Below, in pieces: positions 1-64,000 of a stretch of DNA of 64,000 nucleotides. This DNA is from Takakia lepidozioides. Lineage: Eukaryota; Plantae; Bryophyta. The notes under the pieces were generated by a model. That model searched no databases, was not told the origin of the DNA, and saw only the letters and a list, made by a program, of their open reading frames with translations. Location: NCBI GenBank assembly GCA_030704615.1, contig CM060734.1, positions 43,462,001-43,526,000 on the forward strand. The letters are read 5' to 3'. The position numbers and the translations under genes were made by a program. Numbering within the stretch: the first letter of the stretch is position 1; each line of letters begins with the position of its first letter.

Positions 1-558
1 TAATTGGATTTAAAATATTTTATCAGTCCGGTAGATTAAATAGCAGTCTATTCACATATTTGAACTAAAATCCAACGATTTTGTTAGTTTTCACTAACAC
101 AAAAAAACAAACAAAAATACTCTAAATAAACTGGTAGAAGAAAATGGGTAAAATTTTATGGGTTGAAAGTACTATTCAGCTACTTGGCAAGTATTGGCAT
201 CTTCAAACATTTTATTAATGAACTTAGCCAGGATATCATGGAGCTGGAGATTGAACCCAAGATCTCATGGCGCTGAAGCATTGAACCCAGGATCTCAGGA
301 GCTTGAGAGCATTAAATAAGTTTTGCCCTGGGCCCACCAGCCCCACCAAGGGGTCAAGAACCAGAACCCGTTTTTATCCCCCCGAGCCCGATCCTCCGGT
401 TCTCACACCCAGCAGAAACTGCCTGTTCGGTTCTTCGCCGATCCCCATTGGCAGGTTCCGGTTCCGGGTCAGGTTATGTAGGGATGGGCCCGGTTCTGGT
501 TAACCTGAACCTGAACCGGTGGTTAACCTGGGTCCCGGCGGGTAACCGCCCAACACTG
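1..558. mobile_element. Right end of a non-autonomous hAT-like DNA element
   Basis: Ends in CAACACTG (551-558; reverse complement CAGTGTTG) after a dense cluster of AACC(C)G/CGGTT subterminal motifs at 355-550. Left end not seen. Confidence 0.5.
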
Positions 559-1609
559 ATGGACACCTTCCGAGTAGGAAGGTGGACATTGGACACCAAT
601 AGGTGGATTGAACTCACAACCAGCGTCCGGGAAATAATTTCAGTTGAACCAGCCAGTAGCCGCTCATTCCCAGCAGCAATCGGCTAAGTGGCGGTTGCTG
701 CCCCTTAGTGGTAACTATACCCGGTCAATTTCCGAGATAATTTCTTTACAACCGGTAATATTCCTAATGATTTATTTTGTGTTCAGCTATAAATCCGGCC
801 CTTACAAATATCAACCGGTTGACAACACAAGTGTCAAATGCACAACAATAAGTAAATAATAATAATAATAAATAATAAACACAACCAGTTTTAAGCAATT
901 CAAACAAGTGAAGAACATTGTATCCTTATAGAAGTTGGACCTGTCAATGCCTTCAAACCACATGGAGAAGAATTGAACCCGCGTGGACAGGTGAGCTGTG
1001 ATAGCAGGCAGCGAGTGCAAGCAGGCGTGGGGCTGGGGCTGCGAGAGCAACGTCCACACTTAGTAGGGTTTGCCCGCGGGCCCGCCCTCTTTGAGTTCAA
1101 TATTTTTTCACCTAAACGCCCTTCCTTGGATGTAACCCGGCCTGGCACGTTGGATTTCTGCCATGTGGTGGACTTCGACGGCCATTTCCATTTTTTGTAT
1201 TATAAGAAGGGCCGGAATCCGTCCAGGCCTTGCCAACTAAGGCAGATTTCCTGTCTGTAATGAAATGGAAAGGCAAATATCCTTCCTAAAAGTAGGGCAC
1301 CCGGTTGATTTCCACTTCGGCCATTTTTTCCCTCGGATCCATTTCCTGAGGTTTCATATTTCATTCGGAAATTCTGGAATTCAGTCGGCTAGCATGTAAC
1401 TGGCTGCCGGTTCTCCCCGGACGTTGCTCACAACCACTTCGGAGGTGGTATGTGCCCATTAGCAGTGGGATACTTACAAGTTGGTTGTGGCCAGAGCAAG
1501 CAACATAGTGGGGACAACCAAGTTGTTGCGAGTGGTAATATGCACAAAACCACCTCCTAAGTGGTTGTGGGTTCAATGTTCAATGTGCCGACCATATTTT
1601 TAATTTTAA

Positions 1610-2476
1610 CAGTGTTGTGCGGGCCCGGGTTTTGACCGCCGGTACCCAGCGGGTTAGGATCCGGGTTACCCGCACCCGGACGTGCTATCAGCAAAAACCA
1701 GGACCCTGACCCGGATTCATTTCTAAAATGAACCAGGAACAGAACCTGCTTGCTGGGTCAGAACCCTGTAAGCCCGCTACCCTGGGGCAAGTGTAGGGGG
1801 TCAAGGTCCGGGTCTTAATATCAGGAGGGGCATGCGGGGTCCACCTTAGTTCTGCAATGTGTCGAGCAATAGGCCGCTGCAGCAGCCTGCTAGCCCCCAC
1901 CAAGTTGTAGCCCAGTGGTAATGGCCACATACCACCTCAAAAGTGGTCGTGGGTTCAATCCACGGATTAGTGTCACGAAGTTAGTGACACCATAATTTAT
2001 GCCTCCCCAAGGAGGCGTCATATATTATTATTATGAGGCTGGCTCCCACACCCATGCTATAGTGATCTCTGAGCCTTGAGGTATATTATTATTGTTAACA
2101 TGTTTCAGAATTGATATTGAAGAATGGAGCTCAATTTCTATTTTAATTCTTGTGTTAAATGAGCAATACATATTGAAGGAATGTGTCTTAAAATATAAAT
2201 CATTATATTTCAGCCAAAAATAATTCTATTCCTAATTAATCTTATTTTTCTAATTTATTTAATAAATAAACTAGGCGAACCCGTGAACCCGCTAATATTT
2301 TCCAACAACTAGCCGGACCCGGACCCGAGTTCGTGTTGAGAAACCCGGACCTGAACCCGGACCCGGATTTTTCAAATTTCAAAAACCCGCATCCGTACCC
2401 CCGGACTAGGCTCCAAAAAAATACCGATACCCAGACCCAGCGGGTTACTTAAAAAGGCACAACCTGTACAACACTG
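1610..2476. mobile_element. Non-autonomous hAT-like element / MITE
   Basis: TIR CAGTGTTGT at 1610 and ACAACACTG at 2468-2476; ACCCG/CCGG subterminal repeats at both ends; AT-rich core. No 8-bp TSD found. Confidence 0.6.
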
Positions 2477-3169
2477 CAAATTGCCCGAATGCATCAGCCA
2501 ATTAAGTATAGGGTAATGCCCTGAGTGGAGGGCATTCCCGGATTTGAGGGCGGTAGCTCTAGGGGAAGGCCTGAAAATTCGAGGATGCCCCACACAAGGG
2601 GCATTACCCTGCGTAAAGAAATGGGATGATTTCCTTATCTTTTCATCTTTCCCTTATGTTTTCTCACCCCTGGTGGCTTGCCATGAGAAAAGATCTTGGA
2701 GATAAAGATAAAGAAATATCGCAGGTGTGCATTACACACTCGTGTAATGCACTGGTAATTGTGCAGCGGGCTCTTACGCTGGATAACGCGCAGAAATTTA
2801 CAGAGACAAATCAGCCCTAGTTCTTTACGACGGCAGATTATGGGATATATGGTAATCTGACCACCGACAAGGCCAAAATTTCGAGCCAAAGCAAATTACG
2901 TAGAACGGAAACATGTAGAATAGAAACCAATTTGTAACGTGACAAAGATTATGGTCATGACTAATTTTCATGTACCTCCATTGGATAGTGCGGGATTTCG
3001 GGCCGACCAATTAGAAAATAAGGAGAGGAGGAGACAGAGCGCAGAGCTTTGGCAACAGGGAGGAGAGAAACCAAATCATGGCCACTCCAGAAACCGTCTG
3101 ACCGTCAATTTCCAGCTTCCGGCAAAAGTTCTGAGAAAAAGTTCCCCAGAGACCGCCGACATCATATTC

Positions 3170-4759
3170 CTAGAAAGTCCAGGGAAGAAGATTCCATAGC
3201 CCGCGACAAAGAATCTGTGGTCTCATAAAGGATATTCTGTGATATGGGAAGAATTCCAGTAGGCCGTACACTGTGGATCTGTAAGATTCTATTCACATAT
3301 TCTACGTGCGTCCGTTGTTTTATACAGAATACGGAAATGCGGGCATAGACATAGGGATATGGAGGAAGACTTTCAATAGACAAGGGTTAGAGAGAAGACT
3401 CCTGCCGAAGCCGGCGTAACTAAGACAAGTGTTATTATACTTTGACGAGCTCTCAGTGAGCCTGGTTATGGCAGAATTTGGTTTAGTTTCAAGGGTTTTT
3501 TTGTTTTGAACTTTTGGCATCAAGCAGTATGCTCCTATGCTCGGTGCTTATAAATGATGTCTACAGTCACTAGTTTGCAGATCATCAAAGAGATGGCTAA
3601 AAAACCCGCCTTTTGATGTGATGAGCTAATAAAAAGGGGCTTCATGGATCCGACCTTCTTCACAAGTGTCCTTTCCATGCGTGCTATATTTCTGTATGCA
3701 TTTATGGAACGTGCAGGGAGAAGCCAACACAGAACGCACTTGGTTCTCCCGTTACTGTGGACGCCACACCACATGCGGCAGATTCACCGGTAGGTTGTGG
3801 AGTTGGAATGTTGAAGCTCTAGAATGTGATCTTTTGTCAATGGCTTGCTAACGTTGTCTGGGATCTGGGTTGTCGACCATATGGGCTGCCAATTCCATTG
3901 TGGTCCAAGTGGCACATAACAAAAGCCATGCGGGTTATGTTTAATGATCCTGACAGCCTTGTTCTCCGCATCCTGGACTTCCTGTTTGACATGCCAAAAA
4001 TAGTGGTGGAAACAGTGGATCCAAATTGAATTACGGTGTAATGATGATAGAGGCTTCAAATTGTACGTTCTAGCTCTTGAGGGATCAGATGAAGGGCAAT
4101 GGGGGCAATCAGAGCTCTTCGAATGAAATTTCCGTGGTGGCACCAGCTTCCCAAGCAACCAAGTGGTGAATAATATCCCACTACTTCTGAAGCTGCAGCC
4201 GTGACTGTTGTATCCTGATTGGCATTACTTTTGTCTATTGCAAATCCATGAGGTCCGGATGCCGAGAAAGCTTCAGAAGTAAGTTACTGCTGGCTCCCCT
4301 CACTCACATTCGACAAGTGGCAGGCGGAGGCATCTGGCTTCCCAGACAAGAAGCATTGGGCAAAAAATATTAAGAACGCCAGGCTAAAGTTCTCAAGAAA
4401 ATGCTAACTTTCTGGCTGTGAAAATCAATGGTAAACTGATTGTGTTGCGGTTATGTTCCTGATGGTCATCAAGTTTCTGATGGTAATGACAATCTTCAGC
4501 ACCCATGTACTGCACAGAAGGTGGAGACTGGTGGAGACAGCATCTACGTTAGCGTATGTGAGACAATTTCTCTCAATAACTACGAATGTCTGCTCTCGCC
4601 TATGCATGTTCAAGGGATGCAAGTAGAATATGTAAATAGAATCAAGATTACAGATCCAGAGTCCATCGGCCCATGGAATCCTTTCCATATCACAGAGTGT
4701 CCTTTGTGAGACTACAGATTCTTTGTCCCGGGCCATGGATTCTTCCCCGGACTCTCTAG
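3170..4759. repeat. Diverged inverted repeat (arms ~3170-3316 and ~4611-4759)
   Basis: CTAGAAAGTCCAGGGAAG...GACAAAGAATCTGTGGTCTCATAAAGGATATTCTGTGATATGG...ATTCTATTCACATATTCTAC aligns to the reverse complement of 4611-4759 with scattered mismatches. Confidence 0.8.
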
Positions 4760-5937
4760 TCCCATAGCCCGGAAGGAGAGTGAGAAGACTGGCAATGTGA
4801 GTAGGGCCTCTGCTCGGACTGTGATTGTCTGTGGTTGTGTAGAAGTTAGTTTGAGTAGACATGCGATGCAAGGCGCGGAGAAAGAGACAGCAGCAGGGGC
4901 TGTGCTCTAGCAGTCACCAATCCAGCCCCTTCGGTCATATCCATATCGTGAGATTTGAGGCCACCGGGAAGAGCAAAATTGAAATCGTGCAAAAGGTTAG
5001 CCAAAGTGAATTGCACAACAATCAGGCCCAGCTAGCTGCATCCCCGCGCATCCTCTCCGACCAGATGAGAAGGGAAGGAACTGGAAGTCATTTCCATGTA
5101 AGTCCACATCCAAGCCACTGAAGCGGTCAGGGTTGAAGTCAAGGGGTTTGTCCCATTTGGAGGGATCACGTCCGATGGCCCATATATTGATGTAGGCAGC
5201 ACACTGTTGTGGGATGTCATAACCAGCCACCTGACATAGCCACCAAGTATGAGACTGTAGGTACATTACTGTGCCAATTTCAGATGGATAGCTGGCAACT
5301 GATCAGACTTTATAGCTTTGTACATGGGTTCGGACGATGTGATGCTTATCTACAGTCACGCATCCGCCCTGCCATTACATGGAGGCAGCTCCAGTTATTT
5401 TGATCAATGCTCGTTTCGTATGAGCATCTCTTTTTTCTCAGTCGTGCAACCATACATGTTTAAGAAACCGGTATGTTTGTGTCGGCAGCGTAGGCTACAC
5501 TGAAAACGTACCTTGCATGCTCGCATGCTGCAGTGAGGGAGCCCAAATGCGGCAGGTGGATGAAGACGCAGTGTTTCTTTCACAATCTGATATAAAAAGG
5601 GTAGATTAGGAAGATCGGTCTCTTCCACAAGCCTGTCGCTGCCGACCACCATATCCAGTTCGGCCTGCGCTTTTTTCAAGAGATGAGAGGGCTTTCTAGA
5701 GGAAATCTGGAAAGCCCGAACCGAAATTTATAAATACCACGTGCGGAATTTAGTCCTACTACTGGAGTGAGCCCCTCACACTAGGTCGTCTCTGTTCCTC
5801 TTGTTCCGCCAAACTGTGTGTCAGAAGGGTACGTGAAACAACGTCTCATGAGTACATTCTCTCTCCAACTCACTGATTATCATTCCTGGATCTGATTTCG
5901 ATTCAACACCAATTTAATTTGCAATCCTTCTCTTCAG

Positions 5938-6023
5938 GATATCATGTTGCAGGGGGGGGGCGATAGCGGCTCAAACACAATCGATTGGGCACTGGCGGAG
6001 CTCCTCCGCAAGCATCAAATCTT
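5938..6023 (+). pseudogene. P450 I-helix exon fragment in inverted orientation
   Basis: Plus-strand acceptor TCTTCAG (5931-5937) followed by DIMLQGGGDSGSNTIDWALAELLRKHQI; the rest of the gene is on the minus strand. Confidence 0.85.
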
Positions 6024-6744
6024 CTGTTTGTCCTCCTACACGATATCGGGCATCAAGTGACCTCCAAGTGACAATCTCCCTTTCTTCTATAGCTGCATCT
6101 CCACAAATTTGAGTTGGAAGGGGAGGAGGCGCCTGAAAGGTACTTTCTAGTAAAATGTTAGCAATTTGCTCGCTGTCCAGTCTGTTCTCTCCATCAAGAG
6201 ACAGAAGCACTTCCACTATATTTTCGTCCGCCTTGGCTTGTCCATCAGCTGCAAGTAGCAGGCGGCTGTCAATGAGTGCTTCTACAAACTCAGTGTTATG
6301 GAGATGGCTGCTTTTTACCCCGACTGATGAGGCCTTGTAAGTCGAATCGGTTAAGCATGGGAATGTAGTCCCCGATGTTGAACTGCACAATGAGCTTATT
6401 TGAATATGCAATCGACTTCTTCATGCCTCCACCTGACACCAACTTCAACCAACTCATCTACATTTTAAACACATGTGCACCAAAGTTTCTAGCTCACAGT
6501 CATGTCACAGTTCCTAAAATCCCATAGACTTGACAAGACAAGACAATGACAACAGGAGAGAGATAGAACGCTTTCACGGAGCATAACATTAAAGATATAA
6601 TCACAATACAAGCAGGAATATTTGCCTTGATGCCAACTGACATCTGAAACCAGTGTACCTACCAACCTAACAGATAACTACTTAGAACTGACTAGTAACT
6701 GTTGTGACGCTTCATATCATTAACACTCCCACTAAGCTAGCATC

Positions 6745-9073
6745 CTAAACACTCAGTACTGACATAGCATGTCTACACCAGATGTGTTTATCTCTTGGCA
6801 CAGCCTTAGTGAACACATCTGCAACCATCTCTTCAGTGCTACAGAACTCTAGCAGTATCTCTTTACTCTCCACTTTCTCTCGAATAAAATGGTGTTGGAT
6901 TTCTATATGCTTAGTCCTAGCATGAAACTTAGGGTTCTTAGTTAACGCTATACAACTCTAGTTGTCACAAGAGAGCCTAGTAGGATGAGGTTGCTCATGA
7001 CCAATACTCTTGAGTAAACTCCTCAACCATACAATCTCCTTGGCTGCTTGTGTAGCAGCAATGTATTCTGCTTCGGTAGATGACAATGCAACTGTTGCTT
7101 GCCTCTTACTACTCCAGCTAACAGTGGCAGAACTACCAAGCAGGAAAACATAGCCTGTGGTTGACTTCCGGTTATCAGGATGACTCGCCCATCAGCATCA
7201 CAGTATCCATGTAACTCAATATGACCTCTCTACTCCCACTGAAACATAAGCCATGATCTTCCTTTAATATACCAGAAGATTCGCTTTACATCACTCTAAT
7301 GTCGTATGCCAGGATTTACTAGAAACTGGCTCACTACTCCCACAGCAAAAGCCAAGTCTGGTCTAGAACATACCATTAAGTACATCAAACTTCCCACAAC
7401 ACTTTGATATGGAATACTGCTCATAGCTTGCTTCTCTTCATCGCTTTGAGAACACATATATGTACTCAACTTAACACCAGTTTCGAGTGGAGTACTCACT
7501 GGTTTGCAAAAGCTCATTCCAAACTTATTCAAAATAGTTTGAATATGCTTATTCTGACTTAAGTGTAAAGCACCCTTGTCCCTGTCTCGTTCAACTTGAA
7601 TGCCCAAAAAATAATGAATGTCTCTAAGATCCATCATATCAAATGTAGCATGTAAACGATGTTTTGCATATTTCAATGCTTTCACAACATTGCTGACTAA
7701 AATTGAGTCATCTACATACAGTGCAATGAGTACAAACTTGTCCTCTTTGATTTTAATGTACACATTACTATCTGCTGGAGATGCCACAAAACCTTCAGAG
7801 ATTAAATAACCATTAAACTTCTGGAACCAGGCTCGAGGTGACTGTTTCAAGCCATATAGGGAACTTTTTATCAACTTACAGACCAAGTCTTTTTCTCCTA
7901 GAGTAATGAACCCTTGAGGCTGCTCCATATAAACCTCCTCATCCAAATCTCCATTTAAGAAGGCTATTTTCACGTCCATTTGACCTCCAGATTTGATAGT
8001 GCGGCAATAGCCAAAATAGTCCTGATAGAAGATATCTTTGCAACAGGTGAAAATGTCTCATTATAATCCACTCCTTCTCTCTGAAAAAAACCTCTTGCAA
8101 CTAGTCTGGCTTTATACCTTTCCACTGATCCATCTGCTTTAAGTTTGAGTTTATAGATCCACTTACATCCAACAGTCTTTCTCCCTTGTGGAAGTTTAGT
8201 TAGCTTCCAAGTACCATTCTTTAGTAAGGATGCAAACTCTTCATTCATAGCCTCTTGCCATCTTGACGACTCTCTACAACTGAGAACTTCCTTAAATGAC
8301 ACTGGCTCTTCATTTTCAACAAGCATTGTTTGTGACAAATCGAGAGATTCTATGAGTCTTTGACTGGGTCTTCTCTCTCTCATGGACCTGCGAACTTGGA
8401 TATCAATTTGAACCCTAGGTGCTCGTAGTTGAGGTTGAGCCACTTGAACATTTGCTAGAATATTACTTGGTTGTGGTGTCTCTATTTCCTCATCAAAGCC
8501 AGAGTCACAATCTTCGTCCATGTCCAAACCTAGATCCACATCTGATCCCTTCTCAGGCTCACCACCTCGAAGTGTCTTTGGTTTCCATGCTTCATTGAAA
8601 ACCACATCACGACTAACTAACAAGACTTTGTTGGCTAGATCAAACAACCAATAGGATTTATTGGCTTTCGAATAACCCACAAAAATACACTTTGTGCTTT
8701 TTATCATCAAGCTTCTTCCTCTTCTCCTTAGGGATATGAACAAAAGTTTCACAACGTAAATGCTTCACTGAGGGCTTTTGACCAGTCCAAACTTCCTCCG
8801 GTGTCCTTCCTGGCACAGCACTTGTAGGTACCCTGTTTAATACATAGTTGGCCGTTTGCACAGCATCTGCCCACCATTTGTTGTCTAACCCACTATGCTT
8901 CAACATTGTCCTTGTTGCTTCTACCAATGACCGGTTTTTACGTTCAGCCACCCCGTTCTGCTTTGGGGTGTAAGGAGCAGTCAATTGACGCTCAATTCCT
9001 TCTCTCATGCAAAATTGAGCAAAAGCATTTGACTTGTACTCCCCTCCATCGTCAAAGCGCAATTTCTTGACTC
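6745..9073 (-). pseudogene. Copia pol 3' part: integrase core, RT, RNase H (frameshifted)
   Basis: FDDGGEY, QNGVAERKNR, GCKWIYKLK, YKARLVARG, MDVKIAFLNG, LYGLKQSPRAW, LYVDD, SRPDL. Confidence 0.95.
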
Positions 9074-10795
9074 TGTCATGGTTTTAGTCATGGTTATCTA
9101 GAATTACCTACTTCTAGTTAACTAGGACATTTTAGATATTTATATTTATATTTATATTTTGTGTGTTGGGACTTCATTTGGTCTCACATGCCAAGTGAGG
9201 TGTCGAGCCTCACTTGAGACATGGAGATAGGTTTTCCCCTTATGAGTGTTGAGGAGGCTCATCTTCTTGTAGTTGAGCCTCCATGAGCTTCTCTCACCTC
9301 CATAGCTCTAGGTATTGAGAGGGAGTGTGTTGAGGGCTTTGTAGGGTGGATTCCTTTAGCTTGGCTTGACTTAGTTTATGTGATAGAGTGGATTTCACTT
9401 GGAAGGACTAGGGCTTGTTCTTCATGTGATTGTTTCATGCTTTGAGAGCTTTCATTGTCTTCTACTTCTCTCATTTCTCATCTTTTATCACTACAAGAAG
9501 ATCACCTTATGCTTGTGAGTGCGGAGTGTAAGGATTAGTTTTGTACTTGTATTTTAAAGAGGTTGAGAGCTAGGAGAATTTAGCTCTTGTATCACAAGGC
9601 TTGCAAGGGGTTGCAAGGAAAGGTGCTCGAGTATTGCATGCACCAAGGAGTTGGAGAGCTTGAGAAGAAAGCTCTTGAGTCACAAGATTTTGCAAGGATT
9701 GTAAGGAAGAAGTCTTGTGTGGAAGCATGGATTCTAGGGTTTGAGAATCCTTTGTATGCATTATGGAGTCGATGGTGTGCGCCATGGCTTGTGGAGAGTG
9801 ACTAAAGGCTTGTTAGTGCTCATTTCACTATCAAGCTAGGGTTAAGCAAGTTCAAAGTGTGGATGTTGTGGAAGAGAAGCCAAGGAGCTATATATGCTTG
9901 GGCTTGAAGACAACAAGGGCAAGCACTTGGAGAGCACTAAGAAGCTCAAGAGGTTTTGAAAGGGAGCATGTGAAGAAATCTTCCAATCATGGTGGTGGAG
10001 CCAAGCTTAGGGTGCCATTGGAAGGGCTTGGAGAACATGTGGTGGGAAATCCTTGAAGGGAAATCATCATTCAATGTATGCATAGCTTCACCCTAACTAT
10101 GTAATGTGACAAGAGGGGGAGGCAATACTTGGCTATTCATGCTCTTGGTAGTGCGAGCTTTGTGGTGGATAGTTGACCAAGCAAGTGGTGCATGTGTGGA
10201 GCATGCTCGCTTGAGTTTGTAAGTTCAAGTTTGAGAAGGGGAGCTCTTGAACTAGCAAGAGGTGAAGGCCTTTGAGATCCATTTGTGTGTGAAGTGGAGA
10301 GGTGTTGATTCATGTTATGATGAAGGAGAGCAACACATAGGCCAAGAGGTCATGAAACATGCATTCAAATGACCACGGGAGCACATGGATGATGGATTGG
10401 TGCAAGACCCCAAATGAGGCATATGGCGTGAGAGTGGGATCCAAGGCGGATTGCTTGGGAGCATTATTGTAAGTGACAAGCATTGCTCCTACACATTGAG
10501 ATAATTTGTGTTGATTTGGAGCAATTGTCAAGTGATGAGGAGACAAATGCATGATTGCTCGGCAATGGAGATATGGTAGTTTGCAATCAAATCCCAAGGA
10601 CTAGAAGGGGGATTGATTTGGTGGACAATGACTTGCAAGTTGAGTTGGACCACTCTTGGTTGCACATTGGGGTGGAAGAGAGCAAGAAGATGCCTCTTAT
10701 GACCACCTAGAGACCATATTTTTGCTTGAGTAGAAGCATAGAAGTCAAGGACTTGCATTCTAGCTCTTCATTACAAACCCTAGTAGTGTATGCTC

Positions 10796-11190
10796 AGACT
10801 ATACCTCTGTTAGTATACCAAACAGGAGCTTGTCCCTTTGACTATACCTCTGTTGAGGTATCACCATATGTGAATCCTAATGTGAGACTATACCTCTGTT
10901 AGTATACCAAACAGGAGCTTGTCCATTTTACTATACCTCTATTGAGGTATCACCATATGTGAACCCTAATCAGCTCAGACTATACCTCTGTTAGTATACC
11001 AAACAGGAGCTTGTCCCTTTTACTATACCTCTGTTGAGGTATCACCATATGTGGACCCTAATCAGCTCAGACTATACCTCTGTTAGTATACCCAACAGAA
11101 CCCTCATTTTCAGACTATACCTCAGTAAAGGTATCATCAACATAAGGGACCCTAGCAACCTCAGACTATACCTCTGTTAAGGTATCAACA
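10796..11190 (+). repeat. Tandem repeat of ~90-bp units with ACTATACCTCTGTT subunits in the retroelement leader
   Basis: Units start near 10796, 10885, 10977, 11069; each contains the small hairpin ATACCTC-TGTT-GAGGTAT or a near variant. Confidence 0.9.
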
Positions 11191-11997
11191 GTGAAAGGAC
11201 TTAGTGAAATTTAAGGGCGTTTGGAGGATTGGAAGATATTTGAGGGCCCTTGGAGGAGTATTTGGAGGATCTTTGGGGTCCTTGGAGGAGTGTTTGGAGG
11301 ATCTTTGGGGTCCTTGGAGGACCCTTCGAGGAGCTTGGTGGACAATGTTGAAGAGCTCTTGAAGGATTGATTGAGGGATATTGAAGGATACTTGCCACGG
11401 CCATACAAGCGAGTGGATAGAGACAGGAGGGAGAGTGGTGGGATGAGAGCATTCTGGGGTTAGGAATTGCTTTAGTTTCTCTTCTCCATAGTCTTTCACC
11501 CTCTCTGTAGGCCAAAACCTTTCCGTAGGTGGAGGCAAGAGTCAGTCCGGGTTTGGGCTGGGGTGTCCTTGCAGGAGCGACACTGTGGAGTGTTTTTGGT
11601 GTGGGGGAGTTGTTGTCTTGATTTTCTTGTGTTTGGATCCCCTCCACACCTGCATGCTTGACTGTGCGCCATGTTAGCTTTGTGTGGGCGCTTGTTTTCA
11701 TAGGAGGTTGGTCCGGATTTGATCACCGGCCAATCCTAGAGTATGCTGTCGGTGGTGAGGCTGGAGTGATGACCAGCAAGACCACCAGTGTTTCTTCTAT
11801 GGTGAGGCTGGGTTGATGACCAGCAGACCATAGGAGTGCTTGCGGTGGATGCAGGTGCAGGTACAGGTCTACGTTAGAAACCTATTATTCCTGCTTGAAC
11901 CAGTAGCCGCAACAGGTTCTTTACCCGGTTACCTTGTAGAAAGTGGGGATTAGAGACAGGTTGACAACCGGTTGGGTTGTGAGTTTTCATCACGGAG

Positions 11998-13314
11998 GTG
12001 CCACCAGCTGCTGAGGGGAGTGCCGGTACAAGCACCAGCGATACTAGTGGGTACACAAGACAAGGTGTGCGGTTTAGGCCACTTTCACCTTCAGTGTCTT
12101 CTGAGGAAGGTTCAGACTCGGAGTCAGGAGGATTCTCGCCGAGGGTGCAAGTCATTTCCGTGCCATTGTTGTGGGACACGATGGAGGAGATGTATGGAGC
12201 TACCAAGGGGCCACGTAGGTTCTCTGGAGCTGTGGGCACCATCGAGCTTGATGACTTTATACAAGAGTTTGACAGTTGGTGTGATTTGCAGCAAATGCGC
12301 AATCCACAACTGTTTACACCATTTATGGCGTGGAAGGGGCTATTCCAGCATCTTGAGGGGCCGCCCATGGATGATTACCATGAATTTAGGCGGGGACATG
12401 CGGTGGAGATTGAGGAGTGGTGAGAGTATTGGTCACCTAACTATGTCTCAATCACTAGAGGCACAAGGGCAGCGGTGACACCAGCAGCTACACAAACATC
12501 TCCAACTACAAGCACTAGTAGTGGAACAAGTAGTGTTGGCACTTCTGCAGGTGGTACCAGTTCAAAAGGTGCTACTATTCCTCCTGCCACAATTACAACA
12601 CATGTGCCTAGATTCAACCCGGTGGTGGAGTTCTTCCAGGAGTTGCGGAGGAACTACCAAGGTGTACAGACAGAGAAGCTGCGAAGTTTGCAAGACTTCC
12701 AACGCAAATCCAGTGAGAGCTTGCGAGAGGCCTACACTCGTATGAGGCGCTTGATAAGTGTGACCCAAGGGGTTATTGAAGCTCAGGCAGTCCAGTTCTG
12801 GTATGGAATTTTGGACAAGGAGCTCAAGAGAAGGGTGCGGGATGCAACCCTGTTACAAGCGGCCCAACCCACATTAGCGGATGTGTTTCTGCTGGCTGAG
12901 CGGATTGAGCTCAACATGGTGGAGGAGCGAGTTGTTACCATTGGATTTGGCAAGGACATGCCTGCACGAGGTGCAGCTGCCAGCCAACAGGTACAAAGGA
13001 CTGCCCAACAGCGTGGTCAGGGGGGCAAGGTTGCCCAACCCAAGTTCCATGGAGCTTACAGGGGACCTCAGGTGCAGAAGCCCGTGGCATCTTTTGCAGG
13101 CCAACAGCAACCAGAGGTGATATGTTGGACATGTAGAGGACCCCATGTCAAGAGAGATTGCCCAGAGAGTGGCAGAAGGCCGGCACAAGCACAGCCTGCA
13201 CAGTTGCAGTGTGGGCATTGTGGCAAGTATGGGCATGGAGATGCCCAGTGTTATGACTTGCACCCTGAGTTGCGCCCAGGCCAGTTCCAAGGGAACAATG
13301 GTGGCCGGGGGTGA
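11998..13314 (+). pseudogene. Gypsy gag with two zinc-knuckle-like motifs (one in-frame stop at 12421-12423)
   Basis: RFSGAVGTIELDDFIQEFDSW, FQRKSSESLREAYTRM, CWTCRGPHVKRDC, CGHCGKYGHGDAQC. Confidence 0.85.
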
Positions 13315-13415
13315 GGTGGACCAGCCCAGAGAGGACGAGGTGGTCGGCACAAGGTGCAGGCTAAGGGCAAGCTCAACATGGCCAAGGACGCGGAGGTCAG
13401 GGTGTTGACCAAGAC

Positions 13416-14880
13416 ATGGCCAACCGGCTTCAGCAGCTAGAGCAGAGGCTCGCTGCCATGGCTACAGCTCAGGTGGTACCGGCTCCCAGGCGGGATGGTC
13501 CACCTCCTGCTCCTGAGGGAGGAGATATGGGAGGCATGGGATTCATGTGCGGAGCAGCACTACCACTAGTGCAGGTGGAGTCTGCTGCAGCCGTGACTCG
13601 AGGAGCAGCACGAGTTCCTGAGCCACGAGGTGCAGAGGTGGAATTGGATCCACAGCGTGGGGAGGCAAGCCGTCAGGCGAGGCTTCCTCAGTCATTCACA
13701 TTGGCGGAGACAGTGTCGACGCCATCCATGGCACCTAGTTCTCGCCCGACTGTTACCGAGGCGGAGGTTACTATGCCATTGGGGAGAGCTACACGTGCAG
13801 CACTGACACCTGCTACCAAGGCTAGTGCAGCCGGTGTGTTATTGGGGGCAGCCACCTCTGTGTGTCAAGCCCCACTGTTCTCGGCAACCATGATTGCGAC
13901 GCCGGGGGTAAGACCAGCTGCAGTGTTCAGACTAGCAGCAACACTCTGCGAGAGTGGGGAGGTCACTTCATCTTCTGCGGAGTTACTGGAAGGTGTAGTG
14001 GCAGAGGGATCCTCGGATTTGAGGGTCAAGACTGCCACGGTTGCGCCATGGCAAGCTGCAGCTGCCAGGTTGACGGAGCTGCCAGCTAGGCCAGCCTTTG
14101 AGCGCGCCATGGTGACACCTGGAGTTGTCTTGTTAGACAACCAGGGAGGCATTTTCACTTTGAGTGGACCAGCAGGCAAGAAGTACCGGCCACTGCGGGT
14201 CTTGGACTCAGGAGCTCAGCCACTGATGTTGGGCAGAGCTGCTATTGCAGGTTTGGGCCTCATGGAGGCGGATATGGAGCCTTGTCCTTTCCAGATACAG
14301 ACATCTCTGGGAGGATCAGAGCAGGCTCGGGGCATGACACGGCGTGAGTTGGGCATTGGACTACAACCAGATCATCCATTAGATGGCTCAGTGATGCGAG
14401 CCAAGGCCATTGTGACAGACGCGGTCTCTTACGATGTCCTTGTTGGTGGGGCAGTGTTATATCCCATGGGCTTCACCCTGGACTTTTGGGAGGAGTCAGC
14501 ATCCTACAGGCCTGGATGGCAGTCAGGGGATGGTCGTCGTGCACAGCTCCCTGTGACATTCATTGGGGGTATTGCGGCTGCCCAGCGGGGCAAAATGCCA
14601 ACACTAGCCGCCTTTACAGCTGCAGTTAGTTGGCCTGGAGAGTTGCTGGAAGGCAATGCCCATGCAGAGGATGTGCCACCTCCAGCAGAGCAGGATGACA
14701 TGCATGGTACGGCGGAGTTGCCTGCCATGGTTGCTCACACTAGCAAGGATTTGCAGCAGGCTGCTGATGGACGGGTACAACAAGCCTGGGTAGAGGCCTT
14801 CGTACCGTCAGGAGAAGAGGAGAGTGCGGTGATTGCACCAGGACCACCTCAGTTGTCGCCATTGGACACCACACCTCTTG
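13416..14880 (+). CDS. Pol N-terminal region with aspartic protease
   Basis: VLDSGA (~14198-14215) and downstream YDVLVGG motif. Confidence 0.8.
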
Positions 14881-14889
14881 TGTGGCAGT

Positions 14890-15860
14890 GCCCGGATGAA
14901 GGCATATGCCTTCTGGACTTGTTTGGCGGGATCAGCACTGGATTGGCTGCAGTACTGCAGGCAGGTGTACGAGTTCGACGTTACCTGTATGTGGAGAGGG
15001 ATGAGACTGCACGACGCGTCTCACTGCGCCATGTTGCTCAGTTGGTACAGCAGTACCCTGATTTGTTGCCAGTGTCTGCAGTTCGTGGATACCAACAAGC
15101 CTTGCCAGCAGACATTTCGTTGCTGGGGGCGCAGATTTGGAGCGGGTTGGCTCCATTGATCTGGTAGTGGCAGGTTGGCCCTGCCAAGGGCATTCATCAG
15201 TCGGGCATGGCAATGGATTGCGAGACTCAAGGACGGGTCTGTTTTGGGAGATGGTGCGGATTTTGCGCCACTTGCAGCTTCATCAAGCTGTATCTCCAGC
15301 ATACATCTTGGAGAATGTGCCACTGATGGGTGATTCTCGGGCCAGGGTGATGGCCAGTGTGCATCAAGTCCGGTGTGGCTTGGGTCAGCAGTGTTGCTGG
15401 ATGCAGCTGCAGTGGGGTCATGGGCTCATCGTCCACGGCTATGGTGGACTAACTTGATGCCACCCGCACTGCTCAAGCGTGCATTTGATGGGGTGCAGCG
15501 GCCAGCACACCTCACAGTGGATAGCATTTTGGACACAGGGAGGCAGTCTCAACGTGTGAGACACGATGACCGTTGCCTTTGGCAGTGGTCAACAGGGTGG
15601 GTCAACCACGAGCAGCATTACCTACACTGCTCAGCTTCCCAGGATCCCATGCTTTTCGGGATGGTGGACCTGGCCTCTTGTGGGATAGCCAGTTGCAACA
15701 ATTAGTGGAGCCCAATGCTGACGAGCGCGAGCGGGCGATGGGTTTTACCACAGGTACCACGGCGGTGCCATCTCTTTCTGAGGCATCACGTCGTCAGGTG
15801 TTGGGGCAAGCAATGGATCTCAATTGCTTGACCTGGATTATCAGCTTGGCTATGGCTGAG
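14890..15860 (+). pseudogene. C5 cytosine DNA methyltransferase domain, DNMT3-like (three frameshifts)
   Basis: Motifs in order: I LLDLFGGISTG, II YLYVERD, IV VVAGWPCQGHS, VI YILENV, VIII AHRPRLWWTN, IX ERERAMGF, X RRQVLGQAM. Confidence 0.92.
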
Positions 15861-16277
15861 CAGCGCAGAGTACGGAGTACACTTCCCTTCATGGTCTCCC
15901 TGCCTACCGAGACGGTACAGGCAGCAAGTGGGGGCGAGCAGGTGAGGACCACGAGGTGCAGGCCGCATCCATGGCACACGTGGGAGGTGCTTGAGGTTCA
16001 GAAGGAGTTGGCAGCCAAGGTGGCGGCGATGGATCAGGTTAGGGATTTTTCTCGGATTGAGGAGGTCCTCAAGGATGGGATGATGGGGCAGGATGAGACA
16101 TTGTCATTGACAGAAGAGGCAGTGGTCACTGCTCAAGAGGTTGCAGCATAGCAACCACGGGACGCGTCTTCTACCTCTAAGCCTGCTGGACTCAAGGTTG
16201 CAGTCACGGAGGACAACTAGGAGCCTGATGTTGGACCTATAGTCACCGAAGGAGAGAGACGACGTATACGGCGGTTC

Positions 16278-19200
16278 TTGAGGGCTTACAGGAACTGCTT
16301 TGCCTTCAGTTTGAAGGACTTAGGAGCACTGAAGGGTCAAGAGATTCGCATTGAATTGGCTACTGACACGCCAATCTTTCGGAGACCCTATAGATACAGT
16401 GACATGGAGAGGTCCTTGATTCAGATGAGAACTCAGAACCTTTGGGAGGCTGGTTTGGTGGAGCTATCTGGGGGAGGGTATGCTTCAGCCACAGTGATGC
16501 CAGCCAAGAAGGATGTCTTTGGCAATTGGACGGAGAGACGTATGTGCGGTGATTACCGGCCTGTAAATCGTCAGACCAAGTCCGATAGGTATGCCATGCC
16601 AACACCAGAGGAGATCTTTGATGCCATTGGGCATGCCAAGGTCTTTAGCACGTTGGATTTACGATCCGGATATCACCAGTTGCCGATCAAGGAGGCGGAT
16701 AAGCAAAAGACGGCATTCTGGGGGATCAATGAGCACGGGAAGGATTGCCTATACCAGTGGCGGTTCTTACCATTTGGGCTTAAGAACGCTCCGGCAGAGT
16801 TTCAGAGAGTCATGGACAGGATTCTAGCAGGGGTGGAGTTTGCTCGGTGCTACATAGATGACATCATCATCTTTAGTGCTACGGTGGAAGAGCATGAGAG
16901 ACACCTTCAGGGGGTATTTGAGCGCTTGAGGGCGCACGGATTGAAGTTACATCCGGGAAAGTGCAAGTTTTTCCACAACCAGATTGAGTATCTGGGTCAC
17001 ATGATATATCCTGGAGGATTGGGGGTACAACAGACTAAGGTAGAGTCCATTGCACAGGTTCCACGCCCCACGGATGTGAGCCGAGTTCGAGCTTTCATGG
17101 GGTTAGCAAACTATTATAGACGGTTTGTTAAGGGATTTAGTGCCATTGCAAAGGCTCTAACCAAGCTGACCAAGGTGGACCAGGAGTGGCAGTGGGAAGA
17201 TGAGCAAGAACAAGCTTTTCAAGAGCTCAAGGCGAGGTTGACCTCGGCGGCCATCTTGAGACGACCTATCAGGGGGCGTCCTTTTCAGCTGCATACAGAT
17301 TGGAGCATGCTAGGGCTTGGAGCGGTGCTCACACAGATGGATGATGAGGGAAGAGAGTTCGTAGTGGCTTATGCTAGCCGCTCGAACAACGTTGCAGAGT
17401 CTAAGTATAGCTCATATGAGGGAGAATGCTTAGCTGCAGTGTGGGCCGTGGCACACTTCAGGTGCTATCTATACGGCAATCTCTTCACCCTTGTCATGGA
17501 TCACCAACCACTCAAGTGGTTGATGGAGTCAGACAAGCTTACGGGGAAGCTTGCATGGTGGGCACTCGTCCTTCAAGAGTATGACTTTTAGGTGGTGCAT
17601 CGACCGGGTTTGGTCAATCGCAATGCAGATGGGTTGAGTCGCAATCCATGCACGAGCCAGCAGGATGACACTGGAGCTCGGTGGCATGGTGAGACGGACG
17701 AGGAGATGGTGCTCGGATGGCATGCATCTGCATTTCTGTGTATCTTGGCAGCGGAAGGCCAGGTTGGACCTGCAACAGGGATGACTGTAGATCAAGTGTC
17801 TGAGGACCCTGAGGCTAGCAATGAGCAAGGTGGCGCCAAAGATATACATGAGGATTCAGTTGTGTTGGACTACCTCCGCACTGGAGACACTGCAGCCACT
17901 GTGACTGCCAAGGAGAGGGATCGGATCCTACAACGAGCCAAGAGGTTCAAGTGGGAGGGGACACACCTGCTCCGAGTGTGGGAGGGTGGTCGAGTGAGGA
18001 TTGTGCCTCACCCAACACAGCGGGCACGGTTAGTGCGGCATGCCCATGAGGAGTTGGAACATTTTGGGGCGCGACGCACTCATAGTCTACTGTAGGGGCA
18101 GTATTGGTGGCGTGGTATGCACACAGAGGTGCAACAATTTGTGGCTAGGTGCATGGTGTGTGACAGGGTGCGTGCTTTATTCAACGCCCCTACTCCACAA
18201 TTGCACCCTCTTCCGATCATGGGATTGGGCTACAGGTGGAGTCTTGACTTCGCAGGGCCGTTGCCACTGACCATGCGCCACAACAAGTACGTGTTGGTGA
18301 TGGTGGAGCACTTCTCCAAGTGGATTGAACTGGTTCATTCCTGATAAGGCTAGTGAGGGAGCTGCGTATGCATTCTTGGATTGTGTGCTTAGCCGATTCG
18401 GTGCTCCAGCTGAGGTACTCACGGACCAAGGGAGAGAGTTCTTGGGGGAGTTTCAGGCTTTGTGTGACAAGGCCTTGATAGACCACCGCACCACTTCTCG
18501 GGATCATCCTGAGGCCGATGGCTTGGCAGAGAGAGTTGTTCAGACAGTAAAGAGGGGTTTGCGCAAGTATGGCTTGCAGAAGAGACACCTAGGAGATTGG
18601 GACCTTCACTTACGGTTAGCCATGGGTTACAGGTTCAGCAAGCAAGCATCACTTGCCTCCTTCTCACCATACTTTATTCTCTTTGGCCGAGAGCCGGATT
18701 TGCCTACATCCATTCGCAGAGAAGCTGCTACAGTTCTTAACCTTGACGATCCGGACGTGTGGGCACGTGCATGTAAGCAGCGTGCAGAGTTGTTCAAGAA
18801 AGTCATGCCCATGGCTTTCGAGAACCTTGCCATTGCACAACATCGTGATATGTTGAGGTATGCTACCATACGTGGTGGGGGCTATCATCTTGGGGTTCGG
18901 AGATTCAACCCTGGTGACTATGTTTATCTGCAGCAAACTGCTCTTACGACCTTGGATGTGACTGCAAGACGTACTATTTTGAGGGTTCGAGAGGTGTTGC
19001 CCTCAGGAGTCCTAATCTTGGAGGGTCGGGATGGCATGATTTGGAAGGACCATGTGCGTAATTGCGCGCCATGTCACCTTCCAAATGTTGATGGAAGGGT
19101 TGACCCAAACCTGGCAGTGGTACCTGCAAGTTTGAGGTGCATGTTGTGTGGGTCTGTTAGAGGGGCAGCCACCATGCTGGTGTGTGATCAATGCTCTAGA

Positions 19201-19281
19201 GGTTGGCATATGGGATGCTTGACTCCACCTCTTGAGATGGTTCCTGATGGGGATTGGTTATGTCCGCATTGCATTGGATAG
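16278..19281 (+). pseudogene. Gypsy RT, RNase H, DDE integrase and C-terminal PHD finger
   Basis: [32 protein letters not shown]; LHTDWS; integrase SLDFAGP / LTDQGREF / GLAER; C4HC3 finger CMLC..CDQC..WH..C..WLCPHC (19138-19275). Confidence 0.95.
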
Positions 19282-20137
19282 TGGGAGTGGATACAACCAT
19301 GGAAGGCTAACAAGGAATGCAAGGCCAAGCTACTAGGAGACCAACACACGAGATCCTGACTCAAGTTCACAGATTGCAAGACGGCAACTAACGATGGGGT
19401 TGCTCTTGTACCCGACCTCTTGGTCTATAGAGTTTGAGTACAATAGGGACAGTGATAGAGGACTTAGTACGGCTGTGGCTATTACATCTTGTAGCTATCT
19501 GGAGTTAGAGGGACCTCACCACCAGCTAGGGGGGCGATTGTGGTATAGCTTTCTAGGATTGTGTGCTTAGATAGTGTGGTGGACAGCGATGTATATTGTG
19601 GCACGATGCTTAGGTGCACGACAGCTGTCATGGTTTTAGTCATGGTTATCTAGAATACCTACTTCTAGTTAACTAGGACATTTTAGATATTTATATTTAT
19701 ATTTATATTTTGTGTGTTGGGACTTCATTTGGTCTCACATGCCAAGTGAGGTGTCGAGCCTCACTTGAGACATGGAGATAGGTTTTCCCCTTATGAGTGT
19801 TGAGGAGGCTCATCTTCTTGTAGTTGAGCCTCCATGAGCTTCTCTCACCTCCATAGCTCTAGGTATTGAGAGGGAGTGTGTTGAGGGCTTTGTAGGGTGG
19901 ATTCCTTTAGCAAAGGTGCCCTTGGCTTGACTTAGTTTATGTGATAGAGTGGATTTCACTTGGAAGGACTAGGGCTTGTTCTTCATGTGATTGCTTCATG
20001 CTTTGAGAGCTTTCATTGTCTTCTACTTCTCTCATTTCTCATCTCTTATCATTGTGGTATAGCTTTCTAGGATTGTGTGCTTAGATTGTGTGGTGGACAG
20101 CGATGTATGTTGTGGCACGATGCTTAGGTGCACGACA

Positions 20138-21868
20138 ACTCGCTTCCATGTCTGTGTTTCCACCAGAGACTTATAGATCTTGAACTTGTCTAAAGCTTCA
20201 CTTTTATTCTTTAGAAAATAAACTAGTGTTCTTCTAGACAAATCATCTATGAACGTCATAAAGTATTTTGCTCCTCCAATTGATATTGTTTGCATGGGGC
20301 CGCAAACGTCAGAATGTACCAACTCCAACAACTCCACGGCACGACTTCCTCTTCCTTTAGGAAATAAATGCCTATGTTGTTTGCCAAATATGCACTCTTC
20401 GCAAAAAAAGGTTCCAACTGAGCAATCAATATTGAAATCTTGAACCATGTTCTTAGAATGCATTAGACGTAGAGTTTTAATACTGAGATGGGCCAGCCTA
20501 CGATGCCAAAGATCAACTCTTCTGTCTTTGACGATTTAGGCACTTTCAGACGCTTTATCTTGAGGTAAGACTGAAGAAGCACACAACTTACACAAGCTAC
20601 CTTCTCTCACCCCCTTCGCCACCACATCTCCATATGTTGTCTTCAAAAGACAATAATTAGCATGAAACTCAAGTTGTAATCCAGAGTCAGTAACTTTACT
20701 CACTGACAGTAAATTCTTGGTCAACCCTGGAACAAATAACACATCATCTATATACTTCTTTCTTCCTTCTTGCATAAAGCAAACTTGGCCTTGACCCTCA
20801 ATTATGTGACTACTGTCGTCTCCCAAGTAAACCTTCCGAACAAGATCCCATTGTTTGTACTTTACAAACAGATCTTTGTTAGAGGTCATATGTTGAGAAG
20901 CCCCCGAGTCAATATACCAGTCATCAAGATCCTTTGAGAAAGAAGTAGAGAGAGTTGTAACAAATAGTTTCTCACAATCAATACTATCAGCATCCTCCAC
21001 TGAGTGAGCTTGGGTCTTTCCATCTCCCTTCTTCATCTGCCCGTCTGCCATTCTCTTCCTACATTGCTTCGCCATGTGACCGACTTTCTTGCAATAAAAG
21101 CATTTACCCTTAAATTCTTTTTTCGTAGGTGTAAGAGAACTACTTGACAAACTATTTGACGACCCTTTTGTTGGTGTACTACTAAGACTCATATTGTTAT
21201 TTTTATTTGTTTCTGAGGCTCATTTCTTTTTATTAAGACCTGATTTCCTTCCAACAAATAAAGCAACATTCTCAGTTGTCCCAACCCCGAAATCGCTTCG
21301 CCTCATCTCTTCTTGTAGTAGCATTCTAGTTACCCTTTCTATAGTCAACGCTTGCTGACTACTAAGAGAAATGACTAGGCTATCAAAAGATTCTGCCTAA
21401 TAAGGTGACTACCTGATCGTCTGCAGACACAGAAGACCCTACCCCTGCCAATTGATCGATTAATGATCTAAAGTTACTAACATGCTCTGCTACAGATTCT
21501 GATTCAGACATTTTTAAATGGAGCAGTCGTCTTCTTAAATAAAGCTTAGAAGTGACATCTTTTGTTTCAAATACTGTCACTAAATGATCCCACGTTGCCT
21601 TAGATGTTGTAGCCTGACTGACATGCAAAAGCTGAGAGTCTTTTAAGTTTAATAGGATTGATGCAAGTGCTTTTCCATCTCTCTTCTCCCACTCTTTCAC
21701 AGCATTTTGATCTGTAGCAGCAGGCTTCGCTTCAATCCTGTCTACTATGGACCAAAGATCTCTATCTAATAATAGCATTCGGATCTTAAGCTTCCAAATA
21801 TGGAAGTTTTCTCCGTCAAACGTATCTATTAAATGGAGTTTTCCCGAGTTCCTGACTACTCCAGCCAT
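20138..21868 (-). pseudogene. Copia gag, zinc knuckle, protease and integrase N-terminus
   Basis: FDGENFHIWK gag start, CFYCKKVGHMAKQC, WYIDSGASQHM, CEECIFGKQHR, LVHSDVCGP. The frame rejoins at 9073 (KRV|KKLRFD) once the nested Gypsy is removed. Confidence 0.95.
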
Positions 21869-23539
21869 GCTTACGAATTGATCTAGTTCTCTCTTAGAAA
21901 CGACACTGGCTTTCCGCCTTGCTCTCTAAGTGGCTCTGATACCATGTCACAGTTCCTAAAATCCCATAGACTTGACAAGCAAGACAATGACAACAGGAGA
22001 GAGATAGAACGTTTTCACAGAGCATAACATAAGTCAAGGGCTTCCATGGGAGGGACGACTACATGATGACTGGCGCGAAATTCACGCAAGCATTAGCTAG
22101 TCAGCAAGCACATATATATATATATGGCTAGTAATTCGTTGAGCTTTACATAGTGTTGATTGCAAAAAAGGATCTGCCTTGGAAGCTGTACGGTATAACA
22201 GCCAAGTAGAAGAACTCTAGTCTACGTCAGAGGCTTGACTTGTGATATGGAAAATTAGCTGCAGTACCTCTTCTGTGGTCAATAAGTTGCAGACATCCGA
22301 ACTCTGCTTCCCAAACGCCAAGAACCCAATGATGTGCAGGCCCGCATCGTGTACTTTGGAGGTCAAATTTGTGATCGCCCCCTTCTTGACGTCTTCCATG
22401 CAGGACTGCACAAGCATGTTAACCACTGCCTTTCGAATTGGTCGTCCTGCTACCACCCTGTGTTGACGACAAAAGTTGTGAACGATATAGCGTCCTCATG
22501 CGCCGAGCAAAAGGACCCATAGGGGCGAATGAAGCACTCGAGCCATTTGTTGACAGAAAGTTTGCCATGACCATATTTGTAGGTCTAGAAATAAACACTT
22601 CATCTTGAGTCTTGAGCACTTCCGCAGCCATCTCAGCATTGGATATGAGATGATCCATCCACAGAAAACACAAAGGCTCGTACGTTTCTGCCAACTTTGC
22701 AAATGCTTGATGAGGTAGATCATTTGGGAAGGAGAGTAGGGAGCCGATTATGGGCCATGGCCGAGGTCCCGGAGGAAGACACAAGCTCTTTCCAATCGTC
22801 AGCTGAAAGAGTATTGTTAATCCAGTCAGCACTACAGGAACCCACATCCGTTGCAGCACTAGCACGAGCTCCAAGGCCACCAAGCTACCTACAATTTGCC
22901 ACCTTTCCAGCCGCAGACTTCCCATCCACCTCAACGCCCACTCTCTCACACCAGGTCTTTCATTACCAGGACATATTTAATGCTCTCCACCTCCATGAGA
23001 CGGAGGAGGATAGAGGTGAGAAAGACAATCTTGCAAAGAGAAGAAGAAGATGCTTGACATAGAAAACTAGCATATAAGTCAAATCCTACGTCTGCTTTTG
23101 TGATACATACTACATACATCACACCATGTGCCATCCATGATGTATGCATATTATGTCAAAGAAAAAGAAAATGGAGTCCTCATGAAGCATAACTTATTGT
23201 AAGGTCTCATGTCTCATCCTTATGGAATAGTGCCTTCCATTGGAAAGTGGACACTTGGAACCCTAATATTGCCATTTGGACTCATTTCTCATCCTTAAGG
23301 AATATTGCCTTCCATTGAAAAGTGGAAATATTACCTTCAATTGGAAAATGGACATTTGGAATGCTAGATCACCTCATATAATGCATAACTTAGTCTCATG
23401 TCTCATCCTTAAAGGAATACTGGGGTACCCTGTGTCGTTGGCCCAAACAAGGATGACACTGATATAGTAAGAGTTGGATCTCCTACAGGCACCAAAGTGA
23501 CAGTTCAAATACCTCATGAAGGAAACCCAGCATCATCTA

Positions 23540-24015
23540 AGTCCAAGTGTAAGATCTTCTATGTATCCCCTATGTTGAGGCCCAAGTGCAACCTCTAGGG
23601 TAGCATGTGCCTTTGGGCCATGTATAAGAGTTCAAATCTAAGACCAGTGCAATTTCCTGTGTATCCCAATCTGTCTCCTATGTCGAGGCCCATGTGCGGT
23701 AGCCTATGCCGTTGGCCCATGTGTGAAGAATTGAAATCTAAGTCCTGGGCAATTTCCTACGTATCCAAGTGCGTCTCCTATGTCGAGGCCCAAGTGCGAC
23801 CTCTAGTGTAGGCTTATGCCGTTGGCCCATGTGTGAAGAAATGAAATCTAAGTCCACGTGCAATTTCCTATGTATCCAAGTGCGTCTCCTATGTCGAGGC
23901 CCAAGTGCAATATTCTATTTATGTATTCAAGTGCATCTCCCATGTAGAGGCCCAAGTGTCCAGTGTCATGTAACTTGCCGAAGTGCAATCTCCTATGTAT
24001 CCAAGTACGTCTAAT
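23540..24015. repeat. Degenerate tandem repeat (TATCCAAGTGCGTCTCCTATGTCGAGGCCCAAGTG core)
   Basis: Core recurs at ~23560, 23660, 23760, 23872, 23920, 23995. Confidence 0.8.
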
Positions 24016-24310
24016 CATTTATTTTTCCACAGGGCCTACGACCAGATTTGAACTGGAGACCTTTCCCTTGATATCTCTCCCCTCGAGGCTCCAACAATTG
24101 TCCCAGGGATGCCCACTTTGCCATTTTTGCTATTTTTTGTGAATTTCCAGCGACCAAAAGGACTTGAAATTCCAAATCTCCCACGTGGAAGGGCCAATCA
24201 TTGCTCCAGGAAAGTCCACTTTGCTATTTTTCTCGAATTTCCAACGACCAGAAGTACTCAGAATTCCATATCTCCCACACCGCGGGTCCAAAAATCATGA
24301 GACAAAGCTG

Positions 24311-24605
24311 GTGCACCCCTCCTCATCGAGGGCTTTCCAACGGCACCAAGCACTGGGGCTGGAGCCCCGCAGTTTGGGAGATCTCAACGACGCTACAAAC
24401 AAAAAAACAAAACAAAACAAACGTCTCGCTTCATACATTGATAGGGTAGCCTGTGTTGTTGGCCCAAGTTTCCAGTGTCATCCAAGTCCAAGTGCAATCC
24501 CCTATGTATCCAAGTGTGTCTCAATGCACCCCTCCTCATCGAGGGCTTTCCAACAGTACCAAGCACCAGCGTTGGGGCCCCTCGGTTTGGGACATCTCAA
24601 CGTGA
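24311..24605 (+). repeat. Two copies of a short interspersed repeat (GCACCCCTCCTCATCGAGGGCTTTCCAAC...ATCTCAACG)
   Basis: Copies at ~24313-24420 (with a CAAAA-type tail) and ~24527-24605; the second is cut by the retroelement starting at 24606. Confidence 0.7.
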
Positions 24606-26489
24606 TGTCGTGCACCTAAGCATCGTGCCACAACATACATCGATGTCCACCATACATTCTAAGCACACAATCCTAGAAAGCTATGCCACAATGATAATGA
24701 AAGTGAACACAATGGAAACACTCCACTCTTGAATCCACTCAATCACATAAACTAAGTCAAGCCAAGGGCACCCTTGCTAAGGGAATCCACCCTACAAAGC
24801 CCTCAATACACTCCCTCTCAATACCTAGAGCTATGGAGGTGAGAGAGGCTCATGGAGGCTCAACTACAAGAAGATGAGCCATCCTCAACACTCACAAGGG
24901 GAAAACCCATCCCCATCTCCCAAGTGAGGTTTGACATCTCACTTGGTATATGAGACCAAATGAAGTCCCAACACACAAAATACAAATATAAATATCCAAA
25001 ATATCCTAGTTAACTAAAAGTAGGTAATTCTAGTTAACCATGACTAAAACCATGACAGCTGTCGTGCACCTAAGCATCGTGCCACAACATACATCGTTGT
25101 CCACCATACATTCTAAGCGCACAATCCTAGAAAGCTATGCCACAATCACCCCCCTAGCTGGTGATTAGGTCCCTCTAACACCGGATAGCTGACAAGTATC
25201 CATCTCAATAAGATCATTGCTTGGTCTTCAATTGCACATCTCCCAATTTTCTAAAGTATATGGATCAAGAGGCCGGGTGCAACAAGAGCCCCATCGTTAG
25301 TCGTCTGCTTGCAATCCATAATCTTCAATTGAGTATCCATGGCGTTGAGCTCCCACCAGCTAGACCTTGGATCATTTGTCAATTACACCATTGTCATACC
25401 CATTACCTATGGCCAAAGCATCGTGGACACAACCATTCTCCACTAGGAATCTCCTCAAGTGGCGGTGTCAAGCATCTCATGTGCCACCCCCTTGAGCATT
25501 TGTCACACACCAACATGGTTACGGCATCACCAGCATGCCCACATAGCATGCAACGCAACCCTGCAGGTGCCACTGCAAGGTTGGGATCTATCCTCCCATC
25601 CACATGTGAAAGGTGACATGGCGCACAATTGCGCACATCTTGACCCTCCAGAATCAACACATCCTGAAGGCAACACCTCCCGGACCCTTAGAATCACACG
25701 CCCTGCTGTGACATCCAAAGTCGTAGGTGCTGTCTGCTGCAGATACACATAGTCCCCAGACATCATTCTTTCTGTTCAATTCCCATAGATATCTTTCTTA
25801 GCAGTCACCACCATTGCCGAGGCATATTCCCCGCCTGACAACTCCATCAATCCAGCTTCGAACAACTTCATAGTCCGTGACTGGATCAAAGACCTCTCCA
25901 TGTCACTATACCTATAGGGCCTTTGAAAAATTGGCGTGTCATTTGCCAAATCAATATGAATCTCCTGGCTTTTCAAACTCCCCAAATCCTTCAAACCAAA
26001 TACAAACTAATTTCTATAAGCCCTTAGAAATTGTTGGATCCTCCGTCTCTCTCCTCCGGTTACTGTAGGTCCAGCATCTGGTTCCCAATTGTCCTTAGTG
26101 ACTGCAACCTTGGGTACACCAGGCTTGGAGGTAGGAGACGCATCCTTTGGTTGCTAGATAACAACCTCTTGGGCCTTATCCGCCCACCCTGACCGTGGCG
26201 TAGCCTCCACTTGCTCTGCCATAGCCACCTTGAGAACATCCTCTGGGGAAGAAACATTCTCAACCTCTTCAACAACATTGGCCACCTTGGCCTCCAACTG
26301 ATCCTCAGTGTATGGCTCTCCCCACTTCTCATATTGTTGCTTGAGAGATCCAAGGACTCTCTCTTTCCGCATCTTATCCCACATCTGCCATGGGTATTTG
26401 CACCCCATGATCTTGTGCTCGCCCCCACTCACTACCTCAACCGTCCCAGTTGGCAGAGGGGATACAATACCAAATGGGAGTGCAGAAGT

Positions 26490-27480
26490 AGCCACCACTG
26501 TCTGCAACCTCCGTTGCTCAGCCATGCACAAGCCAATGACCCATGTCAAGCAATTTATATCCATTGCTTGACCTAACACTTGTCGGCGTGATCCTCTGAC
26601 AAAGCTGGCATAGCTGTAGTGTCCATGGCAAATCCCATTGTCTGCTCTTGTTCATCCACATTGGGCTCCACCAATTGTTGTAGCACACTGTCCCAAATCA
26701 ACCCAGGACCATTGTCTTGAAAAGCATGAGACGAGGGAAAGCTCATAAGCGTATGCAAGGCTGCACGTGGCTACCCCAATCGATTTATCATTGCTAAAGG
26801 TGGACGGTCATCATGTCGCACTCTCTGTGGTTGCCTCCCTTGGTCCAAAATGCCCTCAACTGTGAGATTGGGTGGCCGTTGAATGGAATCGTATGCTCTC
26901 TTGAGCAGCTCTGGTGGTGCAAGATTGGTCCACCACAATCGAGGTCGATGCGCTCGTGATCCCACCGCTGCTGCATCCAATAGCATCGCCGATCCAATCC
27001 AAGACCGTACCTGATGCACACTAGCCATAACCCTGGCCCGAGAGTCCCCTATAAGAGGAACATTCTCCAAGATATAGGCTAGAGGTTGCACTTGCCTCGT
27101 CTGCAAGTCACGCAACACTCTCAACATCTCCCAAAACAAATGCGATCGTGCATCATGGAAGCCATTCCCATGACTTGTGGGAGAGTGTCCTTGGCAAGGC
27201 CATCCAGCTATCACCAAGTCAATGGCAGCATGCTGGTCCAAATCATCCGCCCCAACAAGGTAATGTCTGTTGGCAAGGCCTTTTGATACCCTTGAATTGT
27301 TGAGAGAGGCAACAACTCAGGATACCGGTGTGTGAGCAAGGCGATGTGGCGCATAGAAATACGCCAAGCTATCTCATCCTTCTCCACATACAAGTACTTG
27401 CGTACTTTAATCCCTGCTTGCAACACTCCTGCAAGCCCAGTGCTCATGCCTCTAAACAGGTCTAACAAACAAATCCCTGA
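26490..27480 (-). pseudogene. DNMT3-like methyltransferase domain of copy 2
   Basis: LLDLFRGMSTG, VIAGWPCQGHS, YILENV, AHRPRLWWTN, EQTMGF, LGQAM; frameshifts and a stop. Confidence 0.9.
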
Positions 27481-28679
27481 GTCAGGTGGTTGCCAGGTAA
27501 TGGGCACTCTGTCCAAATGAGCTAACTGAGGAGGTCCAGGTGATGTCACTGAACTCCCCTCACTCACCAATGGATAGGCCTCCTGCCATGCTTGGTACAC
27601 ACACTCGCATGCTACTTGATGCAAATTCCCAACTGTACCCCACAATGAGTTATTCACAGGCACATGAGGAAGCAACTCAGCCTTGTATGCCAATTGTTTG
27701 TCCTCATCAGGTGGTGGCCTATCATCTGCATGGCTATTGCCCTCCACGAGCTCACCACCCCAAGCCACCACCCCTGAGAATGCAGCCAATGTGGGCATTA
27801 TGTTCCTATGATCCACCGCTACATTCCCAATTAACCGCACTGGGAGCAGTGCACGTCGACCATCCCCTGACTGCCATTCCAGCCTGTAGGATATCGTTTC
27901 CTCCCAAAAGTCCAAAGTAAAGCCCATCGGGTATAACACAGCCCCACCAACAAACACATCATAAGATATCGCGTCCGTAACTTAGACTACTAGGTTCGTA
28001 ACATAAACCTGCACCTGCATCCACCGCATGCACTCCTATGGTCTACTGGTCATCAACCCAGCCTCACCATAAGAGAAACAATGATGGTCTGACTCGTCAT
28101 CACCCCAGCCTCACCACCGACAGCACGCTCTAGGATTGACCGGTGATCAAATCCGGACCAACCTCCTATGAAAACAAGTGCCCACACAAAGCTAACATGG
28201 CGCACAATCAAGCATGCAGGTGTGGAGGGGATCCAAATACAAGAAAATCAAGACAGCAACTCCCCCACACCAAAAACACTCCTCAGTGTCGCTCCTGCAA
28301 TGACACCCCAGCCCAAACCGGACTGACTATTGCCTCCACCTACAAGATTTTGGCCTACAGAGAGGGTGAAAGACTACAAGGAAGAGAGACTAAAGCAATT
28401 CCTAATCCCAGCATGCCCTCATCCCACTACCCTATCTCCACACTCTCTTGTTTGAACAATAGACAAGACTCCATTTCAAGGATCTCTCAAATAACTCTCG
28501 GCCAGGAGCCCTCAAGAATATGTCTCTCAAACGATCTCACTAAGGCTCCCAATCCTTGCACAATGGGACTCCGGAACAGTACACCAAGGCCCCAAGAGCC
28601 TACCAAAACTTTGCCCTCGAGGACCCCAAATAGTCCCTCACACAAGTCGCCAAAGACTCCTCAAGCTCGCCAAATATTG

Positions 28680-28860
28680 GCCTCCAAGGACCCCAAATAG
28701 TCCTCCAAAGAACTCCAAATGGTCCTCCAAATGGTCCTCCAAGGACCCCAAACAGTCCTCCAAGGACTCCCAATGGTCCTCCAAATAGTCCTCCAAGGAC
28801 CCCAAACAGTCCTCCAAAGACTCCCAATGGTCCTCCAAATAGTCCTCCAAGGACTCTTCC
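28680..28860. repeat. TCCTCCAA-based short tandem repeat in the retroelement leader
   Basis: Many TCCTCCAA units; the counterpart TTGGAGGA units lie at 11220-11330 in copy 1. Confidence 0.85.
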
Positions 28861-30066
28861 TATGTCACTGCGTTCCCAATGTGTTCCCAAGTTCCCAATA
28901 AGTTCCCAAAGTTCCCTAAGAATATTCCTGAGAATATGCCATAGTATTCCCCCAGTATTCCCCTGGGCCTATACGTATTCCCCTTGTATTCCCCTTGGAA
29001 TAGCCATTTCCCCCTGGCAATAGCCATTTCCCTATACATGCTGGTTACTTCAATGCCAAAGCTTTCTCCCCATAAAACAGACTGGATACATTCACGGACC
29101 TCTGAAAAATTTAAGGAAGAACTAGCTATAACAACTAACCCCAGCACAAAGCCCCAGCACACAGCCCCAACACTGGTTCCCTCGGTGCTTGATCACCTCC
29201 CCTACTCTGCACACAAAGGTTTACTATTTCATGAGCAGAAACCATGAGCCATGAGCCATGAGCCGCATGAGCCGCATGAGCGGTGAGCCGAAGTCTAAGA
29301 TACGCGGATTTCATGAGCGGACTCCTCCAAATTTGGAAATGCGGCAGATTAAACAAGTATTAAAATAATAGTTTTTTATTTGACCTTGCCGTTTTTGGAC
29401 GTTCCAGATCATGTAATGCGGCGAAGATATGTCGTCAGTAACAAGTCCGCTCATGGTTTTTTAGATCCGCTCATGGAAATAAGTGACCGTGCAACGGGAA
29501 ATCCAGTATACCACTGCAAAAGGACGTCGCATACTGGCCTGTATAGAGTATTCCGCGGTTTTACATGCCTTAACATTGGAATGAAGCTGACCCTTTTGCC
29601 GCGATTGAACCAATGGAGTCTGCACCAATACAGTCTGCAGTACTTCACAATTCTGTCTTCTTCGGGTATTCGGCGGGAAAGGTTTGCAACTGAACTGGGA
29701 AATAAGGTGCCGCATTAGGGTTCGCACGTGCGAAATTTCGGAGCGGTTTGGTGTTGGCGAAGGCCGCCTCTACCAGTACCTACGACGATACTTGGAAATG
29801 CGGCGCCGCATTTCCTTGTCGGAGGTCGAATGAGGAAAGCAAGTTTTCGGAAAGCAGAAAAACATGAACCCTCCAACATACAAAAATACATGCACGTGGA
29901 AACAAGTGAACGATATAGTAATATCTTAGTTCGAGCAAAACAGGTTACTGGTAGGCAAGACATATGTCGGACCTTTGTGTGGCCAGAGTCTGAGGTACTG
30001 GCAGCAGTACAGTTCTACTATCCGAAAAGGATGGGCGTACCATTGTATGTGGACCGCAAGCCAAGC

Positions 30067-33000
30067 TCACTGGTCCCCTGGATCCATATTCAGAAGAGTG
30101 TGAACCTCCTGGGGGCTCAACCCTGGTGCATGTATGAAGTGATGAGTTGTGGAATTACAACGGAGTCTCTTTAGGTACACGTAGTACAAATGCTTGCAAG
30201 GGCAGTATGATGCCCCCTTGTTCACCATGATCTGGAAGTCGGTGCAATTGCAGGTGGGTAATTCTGAAATGGTGATGGTGTACACCTCATTGCGAACAGC
30301 TGAGCCCGCCGTGGCCATCTGATACACACGCCCAAATCCTGGTGGGGGCACTTCTGTCGAGCTCTGGATTGTACAGTTCATCCGAAGTGCATTCCCCATC
30401 CTTGTCTCGTTCACTTTTGAGGGAGGTCGCCGCCTCTTCGGTTTCCCCCAACGGTGTGTAGGATGCTTAGAGCTGTCGTGTCCCATTGTTCTTGCTCTCA
30501 CAGGGGTCGGTGGTGGAGGCTGTGGAAGCGGAAATGGTTGTCTGGGGACGTCAGTGCGCTGCACCATCCGAAATCCTGCGGGGGTAAGGGCGTCGGTCTC
30601 AACCTGACTCAGATCGCAGCCTGGTTCCACCGGCCACACCGGGGGAGCCTCTGGCATTGTTTGTATGCCGTACTTGGGCTTTCCATACACGCAAGTCATA
30701 ATGTCGTGCCTGCAGAACCAGAACTGGGTGGTTGTCGCCTCCGCAAACTTTGCATGGACAAATCTTCCTGTAAAAGTAGGAGCAGGGACAGCCCCATCTG
30801 GATTCCTCCTTATCATCTCTAAACAACGTTGCCGTGTATCCACACGAATTGCGGAACACCTTCCTCGAAACGACGGCTTTGTGCGAGCAATTCTCCACTG
30901 TGATGCAGACACAGTCATCTCCACAATGGCTTGGCCATACTGCATAACAGCGGGCGGAATGTGGGGCAAGGGAGCGGTGGGAATTTGTTGCACGAAATCC
31001 CCGGTTGAAGGCGAAGGCGATCTGGAATTTCTTGGGCTTCCACTGCTGGAAGACACATTGTGCGGCAACATGACGGGACCTCGAGGTGCTGTCCGAATGT
31101 TCCTGTCGGATCTCCAGGAATCCTCTTCGCACCCGGGTTCCTCTTCAATCCTCCGCCTGACAGGGCGAGTCCGGACGTCCCCCTCTAGGTGTTCACCTCT
31201 GCGGTGCAGAGGCGTCCCTTTGATCTTCTCTCGCAATGTTGTCGCCCATTTCACTGGATTCTTGGACCTCGAAGCTGTTCGTACCAACAATTCCTCCCTG
31301 TCCGGCCCAAAGCCCCATTGTTTGCCGCTCAGGAACTTGTAGTACGTGGCTTGCTGCATGATTGCTCTGTCGATGTCCTCCGTTGTGGCCGTGACTACGT
31401 CCACCAGATGTGCGGCAGAAGACGCTCGCTAGGAGGAGTGGACCGATTCTGCCATATTCGTGTTCGGCATGTCCGTGTCGGAATCCAAGCACCGCTCCTA
31501 GAAGGACACAAACAATGGTGAGGGACCAATCGAAATGTCCGTAACAGAAAGACAAATGAACGAAATTGACAGCAGCCTACCTCCCGCATGTACTGTCCGA
31601 ACTGTCGATACCAAAAATGCCACCACCCCAACCAGCTGTGCAATGCTCCCAGATTGGTTGTCTCCACTGCACCTGACGTGTTCCACCAAGCCTCGATGAT
31701 AGCAAACTTAACCTCCGCGTCATCAAATGTGGGTGCATCCTTCCACGCCGTACAAAGGACACGGTGTTCAGCCTGGAATGAGCTAGCAACAAATTTGGTA
31801 GTGTAGTGGGATAGACTCTGCATCCAATGGAATCCACAGGATCTCTCTTTCCCCTCCATTGGAACATTGGGGTCCTCACCGTACACACGCCGCACCGCTG
31901 CCCAGTTGGCCTGAGCGTTGTCTGCCATGAATCCCCTGAAATTGGGCTCTGGCAATCCCGCCCTTGCCATCTGCTCGTTTATGCCCTCCCACAGATGCAT
32001 CTCCGACTGTGTGTCCTCCCCTTTCATCTCGCAGATTGCAATCGTCATGAGCCTCTTGGAGTGATAGTCATAAACATGCGCACCCATAGTCACCCACTGA
32101 TGGTTTGTAATTCGCTTGATGTGATCAAACATCACCCAAGCATTCGACAAGTTTCCAGTTGTCATGCGAGTGACCAAGTCGACTCCACTCCCAGGCCCAC
32201 ACGTCGACATTTTGAAAATGTAACAACGATCGGATTCGCTGCCTTGCCCTGGAAACCTGCTACCTTGGATGTAGTCATATCCAGTCATTCGTTTCACCTC
32301 CAGGATTGAGTACATGTCCGACCCCCTGCCGAACTCCTGCTTGCAAGATACGATGTGATTCCGCACATTCGGACTACAAACGTGCGAGACGGACTCCAAG
32401 AGGTCACGCATCTCGTCTTCGGTCAAGGGCTCTCGGTCGGAACCATCTTCAGACATGATTTTGCCAAGAGCAATCTTGTGAGCTGCCTTCAGCTGAATCT
32501 GCTTTGGTCTGGCTCCGGGGCTCAATTTCACCTCCTCTTTTATGATGTCGTGTGCTTCCTGCACAGCCTCACGCATGTTGCCTCTCGCCAAGGGGTGGCA
32601 GTGGACCCCAACGTGTATGCAAGCTCTAGTCAAGTCCGGGAGCAAATGGATAACGTAGTATTGCTTGGCTCTGCACATGGACATGCACGTCGGTGGTTCT
32701 TTGCAATGTGCACACTTGAAAGAACCCGCAGGAGCTTGGCTGGAGACAATGAATGGATGATGCGTTGTGCCAGTCCAATCCGTCTCGTTTCTCCGCCCTC
32801 CTTTGGAGAGAAAGTGGAAGCAGGTGGGATTGAGGCACCTCAGCTTCCCCGCACAGAGGACATATCGTACACGAACACCATCAGCAATTTTCGTGCTACT
32901 GGTCTTCGTCACACACCAGGGGTGTCCGTCATGCTTTCGATCCATGTCTGTTAACATCCCGGAGGCTTTCTTTGACGAAGAAACAGGTGGAAACTCGAAG

Positions 33001-33674
33001 ATGACATTGCCATCGACTTCGGGAGGCAGAAACGTTACCTTTCTGACTGGGAATTTGGCATAGTCGAGAGCAGCCAGCTCGGAGCGAGAACCATCGAGGT
33101 GATGTTGTCGTAGGAGCTGCACAATGGACCGGGTTGGAGTTATGCTCGAGGGCACATACGTAGCACCTACAGAGACGTCCATGCCGGATTTGAACGACCG
33201 TGTGGAGGACATGGGTACCTCAATGCAATCATCTTCCTCGTCGGAAATGTCGAATACGTCCACACGAGAAGCTATGGAGGGTCTTGACGGTCCAGGTCGG
33301 GAATGATTATCGTTGCATACCTCTCTGTTGGCAGTGCCCGCCTCTCGGTTTCCGGACTCCTTTGTGGATGGTGTGGGCAGCGACTGATTCGGAAAGGGAA
33401 TGGGCATTCCCACAGCTCGGTACAGGATGGTGTCTGACGGGGGAACGTGCCATTCGATTCCGCAACCTCCGTCGTTACCTAGCACGACAATGGTCTCGTC
33501 AACCTGTCCAGGAACATCCTTCCTTTCTTCTTCCAAATAAACTGTGCCCGGTTTGAGCTTGAATTTGGAACAAAGGTAAGTTTCAGTCACTCTGCAAAGT
33601 CCTCCCTCGTTTGGGATCCAGGCTCTCCCAAGTTGCGGAGGACAGCAAACTATAGCGTAGGAATTCGGAGCCAT
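30067..33674 (-). pseudogene. Transposase: GCM-like zinc domain, MULE-type DDE core, SWIM finger (one premature stop)
   Basis: DGHPW..CAGKLRC..CAHC..C..HVGVHCHP; VMFDH, FMADNAQA, CGFHW; intron 31580-31498 (GT..AG); PNTNMAESVH then TAG at 31429-31431; SWIM YTITISELPTCNCTDF..CKHLYYV. Confidence 0.8.
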
Positions 33675-34103
33675 CGAACACCGCACGGAGTTGGCAAGTG
33701 CGAGGTTCAGTATAGCGACAGACCAAGGCTCACAGGCACCATCTAAGTGGATCTGCGGAGTCCATCGACGATTGGAAGTCGCACATTGAAGTGGAAAGTA
33801 TTGTTTCAAGCTACATGCATGAAGGTGGGAGGTTTGATTCCATAGCCAGTGAGTATGACAATGATGGCCGATTCGGCGACGAAATAACATATCCTGACAG
33901 TTTCTCCTGAGGGTGGATCCAGCAGTATTCTCGGTGCAGACAGGAACGTTCGCACTGACAAGTGCCAGGACTGCTGGTTAAAACGGTCAGACAACCAAGT
34001 TGTGCTCATCAAGACTGGCCGCAATTGTGTTGTTTCGGAACAATGCAACCCATTGAGGTTCCAGATTTCCCGTCCCGAGTGATTCTTTCGATTGCTGGTG
34101 GAC

Positions 34104-35858
34104 GGAAATACGGCGCCGCATTTCCGTATTGCATCTTGGTCATGCACCAGAGCGACGGAAATGCGGCACCGAGTTTCCGTCCGGGGGAAACCTTTATACT
34201 CTCCAGAACGGAAATGCGGTAACGCATTTCCATCCAGCAAGCACGGTATGTGAAGGTCGAACGGAAATGCGGTACCGCATTTCCGTTCTGATTGAGATTT
34301 ATGAACAACGGGAACAGAAATGCGGCACCGCATTTCCGTCCGAGTCGCACTTTTCCGACATTTCAAACGGAAAAGCGGCGCCGCATTTCCATTTTGTATC
34401 TGATGCATGGAGCTGAGGGATTGAAATGCTGCAGCACATTTCCGTCCTTAAAATACATTCATACTCTCCAGAACGGAAATGCGGTAACGCATTTCCATCC
34501 AGCAAGCACGGTATGTGAAGGTCGAACGGAAATGCGGTACCGCATTTCAGTTCTGATTGAGATTTACGAACAACGGGAACAGAAATACGGCACCGCATTT
34601 CCGTCCGAGTCGCACTTTTCAACATTCCAAAACGGAAATGCGGCGCCGCATTTCCATTTTGTATCTGATGCATGGAGCCGAGTGCGATTCCGACAGCTTC
34701 ATACAGCGCAATTCCGACCGCTTGAGCATTCATACTATCCAGAACGGAAATGCGGCAACGCATTTCCGTTCTGACTGAAAATCGTGAACCATCTGAACTA
34801 AAATGCGGCACCGTATTTCCATCCGAGTCGCACCTACCAACATTCCAGAACGGAAATGCGGTACCTCATTTCCGTTCTGACTGAAAATCGTGAACCGTCG
34901 GAACTGAAATGCGGCAACGCATTTCCATCCGAGTCGCACCTCCCAACATTCCAGAACGGAATGTATTAGATTCAAAAGGGAAATGCGGCACCCCATTTCC
35001 GTTCTGATGAAATATCCTGAAACCTCGGAACTGAAATGCGGTACCGCATTTCCGTCGGAGTCGCACCTTCCGACATTCCAAAACGGAAATGCGGCGCCGC
35101 ATTTCCATTTTGTATGTGAGGCATGGAGCTGTGGAACGAAAATGCGGCACGGCATTTCCGCCACGTCAGACGTTAATACTCTACAGAACGGAAATGCGGT
35201 ACCGCATTTCCATTCTGACTGAAAATCGTGCGCAACGGGAACTGAAATCCGGCACCGCATTTCCGTTCGAGTCGCACCTTCCGACATTCTAGAACGGAAA
35301 TGCGGCGCCGCATTTCCGTTTTCTATATTGGGCCTGGAGCTGTGCTACGAAAATGTGTAGCCGCATTTCCATTCATGTGAGACCTTCAAACTTTCCGGAC
35401 CGGAAATGCGGCACCGCATTTCTGTCCAGGTGAGACCTCTATACTTTCCCGAACGGAAATGTGGCACGGCATTTCCATTCATCATCTAACGGATGTGAAG
35501 TGGGAACGGAAATGCGGTACCGCATTTCCGTTCACATTGAAAATCATGAACCACGGGAACTGAAATGTTGTGCCTCATTCCCGTCCCAATCGCACCTTTC
35601 GACATTCCAGAACGGAAATGCGGCGCCGCATTTCCCTTTTGAATCTCATACTTGGAGCTGTGGGATGGAAATGCGGCACCGTATTTCCGTTCAACAACTA
35701 AGGTATGTGAAGGTGGAACGGAAATGCGGTGCCGCATTTTCTTCCAACAAGTACGGATGTGTAGCTTCGTGATGGTACTTAACGGAAATGCGGCGCCGCA
35801 TTCGCATTTTCGCTCCAACTGATCAGACGCTGGGACGGAAATACCTTGAAATGTGAAC
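34104..35858. repeat. Array of ~32 palindromes GGAAATGCGGCGCCGCATTTCC at 53-bp period
   Basis: Starts at 34104, 34157, 34210, 34263, 34316, 34369, 34422, 34475, 34528, 34581, 34634 ... 35614, 35667, 35720; includes a 265-bp higher-order duplication. Confidence 0.97.
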
Positions 35859-36238
35859 ACGTGGAGCAACGGAATTGCTGCACATGTCGGCACTCATCTG
35901 ACTGAAGGGCATGAGGCGGCGCGGCCTGACCGTTCGTTAATGATGTTTGTTTTTCGGACGGCAGGCGTACCCTCAACGATTCGAATTTCGTAATGACGCA
36001 AACTCCCCGAGGAGACACTTTCGTCCAACCCTTTCGAACCAAGTGGTGCATCACCGCCGTTTCATCTACTTTTGTCGTGTCTCCTCAGTCACCCCTCTCG
36101 CGCCCTTTCCATCTGCACTCTTTGGCCCTTTTCCCTCTCTCTGTTCTTCTTATGCTCGAACCTGAGAGGGGGGGAGTTCGTGCACCAGCCAGGAGACCTC
36201 GTCGCAAGCTCCGGAAATTATACTTCGGACGTAGGCCA

Positions 36239-39200
36239 ATGCCGAAGGGGAGGAAGCAGATGCGTCTACAGGAGGAGATTGCCATCTCCGAGCAGCAGGC
36301 CACTCAGGCAACCCAGCCACCAGTGAGAGCTCCATGCGATCGGGCTGCGGGCAGCTGATCGAGCACCGAACCCCCCATTTTTCTTCTGTAATTCTTAGAC
36401 TGAATGCTAGGAGACTTGAATGCAGAACATGTTTGCATGCCTAACAGGAAAGGTGGACGTGCTGGAGGGATCGCAGGAATCCGAAGAGCCGCAGGAAGAG
36501 TCCGAGGAGCTAGCTGCAGCACGTACACCCACCCGATCCCCGAGCGCGGGTATTCCTGCCGGGCCTAGCCCTCTGCGATTCAAAGACGCGTCTTCGAAGG
36601 GCAAGTTCAAAGTCCCAGAGATCGACTCGCGTTCTTCGGTCATGGAGAATCGCCAGCAGGGGTCGGGCCCTTCTCCAGCAAAGTCGAAGAAGAAGCAGCC
36701 CGTCCCTCTACTGGCTTCTGAACCGGCTCAGGCCGATTCACCCCCCCAACGCGAATGAAGCAGCAGGGTAGAAGACAGATTCAATTGCAGCAGACACCTT
36801 CACCTGCAAGGATGAGGAAGCAGAAGGCAATCAGGGCGACGGGCGAACAATCTCCCGCAAAACCGCTTCCACGAGCTGAAGCTCAGTTCCTGGAGGATTT
36901 CCCGCCTGCAGATGTTGGGGCCGACTCTGCTGCAGCGAAGGCAATGGGATCGACCGTTGATCTCGATTTGGTACCGGAGGAGGGTGCTGCCGCTCAACTT
37001 TCGCAGCAAGACCTCACCACCGATGAGCAAGCAGGCCCGGAGGAGGCCTCTGCAATGGCAGAATTGCCCGCAGACAGGCCCCAGAGTGCAGCTCCAGTTG
37101 AGGATGCTCCAGCTGCTCAGCCACTACCGGCACCTACAGACATGTCTCCGGAGGATTTCAAAAGTGCAGCGGATAAAATGTTGGAGGAGACACACAGTAG
37201 CATTGGCAGAGTTCTGGGCAGCAGGGTATTCCAGCGGACTCTTCGAATCCCACTCTGTCGCATGGTCTCCCTTCCCATCGTCAGGCAGGCCCTTCCCGGA
37301 GATGTGGATAAGCTCAAGTTCGCATTTCGAGAAGGGTACCGTCTGGGATCGGCAGCGTTTTACGTTTCCATTGAGAATGAGGACGGCGAAACTCGTGGAC
37401 CCACTGCCGATGAATTGTCAACGTGGGATACCCACTGGCACACTCGCAACCACGAATTCGAGGCGACGCTGAAGGGTGATCCCGACTTCGGCCATATGTC
37501 GGGTAAAATGTTCTTTGTGTGGGACGGGAATCACCGACTTCTCGCCTGGTGGGAGTACATCAAGCAGAACCATGCCAAGCACATTGGCTGGCATTACATG
37601 GTGGAGTGTGTCATCCTCAAGGTGAAGGCGGCAGACTCCTCCCTGCTCAAGAATGCCATGGCGGACCTCAACTCGTAAGATACTCATACCCTCCCTAGCA
37701 CGTTCGAAATGCGGTGCCGCATTTCGGTTTCCATTCTGGTTTGTTTCCGTGCTTCCGTGTACTGAACTGGAGAGTGTGCCTTGCAGGGTCACTGAAAATG
37801 CGTACGTGCATACCCACATGGCACACATGCTGTACAGGGTGAGGAAAACTGGTCTCACTGATCCGCAGATGTTTGCGGAAATGCTGGAGCCCGAGCTCAT
37901 TCAGAAAGCCGTTGCAAAAACAGACCGGACATGGTATCGTCTCACTATGGATGGAATGGAATGGTGGAGGTGATATACGAAGTAAGTCGTCCTCCAATTT
38001 CCCTCTGCTCATCCTTCCCCAATTTTCAGTAATGTTTCCACATGAATCGAATGTAACGCTTCTGCATGTTTTTGTTGGCAGTCAAACATCAAGCTGGATT
38101 TGGCCCATGCCAAACGCTTCTTCATGGAAAGTGAGGGGCAGGTGAAAACGTTGCAGTCATTGACTGAGCACTTGAAGGAAGCCGGTGTCAAGTCCAGAAC
38201 CAAATACAAGTCAAAGCTTGTGAAGCTGGTGGCAATTGCAGATCCGGCACTTGGAAAGGACTTCATCCCCGAGATTGCAAAACACTATTCTCGGGCCATG
38301 CAGCCGACCATGCAATTGGAGAAACTGCATCACCTCTCAACGGCATGTGTGGAGGCGAAAGAGAAGGTGAGGTTTCAATGCACTGAAGTTCCTTCCTAGC
38401 AATAGCCACTCTCTTCCAGCTCCTGACATTGGATCGGAAATGGCAGACACGGTGGCTGTCGATCTGGAATGCATCCGAGAGCATAAGGACAATGTGGTCT
38501 TTTCCACTCGAAGTTTCCGACCCTGCAGTGGATGTGTGGCTCAACTTGGTGGTTCCAGGTAATTCAAGGTACTTCCCCAGATTTGCTTTTCTGACATGAA
38601 TTCCCTGAACTGCTACGTGACAATGAATTTGGGAATGGCAGGTAATGTCGAATGCGAAGGAGCAAGTCGTAATGCACACAAATTCGTTCGGCTTGTACGT
38701 CAAATGGGATGGAACACAGACATTGGAAGACTACGTGACACGTTTCAGATGTGCGTACAAGGACAACCTTTTCGCCAGAGAGCTACAGACAGCAAGAAGG
38801 AGCGTGGAGTTTACACATCAGGAGGGAGCGGGGAAAGCTGCAATGCGAATTGTTTACAGGTGAAGCACAGCTGCCCTTGTATGCGAAGCCTGGTTACGAG
38901 GTTTGTCTCGGAAATGCGGCACCGCATTCGCATTTTATGTTTTCGGTGGCACTCTGCCCGTAGGTTGGTCTCAACTTTTGCTCACGCATGCTGACTGCCT
39001 TGCAGGTATATGAAATACGTGCTCCTTCAGACAGGGGCCCTGGCTCAAGAGCCCCCGTTCTTCATGGCTTGGACCGTGGCGGGCCCAAGCTGTGTCTACA
39101 CACCCGAGATGCAGAAACAATGGCATCCCGCGCATCTCGTTGGATGCCCGTGGTACCTGGACATGTCTGGCGGTATTGTTGACGAGTCTGAGAAAGATCT

Positions 39201-41359
39201 GCACGCCTTGGCAGAAGAGAAGAGAAAGGAAAGACGTGTCCCTGCTGGGCCAAAGTCGGCAAAGGAATCTGCTGCTCTGGAAGAATCCAGAAAGGCAGCT
39301 GAGATGGCACAAAAGACGGTGGATGCAGCTGTGCAGGCCCAACAGAAGGGGTCGAAGAAGAGGACTCGCCAGCAAGGAGCAGCTGTTGTGACACCCGCCA
39401 AAACGAAGAAGCAGAAACAGCCTGTTCAGGAAGAGGGTGAGGAAGAGGACTCCGATGGAGACTTTGCAACCAGCCCACCCCCCCAAACGCAGGCTGCCTC
39501 CCCTGTGCCCACCGTTGTCACGAGAGGCACGAGAACTGGCTCGGCAAAGAAGGCACTCTTCAACCCCCCAGGGGGGCACCCTTTCGAGCCGGTGGAAATG
39601 AAGAGGCCGAAAGTGGCTCCCGAAACTGTAGTCCAGTGTGTAAATGAGAGTTTCTTGGCGGCTTTGGATGGACGGGCAGCCAAGTTGGCATACCTGAAGA
39701 CCATGGAGGGTCTGAAGGGCAGAGCACTGAAGAAGGCGACTGCCGAAGAGCCTTCCGACACCCCAGGATTTCAGAATATGGTCTCGTTCTTTGAGAGGGT
39801 GTGTGCAGACAAGGATTGTAGGAGGGGCGGAAATGCCACTGAGTGGTCTTGCGATATGATCATCTTGGATATTCCGGACGGAGAGCCTGTGGAAGGACTG
39901 CAAGCTTTGCCATCTTGGAACAGGTACTCGGAGGACTTTTGGAAGAAAGGATTCGGGCTTGCCCGCATGGTGTTGGACGACAGAGGCTGTGTGGTTGTCC
40001 TGGCGAGCAGAGGAAAAAACACTCAGACAGGAATTGCGAAGTGGACCCGCAAGAGCGCCGTCCCGATTCTGAAAAAGAAGTGGACGTGCATCAACACACT
40101 GGGCCTTCGGTCGGAAGGGAAGAAGGTGATTACGACACTGGCACTCGTCCATTCATTTGCTTGGGTGTTTTCAAATGCGGTGCCGCATTCGGTTTCTAAT
40201 CGTTTTCCCCCTGTGTATGCAGACGAAGCAGTTCGATGCATACTGCTTTGTGAAGGAGAACTCCACCTTTGCTTTCCGGAAGGAGGGAGGAAAGGTTGAC
40301 CCGAACTGCGACCCACTCGATTACGACGTTCTGTTCAACAACGTTCCCAAGGAACTTCTCCCTCATAGCCTCACTTCAACGGAACCCCTGCGGTACTCAC
40401 GGACTCGGAGCCCTGCCTTCATTCAGACAATTATGGAGACATGCACAGACGTGGAGGGCACAGTGCTCGACCTCATCTGTGGGACAGGTATGCAGAATCT
40501 TGATCTCTGTTGTTCTGCAAATTCTCGTTAGGATGTAGTTCGCAACATCTGAAGCGCCATGTGGTAATGTGTGGATGGCATTGTAACAGGTGCCTCAATG
40601 TGGGCTGGGCGGTTTTCCGACCGGCACCTCTTTGCCTACGAGGAGGATTCATCCGTGTGGGGATCCCATCTGGAGGGGCTGCAACGGAATGTGAAGGCTC
40701 CCGACAGAGCGGAAGTCTCCTCGGATTCGTCGGAGTCCGAGGAAGACACAGTGGACATTGATGCGGAGGAGAACCCGGAATACGAGTGAGTGCAAACATT
40801 GTAAGTTTGCAAAGCCTTCTGGGTCATTTATGTCAAACGAATTTCCCGACTGTGGTTCTCATTAGTCTCGTTGATGATTGTCATGTGCAGGATTGCAGGG
40901 TCCGGGTCGAAACATGTAGGGCCTACACTTCCTGCCAGGAAGAATGTCCCGTTCTTTGCGAGGGCCGATTTCATGACGAGCCCGGTGAGGGACTACTCCC
41001 TTCCTAGTTATGCAGCTAAACTCGCAAATACAGCGATTAGAAGAAGTGAGAATCCCAGTAAAGTAGAGCAGATTTTGGAGAGGGCTAGGGAGGACAGAAG
41101 GATAAGGAAAGAGTTGGCAGCAGCTCAGACAGGTAGACGGGTACGAAAGCACATATGTGATTCAGCGGATGAGAGCGACGCAGACAGGGAGGAAGACGAC
41201 CCAACGGAGGTGAGATGGACAGTTCCGCAAGGGGAAGATGGGATTTTCGAAAGCCTGGCCAACGAGCAGTCCGCTGGAGATGAGAGAGGCACTGAGGGGG
41301 TGGAGGAGGAGCAGGACAGTCTAGAACAGGATGAGGATTCGGATGATTTTCAAGATTAA
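36239..41359 (+). CDS. Multi-exon gene: ParB/Srx-like domain plus C-terminal N6A/N4C-methyltransferase-like fold (probably slightly decayed)
   Basis: IPLCRMVSLPIVR, FFVWDGNHRLLAW (DGNHR 37523-37537); DMIILDIPDG (~39853-39880); RMVLDDRG; SPAFIQTIMETCTDVEGTVLDLICGTG (~40410-40490); RHLFAYEED. Several GT-AG introns; exon borders approximate. Confidence 0.72.
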
Positions 41360-41495
41360 TAGAATTTTAATGAAGTCTCTGTAAATGTAAATTCTCTTCC
41401 AGAGTATATAAAGGAAATTCTGCCCGACATTCGTGACCCCTCTCCAGTGTGCATTCCAGCCACACAATCGCCCAAACCACGACGCTCCCAAAATC

Positions 41496-42326
41496 AGAAA
41501 TGGGGCACCGCATTTCCAAAACAGGGGAACTCTAAGAACCTCTTTTGGAAATGCGGCACCGCATTTCCAAAACAGGGGAGGGACTAAATTTTCCATTTCA
41601 ATGTTGGCATAGTAAAAAGTAATCTGAATTGGAAATGCGGTGCCGCATTTCCAAAATTTCCTTTGTCCACACGCCAGTTTTGGCCTCTCCCGCTCATTGC
41701 ATGGATGCCACCACGCTTACAGAGGTCGAACAACGAGGTCGAACAAGGAGGTCGACATGGCGGGATTGAAAATGCGGTGCCGCATTTCAGTATTGGGGAT
41801 GGTCGTTGTTCGAACTGCAAGCCCATCAGCAAAAAATTGGCACCGCATTCCATTGTTAAAAAAAAGTCGATGACGGACATGGAAATGCGGCGCCGCATTT
41901 CCAGAACGGACATCGCAATTTGTCCATTTGCAGACCCTCTCTCGGAAATGCGGTAACGCATTCCATCGCGCTGGTCGGAAATGTCACACTTTTCGAAGTG
42001 TTGTACGGAAATGCGGCACCGCATTCCCTTGTCCAAAAAGAAGTTTCCATTGCCAAGCTGGAAATGCGTCGCCGCATTTGCAATGCCAACCTCGTTTTCT
42101 GATCAATTTATAGACCCGTGTTGGTATTTCGTGTACCTGGACGGAAATGATGCACCGCATTTTCTTGTCGGACATGGAAATGCGGTGCCGCATTTCGATG
42201 TCCGACATGGAAATGCGGCGCCGCATTTCGATCCCGACATGGAAATGCGGCGCCGCATTTCGATCCCGACATGGTAATGCGGCGCCGCATTTCGATGCCG
42301 ACATGGAAATGCGGCGCCGCATTTCA
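41496..42326. repeat. Second cluster (15 copies) of the same 22-bp palindrome
   Basis: Starts at 41496, 41547, 41631, 41768, 41831, 41881, 41944, 42007, 42060, 42143, 42176, 42209, 42241, 42273, 42305. Confidence 0.95.
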
Positions 42327-42582
42327 ATGTCCGACATGGCGTTACTCTGGTATATTCTTGACACATGACTCACATACCGGTTACTCTGCTATATTCATCC
42401 GGACAGACACGTTGTAGAAATGAGACATCAAATTGTAAACAGTGGGCCAATTCCGACAGTTATTCAACACAATGAAACACAATCATATAGAAGTGAGGTA
42501 CGATGGGTTTATTGATCGGACACGATGTCTCTCATTTACCAACTGCAGACAAAACTAAGCCCTTCCTCCTTCTACATGGGCT

Positions 42583-43161
42583 TCACCAAGTCGACGGAAC
42601 TTCGATACCCCTCAAAACAAGCTCATCACTGCTGCGGCACCTCGAGGTAAACTGCAATTCGGTCGTTCTGCTGCCCTTGCTGGAGCCGACGACAATGTCA
42701 TGTCCATCAATGATACCACCATCATACATTGACAAGGTCACTGTGGGCCTCATGTGCCCTTGCGATTCGTCTTCGCAACGCAGCCGAATGTCTCCATACA
42801 CTGGAAGAGCGGAGTGATCTGCACGTATATAGTTTTCCCCGGTGCCGTCCTCCCTGGTCCACTGGCAGCAGTTCCAGCGCCAAAGCGAGGCCGTGCGTGA
42901 TCTATCCGGCATCCCTTTCCAGCTTGGTATATAGAGGTCAACAATTTTCAGGACCCACGGACCGCATTGATCCTCGCCCTCACCTCGCTCAAAGCGGTAA
43001 TAGCCCTCTAGATACTCCATTGCGCGCAAAGACTCTTGCTTGATTCCAGCAGCGTCTGTGAAAACAGAGAGCCAGACAATGATGTCTCCTGATTCTGGTT
43101 TGAACATAGCATAATCGTGGCCATGATAAGGGCAGTCGGCTGGATTTCGGCGGCACGGCAT
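42583..43161 (-). CDS. Unknown ~190-aa protein, paralogue A
   Basis: Open ORF from MPCRRNPADCP; aligns over its full length to 43712-44275. Confidence 0.75.
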   Translation of the reverse strand: MPCRRNPADCPYHGHDYAMFKPESGDIIVWLSVFTDAAGIKQESLRAMEYLEGYYRFERGEGEDQCGPWVLKIVDLYIPSWKGMPDRSRTASLWRWNCCQWTREDGTGENYIRADHSALPVYGDIRLRCEDESQGHMRPTVTLSMYDGGIIDGHDIVVGSSKGSRTTELQFTSRCRSSDELVLRGIEVPSTW

Positions 43162-43711
43162 CCTTGAAAAAGAGTAGCGGAGTACGCTCAATGACAGCAG
43201 CTCCCGGATGGAGGAGGAGCAGCGCGGTGGCTGGAAAAAGTTCAAGCTAACGCTGCAATTCCTCACAAACACTCCAGGGCACATTTAAATTTCCCCCCTA
43301 CAGGATCCTGGACCGATGAAGATTGGCTGCTGCATGAATGTAGCCGTTTCTGTTTCCTACCCTGCCATGCAAACTATGGGCAGTCACTGCCAGGTGGGCC
43401 GATAGCCACTGGACACGACGAAGTCCATCCCCTCTTCGATGTAAATGCGGCGCCGAATTTCCATCCGGGGGGATGGACTTCGGTGGCAGATCTCAAACTA
43501 TAACTTGTTGATGAGAAAGATGTATGGCTTCATCCACCGCTGGCGTGATGAACACGTTCCACCTCCGTCGGTGGGTACGTGTGACCCAGATGCTCCATTA
43601 TTGGAGGCCGGACTGCTCTTCCGCTTCGTATCATTTCCAAAATCTAAGGGCTTCGTAGCTGTCCGCAAGGTCATCGGCATCCAAGTCGTCCTCAGGTCCT
43701 CCTTTGCAAGG

Positions 43712-44275
43712 ATGCCGTGCTTCCGGAACCGGGACGACTGCCCCTTTGGAGGCATCGATTATGCAATGTATTCGGCCACATCGGGAGACATTGTTATCTG
43801 GTACACAGATTACACAGAAGATACTGGTTCGATTGTGGAAACATTGGTGGCTTTTGAGTATATCGTAGGCCACTACGCCTTCGAGCGGGGTGACGATCTT
43901 GGTCTGAGGAGTCCGTGGCTCCTACGCATCCTCGATTCCGATTTTCCCAGCTACGACGGTCACCCATGCAGAAGAAGGCGCACTGCTATGCTGTTGCGGT
44001 GGAACTGCTGCCACTGGACGTGGGTGGACTCCATCGGAGAGACCTATTCTCCTCGAGGAGTGCGCTCCTCTTCTCCATTGTATGGGGACATTCGCATTGG
44101 TGTGGACGACGAAAACGTGAAGATTTCCATATTCGATGGTGGTATGATTGAAGGGCAGGACATTGTGGTGAACATCACTAGGGGCGGTACAACGGCTGCA
44201 ATCGACTTTACATGGAGGAGCCCCATGACTCATGAGCTAGTTCTAAGAGCAGTCGAAGTCCCATTGACAACGTGA
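43712..44275 (+). CDS. Unknown ~190-aa protein, paralogue B
   Basis: Open ORF from MPCFRNRDDCP; shares DYAM, SGDI, FERG, RWNCC.W, YGDIR, DGG.I.G.DIVV, ELVLR..EVP with paralogue A. Confidence 0.75.
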   Translation: MPCFRNRDDCPFGGIDYAMYSATSGDIVIWYTDYTEDTGSIVETLVAFEYIVGHYAFERGDDLGLRSPWLLRILDSDFPSYDGHPCRRRRTAMLLRWNCCHWTWVDSIGETYSPRGVRSSSPLYGDIRIGVDDENVKISIFDGGMIEGQDIVVNITRGGTTAAIDFTWRSPMTHELVLRAVEVPLTT

Positions 44276-46638
44276 CTTGTATTCAGTAGGCACAGGGCTG
44301 AAGATTTGATGGCACAATCAGCACAGTAGACGTGCTTCAAATGCAATTCATGTGGATCAATAAAAACCTCATTGTGCCCTCTTTTTATTCTATTCTGTGT
44401 CCATCGTTCCGAGAATGCGTCATTGCTCATTTCGTTTGGGATTGGAGTGTGGGTGAATTTTGCAAATGGCTGGTAGGCTGAAATGGGCCCCCATTGTACA
44501 GAGCAGTACCACCCTACCATTCGCGAAACATTGCCTTTCAATATATAATTCTAAATAACATTGCCGAACCTCCTTCATCGGGAGGTCCTTCTCCCCCTAT
44601 GACCGTGGCACCCTAAACCCTATTCCCGCGGACACTCATTTCCGGAAAATAGTGCTGCTCATGTTTTTTTCCACACTTACGACTCTGCTCATGGCTCATG
44701 CCGCTCATGGCTCATGGCTCATGAAATAGCAGCCCCCTGCACACACCACCAAACCCCCCAAACGCTACACAAATAAAAAGTAACTATGAACACCTGGACA
44801 ACTATACACAACCCCACCAGTATAATTGGCAGCCAAAAATAAATAAATAAATAAAATGGCAGCCATTGTATGCAGATAGAGCACTGAAGCACCTGCGGCC
44901 AGGCGCCACATTCAGCAATCCGTTTAAAACCCAAAACACACAAGCAAGTAACATTGTAGCCCTTCTAAGAACCACATACTCCACTCAACCTATACACAAG
45001 CGGTTATATAACCACTTTTAGGAATCCACAATGCCCTATAACCACATACCAATTACAACAAGGCTTAGCCCTCATTAAATGGTCCCTGCAAATTGCACAA
45101 TTTGAGGCAGACTGAGCACCAATTACAAACGTCATCCAGCTATGCTATGATCCCAAAAAAACAGTTGCAATCTATGCTGCCCCATGAGAATAGCCTTGGC
45201 CCCCTCTATTACTATCAAAACTCATCCATAAACACCCTGCCACTACAGTACATCACTCAAAATAAACTGTCACATGGTACATTAAGCCCTTATATCATCA
45301 CTAAGTGCGAACCATACAATGACTGCTCCCCCCAACTGCAAACCACCACGCCAATCCTGCCCTCTCACGGCTGCCCCCTTTGCTCTGATCTGCGTCAAAT
45401 CCCACATCCAGCTCCTCCTATCGTACAAACCAGCCTGAACACTGCTTCTGTATACATACTATTGAAACCTCCCCATGACACATCTGAAGGTCCCTCAGAT
45501 CTTTATAACCAACCAGCACAAAAACAACTATGTCCCCCCCTACTTCACCCACCACGTACCTTTGTTGATTCCCCTCACGGACCCACGCAAACATTAAATA
45601 CTGCACAATATGTGCCAAACACATGCAACTATCTATAGTTAATTGTTGCATCAGCCCTCATGCAGCAGATCTGCTCCATCACTGGCGATATACCCTCTAA
45701 GGCTGAAATCTGCACTCACCTCCATTAACATATCTTACTGGCCAAATGCTCGACAAATAAATCATATTCACAAATCTCTGAACAACTATGCACAACCCAT
45801 AAAACTACACGATCGCACAGCCAAAATATACCCCTTGGCACCCTAAATGTTGGCTTACCTGCTTAATCTTTAGTGCAATAGGGTCTCCTGAATACCAAGG
45901 ATATGATGCCCTTTATACACCTCATCTTGGCTATCTACGATGGAACTATGCAACAAGACCATGCAATATTAGACTATGTTACCCTTCTGGCACCTCTAAA
46001 GCCAACAATTACTGTTGTAACGCCATACGTCGTCCAAGATTATTGCGCAACAAACCGCCAAGGTTTTACCATACTATAAAAGCCACGAATCATCTATCTA
46101 TACCCTCAGTACAGTACACTTACATGAAATATGGAATAGCCACAAACAATATCATGCACCATCAGCCCACACCCTAGTCCAAGTAGCTTCCACTTCATAA
46201 ATCAAACAACAACCCAAAACCACCAAGCCTACAACCAAACTAGACTATCAATGCACATGACAGCCTTAAATCCCCACACAATGCTATCTATATGCTACCA
46301 AACACAAATAGCATATACCAGACTAACGCCACATTCCAAACAGCAAGCTCAGATGATAGACATCTACATCAGATCCAAGAAGTTGACTCATCCCATTCAT
46401 GAACTTGAAAATAGTTTTCTCAGACTCCCACTACAATGTAGTTGCCTTTGCTGCTGCATATTAAGACTGACCCCTCATACAGATTGGTCCCATGAGCACA
46501 TATCTGCTCACACAATAAAAACCTCCTGATGACTCCCATCCTCTTCTCCGCCTCCCGATAGGGGTTAATTTACTAGCCACAATCAAACCATACCAGCTTA
46601 AATACGTGCATACCCCACCCCTCCCCTCCCCAAATACC

Positions 46639-49600
46639 TGAACGGAAGCACGTAGCTTCCGCGTTAGCCCGCACTACAAAGCAACCCCCTCGGTAGCGCA
46701 GTTATAATACGCGCACGCGCCAGGTACGCACTAGCACGTGAACTCCCAAAGAAGGTGCAAGTTTCCTTGCCCCTTGGATGGGAGTCACCCGATTTCGGCA
46801 GTGCGCAAACACACGATTAATCCAATTTACCTCTTCCACTTTTGTAAGCTAGCATGCATTCTACACACTAGCCAACCATACCATGCATCACCATTCCAAA
46901 CAAAATAGGAGGCGCAACATTTGGAAACCATTTCATTTATAACAAAATTTGTACAACACAAGTTTTTGCAATCGGATTCATGAGCTAGCTAAGCCGGGCT
47001 AAGCATGCATTTCCTCCCCCTCGATCCAAGGTTGATGTCCCCATCAACGCTTCTTCCGCTTTTGAGGTCGCCCTTCGAAAGCTGCAACCGCCTCAGATGC
47101 GTTCCCCATTTCTGAGGCACACACCCAATTGCCTCTACATGATGATAGCCCTTCCATTTCACGAGATACTTCGTTTCTCGATTCTTGAACCTCCTCGACT
47201 TAAGCACTGCCTCCACCTTGTACTCAGGTTCATTTTCATGATCCAACAACACAGGTGGTGGACGCAACACTTGATGCCGATTCGGACGCACTTCATCTTT
47301 GAAGTAAGGCTTCGAAATGGAGACGTGGAATACCGGATGTACCTTGCTGTTTGCCGGCAGCTCCAATTCATACACATCCTCATTCATAACCTTCCGGATG
47401 CGAAAGGGTCCGGCATACGGAGGTACGAACTTCGGACTCACTTCCGGAGGTAGTCAAAAATTCTTGATGTTCAACCAGACCTCCGTGCCTGCCTCAAACT
47501 TCCGATTTGTCTGCCGTTCATACCGTTTCCTAGCTTTGGCGATGTTGTATTTTGCGAGCTTCAACAAGCGCTCGCGTTCCTCCAACACCGCTGCTGCTGC
47601 CGGTTCCTCAACATCTTGGGCAGCCCAACTTGTCGGCACTAGAGGTGCTTTTCCATAGACCAATACGAAAGGGGAAACACCCGTTGCGGAGTGTTTTGTG
47701 TTATTATAACAGAACTCTGCCGCGTCCAAGTGCTCCACCCAATCTGATTGGTCCGCCGACACGTAATTCCGCAAGATCTGCTTCACCACATAATTCACCC
47801 TTTCCGTTTGGCCGTCCGTCGTAGGTCGGAAGGCGGTGCTCATCTTGAGCCTCGTCCCCATCTTCTTCCAAAGTGCCCTCCAAAATTTACTCGTAAACTT
47901 TGGATCGCGGTCCGAGACAATATCCTTCGGGAGTCCATGATGCTTGAAGACGTGGGCAAAGTAAAGTCGCCCCGTCTCCCGTGCCGTTGCCGTCTCCTTG
48001 GTGGGGATGAAATGGCCCATTTTACTGAACCTATCAACCACCACCATGATTGCATCAAATCTTTTTTACAGCGGCATAGCAGTCATGAAATCCATCGAGA
48101 CACTTTCCCAAGACCCCTCTGGAATCGGCAAGGGTTGTAACAGCCCCGCTTGCTTTTTGTACTCGCTCCGGTTTTGTTGGCATGTGGTGCATGTCTTGAC
48201 ATACTCCTCGGCCTCATCCCTCAATTTGGGCCAGAAATACTCTTTCTTCAAGAGTGCCGCGGTGCGCTTGGCTCCGTCGTGGCCCGCAAGCGGGCCATCA
48301 TGGCATTCTCTCAAGAGACTATCTCTGATCCCTCCCTTCTGTTTTTGCTTATACCGGAGCAGTCCATTTTGCAAGTGGAACTGCGATTCAACCCCCATCC
48401 TCAAGTCCCGCATCACGGACTTCGCCATCTCATCCTTCCGGTAAGCCTTCCAGATCTTCCTTTGGAGCGCCGTCTCGCCCCTGTACACCAACATGAACTG
48501 CTGCTTTCTACTTAAAGCATCGGCCACCACATTGTCTCGTCCCGGTTTGTACTGGATATCCACGTCAAACACCGCCAAAGTATCTTGCCACCTAAGTTGT
48601 TTTGGGGACAACTTAGGCTGCGTGGCAAAATACTTCACCGTGACATTGTCCGTGAATACCTTCACCGGGTTGGAACCAACATAGTGGCGCCAAAGTTCAA
48701 GGCAATGCACCACCGCCTTCATCTCTTTCTCATGTGTCGGCCACCGTCGCTCCACTTCATTCAGTTTCTTACTTTTGTAAGCCACTGGACGTCCATCTTG
48801 CATAAGTACACCCCCAATCGCGAAGTTTGACGCATCTGTATGAATCTCAAACGGGCGGTCGAACTCCGGGATTTTCAAGACTGGAGCTTCCACCATCCGC
48901 TGCTTCAACTTGGCAAAAGCTTGGCCACAAAAGGTGTTCCATACCCATACCTTGGATTTACACAGAAGGTCTGTCAGCGGCCCCGCGATCTTGGCAAAAT
49001 TTCTCACATACTTTCGGTAATAAGAGGCGAGACTTCCTAGGAAGGATCGCACTCCCGGGACCGAAGTCGGAGGTTCCCAATCCAAGATCGCCCTCACCTT
49101 CCTATCATCCATTTTGATCCCATCTTGTGTAATCACATGGCCTAGGAACTCCACTTTTGTGACCCCGAATTCGCACTTTGAAGCTTTGGCATACAGCTTC
49201 CCTTTCCGCAATTTCTGGAACACCCTTTTGAGGTGCTCCAGGTGCTCTTCCTTTGTTTTCGAGTACACCAAGATGTCGTCGATGTACACGATCACAAAGT
49301 CATCCAACCAACTCTTGAAAAAGGCTGTTCATTAGCGTGCTAAAGGTCGCGGGTGCGTTGGTGAAGCCAAAAGGCATCACCAAGAACTCATACAAACCAT
49401 ATCTTGTTCTACACGCGGTTTTCTCCTCATCTCCTTCCGCCACTCGGATTTGATGGTAGCCGGAGCGCAAATCGATCCGGCTGAAATACTTCGCTCCTGC
49501 CAACCGATCGAAGAGGTCGTCAATTCTTGGCAAAGGGTACTGGTTCTTGATAGTCACCTTATTCAGAGCCCTATAGTCGACACACATCCGCAGCGTCCCA

Positions 49601-50400
49601 TCCTTCTTGTTTGCGAATAGCACCGGGGCTCCGTAAGGTGACTTACTCGGCCGGATGTACCCCTTTGACATTCGATCCTTGAGCTGAGTCTTCAGCTCGA
49701 CCAACTATCTGTGGCTCAACCGGTAGGGCGCCTTGGCAGGCGGCTCCGATCCCGGTATCACCTCAATCTTGTGGTCAACTCCCCTTCGCGGTGGCAAGCC
49801 GCTTGGTAAATCCTCCGGCATCACATCCTCGTATTTCTCCAAAATCCCCTTGATCCAATCTGGGCTCGGCTCCCCATCGCCTTCTCCCTTCACTTGTCTT
49901 ACATAAAGCAAAAAATAGGGCTCGTGTGACTCCTCCACAGCCCACTCCCTTGCTGACAGAAGGTTTATTTGCCCTCCCACGGGGTTGGGCGTTTCCGACA
50001 CTCGTAAAACTTCGCCACCATTCCCACATGGTAGCGTGACTACTCTCTTGCGGCCATCTATGACCGCTCCGAATATGCTCAAAAAGGTCATCCCCAAAAT
50101 GAGATCCACTCCATCAATCTCGCAAATAGTGAAGTTCTCACGTCCCTCCCAACTCCCGAGCTGAAGAGGAACATCGAACGCCAACCTCGTCGCCAATTGT
50201 GGTTCTCCTTTAGCAGAACGCACCTCAATAGAGGCCCCCACATCACTTGTCGGGAGTCCCAGTTTCCGTGCCGTTGCCGGTGTCATGAAGGAGTGCGACG
50301 CTCCTGTGTCCACCAACAACGACACGTTAGTTCCGGAGATTATCCCACTCACAAACATTAACTGACTCCCTTTACGCAAGGTGCCAGTTTCCGAGGGATG
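46639..50400 (-). mobile_element. Chromovirus-type Ty3/Gypsy, 5'-truncated (protease, RT, RH, integrase, chromodomain, probable 3' LTR)
   Basis: [43 protein letters not shown], chromodomain YKVEAVL..YLVKWKGY; PPT at ~47010-47022; putative LTR 46639-47009 (no second LTR to confirm). Confidence 0.9.
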
Positions 50401-51502
50401 CTTCCGCTTGAGCGTGAGCGTGAGAGCGTGTGAGCCTAGGCGGGCTCACGCCACGTCATCAGTTATTGCCACGTTGGCTGACGGGTCTGACGCCACGTCA
50501 GCCGACCTCGCCAGCGTGCCCGACGCCACATCACGTCATGCCACGTCATTTTCATAGGCATGGCCCTATAACCGCGGACCGAACAGGATAATGGGGGCCT
50601 ATAGCCGCGGATTGCGCATTTGGTAGATAGGGAACCATGTGTGGGGCGATGAGGCGAGGTGCAGAAGAGAGTTTAGGGTTTGTTGGTGAATGTTGCAGAA
50701 TGATAGTGTTTGTAGAGACTGAATAATGGTTGTGGATGTATTAATGTCCAGGTCATTAGTCTACAATGGTCCTCAGATGATTTAATGCCATACTAATGTG
50801 GTATTTTACGTTGCTGTCATCAGCGTAGAATGGTTGTGGATGAGTTTATGAGGATGAAGCAGAGCCAATGTGGATGGGACACTTCTAATATGGATGAATG
50901 GGGATGAATAGTTGTGGACAAATGTAGATGAAATACTGTGAATGGATGATAGAGTGGATGAATGTCGAGCGAGGATGTCATTCTAACATTTATGAAACCC
51001 AAGCACAACGATTAATGTCGTTTGCACAAACATTAGAAATTGTCCCTAAAATCCGTCGTGAAGCACTTGATAAGATTTAATGAATGTCTGGCATTTGGGG
51101 AAATGTAGACAGATGACAGCAACGTAGAATAAGACAACACAACAGATGTGAGAGGATCTTTCATGCTGCGACTTTGTCCAAGTGCTTACTGCAACATTCT
51201 GGTGTGCAGCACGCTCTTCTTTAGCTGTCATCTTCAGTGTCGAACATTGCGAGCCATTTCAGCACTATACTTCCTGCAACGCACCACCTGACCGCGCTAA
51301 ACATGGTTTGGACTCCAATGCTTATTGCGGCCCCTGCCAATGAGGTAGAAATGTGCACCTGTATGTTACGAGAGTATTGCAACTTTCATGGTTTTTCATC
51401 AGGACCATTATACAACAACATTCAAAATGATTTGGCTCTCGTTTGTGCATGAGGAGGAATTCCGGGTCTTACAACATTGTGTAACAGAAATTGACAAAAC
51501 GT

Positions 51503-51840
51503 CTGCCTTGTCTTCTTGTTTGACCCATAACCAATGTTAGGCATGAGGATCCCGCCTTTGAACTTATGCTGAAATCGAGAGTCCATACACCAGATGTCCA
51601 CTAGGTGCATTGTCTTCTTGTTTGAACCATAATCAATGTTACGCATTAGGATGTTGCCCTTGAACTTGCGTTGAACCCGAGAGTCCACAAATCATCCCCT
51701 AGGTGCCTTCTATTCTTGTTTGACCCATAACCAATGTTAGGCATGAGGAGGCTGCCTTTGAACTTACGTTGGACCCGAGAGTCAATACATACATCATCCC
51801 CTAGGTGCCTTGTCTTCTTGTTTGACCCATAACCAACCAT
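51503..51840. repeat. ~100-bp tandem repeat, about 3.5 copies
   Basis: TCTTGTTTGACCCATAACCAATGTTA (or a near variant) recurs at ~51514, 51616, 51715, 51816. Confidence 0.9.
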
Positions 51841-52388
51841 TTGTTGTACATTACAATCAAAGCCTACAAGCCAGGATATAACTATCCACTGTATGAAGTG
51901 CATAGAAGCCACTGTTGTAAATGCATACACGGCACGAAAATGAGAAACCATCTTTTAACGACATTACAACGAACATGCACAATTTTTATTACAAAGTTAT
52001 GGAGGGACACAAAATGTCTAAAACTGTGAACATCTGGAGACCCCCCAAAATGATGAAATTTGCATTTCAGTCACTAGAACTATCCCCTGAAATTTGTGCA
52101 GTATCATCGACGTAAACCCGAGTTTCGAGGTGCCTGTTGTGCTTTTGAGCACATGGGGGAGATAACATGAAACTCTGTTGACGAGCAATGGCCTCCGCGT
52201 AGTCGGGTAGGATGTATGAACATGGAGGGCTGCACCAGAAGTCACTGTGAATAAAAGAGACGTCGACCAAAGGAATAGCTTCCAATATCCTGCCACCAAA
52301 AGAACCACAATTGCATTAGCCACCATTAATAGGAAAGGGGGGGCCATTTTTGCGGGAGAAATCGGATGCTTACAGAAAAACAACTTAC

Positions 52389-55300
52389 TCACATGCGAAA
52401 TCGTCGTCCAAGACTTTGTCGTCCCCTTTGTTGATTTCCACATGCACTATACCCTGCTGTTGTTGGGCGGCAGGTGCCGGCGCTGGGCACTTCCAAGTTA
52501 TGGAGGAGGTCATTGAAAATGTCCGCATCCTCTTCCATACCAAACAAATGTCTGTCCGCTGCCTTGCAAGCATGGTACGAAGCTCCTGCAAGATAGAGTT
52601 CTCTCAAGACACATATAAACAAATTTTGCACCAAGAAGAAAACACCGCAGCAGGTTGGGGGTGAAACCTGTGCCAAGAGTGAGGTCCACAATACGCGCCC
52701 CCGGATGGGAACAAGTCTCCACAATTGTTTGAATAAATGTTGGGCTCTTCTCCTTGGCCCCTCTCCATGGTGTGGAGTTGGACTTTCGCAAGCACACATT
52801 GGAATCCACGTAATTGTAGTGCATGTCATCCACCACTAGATCGAACTTATCGTTGATGAAAGAAACTCCCCCATGAAGCCTGAACTCCTTCACTGTTGTG
52901 GAAGTTGAAGCAGGGTGCACTCTGACGAGGCAGACGGCCTCAAAAAGGCGGGTCTACACACAAGACAACATGAAGCACCAAAAAAATTCATCTGGAAAAA
53001 ACAGTGCTTGAAACCTCTGAATATGAGTGCGTTGACGCACTCATTTCTGCAGGGGTGAAATGGAACTTAAAATGAAGCATGCAAGAGAAAGTCGATTACC
53101 ATTTGTCCGGGACAGTCGCCCTTTGTCAAGTACAGGCTGTTCACACCATTCCACGTTTTGATGATTTTCATCCCCGAGGTCTTGAGGTAGCTTGCAAGCT
53201 CCCGTCGACATTTCGAATTGACCGACTGGATCATTACAAGAACCCCTGCATCCAATAAAAAAAAATTGCAAAATGAAAAGACCCACCGCCAATACCTCTC
53301 ATCAAATGCATTCCATGTTGGGCAAGTGCCTGTGGGTAGGATGTCCGGTACTGGCAGCCCATCCGGAATGTCCACAATCACCATGTCGGCACAACATGGT
53401 TTCAAAGAACTATTGACCCAACACTGCCCTTTCGAAACCTGAAAACAGACAGACGGAAAAAATTAAATAACTATCCAAAAGGGAAAACAGTAAAGGAGAC
53501 AAACAGTGGGAATTGGCTTACCGAGTCAAGGAATGCACACAGCTTGCCCCAAGTTTGAGAGGGTTCTCCAGTGTAACCAGATTTTCTGCTTTCCATCATG
53601 GCAAGGAATGAATCATTAACAATCTCGCACTTACATTCTCGCTGGATTCTGGATGGGTGCTCCATTGCGTCATATGGCTCACTCCTCCCCTTACGTTTTC
53701 GTTCCTTGTTTGCAATTGGGGTCTGCGCTACCTCACCTCCCGCAGTCTCCCCTTGGGTGGCCTTCTCCTTCCCTTTGTCCTTTGTACCCTTTCCCTTTCC
53801 CTTCCCTCTTGCAGGAGTTTTGTTGGCTGCGGGTTCCTTCTCAGCGAGGTTTCGCAGATTCCTCTCATGCAATTCCTTGTCAGTAAGAGGGGCCAAAGAC
53901 TCCGCATTGTCGTTCTGGTTCCGTGTCTGCAACTCATACCAGGGGCAATCTGATTTCGGAATGTTGAGATACCAGCAACAGTCTTTCAGGTGATATCTCC
54001 CGTAGTCTCTAAGGATGGCTGCCGTGTACATGGTCTGACTGTTAGGGGGTCAGACCACAAGTCGATGAAGGCAGGGTACTTACTGAGGTTTTTTTCCCGG
54101 AATGAGCACGTTCTTGATATACCTACAAAACAAAAGAGGTGCACTTTTAGACATTGAAGGCAAAAAAACATATACTGCGGCCCTCCCAAAATGCGTGCGT
54201 CGACGCACACAGTTTGGGGTGCACAAATTCTTGAGCATGAGGCAACCAAAATACACTCACAAGTACCATATGCAAGAACAGGAGAAAACAAAGGGTTCCA
54301 TATGCAGAAGGTTATCCCCTTTTCGGCAGACAGATATTCCATTCAAAACTGCCAACAAAACATTGAAATCCATGATGGAGGAGAGAGCACATCTGAGTTT
54401 GTGGCCATCTAAAATTGCGTGCGTTGGCGCACGCAATTTTTCATGGCCACAAATTGCCTGTCTACTGATTGCCAAAGAATGTTTTCAAACATAAGACAAA
54501 ATTAACGAACCTGTATAGGACCCTCTTCATGGCTCCCTCCGCCCCGTACTGCTGGTCAAAATCATTTGTTCGGGAGATTCCTCCATCTCGGGAAAACTCT
54601 CTGAAGAAGCAGTTGCTCCAAGTTGTGGCCTTCCACTGCCTCAAGTAATCCTCCAGAGTGTCCTCGGGCACGGTCATGGTAATTTTGTAGTCATAAAGCT
54701 ATTTCTTCAACACCTTGTTTGCACAAGCTTCAATCTGCAGGTATACATATGCATGGGTTAGAGTCCATTCATGGGAAGATATTCTCAAAAATTTCAAGCA
54801 CAGAAAGTCCTGAAAAGTACCTTGCTCCAGTAGGTGGCTTTGTGCAACCATATATCAAGAACTTGGTCGCTGAAGGGTTTGATGTGCCCGGTGTTCTCAT
54901 CTCTTTCACCCCTAGGGAAGCAGTATGTATCCTTGACAGTTGGGTCGGAATTCCAAATCTCCAACCATTTCACTCTCTGGTCAGCTTCCACAGCTGCAGT
55001 TGACAACCGGTGAAGCTTTTCCTGTGTCGTCTCCGGTTTGGTGTTATTGTTCCAGTGGATCCTCACCCGGTTAAGAAACTCAGGACCAAAATCAGGGTCA
55101 GCTATTCTCAGCTGTTTCACGAAAGCGCTCATAAGCTTCTTCCGTATCTCATTCATCGTAAACTTCATGGCTTCCGCCACTCCCTTGGACGTCCTCAGAC
55201 CCTCCGAGGTTTTCAAATAGTACTCCGCTTTTCCTCTCTCTCCAGCTTCAGCTATTTCTTGCTGCAAAACGTAATCCGAAATGAGATCACTTGTTACTGA

Positions 55301-57451
55301 CAATATCCCAACAGACAATGGAAGGCCAGAGTGATGGAATGCTTACAGTGTACATGTACTCCATGAATGCTTCCCTCGTCAGCTTGTACCAGGTATCTGA
55401 CGTATTCAATGTCAAACATTTCTTGAATGACTCCGCACGCAGGATGCTCTTGAATGAATTGAGGGGCATCTGGCCGATATTCTGGATCATGAATAGTGTG
55501 TGAAGAAGGTTCGTTGTCACATGGGCAGTTTCAGTTCCCCTATCACATACAGTGGTGTGTCGTCAGTGAGTGCTAAAAGCAAACAGACAGTGAAGGAAAA
55601 AATGCGGACAATAACAGGTGAAGAAGACACTTACTTGTTAACGTCATGCATTGCCGTCAACAGTGATGTTCTTGCCTGCCATCGCAAATTACTCTGGAAG
55701 ATGCACCAGTGTTACTGGCGGTTTCAAACACATTTTTGTGATGTTTCCCTTGGGATCCAGCACCCTTCCCAAAAGGCTGATGGCATGGGAGGCATCTGTT
55801 GGTCTGTCGGAGCTCTCAGAGATTCCTCGGGCTCCAACTACTCAGATTCCTCCCGTTCTTGAGTGGCCTCATTTTCAAAAGCATGCATCGCTTCCTCAAA
55901 TGGCCGCTTCGGTGACACGTCATCGATCATGTTCCTCCAGGCAAGCAATCGGTGGTTGCCATCCCACACATGAAACATCTTGCCAGAGAAAGGCTAGGTG
56001 ACGAGCCTCTTGCAAATGATAGAGTCGAACTCATCGTTTATCTGTCGCTAGATAGGATCCCAGCCTCCAACGATGGACTCGTCCACCAACACCTCTCTGC
56101 CAGAGGAGTCTGCCAAGGACACGTAAAAAACAGATTGACCCTCTATGTATCCATGGCAAAAATCCTGTTCCAACTTTTGAATGTCGTTCGTCAGAGCTGG
56201 TCGAACGAAGGGCATGGAGATCAAACGGCATAGGGGTATCATTATTTTTCCCCAGGGACGCCCATGGCCTTGATGACTACTTTGGAGAAGGAAAGCAGAT
56301 CTTTTCGCTTTGTCTTCGTATGGCCTGCCATCGTCCTCCTCCGCAATAACCGCCAATTCCTGCTCAATGACTTCGTCCTCTACCTGAGCAGCACCTTTCT
56401 TTTTCTTCGTCTGCACTCAAAACGAAAGGTTACGAATGTAAAAGACTTGCGAGAAATTGCGTGCTTCAACGCACGCAATTTTCCACCCTCTGAAAGGTAC
56501 TCATTTCTTTTCCTACTTCATACCCAAAGTCAATCTACTCTCTTCCATAAAAGTATGCAGCAGACATTTAATCTAATCTCCCTGAATAGGCAGAAATGTG
56601 AGTGTGAGAGAACCTCCAGAAATTGCGTGCGTTGACGCACGCAATTTCTGGGGGTTCTCTCACACTGACTTTTCTGCCTATTCAGGGATTCTGTCTCTGT
56701 TAACACAGCACAGCTGAGAGAAGGCCATACAGAGAACCTCCAGAAAAATGAGTGCGTCAACGCACGCAGTTTCTGGCGGTTCTCTCGCACTCACTTTTTT
56801 GCCTATTCAGGGTTTTTCTGTCTTTGTTAACTTAGCACAGCTGAGAGAAGGTCATAGAGAGAACATTCAGAAATTGCGTGCGTTGACGCACTTATTTTCT
56901 TGAGTTTCTCTGTATGGCCTTCTCTCAGTTGTCGAACTCTAATCTCAGCTGTCCCTCTTCCTATGCAGTACATGGAAAGTGAGAAATGGGTCATACCCGG
57001 GTTTGGTTGTTATGCATTGCCTGCATCCCTGTGGTCTTACTCTGAACAATCAAGCAAAAAAAAACAGAATAGAGGGCAAGAAAATTGCGTGCGCCAACGC
57101 ACGCAATTTTCATGCCCTGGAAACTTGACAGAAGATGGCAAGTAAGAGAATCACCTGAGGTCCTTTTGCCGAAGAACTCCCAGATGCCTTTGATGTGGCA
57201 ACAACGGCAGCCTTCTTAACCTTTGGCGTCGCCTCCTCCTCCACGACATTCTTACCCTTCGGCGTGGATTCCTTCGCAAGAGCGTCTGCCTCGTCTGTGT
57301 CCATAGCGTCTGTGTCGTTCTCTGACGCAGTCTCGTCCCCAACTTCATCACGAGCTGGCGGCTGGTCCTCCACCGCCATGTGTTTGGTTTCCAGGGTTGC
57401 GCTCTCCTCTGCGATCTCCTTCAGTGTCATGTTGAGCTTTCGGCCTTTCAT
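52389..57451 (-). CDS. Second multi-exon ParB-like plus amino-methyltransferase-like gene (diverged homologue, partly decayed)
   Basis: MKGRK start; IPLCRLISMPFVR; MFHVWDGNHR (DGNHR 55949-55963); IADPDFG..EKLHRLSTA; DMVIVDIPDG; KSPTFIQTIVETCSHPGARIVDLTLGTG; RHLFGMEED. Collinear with 36239-41359. Confidence 0.72.
56453..57110. repeat. Intronic cluster of the 30-bp palindrome GAAATTGCGTGCGT-NN-ACGCACGCAATTTC
   Basis: Copies centred at ~56467, 56633, 56758, 56884, 57095; more at ~53033, 54201, 54425. 56580-56690 forms a ~110-bp hairpin. Confidence 0.93.
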
Positions 57452-58129
57452 TCTCTCTCTTGCCTTCTTCCTCTCTCACGCTGAAGTAAAAAAGAATGAC
57501 TGCCTTCTACGCCTTCCACTCTGTCGCGCGAAACTCTGTCTCCTGCTACTCTCCAGCTTGAAAAACTACAATCTACTGGAATGAGAGACGTCGTGTGATG
57601 AGTAGCAGCGGGGCATCGCTCTCGGCGGTTATGCATGTATTCACTGCATACCACATCCGCAATGGGATGATCAGTGGCTGCTGGGGATTGTGTTGTGTTG
57701 TTATTCGGAGACGGTAGAAATAATATTGCACATGTATGAACCACAAGCCGCAGCCCCCAAGTCACTGCATCCACTACGAGTGCCTGGTTCCCAACCCACA
57801 GTCGATGTATATCACTAGTGAAGTAGTGCATTTCAAACCTCCAGTTGCATCTATCACTTCAACACTGTAATTGTTGACTCTACTTGCAAGTTGTAAAGGC
57901 AACCAGCAGACAACTTATTGCGCCGTGCAATGTGGTCTCAGGCCTACATGTGGCCACATCCACGATAGAGAATACATGGCGTTTCGCAGCATAGCCACGC
58001 GGCTGTATTTCCAGCGACGTCGCCGTGGGGAAGTCGCACCCCCCGGGTCAAAAGTCCACTTGCACAAGTCCAAGATTCAGTCAACGCCGCGCACGGCGCT
58101 GCCACGTGGCCCCCCTACAAAAATTGAGC

Positions 58130-58303
58130 AGCAGTCGGCGGAACGACTGACCGAAACCACTCCGACCACGTCAAGACTGAAACAACTGGGCTATCCAAAG
58201 AGACTAGTCTGTTGGCTCTCCAAGTTGCCCAATCATTTTTAGTCTGCAACGACTCACTTTGCAGTCATTTCGCCAGTCGTTAAATCAACGATTCATTATA
58301 GTG
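58130..58303 (-). mobile_element. Possible CACTA-type transposon terminus
   Basis: Reverse complement from 58303 reads CACTATAATGAATCG, followed by CGACT/AGTCG subterminal motifs. Partner end not found. Confidence 0.4.
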
Positions 58304-58603
58304 ATGTAGCACCATGAGGGCTCATGAACACCTATATGCGCAGTACCATGAGGGCTCTTGAAGACTCATGTTGCCGCCTCAAGAGACCTGTGATAGCTCA
58401 TGGCAGCAGAGCCATGAAGTCCCATGACTGCGCAAAATTAAGGGTACCCCATAGAACCCCTATTTTGTCCAAGTCCCAGGTAGCCTTGTAACAGACACAT
58501 GATAAAATAAGGATCGCCCGCTCTAATACCAAAATGGTGACCTAGAAAACTTACACCTATATTATCCTTAACTTATCAGAGTGGCATTCGTCACTCCACA
58601 TCT

Positions 58604-59150
58604 GTGTTGAAGCGGAAGAGGAAAACACAAATGCGGGTATGGCTTGTCAGTCACAACTTGTTTATCCGTGGGGTGATTGCATACGGCGGGACGTTGAAAG
58701 ACGTATTGAAGGCGGCTAATGCCACTTCCACTAAGGCAAAGTTTAAGGTGAAGCCTAAGGAACCCGGCACCTTCGAGGGCGTCCAAAATCGGAAGGCACT
58801 CAACACCTGGCTCTTAGAGCTAGAGCAGTACTTTCGGGCGGCCAAGTTGAGTGACGAGGATCAGGTGGAAGTGGCTCCCACCTATTTGAGGGGCTATGCT
58901 CAACAATGGTGGCAGAAACGCCTTCACGACCGAGAACCCGGAAACCTTGAACTGGAGTGGGTTCAAGGAACTAATGAAGAGATAGTTTGTGCCCCTCAAC
59001 GTGTCCTGGCTCGCCCGGGACAAGATGAGGAATCTGAAGCAAACAGATAACATTCGGGGATATGTTCAGGCTTTCAATGTGCTGTTGCTCGAAGTCGCGG
59101 ACATGGCCGAACCAGAAATGGTCTTGAACTTTGTGGCGGCACTAGAAGCA
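58604..59150 (+). pseudogene. Ty3/Gypsy gag fragment
   Basis: KPKEPGTFEG..WLLELEQYF..YLRGYAQQWW, then a frameshift to ARDKMRNLKQTDNIRGYVQAF. Confidence 0.85.
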
Positions 59151-59950
59151 TTCGTGTCTTTTCCGAATCGACTGCATGTCCAAAACCACTGAGGGAACAA
59201 CTTTGAGATGTTTGTTACTACTGCACAGTCATAACGGATAAATTCACATTTCTAATGGCGGATAGAAGTTGCATCAATGACTCTGCAGTCGGTACAATAT
59301 TCGCGGCGATTTAATTCAATTACGTAAATTGTTTTTTTTTTAAAACAACAATTACAAGTGGTTTTAAGCACTAGAGAACGACTCTTAACAACTAGGCATT
59401 CATTGCACACCCTATTCAAAAATGGAATTTTTATAATGCTCCACATGGATCATGACGTGGAATATTTTAATGTATTTTAGGGCTTGTGTGGCTCATAGAG
59501 ATTGTTCTAATCGTCGGATGTAAAATGATCTAAGGGTGGAAGAGTAACTTTTTGTCCTTTGCCTGAATTTGTCTAAGTGTTGGGAGAGGGATGGAGGCTT
59601 GAGAGAGAGACGAACAAGTGATGCGAGAAGGACGAGACCAAATCGAGGCCCATGTCCTGTTGTTGCAAGCGTTTATGGCGTCAAGGGCGCATTATGTGCA
59701 AATGTGGGCTCTTGGCTCCCCTTTGTACCATGATTTGGTATTCTTCCTGATGATCACAAGGTTCTTGGGGGATCAGCTTGGTCTTAGCAACCCATATTTT
59801 AATCTCTGCCCGCTCAGCTGCACCGTGGTGGTTCTTACGAACCAATCCCACATTACCTAACTAGAGATACAAGCAGCACGCACAAGAGGTCTTCTTGGGT
59901 TCATGGTCAGTCTAATCTGCAATGGGTCATGACACAAGGTAGAGGACAAT

Positions 59951-60545
59951 GTGGTGAGGGCACCTTCTTCTTCGAGCTATTTCAGCCTGTTTTTGCCGAG
60001 ATGTAGTGTCGTGGAGTGCGATGCTTGCAGGGTATACACAGCAGGACGTGGGATGGAGGCTTTGGAGACCTATGAAGTTGCGAAGGGAGAGTTTGATAAC
60101 ATGGCTGAACAAGATGTTGTCTCAAGGAACACGCTGAATCTCGCAAGATATGGCCAGCATGTGTGCGGGATGAGGGCATTGGAGACATATGAGCAAATGT
60201 TGAGAAGAGGTGCAGCCTGACCGGGTCACGTTCATTTGTGTTTGCAATGCATGTGCAAACCTGGCAGCCCTTGAGACTTGGTAAAGGGCAAAGAGGTCCA
60301 TCGTGACATTGTCAAAGCTGGAACTGTACCAGATGTAACAATACCTCGTCGACATGTATGCCAAACGTGGGAGCATTCCCTTGTGGACAAGGAGTGTTTA
60401 ACAATATGGCTGAGCGAAATGTGGTGTGGTGGAACGTGATGATCGCAGGACATGCACAACATGGGCGGGGATTGCGGGTTTTGGAGACCTATGAGCAAAT
60501 GATGTGGGTCTAGGGGGTGAAGCCCAAGCACATTACGTTTGTTTT
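59951..60545 (+). pseudogene. PLS-class pentatricopeptide repeat (PPR) gene remnant
   Basis: MAEQDVVS, ALETYEQM, PDRVTF, GKEVH.DIVKAG, LVDMYAK, NVVWWNVMIAG motifs across shifted frames; cut at ~60545. Confidence 0.85.
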
Positions 60546-63500
60546 TGTTAGAGGACTGTAGGGGACTTAGACACTTATACGGGATCTGTAGGGTACCCTT
60601 AATTTTTGCACAGACTGAGACCAACAGGAGCCTTAGGGGTGACAGCAGCGCACTGTAGAGGGGGGTTACACAGCCCGTCGCAGTCGTCACAGTCGACACA
60701 GCCAACACAGCCGTCACAGTCGTCACAGCAGACACAGCCAACACAGCCGTCACAGTCGTCACAGCAGACACAGCCAACACAACCCGTCACAGTCGTCACA
60801 GCCGACACAGCCAACACAGCCCGTCACAGTCGTCACAGCAGACACAGCCGACACAGCCACACAGCCACACAGCCAGTCACAACCCGACACAGCCAAACAC
60901 AGTCGCACAGCCAGTCACAGCCCGTCACAGTTTCGCACAGCCAGTCACAGCCCGTCACAGTTTCACACAGCCAGTCACAGCTTGACACAGCTGTCACGAT
61001 CATAGGGAACGAAGAGTAGGACAGGGAACGACTGTGGGGAACAACACCTGCGAAGGGAACATGTTAGTTCACAGACGACGGTTAGTGAGGAAAACGGTTA
61101 GAACCGCGGATAGGAAGATAAAGGGGGACTTCGGGGGGAGATGAGGATCATTATTCGGATGAGGACTTCTTAGTCAGGCTGGAGCGGAGATCGGAAGCAA
61201 AGATGGAGAGCACGGTGAAAGAGGAAAGAGGATTAGTAGATGCTTGTTATATGCAAAGCTGTAGTGATATTGTAGAGCAGATTAGAGACACAATGGCTTC
61301 GGCCTGATACCTGATAAATCATAATTTGATACTTATACGATACAATCACACTGTGTAGAGAGATCTGAGTGAAGCTGTGGATTGAATGGATGCGTGAAGG
61401 AAACCGATAGATTGATGAAGCAAACTGATACTTAATTATCAATGGTAAGATAGTTAACATGAATACCATAAGGGAAACAAATAGGAAACAACCCCATGAT
61501 ACACTAGCTGTAGGTCATGACTGATTGTTCTGCGCGGGCTGAGTACTTAGAGATTTCCAACTCTTCAATCTTGGAGTTTCCGCCTCGAATAGCGAAGGAT
61601 GGGTGAGTAAAAGCCGCGCGACATTTGGTGACCATACTGGGGACCTGGGACATGAACAACCAGATGTGACAGGCATCTGGTGGGATCATGGTGGTTGGAC
61701 CATTAAAGAATTTGAAGTGAATCAAATTCCCTGTGGAACGAAGGAAGAAAGATTGTCGAAACAATTCTTTCAAAGGTTCTTGGAATTGCCAGACGGTTGT
61801 AAAGAAAATATTCTTAAACGAGTGCATGATGCTGATCCAGAATGGGGTCTGGAGAAAGGAGTGATAAAGATTTATCAGGTAGCCTGTAGAGGAAGAGCAC
61901 GTTGGTTACAACATTGGTTTATGTGATAGCATTGCTATCCATTAAACGAGTAGAGTTTGAAGGCTGGGAGAAAGAAAGGTGAATGTTTATACTCATATGC
62001 ATGAAGAGCTTGTACTGGTAAAGAATTGGATTCCAAAGGATATTTTGTGGATCAAACTCACACCAAGAACAGCTTTTCAGACTTTTGCCATATGGTTATA
62101 TGGTAACGGAGACTTCAAGTATAGCCAAGGTGCATTGAAGCTTGAAAGAAACCCAGGCATATACGAGAGATATTACAGAAGAGAGTTTTGGTTATTGCCA
62201 CATTAAAAGAAATGAAAGACATGGGACATGAGTGATGAAAGAGAAGCTAGACGCCAGAGATATTCAGCAAAAAGAGAAAGCTATCTGAAAGCTAATTATC
62301 CATATCTTTGGGAGAGAGGAATAGACATAGGGGAATCATCTGGACCTCTCACACCATTAAGATCAAAGAGTACATCACTATACCGGAAGAACTAGAGTGG
62401 ATGCCACTCCTTCTGTTTCTTTGCAAGAAAGATTAAGGGAATTGGTACAGGAAGAAGATCAATCACGAGGTGAAAGATCTGAGGTACATCCCTGGATAAA
62501 AGATTTGACATAATCTTTGATAAGATTTGGCATGGAACACCAAAAGCAGGAACTCCAGTTTCTGAAGCAGAAGGTGAAGAAGGAGAAGAGGATGTGGCAG
62601 AGCCAACGGAGAGTTCAGACTCTCCAACACCATTCACAGTTGAGTTACATGAGTGAAGAAGAAACCCAAGGGCAGAACTTGAAGGATGAAAACAGAGAGA
62701 AGAAATTGGAAGAGGAAGAACATGAAGAAGTAGACCCAACAGCTGAGGTTGAGACTACAACCAGGACATCCCAACCCGTTGGACCTGGATCAAGTGGAGC
62801 ACTTGGATCACAGGCCAACGAAGGTGTCGGCTCAGGGGGATCAGGCGGGCGGCCTGGATCTGGCTCTGGGGGACAGGGAGTGTGGGAAGTATGCAACTGA
62901 AGTGGGAATACTGTGAATATCGTGGGGCTAGAAGCAGGGAGTGCTCAAGGGCCACCACTTGGTGGAAGATCCACCACAAAAACAACAGGACCAGAAGGAC
63001 CAGCACCAGCCAAGGTGCCAGCACCTGTCAGTGGGCAGAAGGTAGGGCCACAGATGGCGTTACAACCAACACGGGCAAAACCACCCTTTCAATATATTCA
63101 GGAAAAGGGGATCCCGATGTACACATTAGCCAATTTGAGCACATGTGTATAGTGAACAATGAGAATGGCGATGATGCCAAGATGAGACTGTTTCCTTGTT
63201 CACTTATCAAGAAAGCAAGTGAATGGTATGCAAGATTCCCTGATAATCATTTCCTAACCTGGAATGGCTTGAATACAACATTCGAAATAGGTTCAGGACA
63301 AGTAAACTGAGGATGAAGTGTATGGAAGTTTACAACAGCTGAAGCAGAAGAAGCATGAAACTGTTGAAGAGTATATGGAGAAGATGGAATTGATGATGAA
63401 AAAGCTGGCTGCAGTACCAACACCCGGGTTACTGAAGACTTGGTTTGTGAGTGGACTAAGACCAGAGTTGCAAAAGAAAGTGGATATGTTACCCCATAAC

Positions 63501-64000
63501 ACAGTGAGGAGGCATTTGAAACTGCGAACAGAATTGAGCAACGGGAATGCTCAGGAGAGAGAAAAAAGAAGATGAGGACTCTGAGGATGAGTCAGATGAA
63601 GAAGAAGAGCAAGAACTAAAAAGAAAGAGTAAGAGAAAGGAGAAGTTGAAGAGGGATAACTATGAAAAAAAATTGGAAGAAATCTTGAAGAAGTATGCCA
63701 CAGAGGCTGCAACACATGGAGGAAGGGTGTATGGTGTGCAAAGTGCCAGAATGAAGGCCATACCACCACAGAATGCCACATGAAGGAGAAACGCTGTACT
63801 ATCTGTAAAATGGATAACCATTCTACTGAGAATTGTTACTACAACAGAAGGACAGCTGCAAGAGAACCTAGGCAAGTAAGGTGCATCAGGTGCAGCCAGC
63901 CAAGAAGAAATAATGATCAGGACCACTATGGTAGGTCTGGTGGTTATAACAATGGCATGGAAGGGAGAGTAATTCAAGAGGGGATTACCAGGAAATTCCA
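60546..64000 (+). mobile_element. 5' part of an LTR retrotransposon inserted in the PPR remnant
   Basis: Starts TGTTAG at the PPR break; long leader; gag 62649-63900 with YSGKGDPDVHISQF, FPCSLIKKASEWY, LKQKKHETVEEY, FVSGLRPE and Cys/His knuckles near 63735-63840. Confidence 0.7.
60669..61000. repeat. Low-complexity CACAGC/GTCACAG tandem repeat
   Basis: Directly visible repeats; they produce spurious repetitive ORFs. Confidence 0.95.

Follow-up and report, generated by a model that had tools for sequence, protein, structure and literature searches.

The window, by which we mean the whole 64-kb stretch of Takakia lepidozioides DNA analysed, harbours two broken Ty3/Gypsy copies, each of them carrying a DNMT3-like C5 cytosine methyltransferase (DNMT). 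Copy 1 lies on the forward strand between two target-site duplications ACTC (9070-9073 and 20138-20141), inside a Copia element with RVT_2 ORFs on the left and Pol_BBD and zf-CCHC on the right (Pfam); the two Copia parts split by the insertion occupy 7296-9073 and 20138-21900 of the reverse strand. The left end of copy 1 is a repeat, A1 (9074-9490, TGTC...TCA), and within it a predicted transcript start and self-primer (9261-9273) is the 13-nt complement of a self-priming-type primer-binding site (PBS, 9490-9502) placed directly 3' of A1. Translation then revealed Gag (12181-13440), with zinc-knuckle-like Cys/His motifs and 75% identity to the Marchantia protein P0001 across a 105-residue stretch, followed by an aspartic protease (14100-14540, LDSG at 14202), which is 57% identical to P0001 and is recognised on relatives as Pfam Asp_protease. 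Downstream are the DNMT domain (14895-15860), a conserved stop with readthrough-type context, TAG-CAA-CCA, at the end of ORF1 (16149-16157), reverse transcriptase (RT) and RNase H (16221-17588; Pfam RVT_1 and RT_RNaseH, RT YIDD at 16851), an integrase region with D, D and E motifs (17592-19125; Pfam rve) and a C-terminal PHD finger (19126-19281; Pfam PHD, E 1.2e-10). A polypurine tract (PPT, 19527-19537), conserved in copy 2 and in the metagenome loci L002, L035, L028 and L086, precedes repeat B1 (19538-19623), repeat A2 (19626-20051) and repeat B2 (20052-20137), whose terminal GACA is the right end of the copy. B1 and B2 show 2 differences in 87 bases, and A1 and A2 show 2 substitutions in 416 aligned bases plus an indel. 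The Gag-PR-RT-RH-IN order, the DDE integrase, the PPT and the target duplication are those of Ty3/Gypsy elements; in place of two identical full terminal LTRs, the ends are A and B-A-B.

Copy 1 carries in-frame stops at 12421, 13312, 16218, 17589 and 18093 and, outside the DNMT, frameshifts near 13400 and near 18340, and is therefore dead. These five extra coding stops, with about five frameshifts in all, are found although A1 and A2 are near-identical, and copy 1 may already have been defective at its last move. The three breaks in its DNMT are absent from many contigs of other copies of the family, which is very abundant (80,917 contigs in one run of the best-matching organism). The break near 15574 also recurs in a contig filed under another organism label. 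Copy 2, on the reverse strand, retains a B1-A2-B2 end (24606-25146), an RT start fused by internal deletion to the integrase tail and PHD (25412-26084), the same TAG-CAA-CCA (26148-26156), a DNMT3-like domain with two frameshifts and one stop (26517-27477) and a protease tail plus leader (27853-28850). Gag and most of RT-IN have been deleted from it while DNMT, stop and PHD remain, and no A1 of copy 2 was found in the 64-kb window; it may be a non-autonomous form that moved in trans. Copy 2 is also a mosaic, its leader and 3' repeats being about 90% identical to copy 1 and its protease tail, DNMT and RT start just 69-74%. Both copies have long leaders with tandem repeats (92-bp units at 10796-11354; 12/21-bp units at 28620-28877).

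An earlier note on this DNA had read C5 methyltransferase motifs in two frameshifted copies, ascribed them to a DNMT3-like enzyme and suggested a PF00145 search, and each of these readings was borne out. In copy 1 the motifs span 14919-15815 in canonical order, with the catalytic PC, ENV and RxR: I (LFGGI, 14919), II (YVERD, 14988), IV (GWPCQ, 15173), VI (LENV, 15308), VIII (AHRPRLWWTN, 15424), IX (ERAMGF, 15729) and X (LGQAM, 15801), read in frames 3, 3, 2, 2, 1, 3 and 3, which places the three frameshifts near 15133, 15374 and 15574. The domain of copy 2 is more decayed, its motifs I (LFRGM) and IX (EQTMGF) being degenerate. Both copies scored above the PF00145 cut-off (E 1.5e-12 and 1.1e-11), and a chance origin of the motifs was rejected. 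The placement between protease (14202) and RT (16851) stood as well, but not the idea of one open frame shared with the RT, since the TAG at 16149 comes in between. When the unbroken Marchantia protein P0001 was used to search the PDB, all 25 of 25 hits were DNMT3A/B/C. A profile built from 24 family sequences scored DNMT3 proteins at 1e-16 to 1e-21, DRM-type enzymes at 1e-7 to 3e-9 and HhaI/HaeIII at 1e-6 or weaker, and the AlphaFold model of P0073 (pLDDT 78, pTM 0.82) found its best match in DNMT3A/B. By profile and fold, the domain is nearer DNMT3 than DRM, DNMT1, DNMT2 or bacterial enzymes; a search of the ESM Atlas returned generic C5-methylase clusters only. Host DNMT3s (PpDNMT3b, PMC6453930; human DNMT3A/B) have the same unrearranged motif order, DNMT3-type motifs VIII and IX and fold, whereas the element domain is about 21% identical to DNMT3A, lacks introns within the element coding region, is borne by an element and is not accompanied by any Pfam match to PWWP or ADD in the element proteins. 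Motif IV reads GWECQ instead of GWPCQ in 16 of 206 proteins (P0040-P0063 and related ones, including Closterium P0413).

The ends of the element, with their split repeats, palindromic junction and self-priming site, go beyond what the earlier note had described. The anatomy is A-PBS-gag-PR-DNMT-stop-RT-RH-IN-PHD-PPT-B-A-B with 4-bp target duplications, and this DIRS-like arrangement of split repeats is complete in copy 1 and in L035, a locus of a different family with the same layout and unrelated repeat sequence, and partial in copy 2 and L002. Target duplications of 4 bp were found at 4 of the 4 loci with both ends, and all left ends examined (11 of 11, 9 distinct flanks) start at TGTC. The B|A junction (19620-19629 in copy 1, 25054-25063 in copy 2) is the palindrome GACAGCTGTC (GACA-GC-TGTC), a predicted integrase cutting site, and the element ends are its halves minus the central GC. 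Exact GACAGCTGTC occurred 7 times in 881,765 bases, always on the 3' side of the coding region of these elements. Two of the 7 belong to a second architecture, RT-RH-DNMT-IN-PHD, in which, with DNMT after RNase H, the palindrome with its usual flanks was seen at only 2 loci. L028, which has its DNMT before RT, shows the palindrome with one mismatch. The flanks that follow GACA at 19623 were mixed, in at least 31 and at least 20 contigs from two runs of one sample, with a flank agreement of 0.39 and 0.41; these figures cover the loose ends listed, and beyond them conventional B...A insertions may occur. An A-to-B joint was present in 4 of 4 runs; it differs between contigs, and some variants carry the first (PBS-like) bases of the PBS. 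Three loci (L015, L016 and L017, the last with a target duplication) end at a single B without A2-B2, and such A...B forms might stem from double cuts, from recombination between B1 and B2 or from repeats collapsed during assembly. L086 (1-9285), lying within a cyanobacterial genome assembly, is an element with a single internal stop and 127-bp identical ends, which are either collapsed repeats or a circle.

Directly 3' of A, a 13-17-nt complement of a site inside A was found in the window, L035, L086 and L028, the two sides covarying so that the letters differ, and the pair was the longest inverted repeat of the stretch searched in 4 of the 4 DNMT-before-RT families examined. In a random control, 0 of 1935 window stretches reached 12 nt of complement to A1. 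The pair did not turn up at any of 3 searched loci with DNMT after RH, two of which have short tails. Minimum-energy and centroid RNA folds alike put the 5' end on the PBS, the overall stability being ordinary (z 0.25 and -1.87). There is no TGG after A1, and a tRNA-type PBS was rejected. Very probably, then, the RNA would start inside A and its first 13-17 bases would prime reverse transcription in the manner of Tf1. The Tf1/Sushi, Tcn1 and TAR elements (PMC6317226) likewise dispense with a tRNA primer and have a PBS complementary to the predicted RNA 5' end, but they possess ordinary LTR pairs, which the present element does not; the terms 'methyltransferase' and 'PHD' are absent from the main text of that survey.

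As a PPT precedes B and a PBS follows A, the established pathway of LTR reverse transcription would yield a linear cDNA of the form B-A...B-A. For such a cDNA to give insertions that read A...B-A-B, the end of A would have to be joined to the start of B and the product then cut at B|A. We consider it likely that the ends would be joined (A|B) into a 2-LTR circle or a head-to-tail dimer, that integrase would cut GACA-GC-TGTC in the left LTR, and that the element would insert as A...B-A-B with loss of the central two bases; a staggered cut after CA would leave two-base overhangs like processed retroviral ends and so account for the lost GC. Rather less probable is the formation of A...B-A-B with no joined intermediate, whereby an unusual strand transfer would copy B2 from an RNA extending through B2 and integrase would act on ordinary linear ends. 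Linear-end integration is indeed the rule for LTR elements, and neither the circle nor the linear cDNA is itself among the integrated products and contigs examined, from which both are deduced; yet the PPT before B1 and the PBS after A1 predict B-A ends, an internal palindrome supplies both insertion ends, one from each half, and the A|B joint varies whereas B|A is constant. For the joined-end route there are known parallels. A circular intermediate is the usual model for tyrosine-recombinase elements with split direct repeats. The A1-coding-B1-A2-B2 layout is the same as that of PAT/Ngaro-type DIRS elements and of SymbioDIRS-Dnmt3 (PMC5890265), from which the window element differs in having a DDE integrase, a protease, a PPT and 4-bp target duplications; membership in DIRS/Ngaro was rejected on account of the rve integrase, the 4-bp duplications and the lack of any Pfam match to a tyrosine recombinase in the element. 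The integrases of foamy virus and HIV-1 have been reported to cleave palindromic 2-LTR junctions (PMC1180852, PMC4372172), with processed ends resulting from a cut at a palindrome in a circle, as proposed here. In those viruses, however, the cut falls on the joined ends themselves and the route is optional. In the present element, cutting is predicted at a templated site inside the LTR, and integration would ordinarily proceed this way.

The second unusual trait concerns expression. In both window copies TAG-CAA-CCA lies 3' of the DNMT, in frame with RT. We compared 35 rows covering DNMT and RT start, namely 33 of the 68 metagenome loci fetched and the two window copies; most are near-copies of one family, about six families being independent. 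All 35 rows have a stop at the homologous position, and in 33 CAR-YYN comes after it. Reading upstream from RT, the first in-frame stop has CAR-YYN behind it in 32 of the 35; in the remaining 3 a second stop intervenes, copy 1 being one of them and retaining CAA-CCA. The same context was found at only 11 of 298 decay stops. In L086 and L028 this is the single stop in about 2200 codons, and many database ORFs stop 70-130 residues past the DNMT. Exact UAG-CAR-YYA, the consensus for efficient readthrough in plant cells (PMC3159437), is present in both window copies and in L011, L028, L029, L042, L043, L054 and L086; the L005-type family has CAR-CCC, which is not the exact consensus, and TAA replaces TAG in 8 of 35 rows. 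The stop context of the window copies is thus that of Tobamovirus-type readthrough, with the difference that it separates Gag-PR-DNMT from RT and that one family has CAR-CCC. The conserved stop, the CAR-YYN after it and the ORF ends just past the DNMT indicate, at the level of sequence, that the DNMT is the last domain of ORF1 (Gag-PR-DNMT) and would be a Gag-level product, with RT-RH-IN-PHD beyond the stop. The stop is likely to be leaky and the enzyme made in bulk with the particle protein: we are fairly confident that most ribosomes would stop after the DNMT and that the enzyme would be packaged at Gag stoichiometry, probably to be released by the protease. The earlier note had imagined it packaged along with RT, which has to give way to the Gag level because the DNMT lies before the conserved stop.

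The most likely substrate of the enzyme would be the cDNA within the particle, and methylation of cDNA has been proposed for SymbioDIRS-Dnmt3 (PMC5890265), whose domains methylate CG in yeast. Chances seem about even that the DNMT would methylate the cDNA prior to insertion, so that the copy would arrive marked like host heterochromatic DNA, with the PHD likely guiding integrase to chromatin with unmethylated H3K4. The best solved matches of this PHD are CHD4, PHF12, KDM5B/A and PHF21A, several of which read unmethylated H3K4 (unmodified H3). The CpG depletion of the element (0.49) is like that of the neighbouring Copia (0.36-0.52) and is therefore silent on self-methylation; CpG/CHG ratios were uninformative. 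With the anatomy as proposed, the DNMT might instead act in trans, be it on the chromatin of the host, on the target site or on elements that compete with its own. Gag-level expression would supply far more enzyme than one cDNA needs, and the resemblance of the PHD to readers of unmodified H3 would suit such a role. We nevertheless regard it as unlikely, as in the second architecture the DNMT comes after RNase H and before integrase, which puts it at Pol level and close to the cDNA, and the K. nitens methylome is reported as ordinary (PMC5890265). Slightly more doubtful still is the view that the domain persists because it binds DNA or RNA or has a structural part in the particle, its catalysis being weak or irrelevant. 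The KnitGypsy-Dnmt3 domain of Klebsormidium gave no methylation in yeast, a result that its authors call inconclusive (PMC5890265). Against a non-catalytic role, PC is retained in 175 of 206, ENV in 188 of 243 and RxR in 204 of 247 proteins covering each motif, counts which take in decayed copies.

The TAG itself could be taken for a 3' splice acceptor or a reinitiation point, Pol then being made from a spliced RNA that perhaps skips the DNMT. It fits a YAG acceptor in frame with RT, and the L005-type family has an ATG two codons past the stop; nonetheless, the 40 bases upstream hold just 15-33% T in 9 of 9 rows, the ATG is missing from the window copies and four other families, and the conservation lies 3' of the stop, fitting CAR-YY, so that we hold this reading improbable and keep to readthrough. 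Our preferred account, which we judge moderately probable as a whole, is that both copies are dead Gypsy elements of the KnitGypsy-Dnmt3 lineage that would have used UAG readthrough for RT-RNase H-integrase-PHD, an end-joined circle opened at the palindrome and methylation of their own DNA.

The relatives show how widespread this lineage is. Matches with an E value of 1e-30 or better came from 245 clusters (50% identity), and among the best 150 of these, 92 had a retroelement domain beside the DNMT and 58 the DNMT alone. DNMT-before-RT relatives were found in Marchantia, Calypogeia, Riccia (a fragment), Sphagnum, Closterium and Klebsormidium nitens, with multiple copies and near full-length ORFs in Marchantia polymorpha; these liverwort and Sphagnum relatives support its presence in land plants. 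The second architecture, RT-RH-DNMT-IN-PHD, was found in the chlorophytes Chlamydomonas eustigma, Haematococcus and Scenedesmus. Among viral and prokaryotic data, 17 IMG/VR loci gave short, weak methylase matches only, as did 5 of 6 GTDB loci, the sixth being L086, whose place in a cyanobacterial assembly is likely a eukaryotic carry-over. The dN/dS of the DNMT was 0.093 between copies 1 and 2 (with dS near saturation), 0.108 between L028 and L029 (0.094 for the RT of the same pair) and 0.071 between L028 and L086. All between-family pairs with a finite value fell at 0.07-0.19, that is, under a Ka/Ks of 0.2, and decayed near-copies compared within families gave 0.37-0.75. These values support purifying selection on the DNMT, with dN/dS about 0.1, as estimated from coding sequence. 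The earlier note would have withdrawn its reading had the domain been confined to decayed copies evolving neutrally; unbroken frames exist and evolve far from neutrality. A recent passive capture of a host DNMT3 fragment, for which one could cite the broken state of both window copies, was rejected as extremely improbable, being contradicted by this range, by the retroelement neighbours in 92 of the best 150 clusters, by the unbroken frames under selection and by the DNMT and RT trees, which share their main groups.

The link to Klebsormidium was also upheld. The K. nitens protein GAQ93235.1 has the domains zf-CCHC-protease-DNMT, ends just past the DNMT and before RT, and thus shares the Gag-PR-DNMT order of the window element; it is colinear with Marchantia P0001 over 569 residues (E 1e-54), with 36% identity in the DNMT. 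From its domains we infer that it is a KnitGypsy-Dnmt3 copy, and by homology the window copies are assigned to that lineage. In a quick RT tree of 34 rows, one branch separated the two architectures with a support of 96. A FastTree of 141 DNMT rows, which left out proteins with under 270 matched residues, gave the same split (support 98), placed GAQ93235.1 on the DNMT-before-RT side and required one change for that group; two changes were needed in a 33-row DNMT tree because P0069/P0070 stood apart on a long branch. Copy 1 clusters with Marchantia and Sphagnum sequences, in keeping with a bryophyte host. The trees are unrooted and were built without DNMT outgroup or host DNMT3, and they do not set the direction of the domain move; the simplest history compatible with them is one old capture in green plants. 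Thus, instead of a separate land-plant capture, trees and range point to one old green-plant lineage, while de Mendoza et al. 2018 (PMC5890265) called the KnitGypsy event 'an independent acquisition in the K. nitens lineage'.

Elements of this kind are therefore already known from K. nitens (PMC5890265), where KnitGypsy-Dnmt3 is likewise a Gypsy element whose DNMT3-type domain lacks introns and evolves under purifying selection, and where a one-line note in the legend to Fig. 4 describes its repeats as 'the same as that of a DIRS retrotransposon', as found here. The lineage described here extends to land plants, Closterium and chlorophytes, and the accessible text of PMC5890265 is silent on readthrough at a stop, on self-priming, on a palindrome at the junction and on target duplications, and does not mention a PHD. 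A 2025 survey (PMC12344493) cites, in its accessible part, only the 2018 report for streptophytes. In the literature searched, mostly open access, we found no report of land-plant or chlorophyte members, nor of readthrough, self-priming or the palindrome in these elements; a PHD together with unequal LTR subparts is on record for Gypsy-7a_cRei (PMC9940879). We put forward only tentatively the broader reading of a green-plant-wide lineage with an obligatory 2-LTR circle cut at an internal templated palindrome, a Gag-level DNMT3 that methylates extrachromosomal DNA before insertion, and a single capture before the chlorophyte/streptophyte split, the domain later being moved across RT-RNase H.

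Among green plants, a retrotransposon-borne DNMT3 had been described from one alga, and it now appears in an abundant lineage under selection. As members exist in Marchantia polymorpha, a genetic model, the use of a host-type silencing enzyme by a transposon becomes testable there, and the stop after the DNMT predicts how much of the enzyme should be made and where. The anatomy of the ends bears on the old question of whether 2-LTR circles are real integration precursors, which in these elements may be the normal route. Such elements would probably escape LTR finders that depend on paired LTRs, and ORF1s of relatives have been annotated as host 'hypothetical' or methyltransferase genes.

Elsewhere in the window, ORFs of 860 and 453 aa (30067-33977, reverse strand) had no Pfam match; in the ESM Atlas, the 860-aa ORF has neighbours at 0.90-0.91 among which are MULE transposase clusters, no more than a lead. 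Tandem arrays with 53-bp and 32-bp periods (34101-35759 and 42137-42337) have in common a near-palindromic core, GGAAATGCGGCGCCGCATTTC. A second, unrelated Gypsy element (47454-50445, reverse strand) retains protease, RT, RNase H and the integrase zinc finger, and shows little CpG loss (observed/expected 0.9) together with CHG loss (0.62).

Follow-up and report, generated by a model that had tools for sequence, protein, structure and literature searches.

Analysis of a 64,000-nucleotide stretch of the Takakia lepidozioides genome (contig CM060734.1; hereafter the window) revealed a 15.5 kb, multi-copy, Mutator-like DNA transposon (29216..44736) whose cargo gene, gene 1, joins a ParB/DUF3723-like domain to a domain with a predicted methyltransferase fold. 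Palindromes with a CGG-N2-CCG core are confined to this element, and the arrangement recurs in other genomes. Overall, our analysis suggests that the gene 1 product may bind these palindromes and may methylate or shield their cytosines, so that the element would escape silencing by 5-methylcytosine (5mC). This is our preferred reading, held at a little short of an even chance in its complete form; self-targeting of the palindromes, by an active or a dead enzyme, is probable. The initial annotation of this DNA recognised the methylase domain correctly and overlooked the transposon that carries it, the fusion to a ParB/DUF3723-like domain and the element-specific palindromes.

The element is flanked by an exact 9 bp target-site duplication (29207..29215, + strand, on the left and 44737..44745, + strand, on the right; 10 bp with one mismatch). 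Short terminal inverted repeats occupy 29217..29320 (+), where 7-mer subrepeats occur, and 44657..44736 (-). Hence a 9-11 bp target duplication and inverted ends, both features of the Mutator superfamily, are present. Contigs of run X3 total only 1.75 Mb, yet they cover all 30 bins of the gene. One X3 contig, at a depth of 61, ends at 44737, the flank at 45255-46396 has no X3 cover, and a run X4 contig runs from 44737 into a different flank. The breadth and depth of X3, its end at 44737 and the alternative flank in X4 together indicate that the 15.5 kb element is multi-copy; its ends and its multi-copy state favour self-targeting. The transposase gene (30067..33977, -) consists of two ORFs (31395-33977 and 30067-31428) encoding a Cys/His domain, a DDE-like core with CxxH and a C-terminal SWIM-like finger. 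The DDE-like residues, CxxH and SWIM are motifs that we take to be of Mutator type; the SWIM match reached only E 0.061, and no MULE match to the transposase was found in Pfam. The element is called Mutator-like on these motifs and the 9 bp length of the duplication. Two further cargo ORFs of no known family, X1 (42583..43284, -) and X2 (43445..44275, +), form a divergent pair with 45% identity, with no match in Pfam and no counterpart in the 80 related loci described below.

Gene 1 (36448..41359, +) was modelled with nine exons, the start codon not being fixed, and encodes the ParB/DUF3723-like domain, a helical middle, the methyltransferase domain and an acidic tail. All eight modelled introns are GT-AG. 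Intron 38367-38446 is cleanly skipped by a run X2 contig, where runs X1 and X2 were taken as RNA by guess and contigs 88% alike may stem from other copies. As assembled, the gene has at least nine stops in every frame. Placing N placeholders at three indels between run X3 and the window gave a single open frame of 1362 codons, with a GNHR motif at about codon 357 and DIPD at about codon 968. Since the frame opens only when the X3 indels are bridged, the window copy is broken by three frameshifts, all upstream of the methylase domain; other copies are probably intact.

The ParB/DUF3723-like domain (37220..37674, +) was recognised in family alignments and the Atlas. A GxxR-type pattern is present in this N-terminal domain as G-N-H-R, and R14/R22 and N151 are conserved (alignment A7); these residues presumably correspond to the ParB boxes. 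Language-model look-alikes in the Atlas were DUF3723 clusters (0.95) and a ParB_N cluster (0.92, with 11% of members labelled). Several results weigh against a ParB identity and to that extent against self-targeting: hhalign against a narrow set of seven plasmid-type ParB domains gave a probability of 2.5%, Pfam found ParB in none of 21 family members, PDB profiles likewise gave no match, and the ParB-like region of the model of homologue P0051 is of low confidence. Hence the domain appears ParB-like by pattern, and its identity as ParB is not established. Among the look-alikes of 37220-37674 are DUF3723 clusters from fungi and a cluster without a name that has members in Cnidaria, a hint that eukaryotic mobile elements may share a family of ParB-like cargo. 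DUF3723 is described as a conserved cargo of fungal Starships, which are giant mobile elements (bioRxiv 10.1101/2021.12.13.472469); the resemblance of our domain to it is one of language-model likeness with no HMM match in Pfam, and serves as a lead only.

The methyltransferase domain is encoded by three exons (39850..40700, +), with the motif IV residues DIPD at 39868-39879 (+) and motif I, VLDLICGTG, from 40463 (LDLICGTG from 40466), across intron 40488-40589. Splicing of 39007-40779 at GT-AG introns 40126-40222 and 40488-40589 yielded 524 stop-free codons. It placed motif IV first and R..F..E.D after motif I, which agrees with the motif order reported initially. DIPD was likewise confirmed in both genes of the window, at 39868 (+) in gene 1 and at 53372 (-) in gene 2. 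Gene 2 (52455..57450, -) is a diverged homologue with methylase exons at 53438-53100, 52953-52668 and 52585 onward; its spliced methylase domain is open and its ParB-like part contains in-frame stops. The spliced methylase domains of the two genes are identical at 75 of 225 columns (33%), with an alignment score of 303 against a mean of 32 and a maximum of 55 in 500 shuffles. Run X1 contigs, at a depth of about 3, skip both gene 2 introns equivalent to the methylase introns of gene 1. The first methylase intron of gene 1 is read unspliced by one X1 contig, and no contig among the run contigs spans either of the two gene 1 junctions.

Direct profile searches of the window exon pieces gave no PF01555 match at E<=1 and nothing relevant in Pfam, PHROGs or NCBIfam; homologue P0028 scored 13.7 bits against PF01555, under the gathering cut-off of 26.7. 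With the motif IV exon as query, word-based protein searches found zero relatives among 85 and 68 candidates, and a search of 1.84 billion representatives found 22 proteins at E<=0.001. Ten of these 22 were checked, three of which had named clusters, all from Adiantum ferns, and a profile search added five further Adiantum proteins. The family profile placed M1.HpyAVI at the top among PDB entries (E 0.02). Structures were predicted for homologues P0026 and P0051, the window exon pieces being rows in both input alignments, and were compared by Foldseek and its re-alignment. Mean pLDDT was 55 for P0026 and 57 for P0051, the motif IV half being confident and the remainder weaker. CcrM was the best match of both models, with E 5.5e-4 for P0026 and E 4.8e-6 for P0051 (Z 10.4, rmsd 4.6, 203 aligned), and other beta-class enzymes came next. 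N4CMT stood 31st among the ranked fold matches (Z 8.2), and the RNA methylases METTL3/14 were among the fold matches, ranked under the DNA enzymes. A Rossmann-fold methyltransferase match, whose absence had been named in advance as the refuting outcome, was thus found through the homologues (CcrM, M1.HpyAVI). The proposal of a beta-class amino-methyltransferase fold is therefore supported by the homologue models, the order of the motifs (IV ahead of I) and the M1.HpyAVI profile, the window pieces themselves giving no PF01555 match; the fold remains a predicted one.

Judged from the fold, a prokaryotic origin of the methylase is plausible. Close relatives were found neither in viral contigs nor among named phages, nor, with the N-terminal domain as the only query, in prokaryotic genomes. 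A match to the Levivirus/Q-beta coat (E 0.019 and 0.0016) extended over 34 residues only and was dropped because it is at odds with the family alignment and the fold. In the fern gene model P0053 the motif IV exon (DLPY) and the gag domain of a retrotransposon (PF03732) form one gene, probably because one element inserted into another and the two were annotated together.

Comparison of motif IV among 27 homologues revealed aspartic acid at the first position in 26, a hydrophobic residue at the second and proline at the third in 26. The fourth position is occupied by threonine in eight homologues, phenylalanine in seven, aspartic acid in four, glutamic acid in three, serine and tyrosine in two each and asparagine in one. 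None of the 27 has PP. Glycine occurs at +5 in 20 homologues, W[ND] occurs downstream in all 27, and the glycine loop of motif I is kept in the six homologues displayed. Because the fourth position is free among the homologues, DIPD is one state of a D-hydrophobic-P-x motif. Its conservation, as initially claimed, holds for the two window genes and does not extend to the wider family. The consensus (D/N/S)-P-P-(Y/F/W), with its stacking aromatic, is not matched by DIPD of either window gene, and in modelled N4CMT this aromatic stacks on the target base (PMC10406627). Of these differences it is the missing aromatic that counts, rather than DIPD itself. Nine homologues retain phenylalanine or tyrosine at the fourth position, among which a fern subclade has DLPY or DLPF. 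DLPY-type motifs are frequent in phage beta-class methylases. The retained aspartic acid, proline, glycine at +5 and W[ND], the aromatics of the nine homologues and the motif I loop favour a working enzyme that targets its own element; the absence of the aromatic from the other 18 homologues and from both window genes stands against it. Catalytic activity of the methylase domain is predicted at about an even chance.

The free variation of the fourth position also fits a catalytically dead domain, in which case the protein would bind the palindromes, perhaps together with SAM or a flipped base, and would act only as a shield or scaffold. Methylase domains of DIRS1 retrotransposons have been described as likely inactive (PMC4738411), and VANC proteins protect their elements through repeat binding (PMC10398659). 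Set against these precedents are the persistence of the aspartic acid, the proline, the motif I loop and the following acidic residue in very diverged members, and the DLPY/DLPF of the fern subclade. On balance we regard a dead enzyme as less than likely, though only somewhat behind the preferred reading.

When metagenomes were scanned with the N-terminal domain, 316 pattern matches arose and 244 of them were confirmed; 80 loci were kept, 55 of them distinct at 98%. In many of the longer loci, methylase exons follow downstream in the same orientation, and stops mark many of the long loci as decayed. Fifteen distinct loci have 5 kb or more of upstream sequence; a transposase of the same family was found beside the gene in three of these by direct search and in five after one iteration. 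In these five it is always upstream and on the opposite strand, as self-targeting cargo would have it; the 15 loci gave no match on the downstream side or in the orientation of the gene. The ten loci without a transposase, many of the loci being short or decayed, weigh against self-targeting. They would also suit a host gene caught by chance in the manner of a Pack-MULE, or a domesticated methylase of the host, comparable to Marchantia DN4MT1, as would the introns and some spliced transcripts. However, the divergent pairing with the transposase is found again in other genomes, and many decayed copies alongside intact ones with dN/dS of about 0.09 (median 0.09 for the N-terminal domain, from those 27 pairs, out of 210, whose dS was usable) form the pattern of a transposon gene. 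A host origin of either kind is therefore very improbable.

All 51 copies of palindrome A (arm-CGG-YR-CCG-arm) in the window lie inside the element and none lies in an exon. A tandem array of 33 copies, the one at 35785 counted among them, with a period of mostly 53 bp fills 34105..35804, between the divergent transposase and gene 1, and a second cluster (41497..42325; 12-13 copies by boundary) follows downstream of gene 1. Single copies occur at 29699 and 29795 near the left end, at 43442 near ORF X2, and in three of the eight modelled introns of gene 1 (37706, 38911 and 40172). This confinement of the copies, and their placement between the divergent genes, downstream and in introns, argue for a target on the element itself. 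Within the element 37 CGG-N2-CCG palindromes were counted where 0.4 would be expected, and the rest of the window has none. In the 55 distinct related loci, 31 CGG-N2-CCG palindromes with other arms were found against 1.0 expected, in 16 loci, which further favours self-targeting; the pattern used for this count was chosen once 31 of the same loci had already been inspected, which weakens the argument, as do the 39 loci with no palindrome. The period of 53 bp is about five helical turns, and periods elsewhere are about 51 bp (L040), 75 bp (L018), 127-132 bp (L015) and 213 bp (L003). A tandem palindromic repeat at L036:5590-5890, downstream of a ParB-like match, has a period of about 50 bp and a core unlike CGG-N2-CCG.

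Analysis of CpG sites in palindrome A revealed only four CpG-type transitions at 204 arm positions. The central dinucleotide is CG in 15 copies, CA in 18, TG in eight, TA in nine and AG in one, a CpG decay series. Arm CpGs spared beside a decaying centre agree with self-targeting. Copies of an array are non-independent events, however, and a young array would keep its CpGs too; selection, protection and a recent origin of the array are each able to explain the near-intact arms. The homologous gene 2 is accompanied by a different palindrome, B, in eight copies (53021-57108) with the core GCG-N4-CGC, a difference that counts against self-targeting in view of the homologous protein; the ends and transposase of a gene 2 element were not found within the window.

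The palindromes might instead be sites for the Cys/His (GCM-like) domain of the transposase, with the methylase acting on something else, such as element RNA or bulk chromatin. Palindrome A has the arm ATGCGG, which we take to be close to a GCM site, and the presence of METTL3/14 among the fold matches, even below the DNA enzymes, would suit an RNA substrate. Other families, however, keep the CGG-N2-CCG core only, lacking ATG, and the palindromes are internal and in cargo introns, the element ends bearing a different 7-mer repeat. We consider this explanation unlikely.

Under the preferred reading of self-targeting, a dimer would load on a palindrome through the ParB/DUF3723-like and helical parts, and the methylase domain would bind SAM and methylate an exocyclic amino group, N4 of cytosine in CCG or CG being the favoured guess. 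The conserved downstream tryptophan may substitute for the lost stacking aromatic. The mark, or mere occupancy, would keep the promoter region between the transposase and the cargo gene active, and the frameshifted window copy would rely on intact copies elsewhere. A more specific version, which we rate as improbable, is that plant Mutators of a widespread family encode an amino-methyltransferase that is active, has a rebuilt catalytic centre, is loaded by a ParB-like clamp on parS-like CGG-N2-CCG palindromes, and writes 4mC on the CpG and CCG sites of its element, which blocks host 5mC.

Comparison with known systems revealed the closest resemblance to the Plavaka cassette of red algae, in which PAG2 combines an N6A methylase with SET and PAG3 combines ParB with a 2OG oxygenase, together with inverted-repeat arrays; a similar accessory cassette is reported in Chondrus Mutators, and self-modification is proposed there without demonstration (bioRxiv 10.1101/2025.02.11.637652). 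For Chondrus, the available text of PMC6431247 mentions only enlarged En/Spm elements. As far as the published descriptions allow comparison, both are large DNA transposons in which tandem inverted repeats accompany a ParB-like protein and an amino-methylase. In the element described here, unlike Plavaka, the ParB-like and methylase parts are fused in one gene rather than separate, SET and 2OG were undetected, most members lack the motif IV aromatic, and land plants are among the hosts. The VANDAL/VANC system of Arabidopsis (PMC10398659) is similar in arrangement alone: Mutator-like elements with degenerate ends, a cargo gene and family-specific short motifs in noncoding tandem repeats. Unlike VANC, the cargo here has a predicted methyltransferase fold and a ParB-like domain, and its candidate targets are palindromes with a conserved core; no homology to VANC emerged from the analysis. 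VANC and PAG2/PAG3 with their inverted-repeat arrays are precedents in favour of self-targeting. Hence a ParB/methylase/repeat cassette is a kind already known from red-algal Plavaka, and the fused plant form appears to be new: outside subscription journals and Repbase, the literature yielded no account of plant Mutators in which ParB and methylase are fused.

The predicted domain shares its fold and the order of motif IV before I with the beta-class enzymes CcrM, M.BceJIV, M1.HpyAVI, MboIIA and PvuII. It differs from them in having D-hydrophobic-P-x in place of DPPY/SPPY, in an identity of 9-20%, and in being eukaryotic, intron-bearing and multidomain. Marchantia DN4MT1 and bdelloid N4CMT likewise represent eukaryotic beta-class amino-methylase folds. 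Their motifs are TSPPY (bioRxiv 2021.02.12.428880) and SPPY (PMC10406627), respectively, and, as described in these sources, both serve as host enzymes, which sets them apart from gene 1 by motif and architecture. The parallel drawn initially with these two enzymes therefore finds no backing in either feature.

If the more specific version is true, a transposon licenses itself by a bacterial-type DNA mark. As a putative VANC-like cargo, the family would give plants a second, enzyme-shaped case with a defined candidate target, the palindrome. Its proteins and repeats form natural pairs that diverge in step, and its motif IV occurs naturally both with the aromatic and without it. The candidate target, the natural pairs and the variants therefore open three matters to experiment: whether a transposon can mark its own DNA, whether palindromes in the nuclei of eukaryotes are loaded by ParB-type domains, and whether an amino-methylase can dispense with a stacking aromatic.

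Other mobile elements surround the transposon in the window. A high-copy Ty3 element occupies 46635-50445, with breaks in the run contigs near 46635 and 50392. An N-terminal fragment of a cytochrome P450 (22419-22976, -; E 4.6e-11) lies among relics of copia-like elements (7296-9083 and 19600-21925). Retrotransposons with C5 methylases occur in charophytes and dinoflagellates. In the window, a PF00145 domain (C5 cytosine methyltransferase) is found in two Ty3-like retroelements, at 11983-19281 (+; E 1.5e-12) and 24600-27981 (-; E 1.1e-11), the former with a PHD finger after the integrase, so that C5-methylase retroelements neighbour the amino-methylase element.
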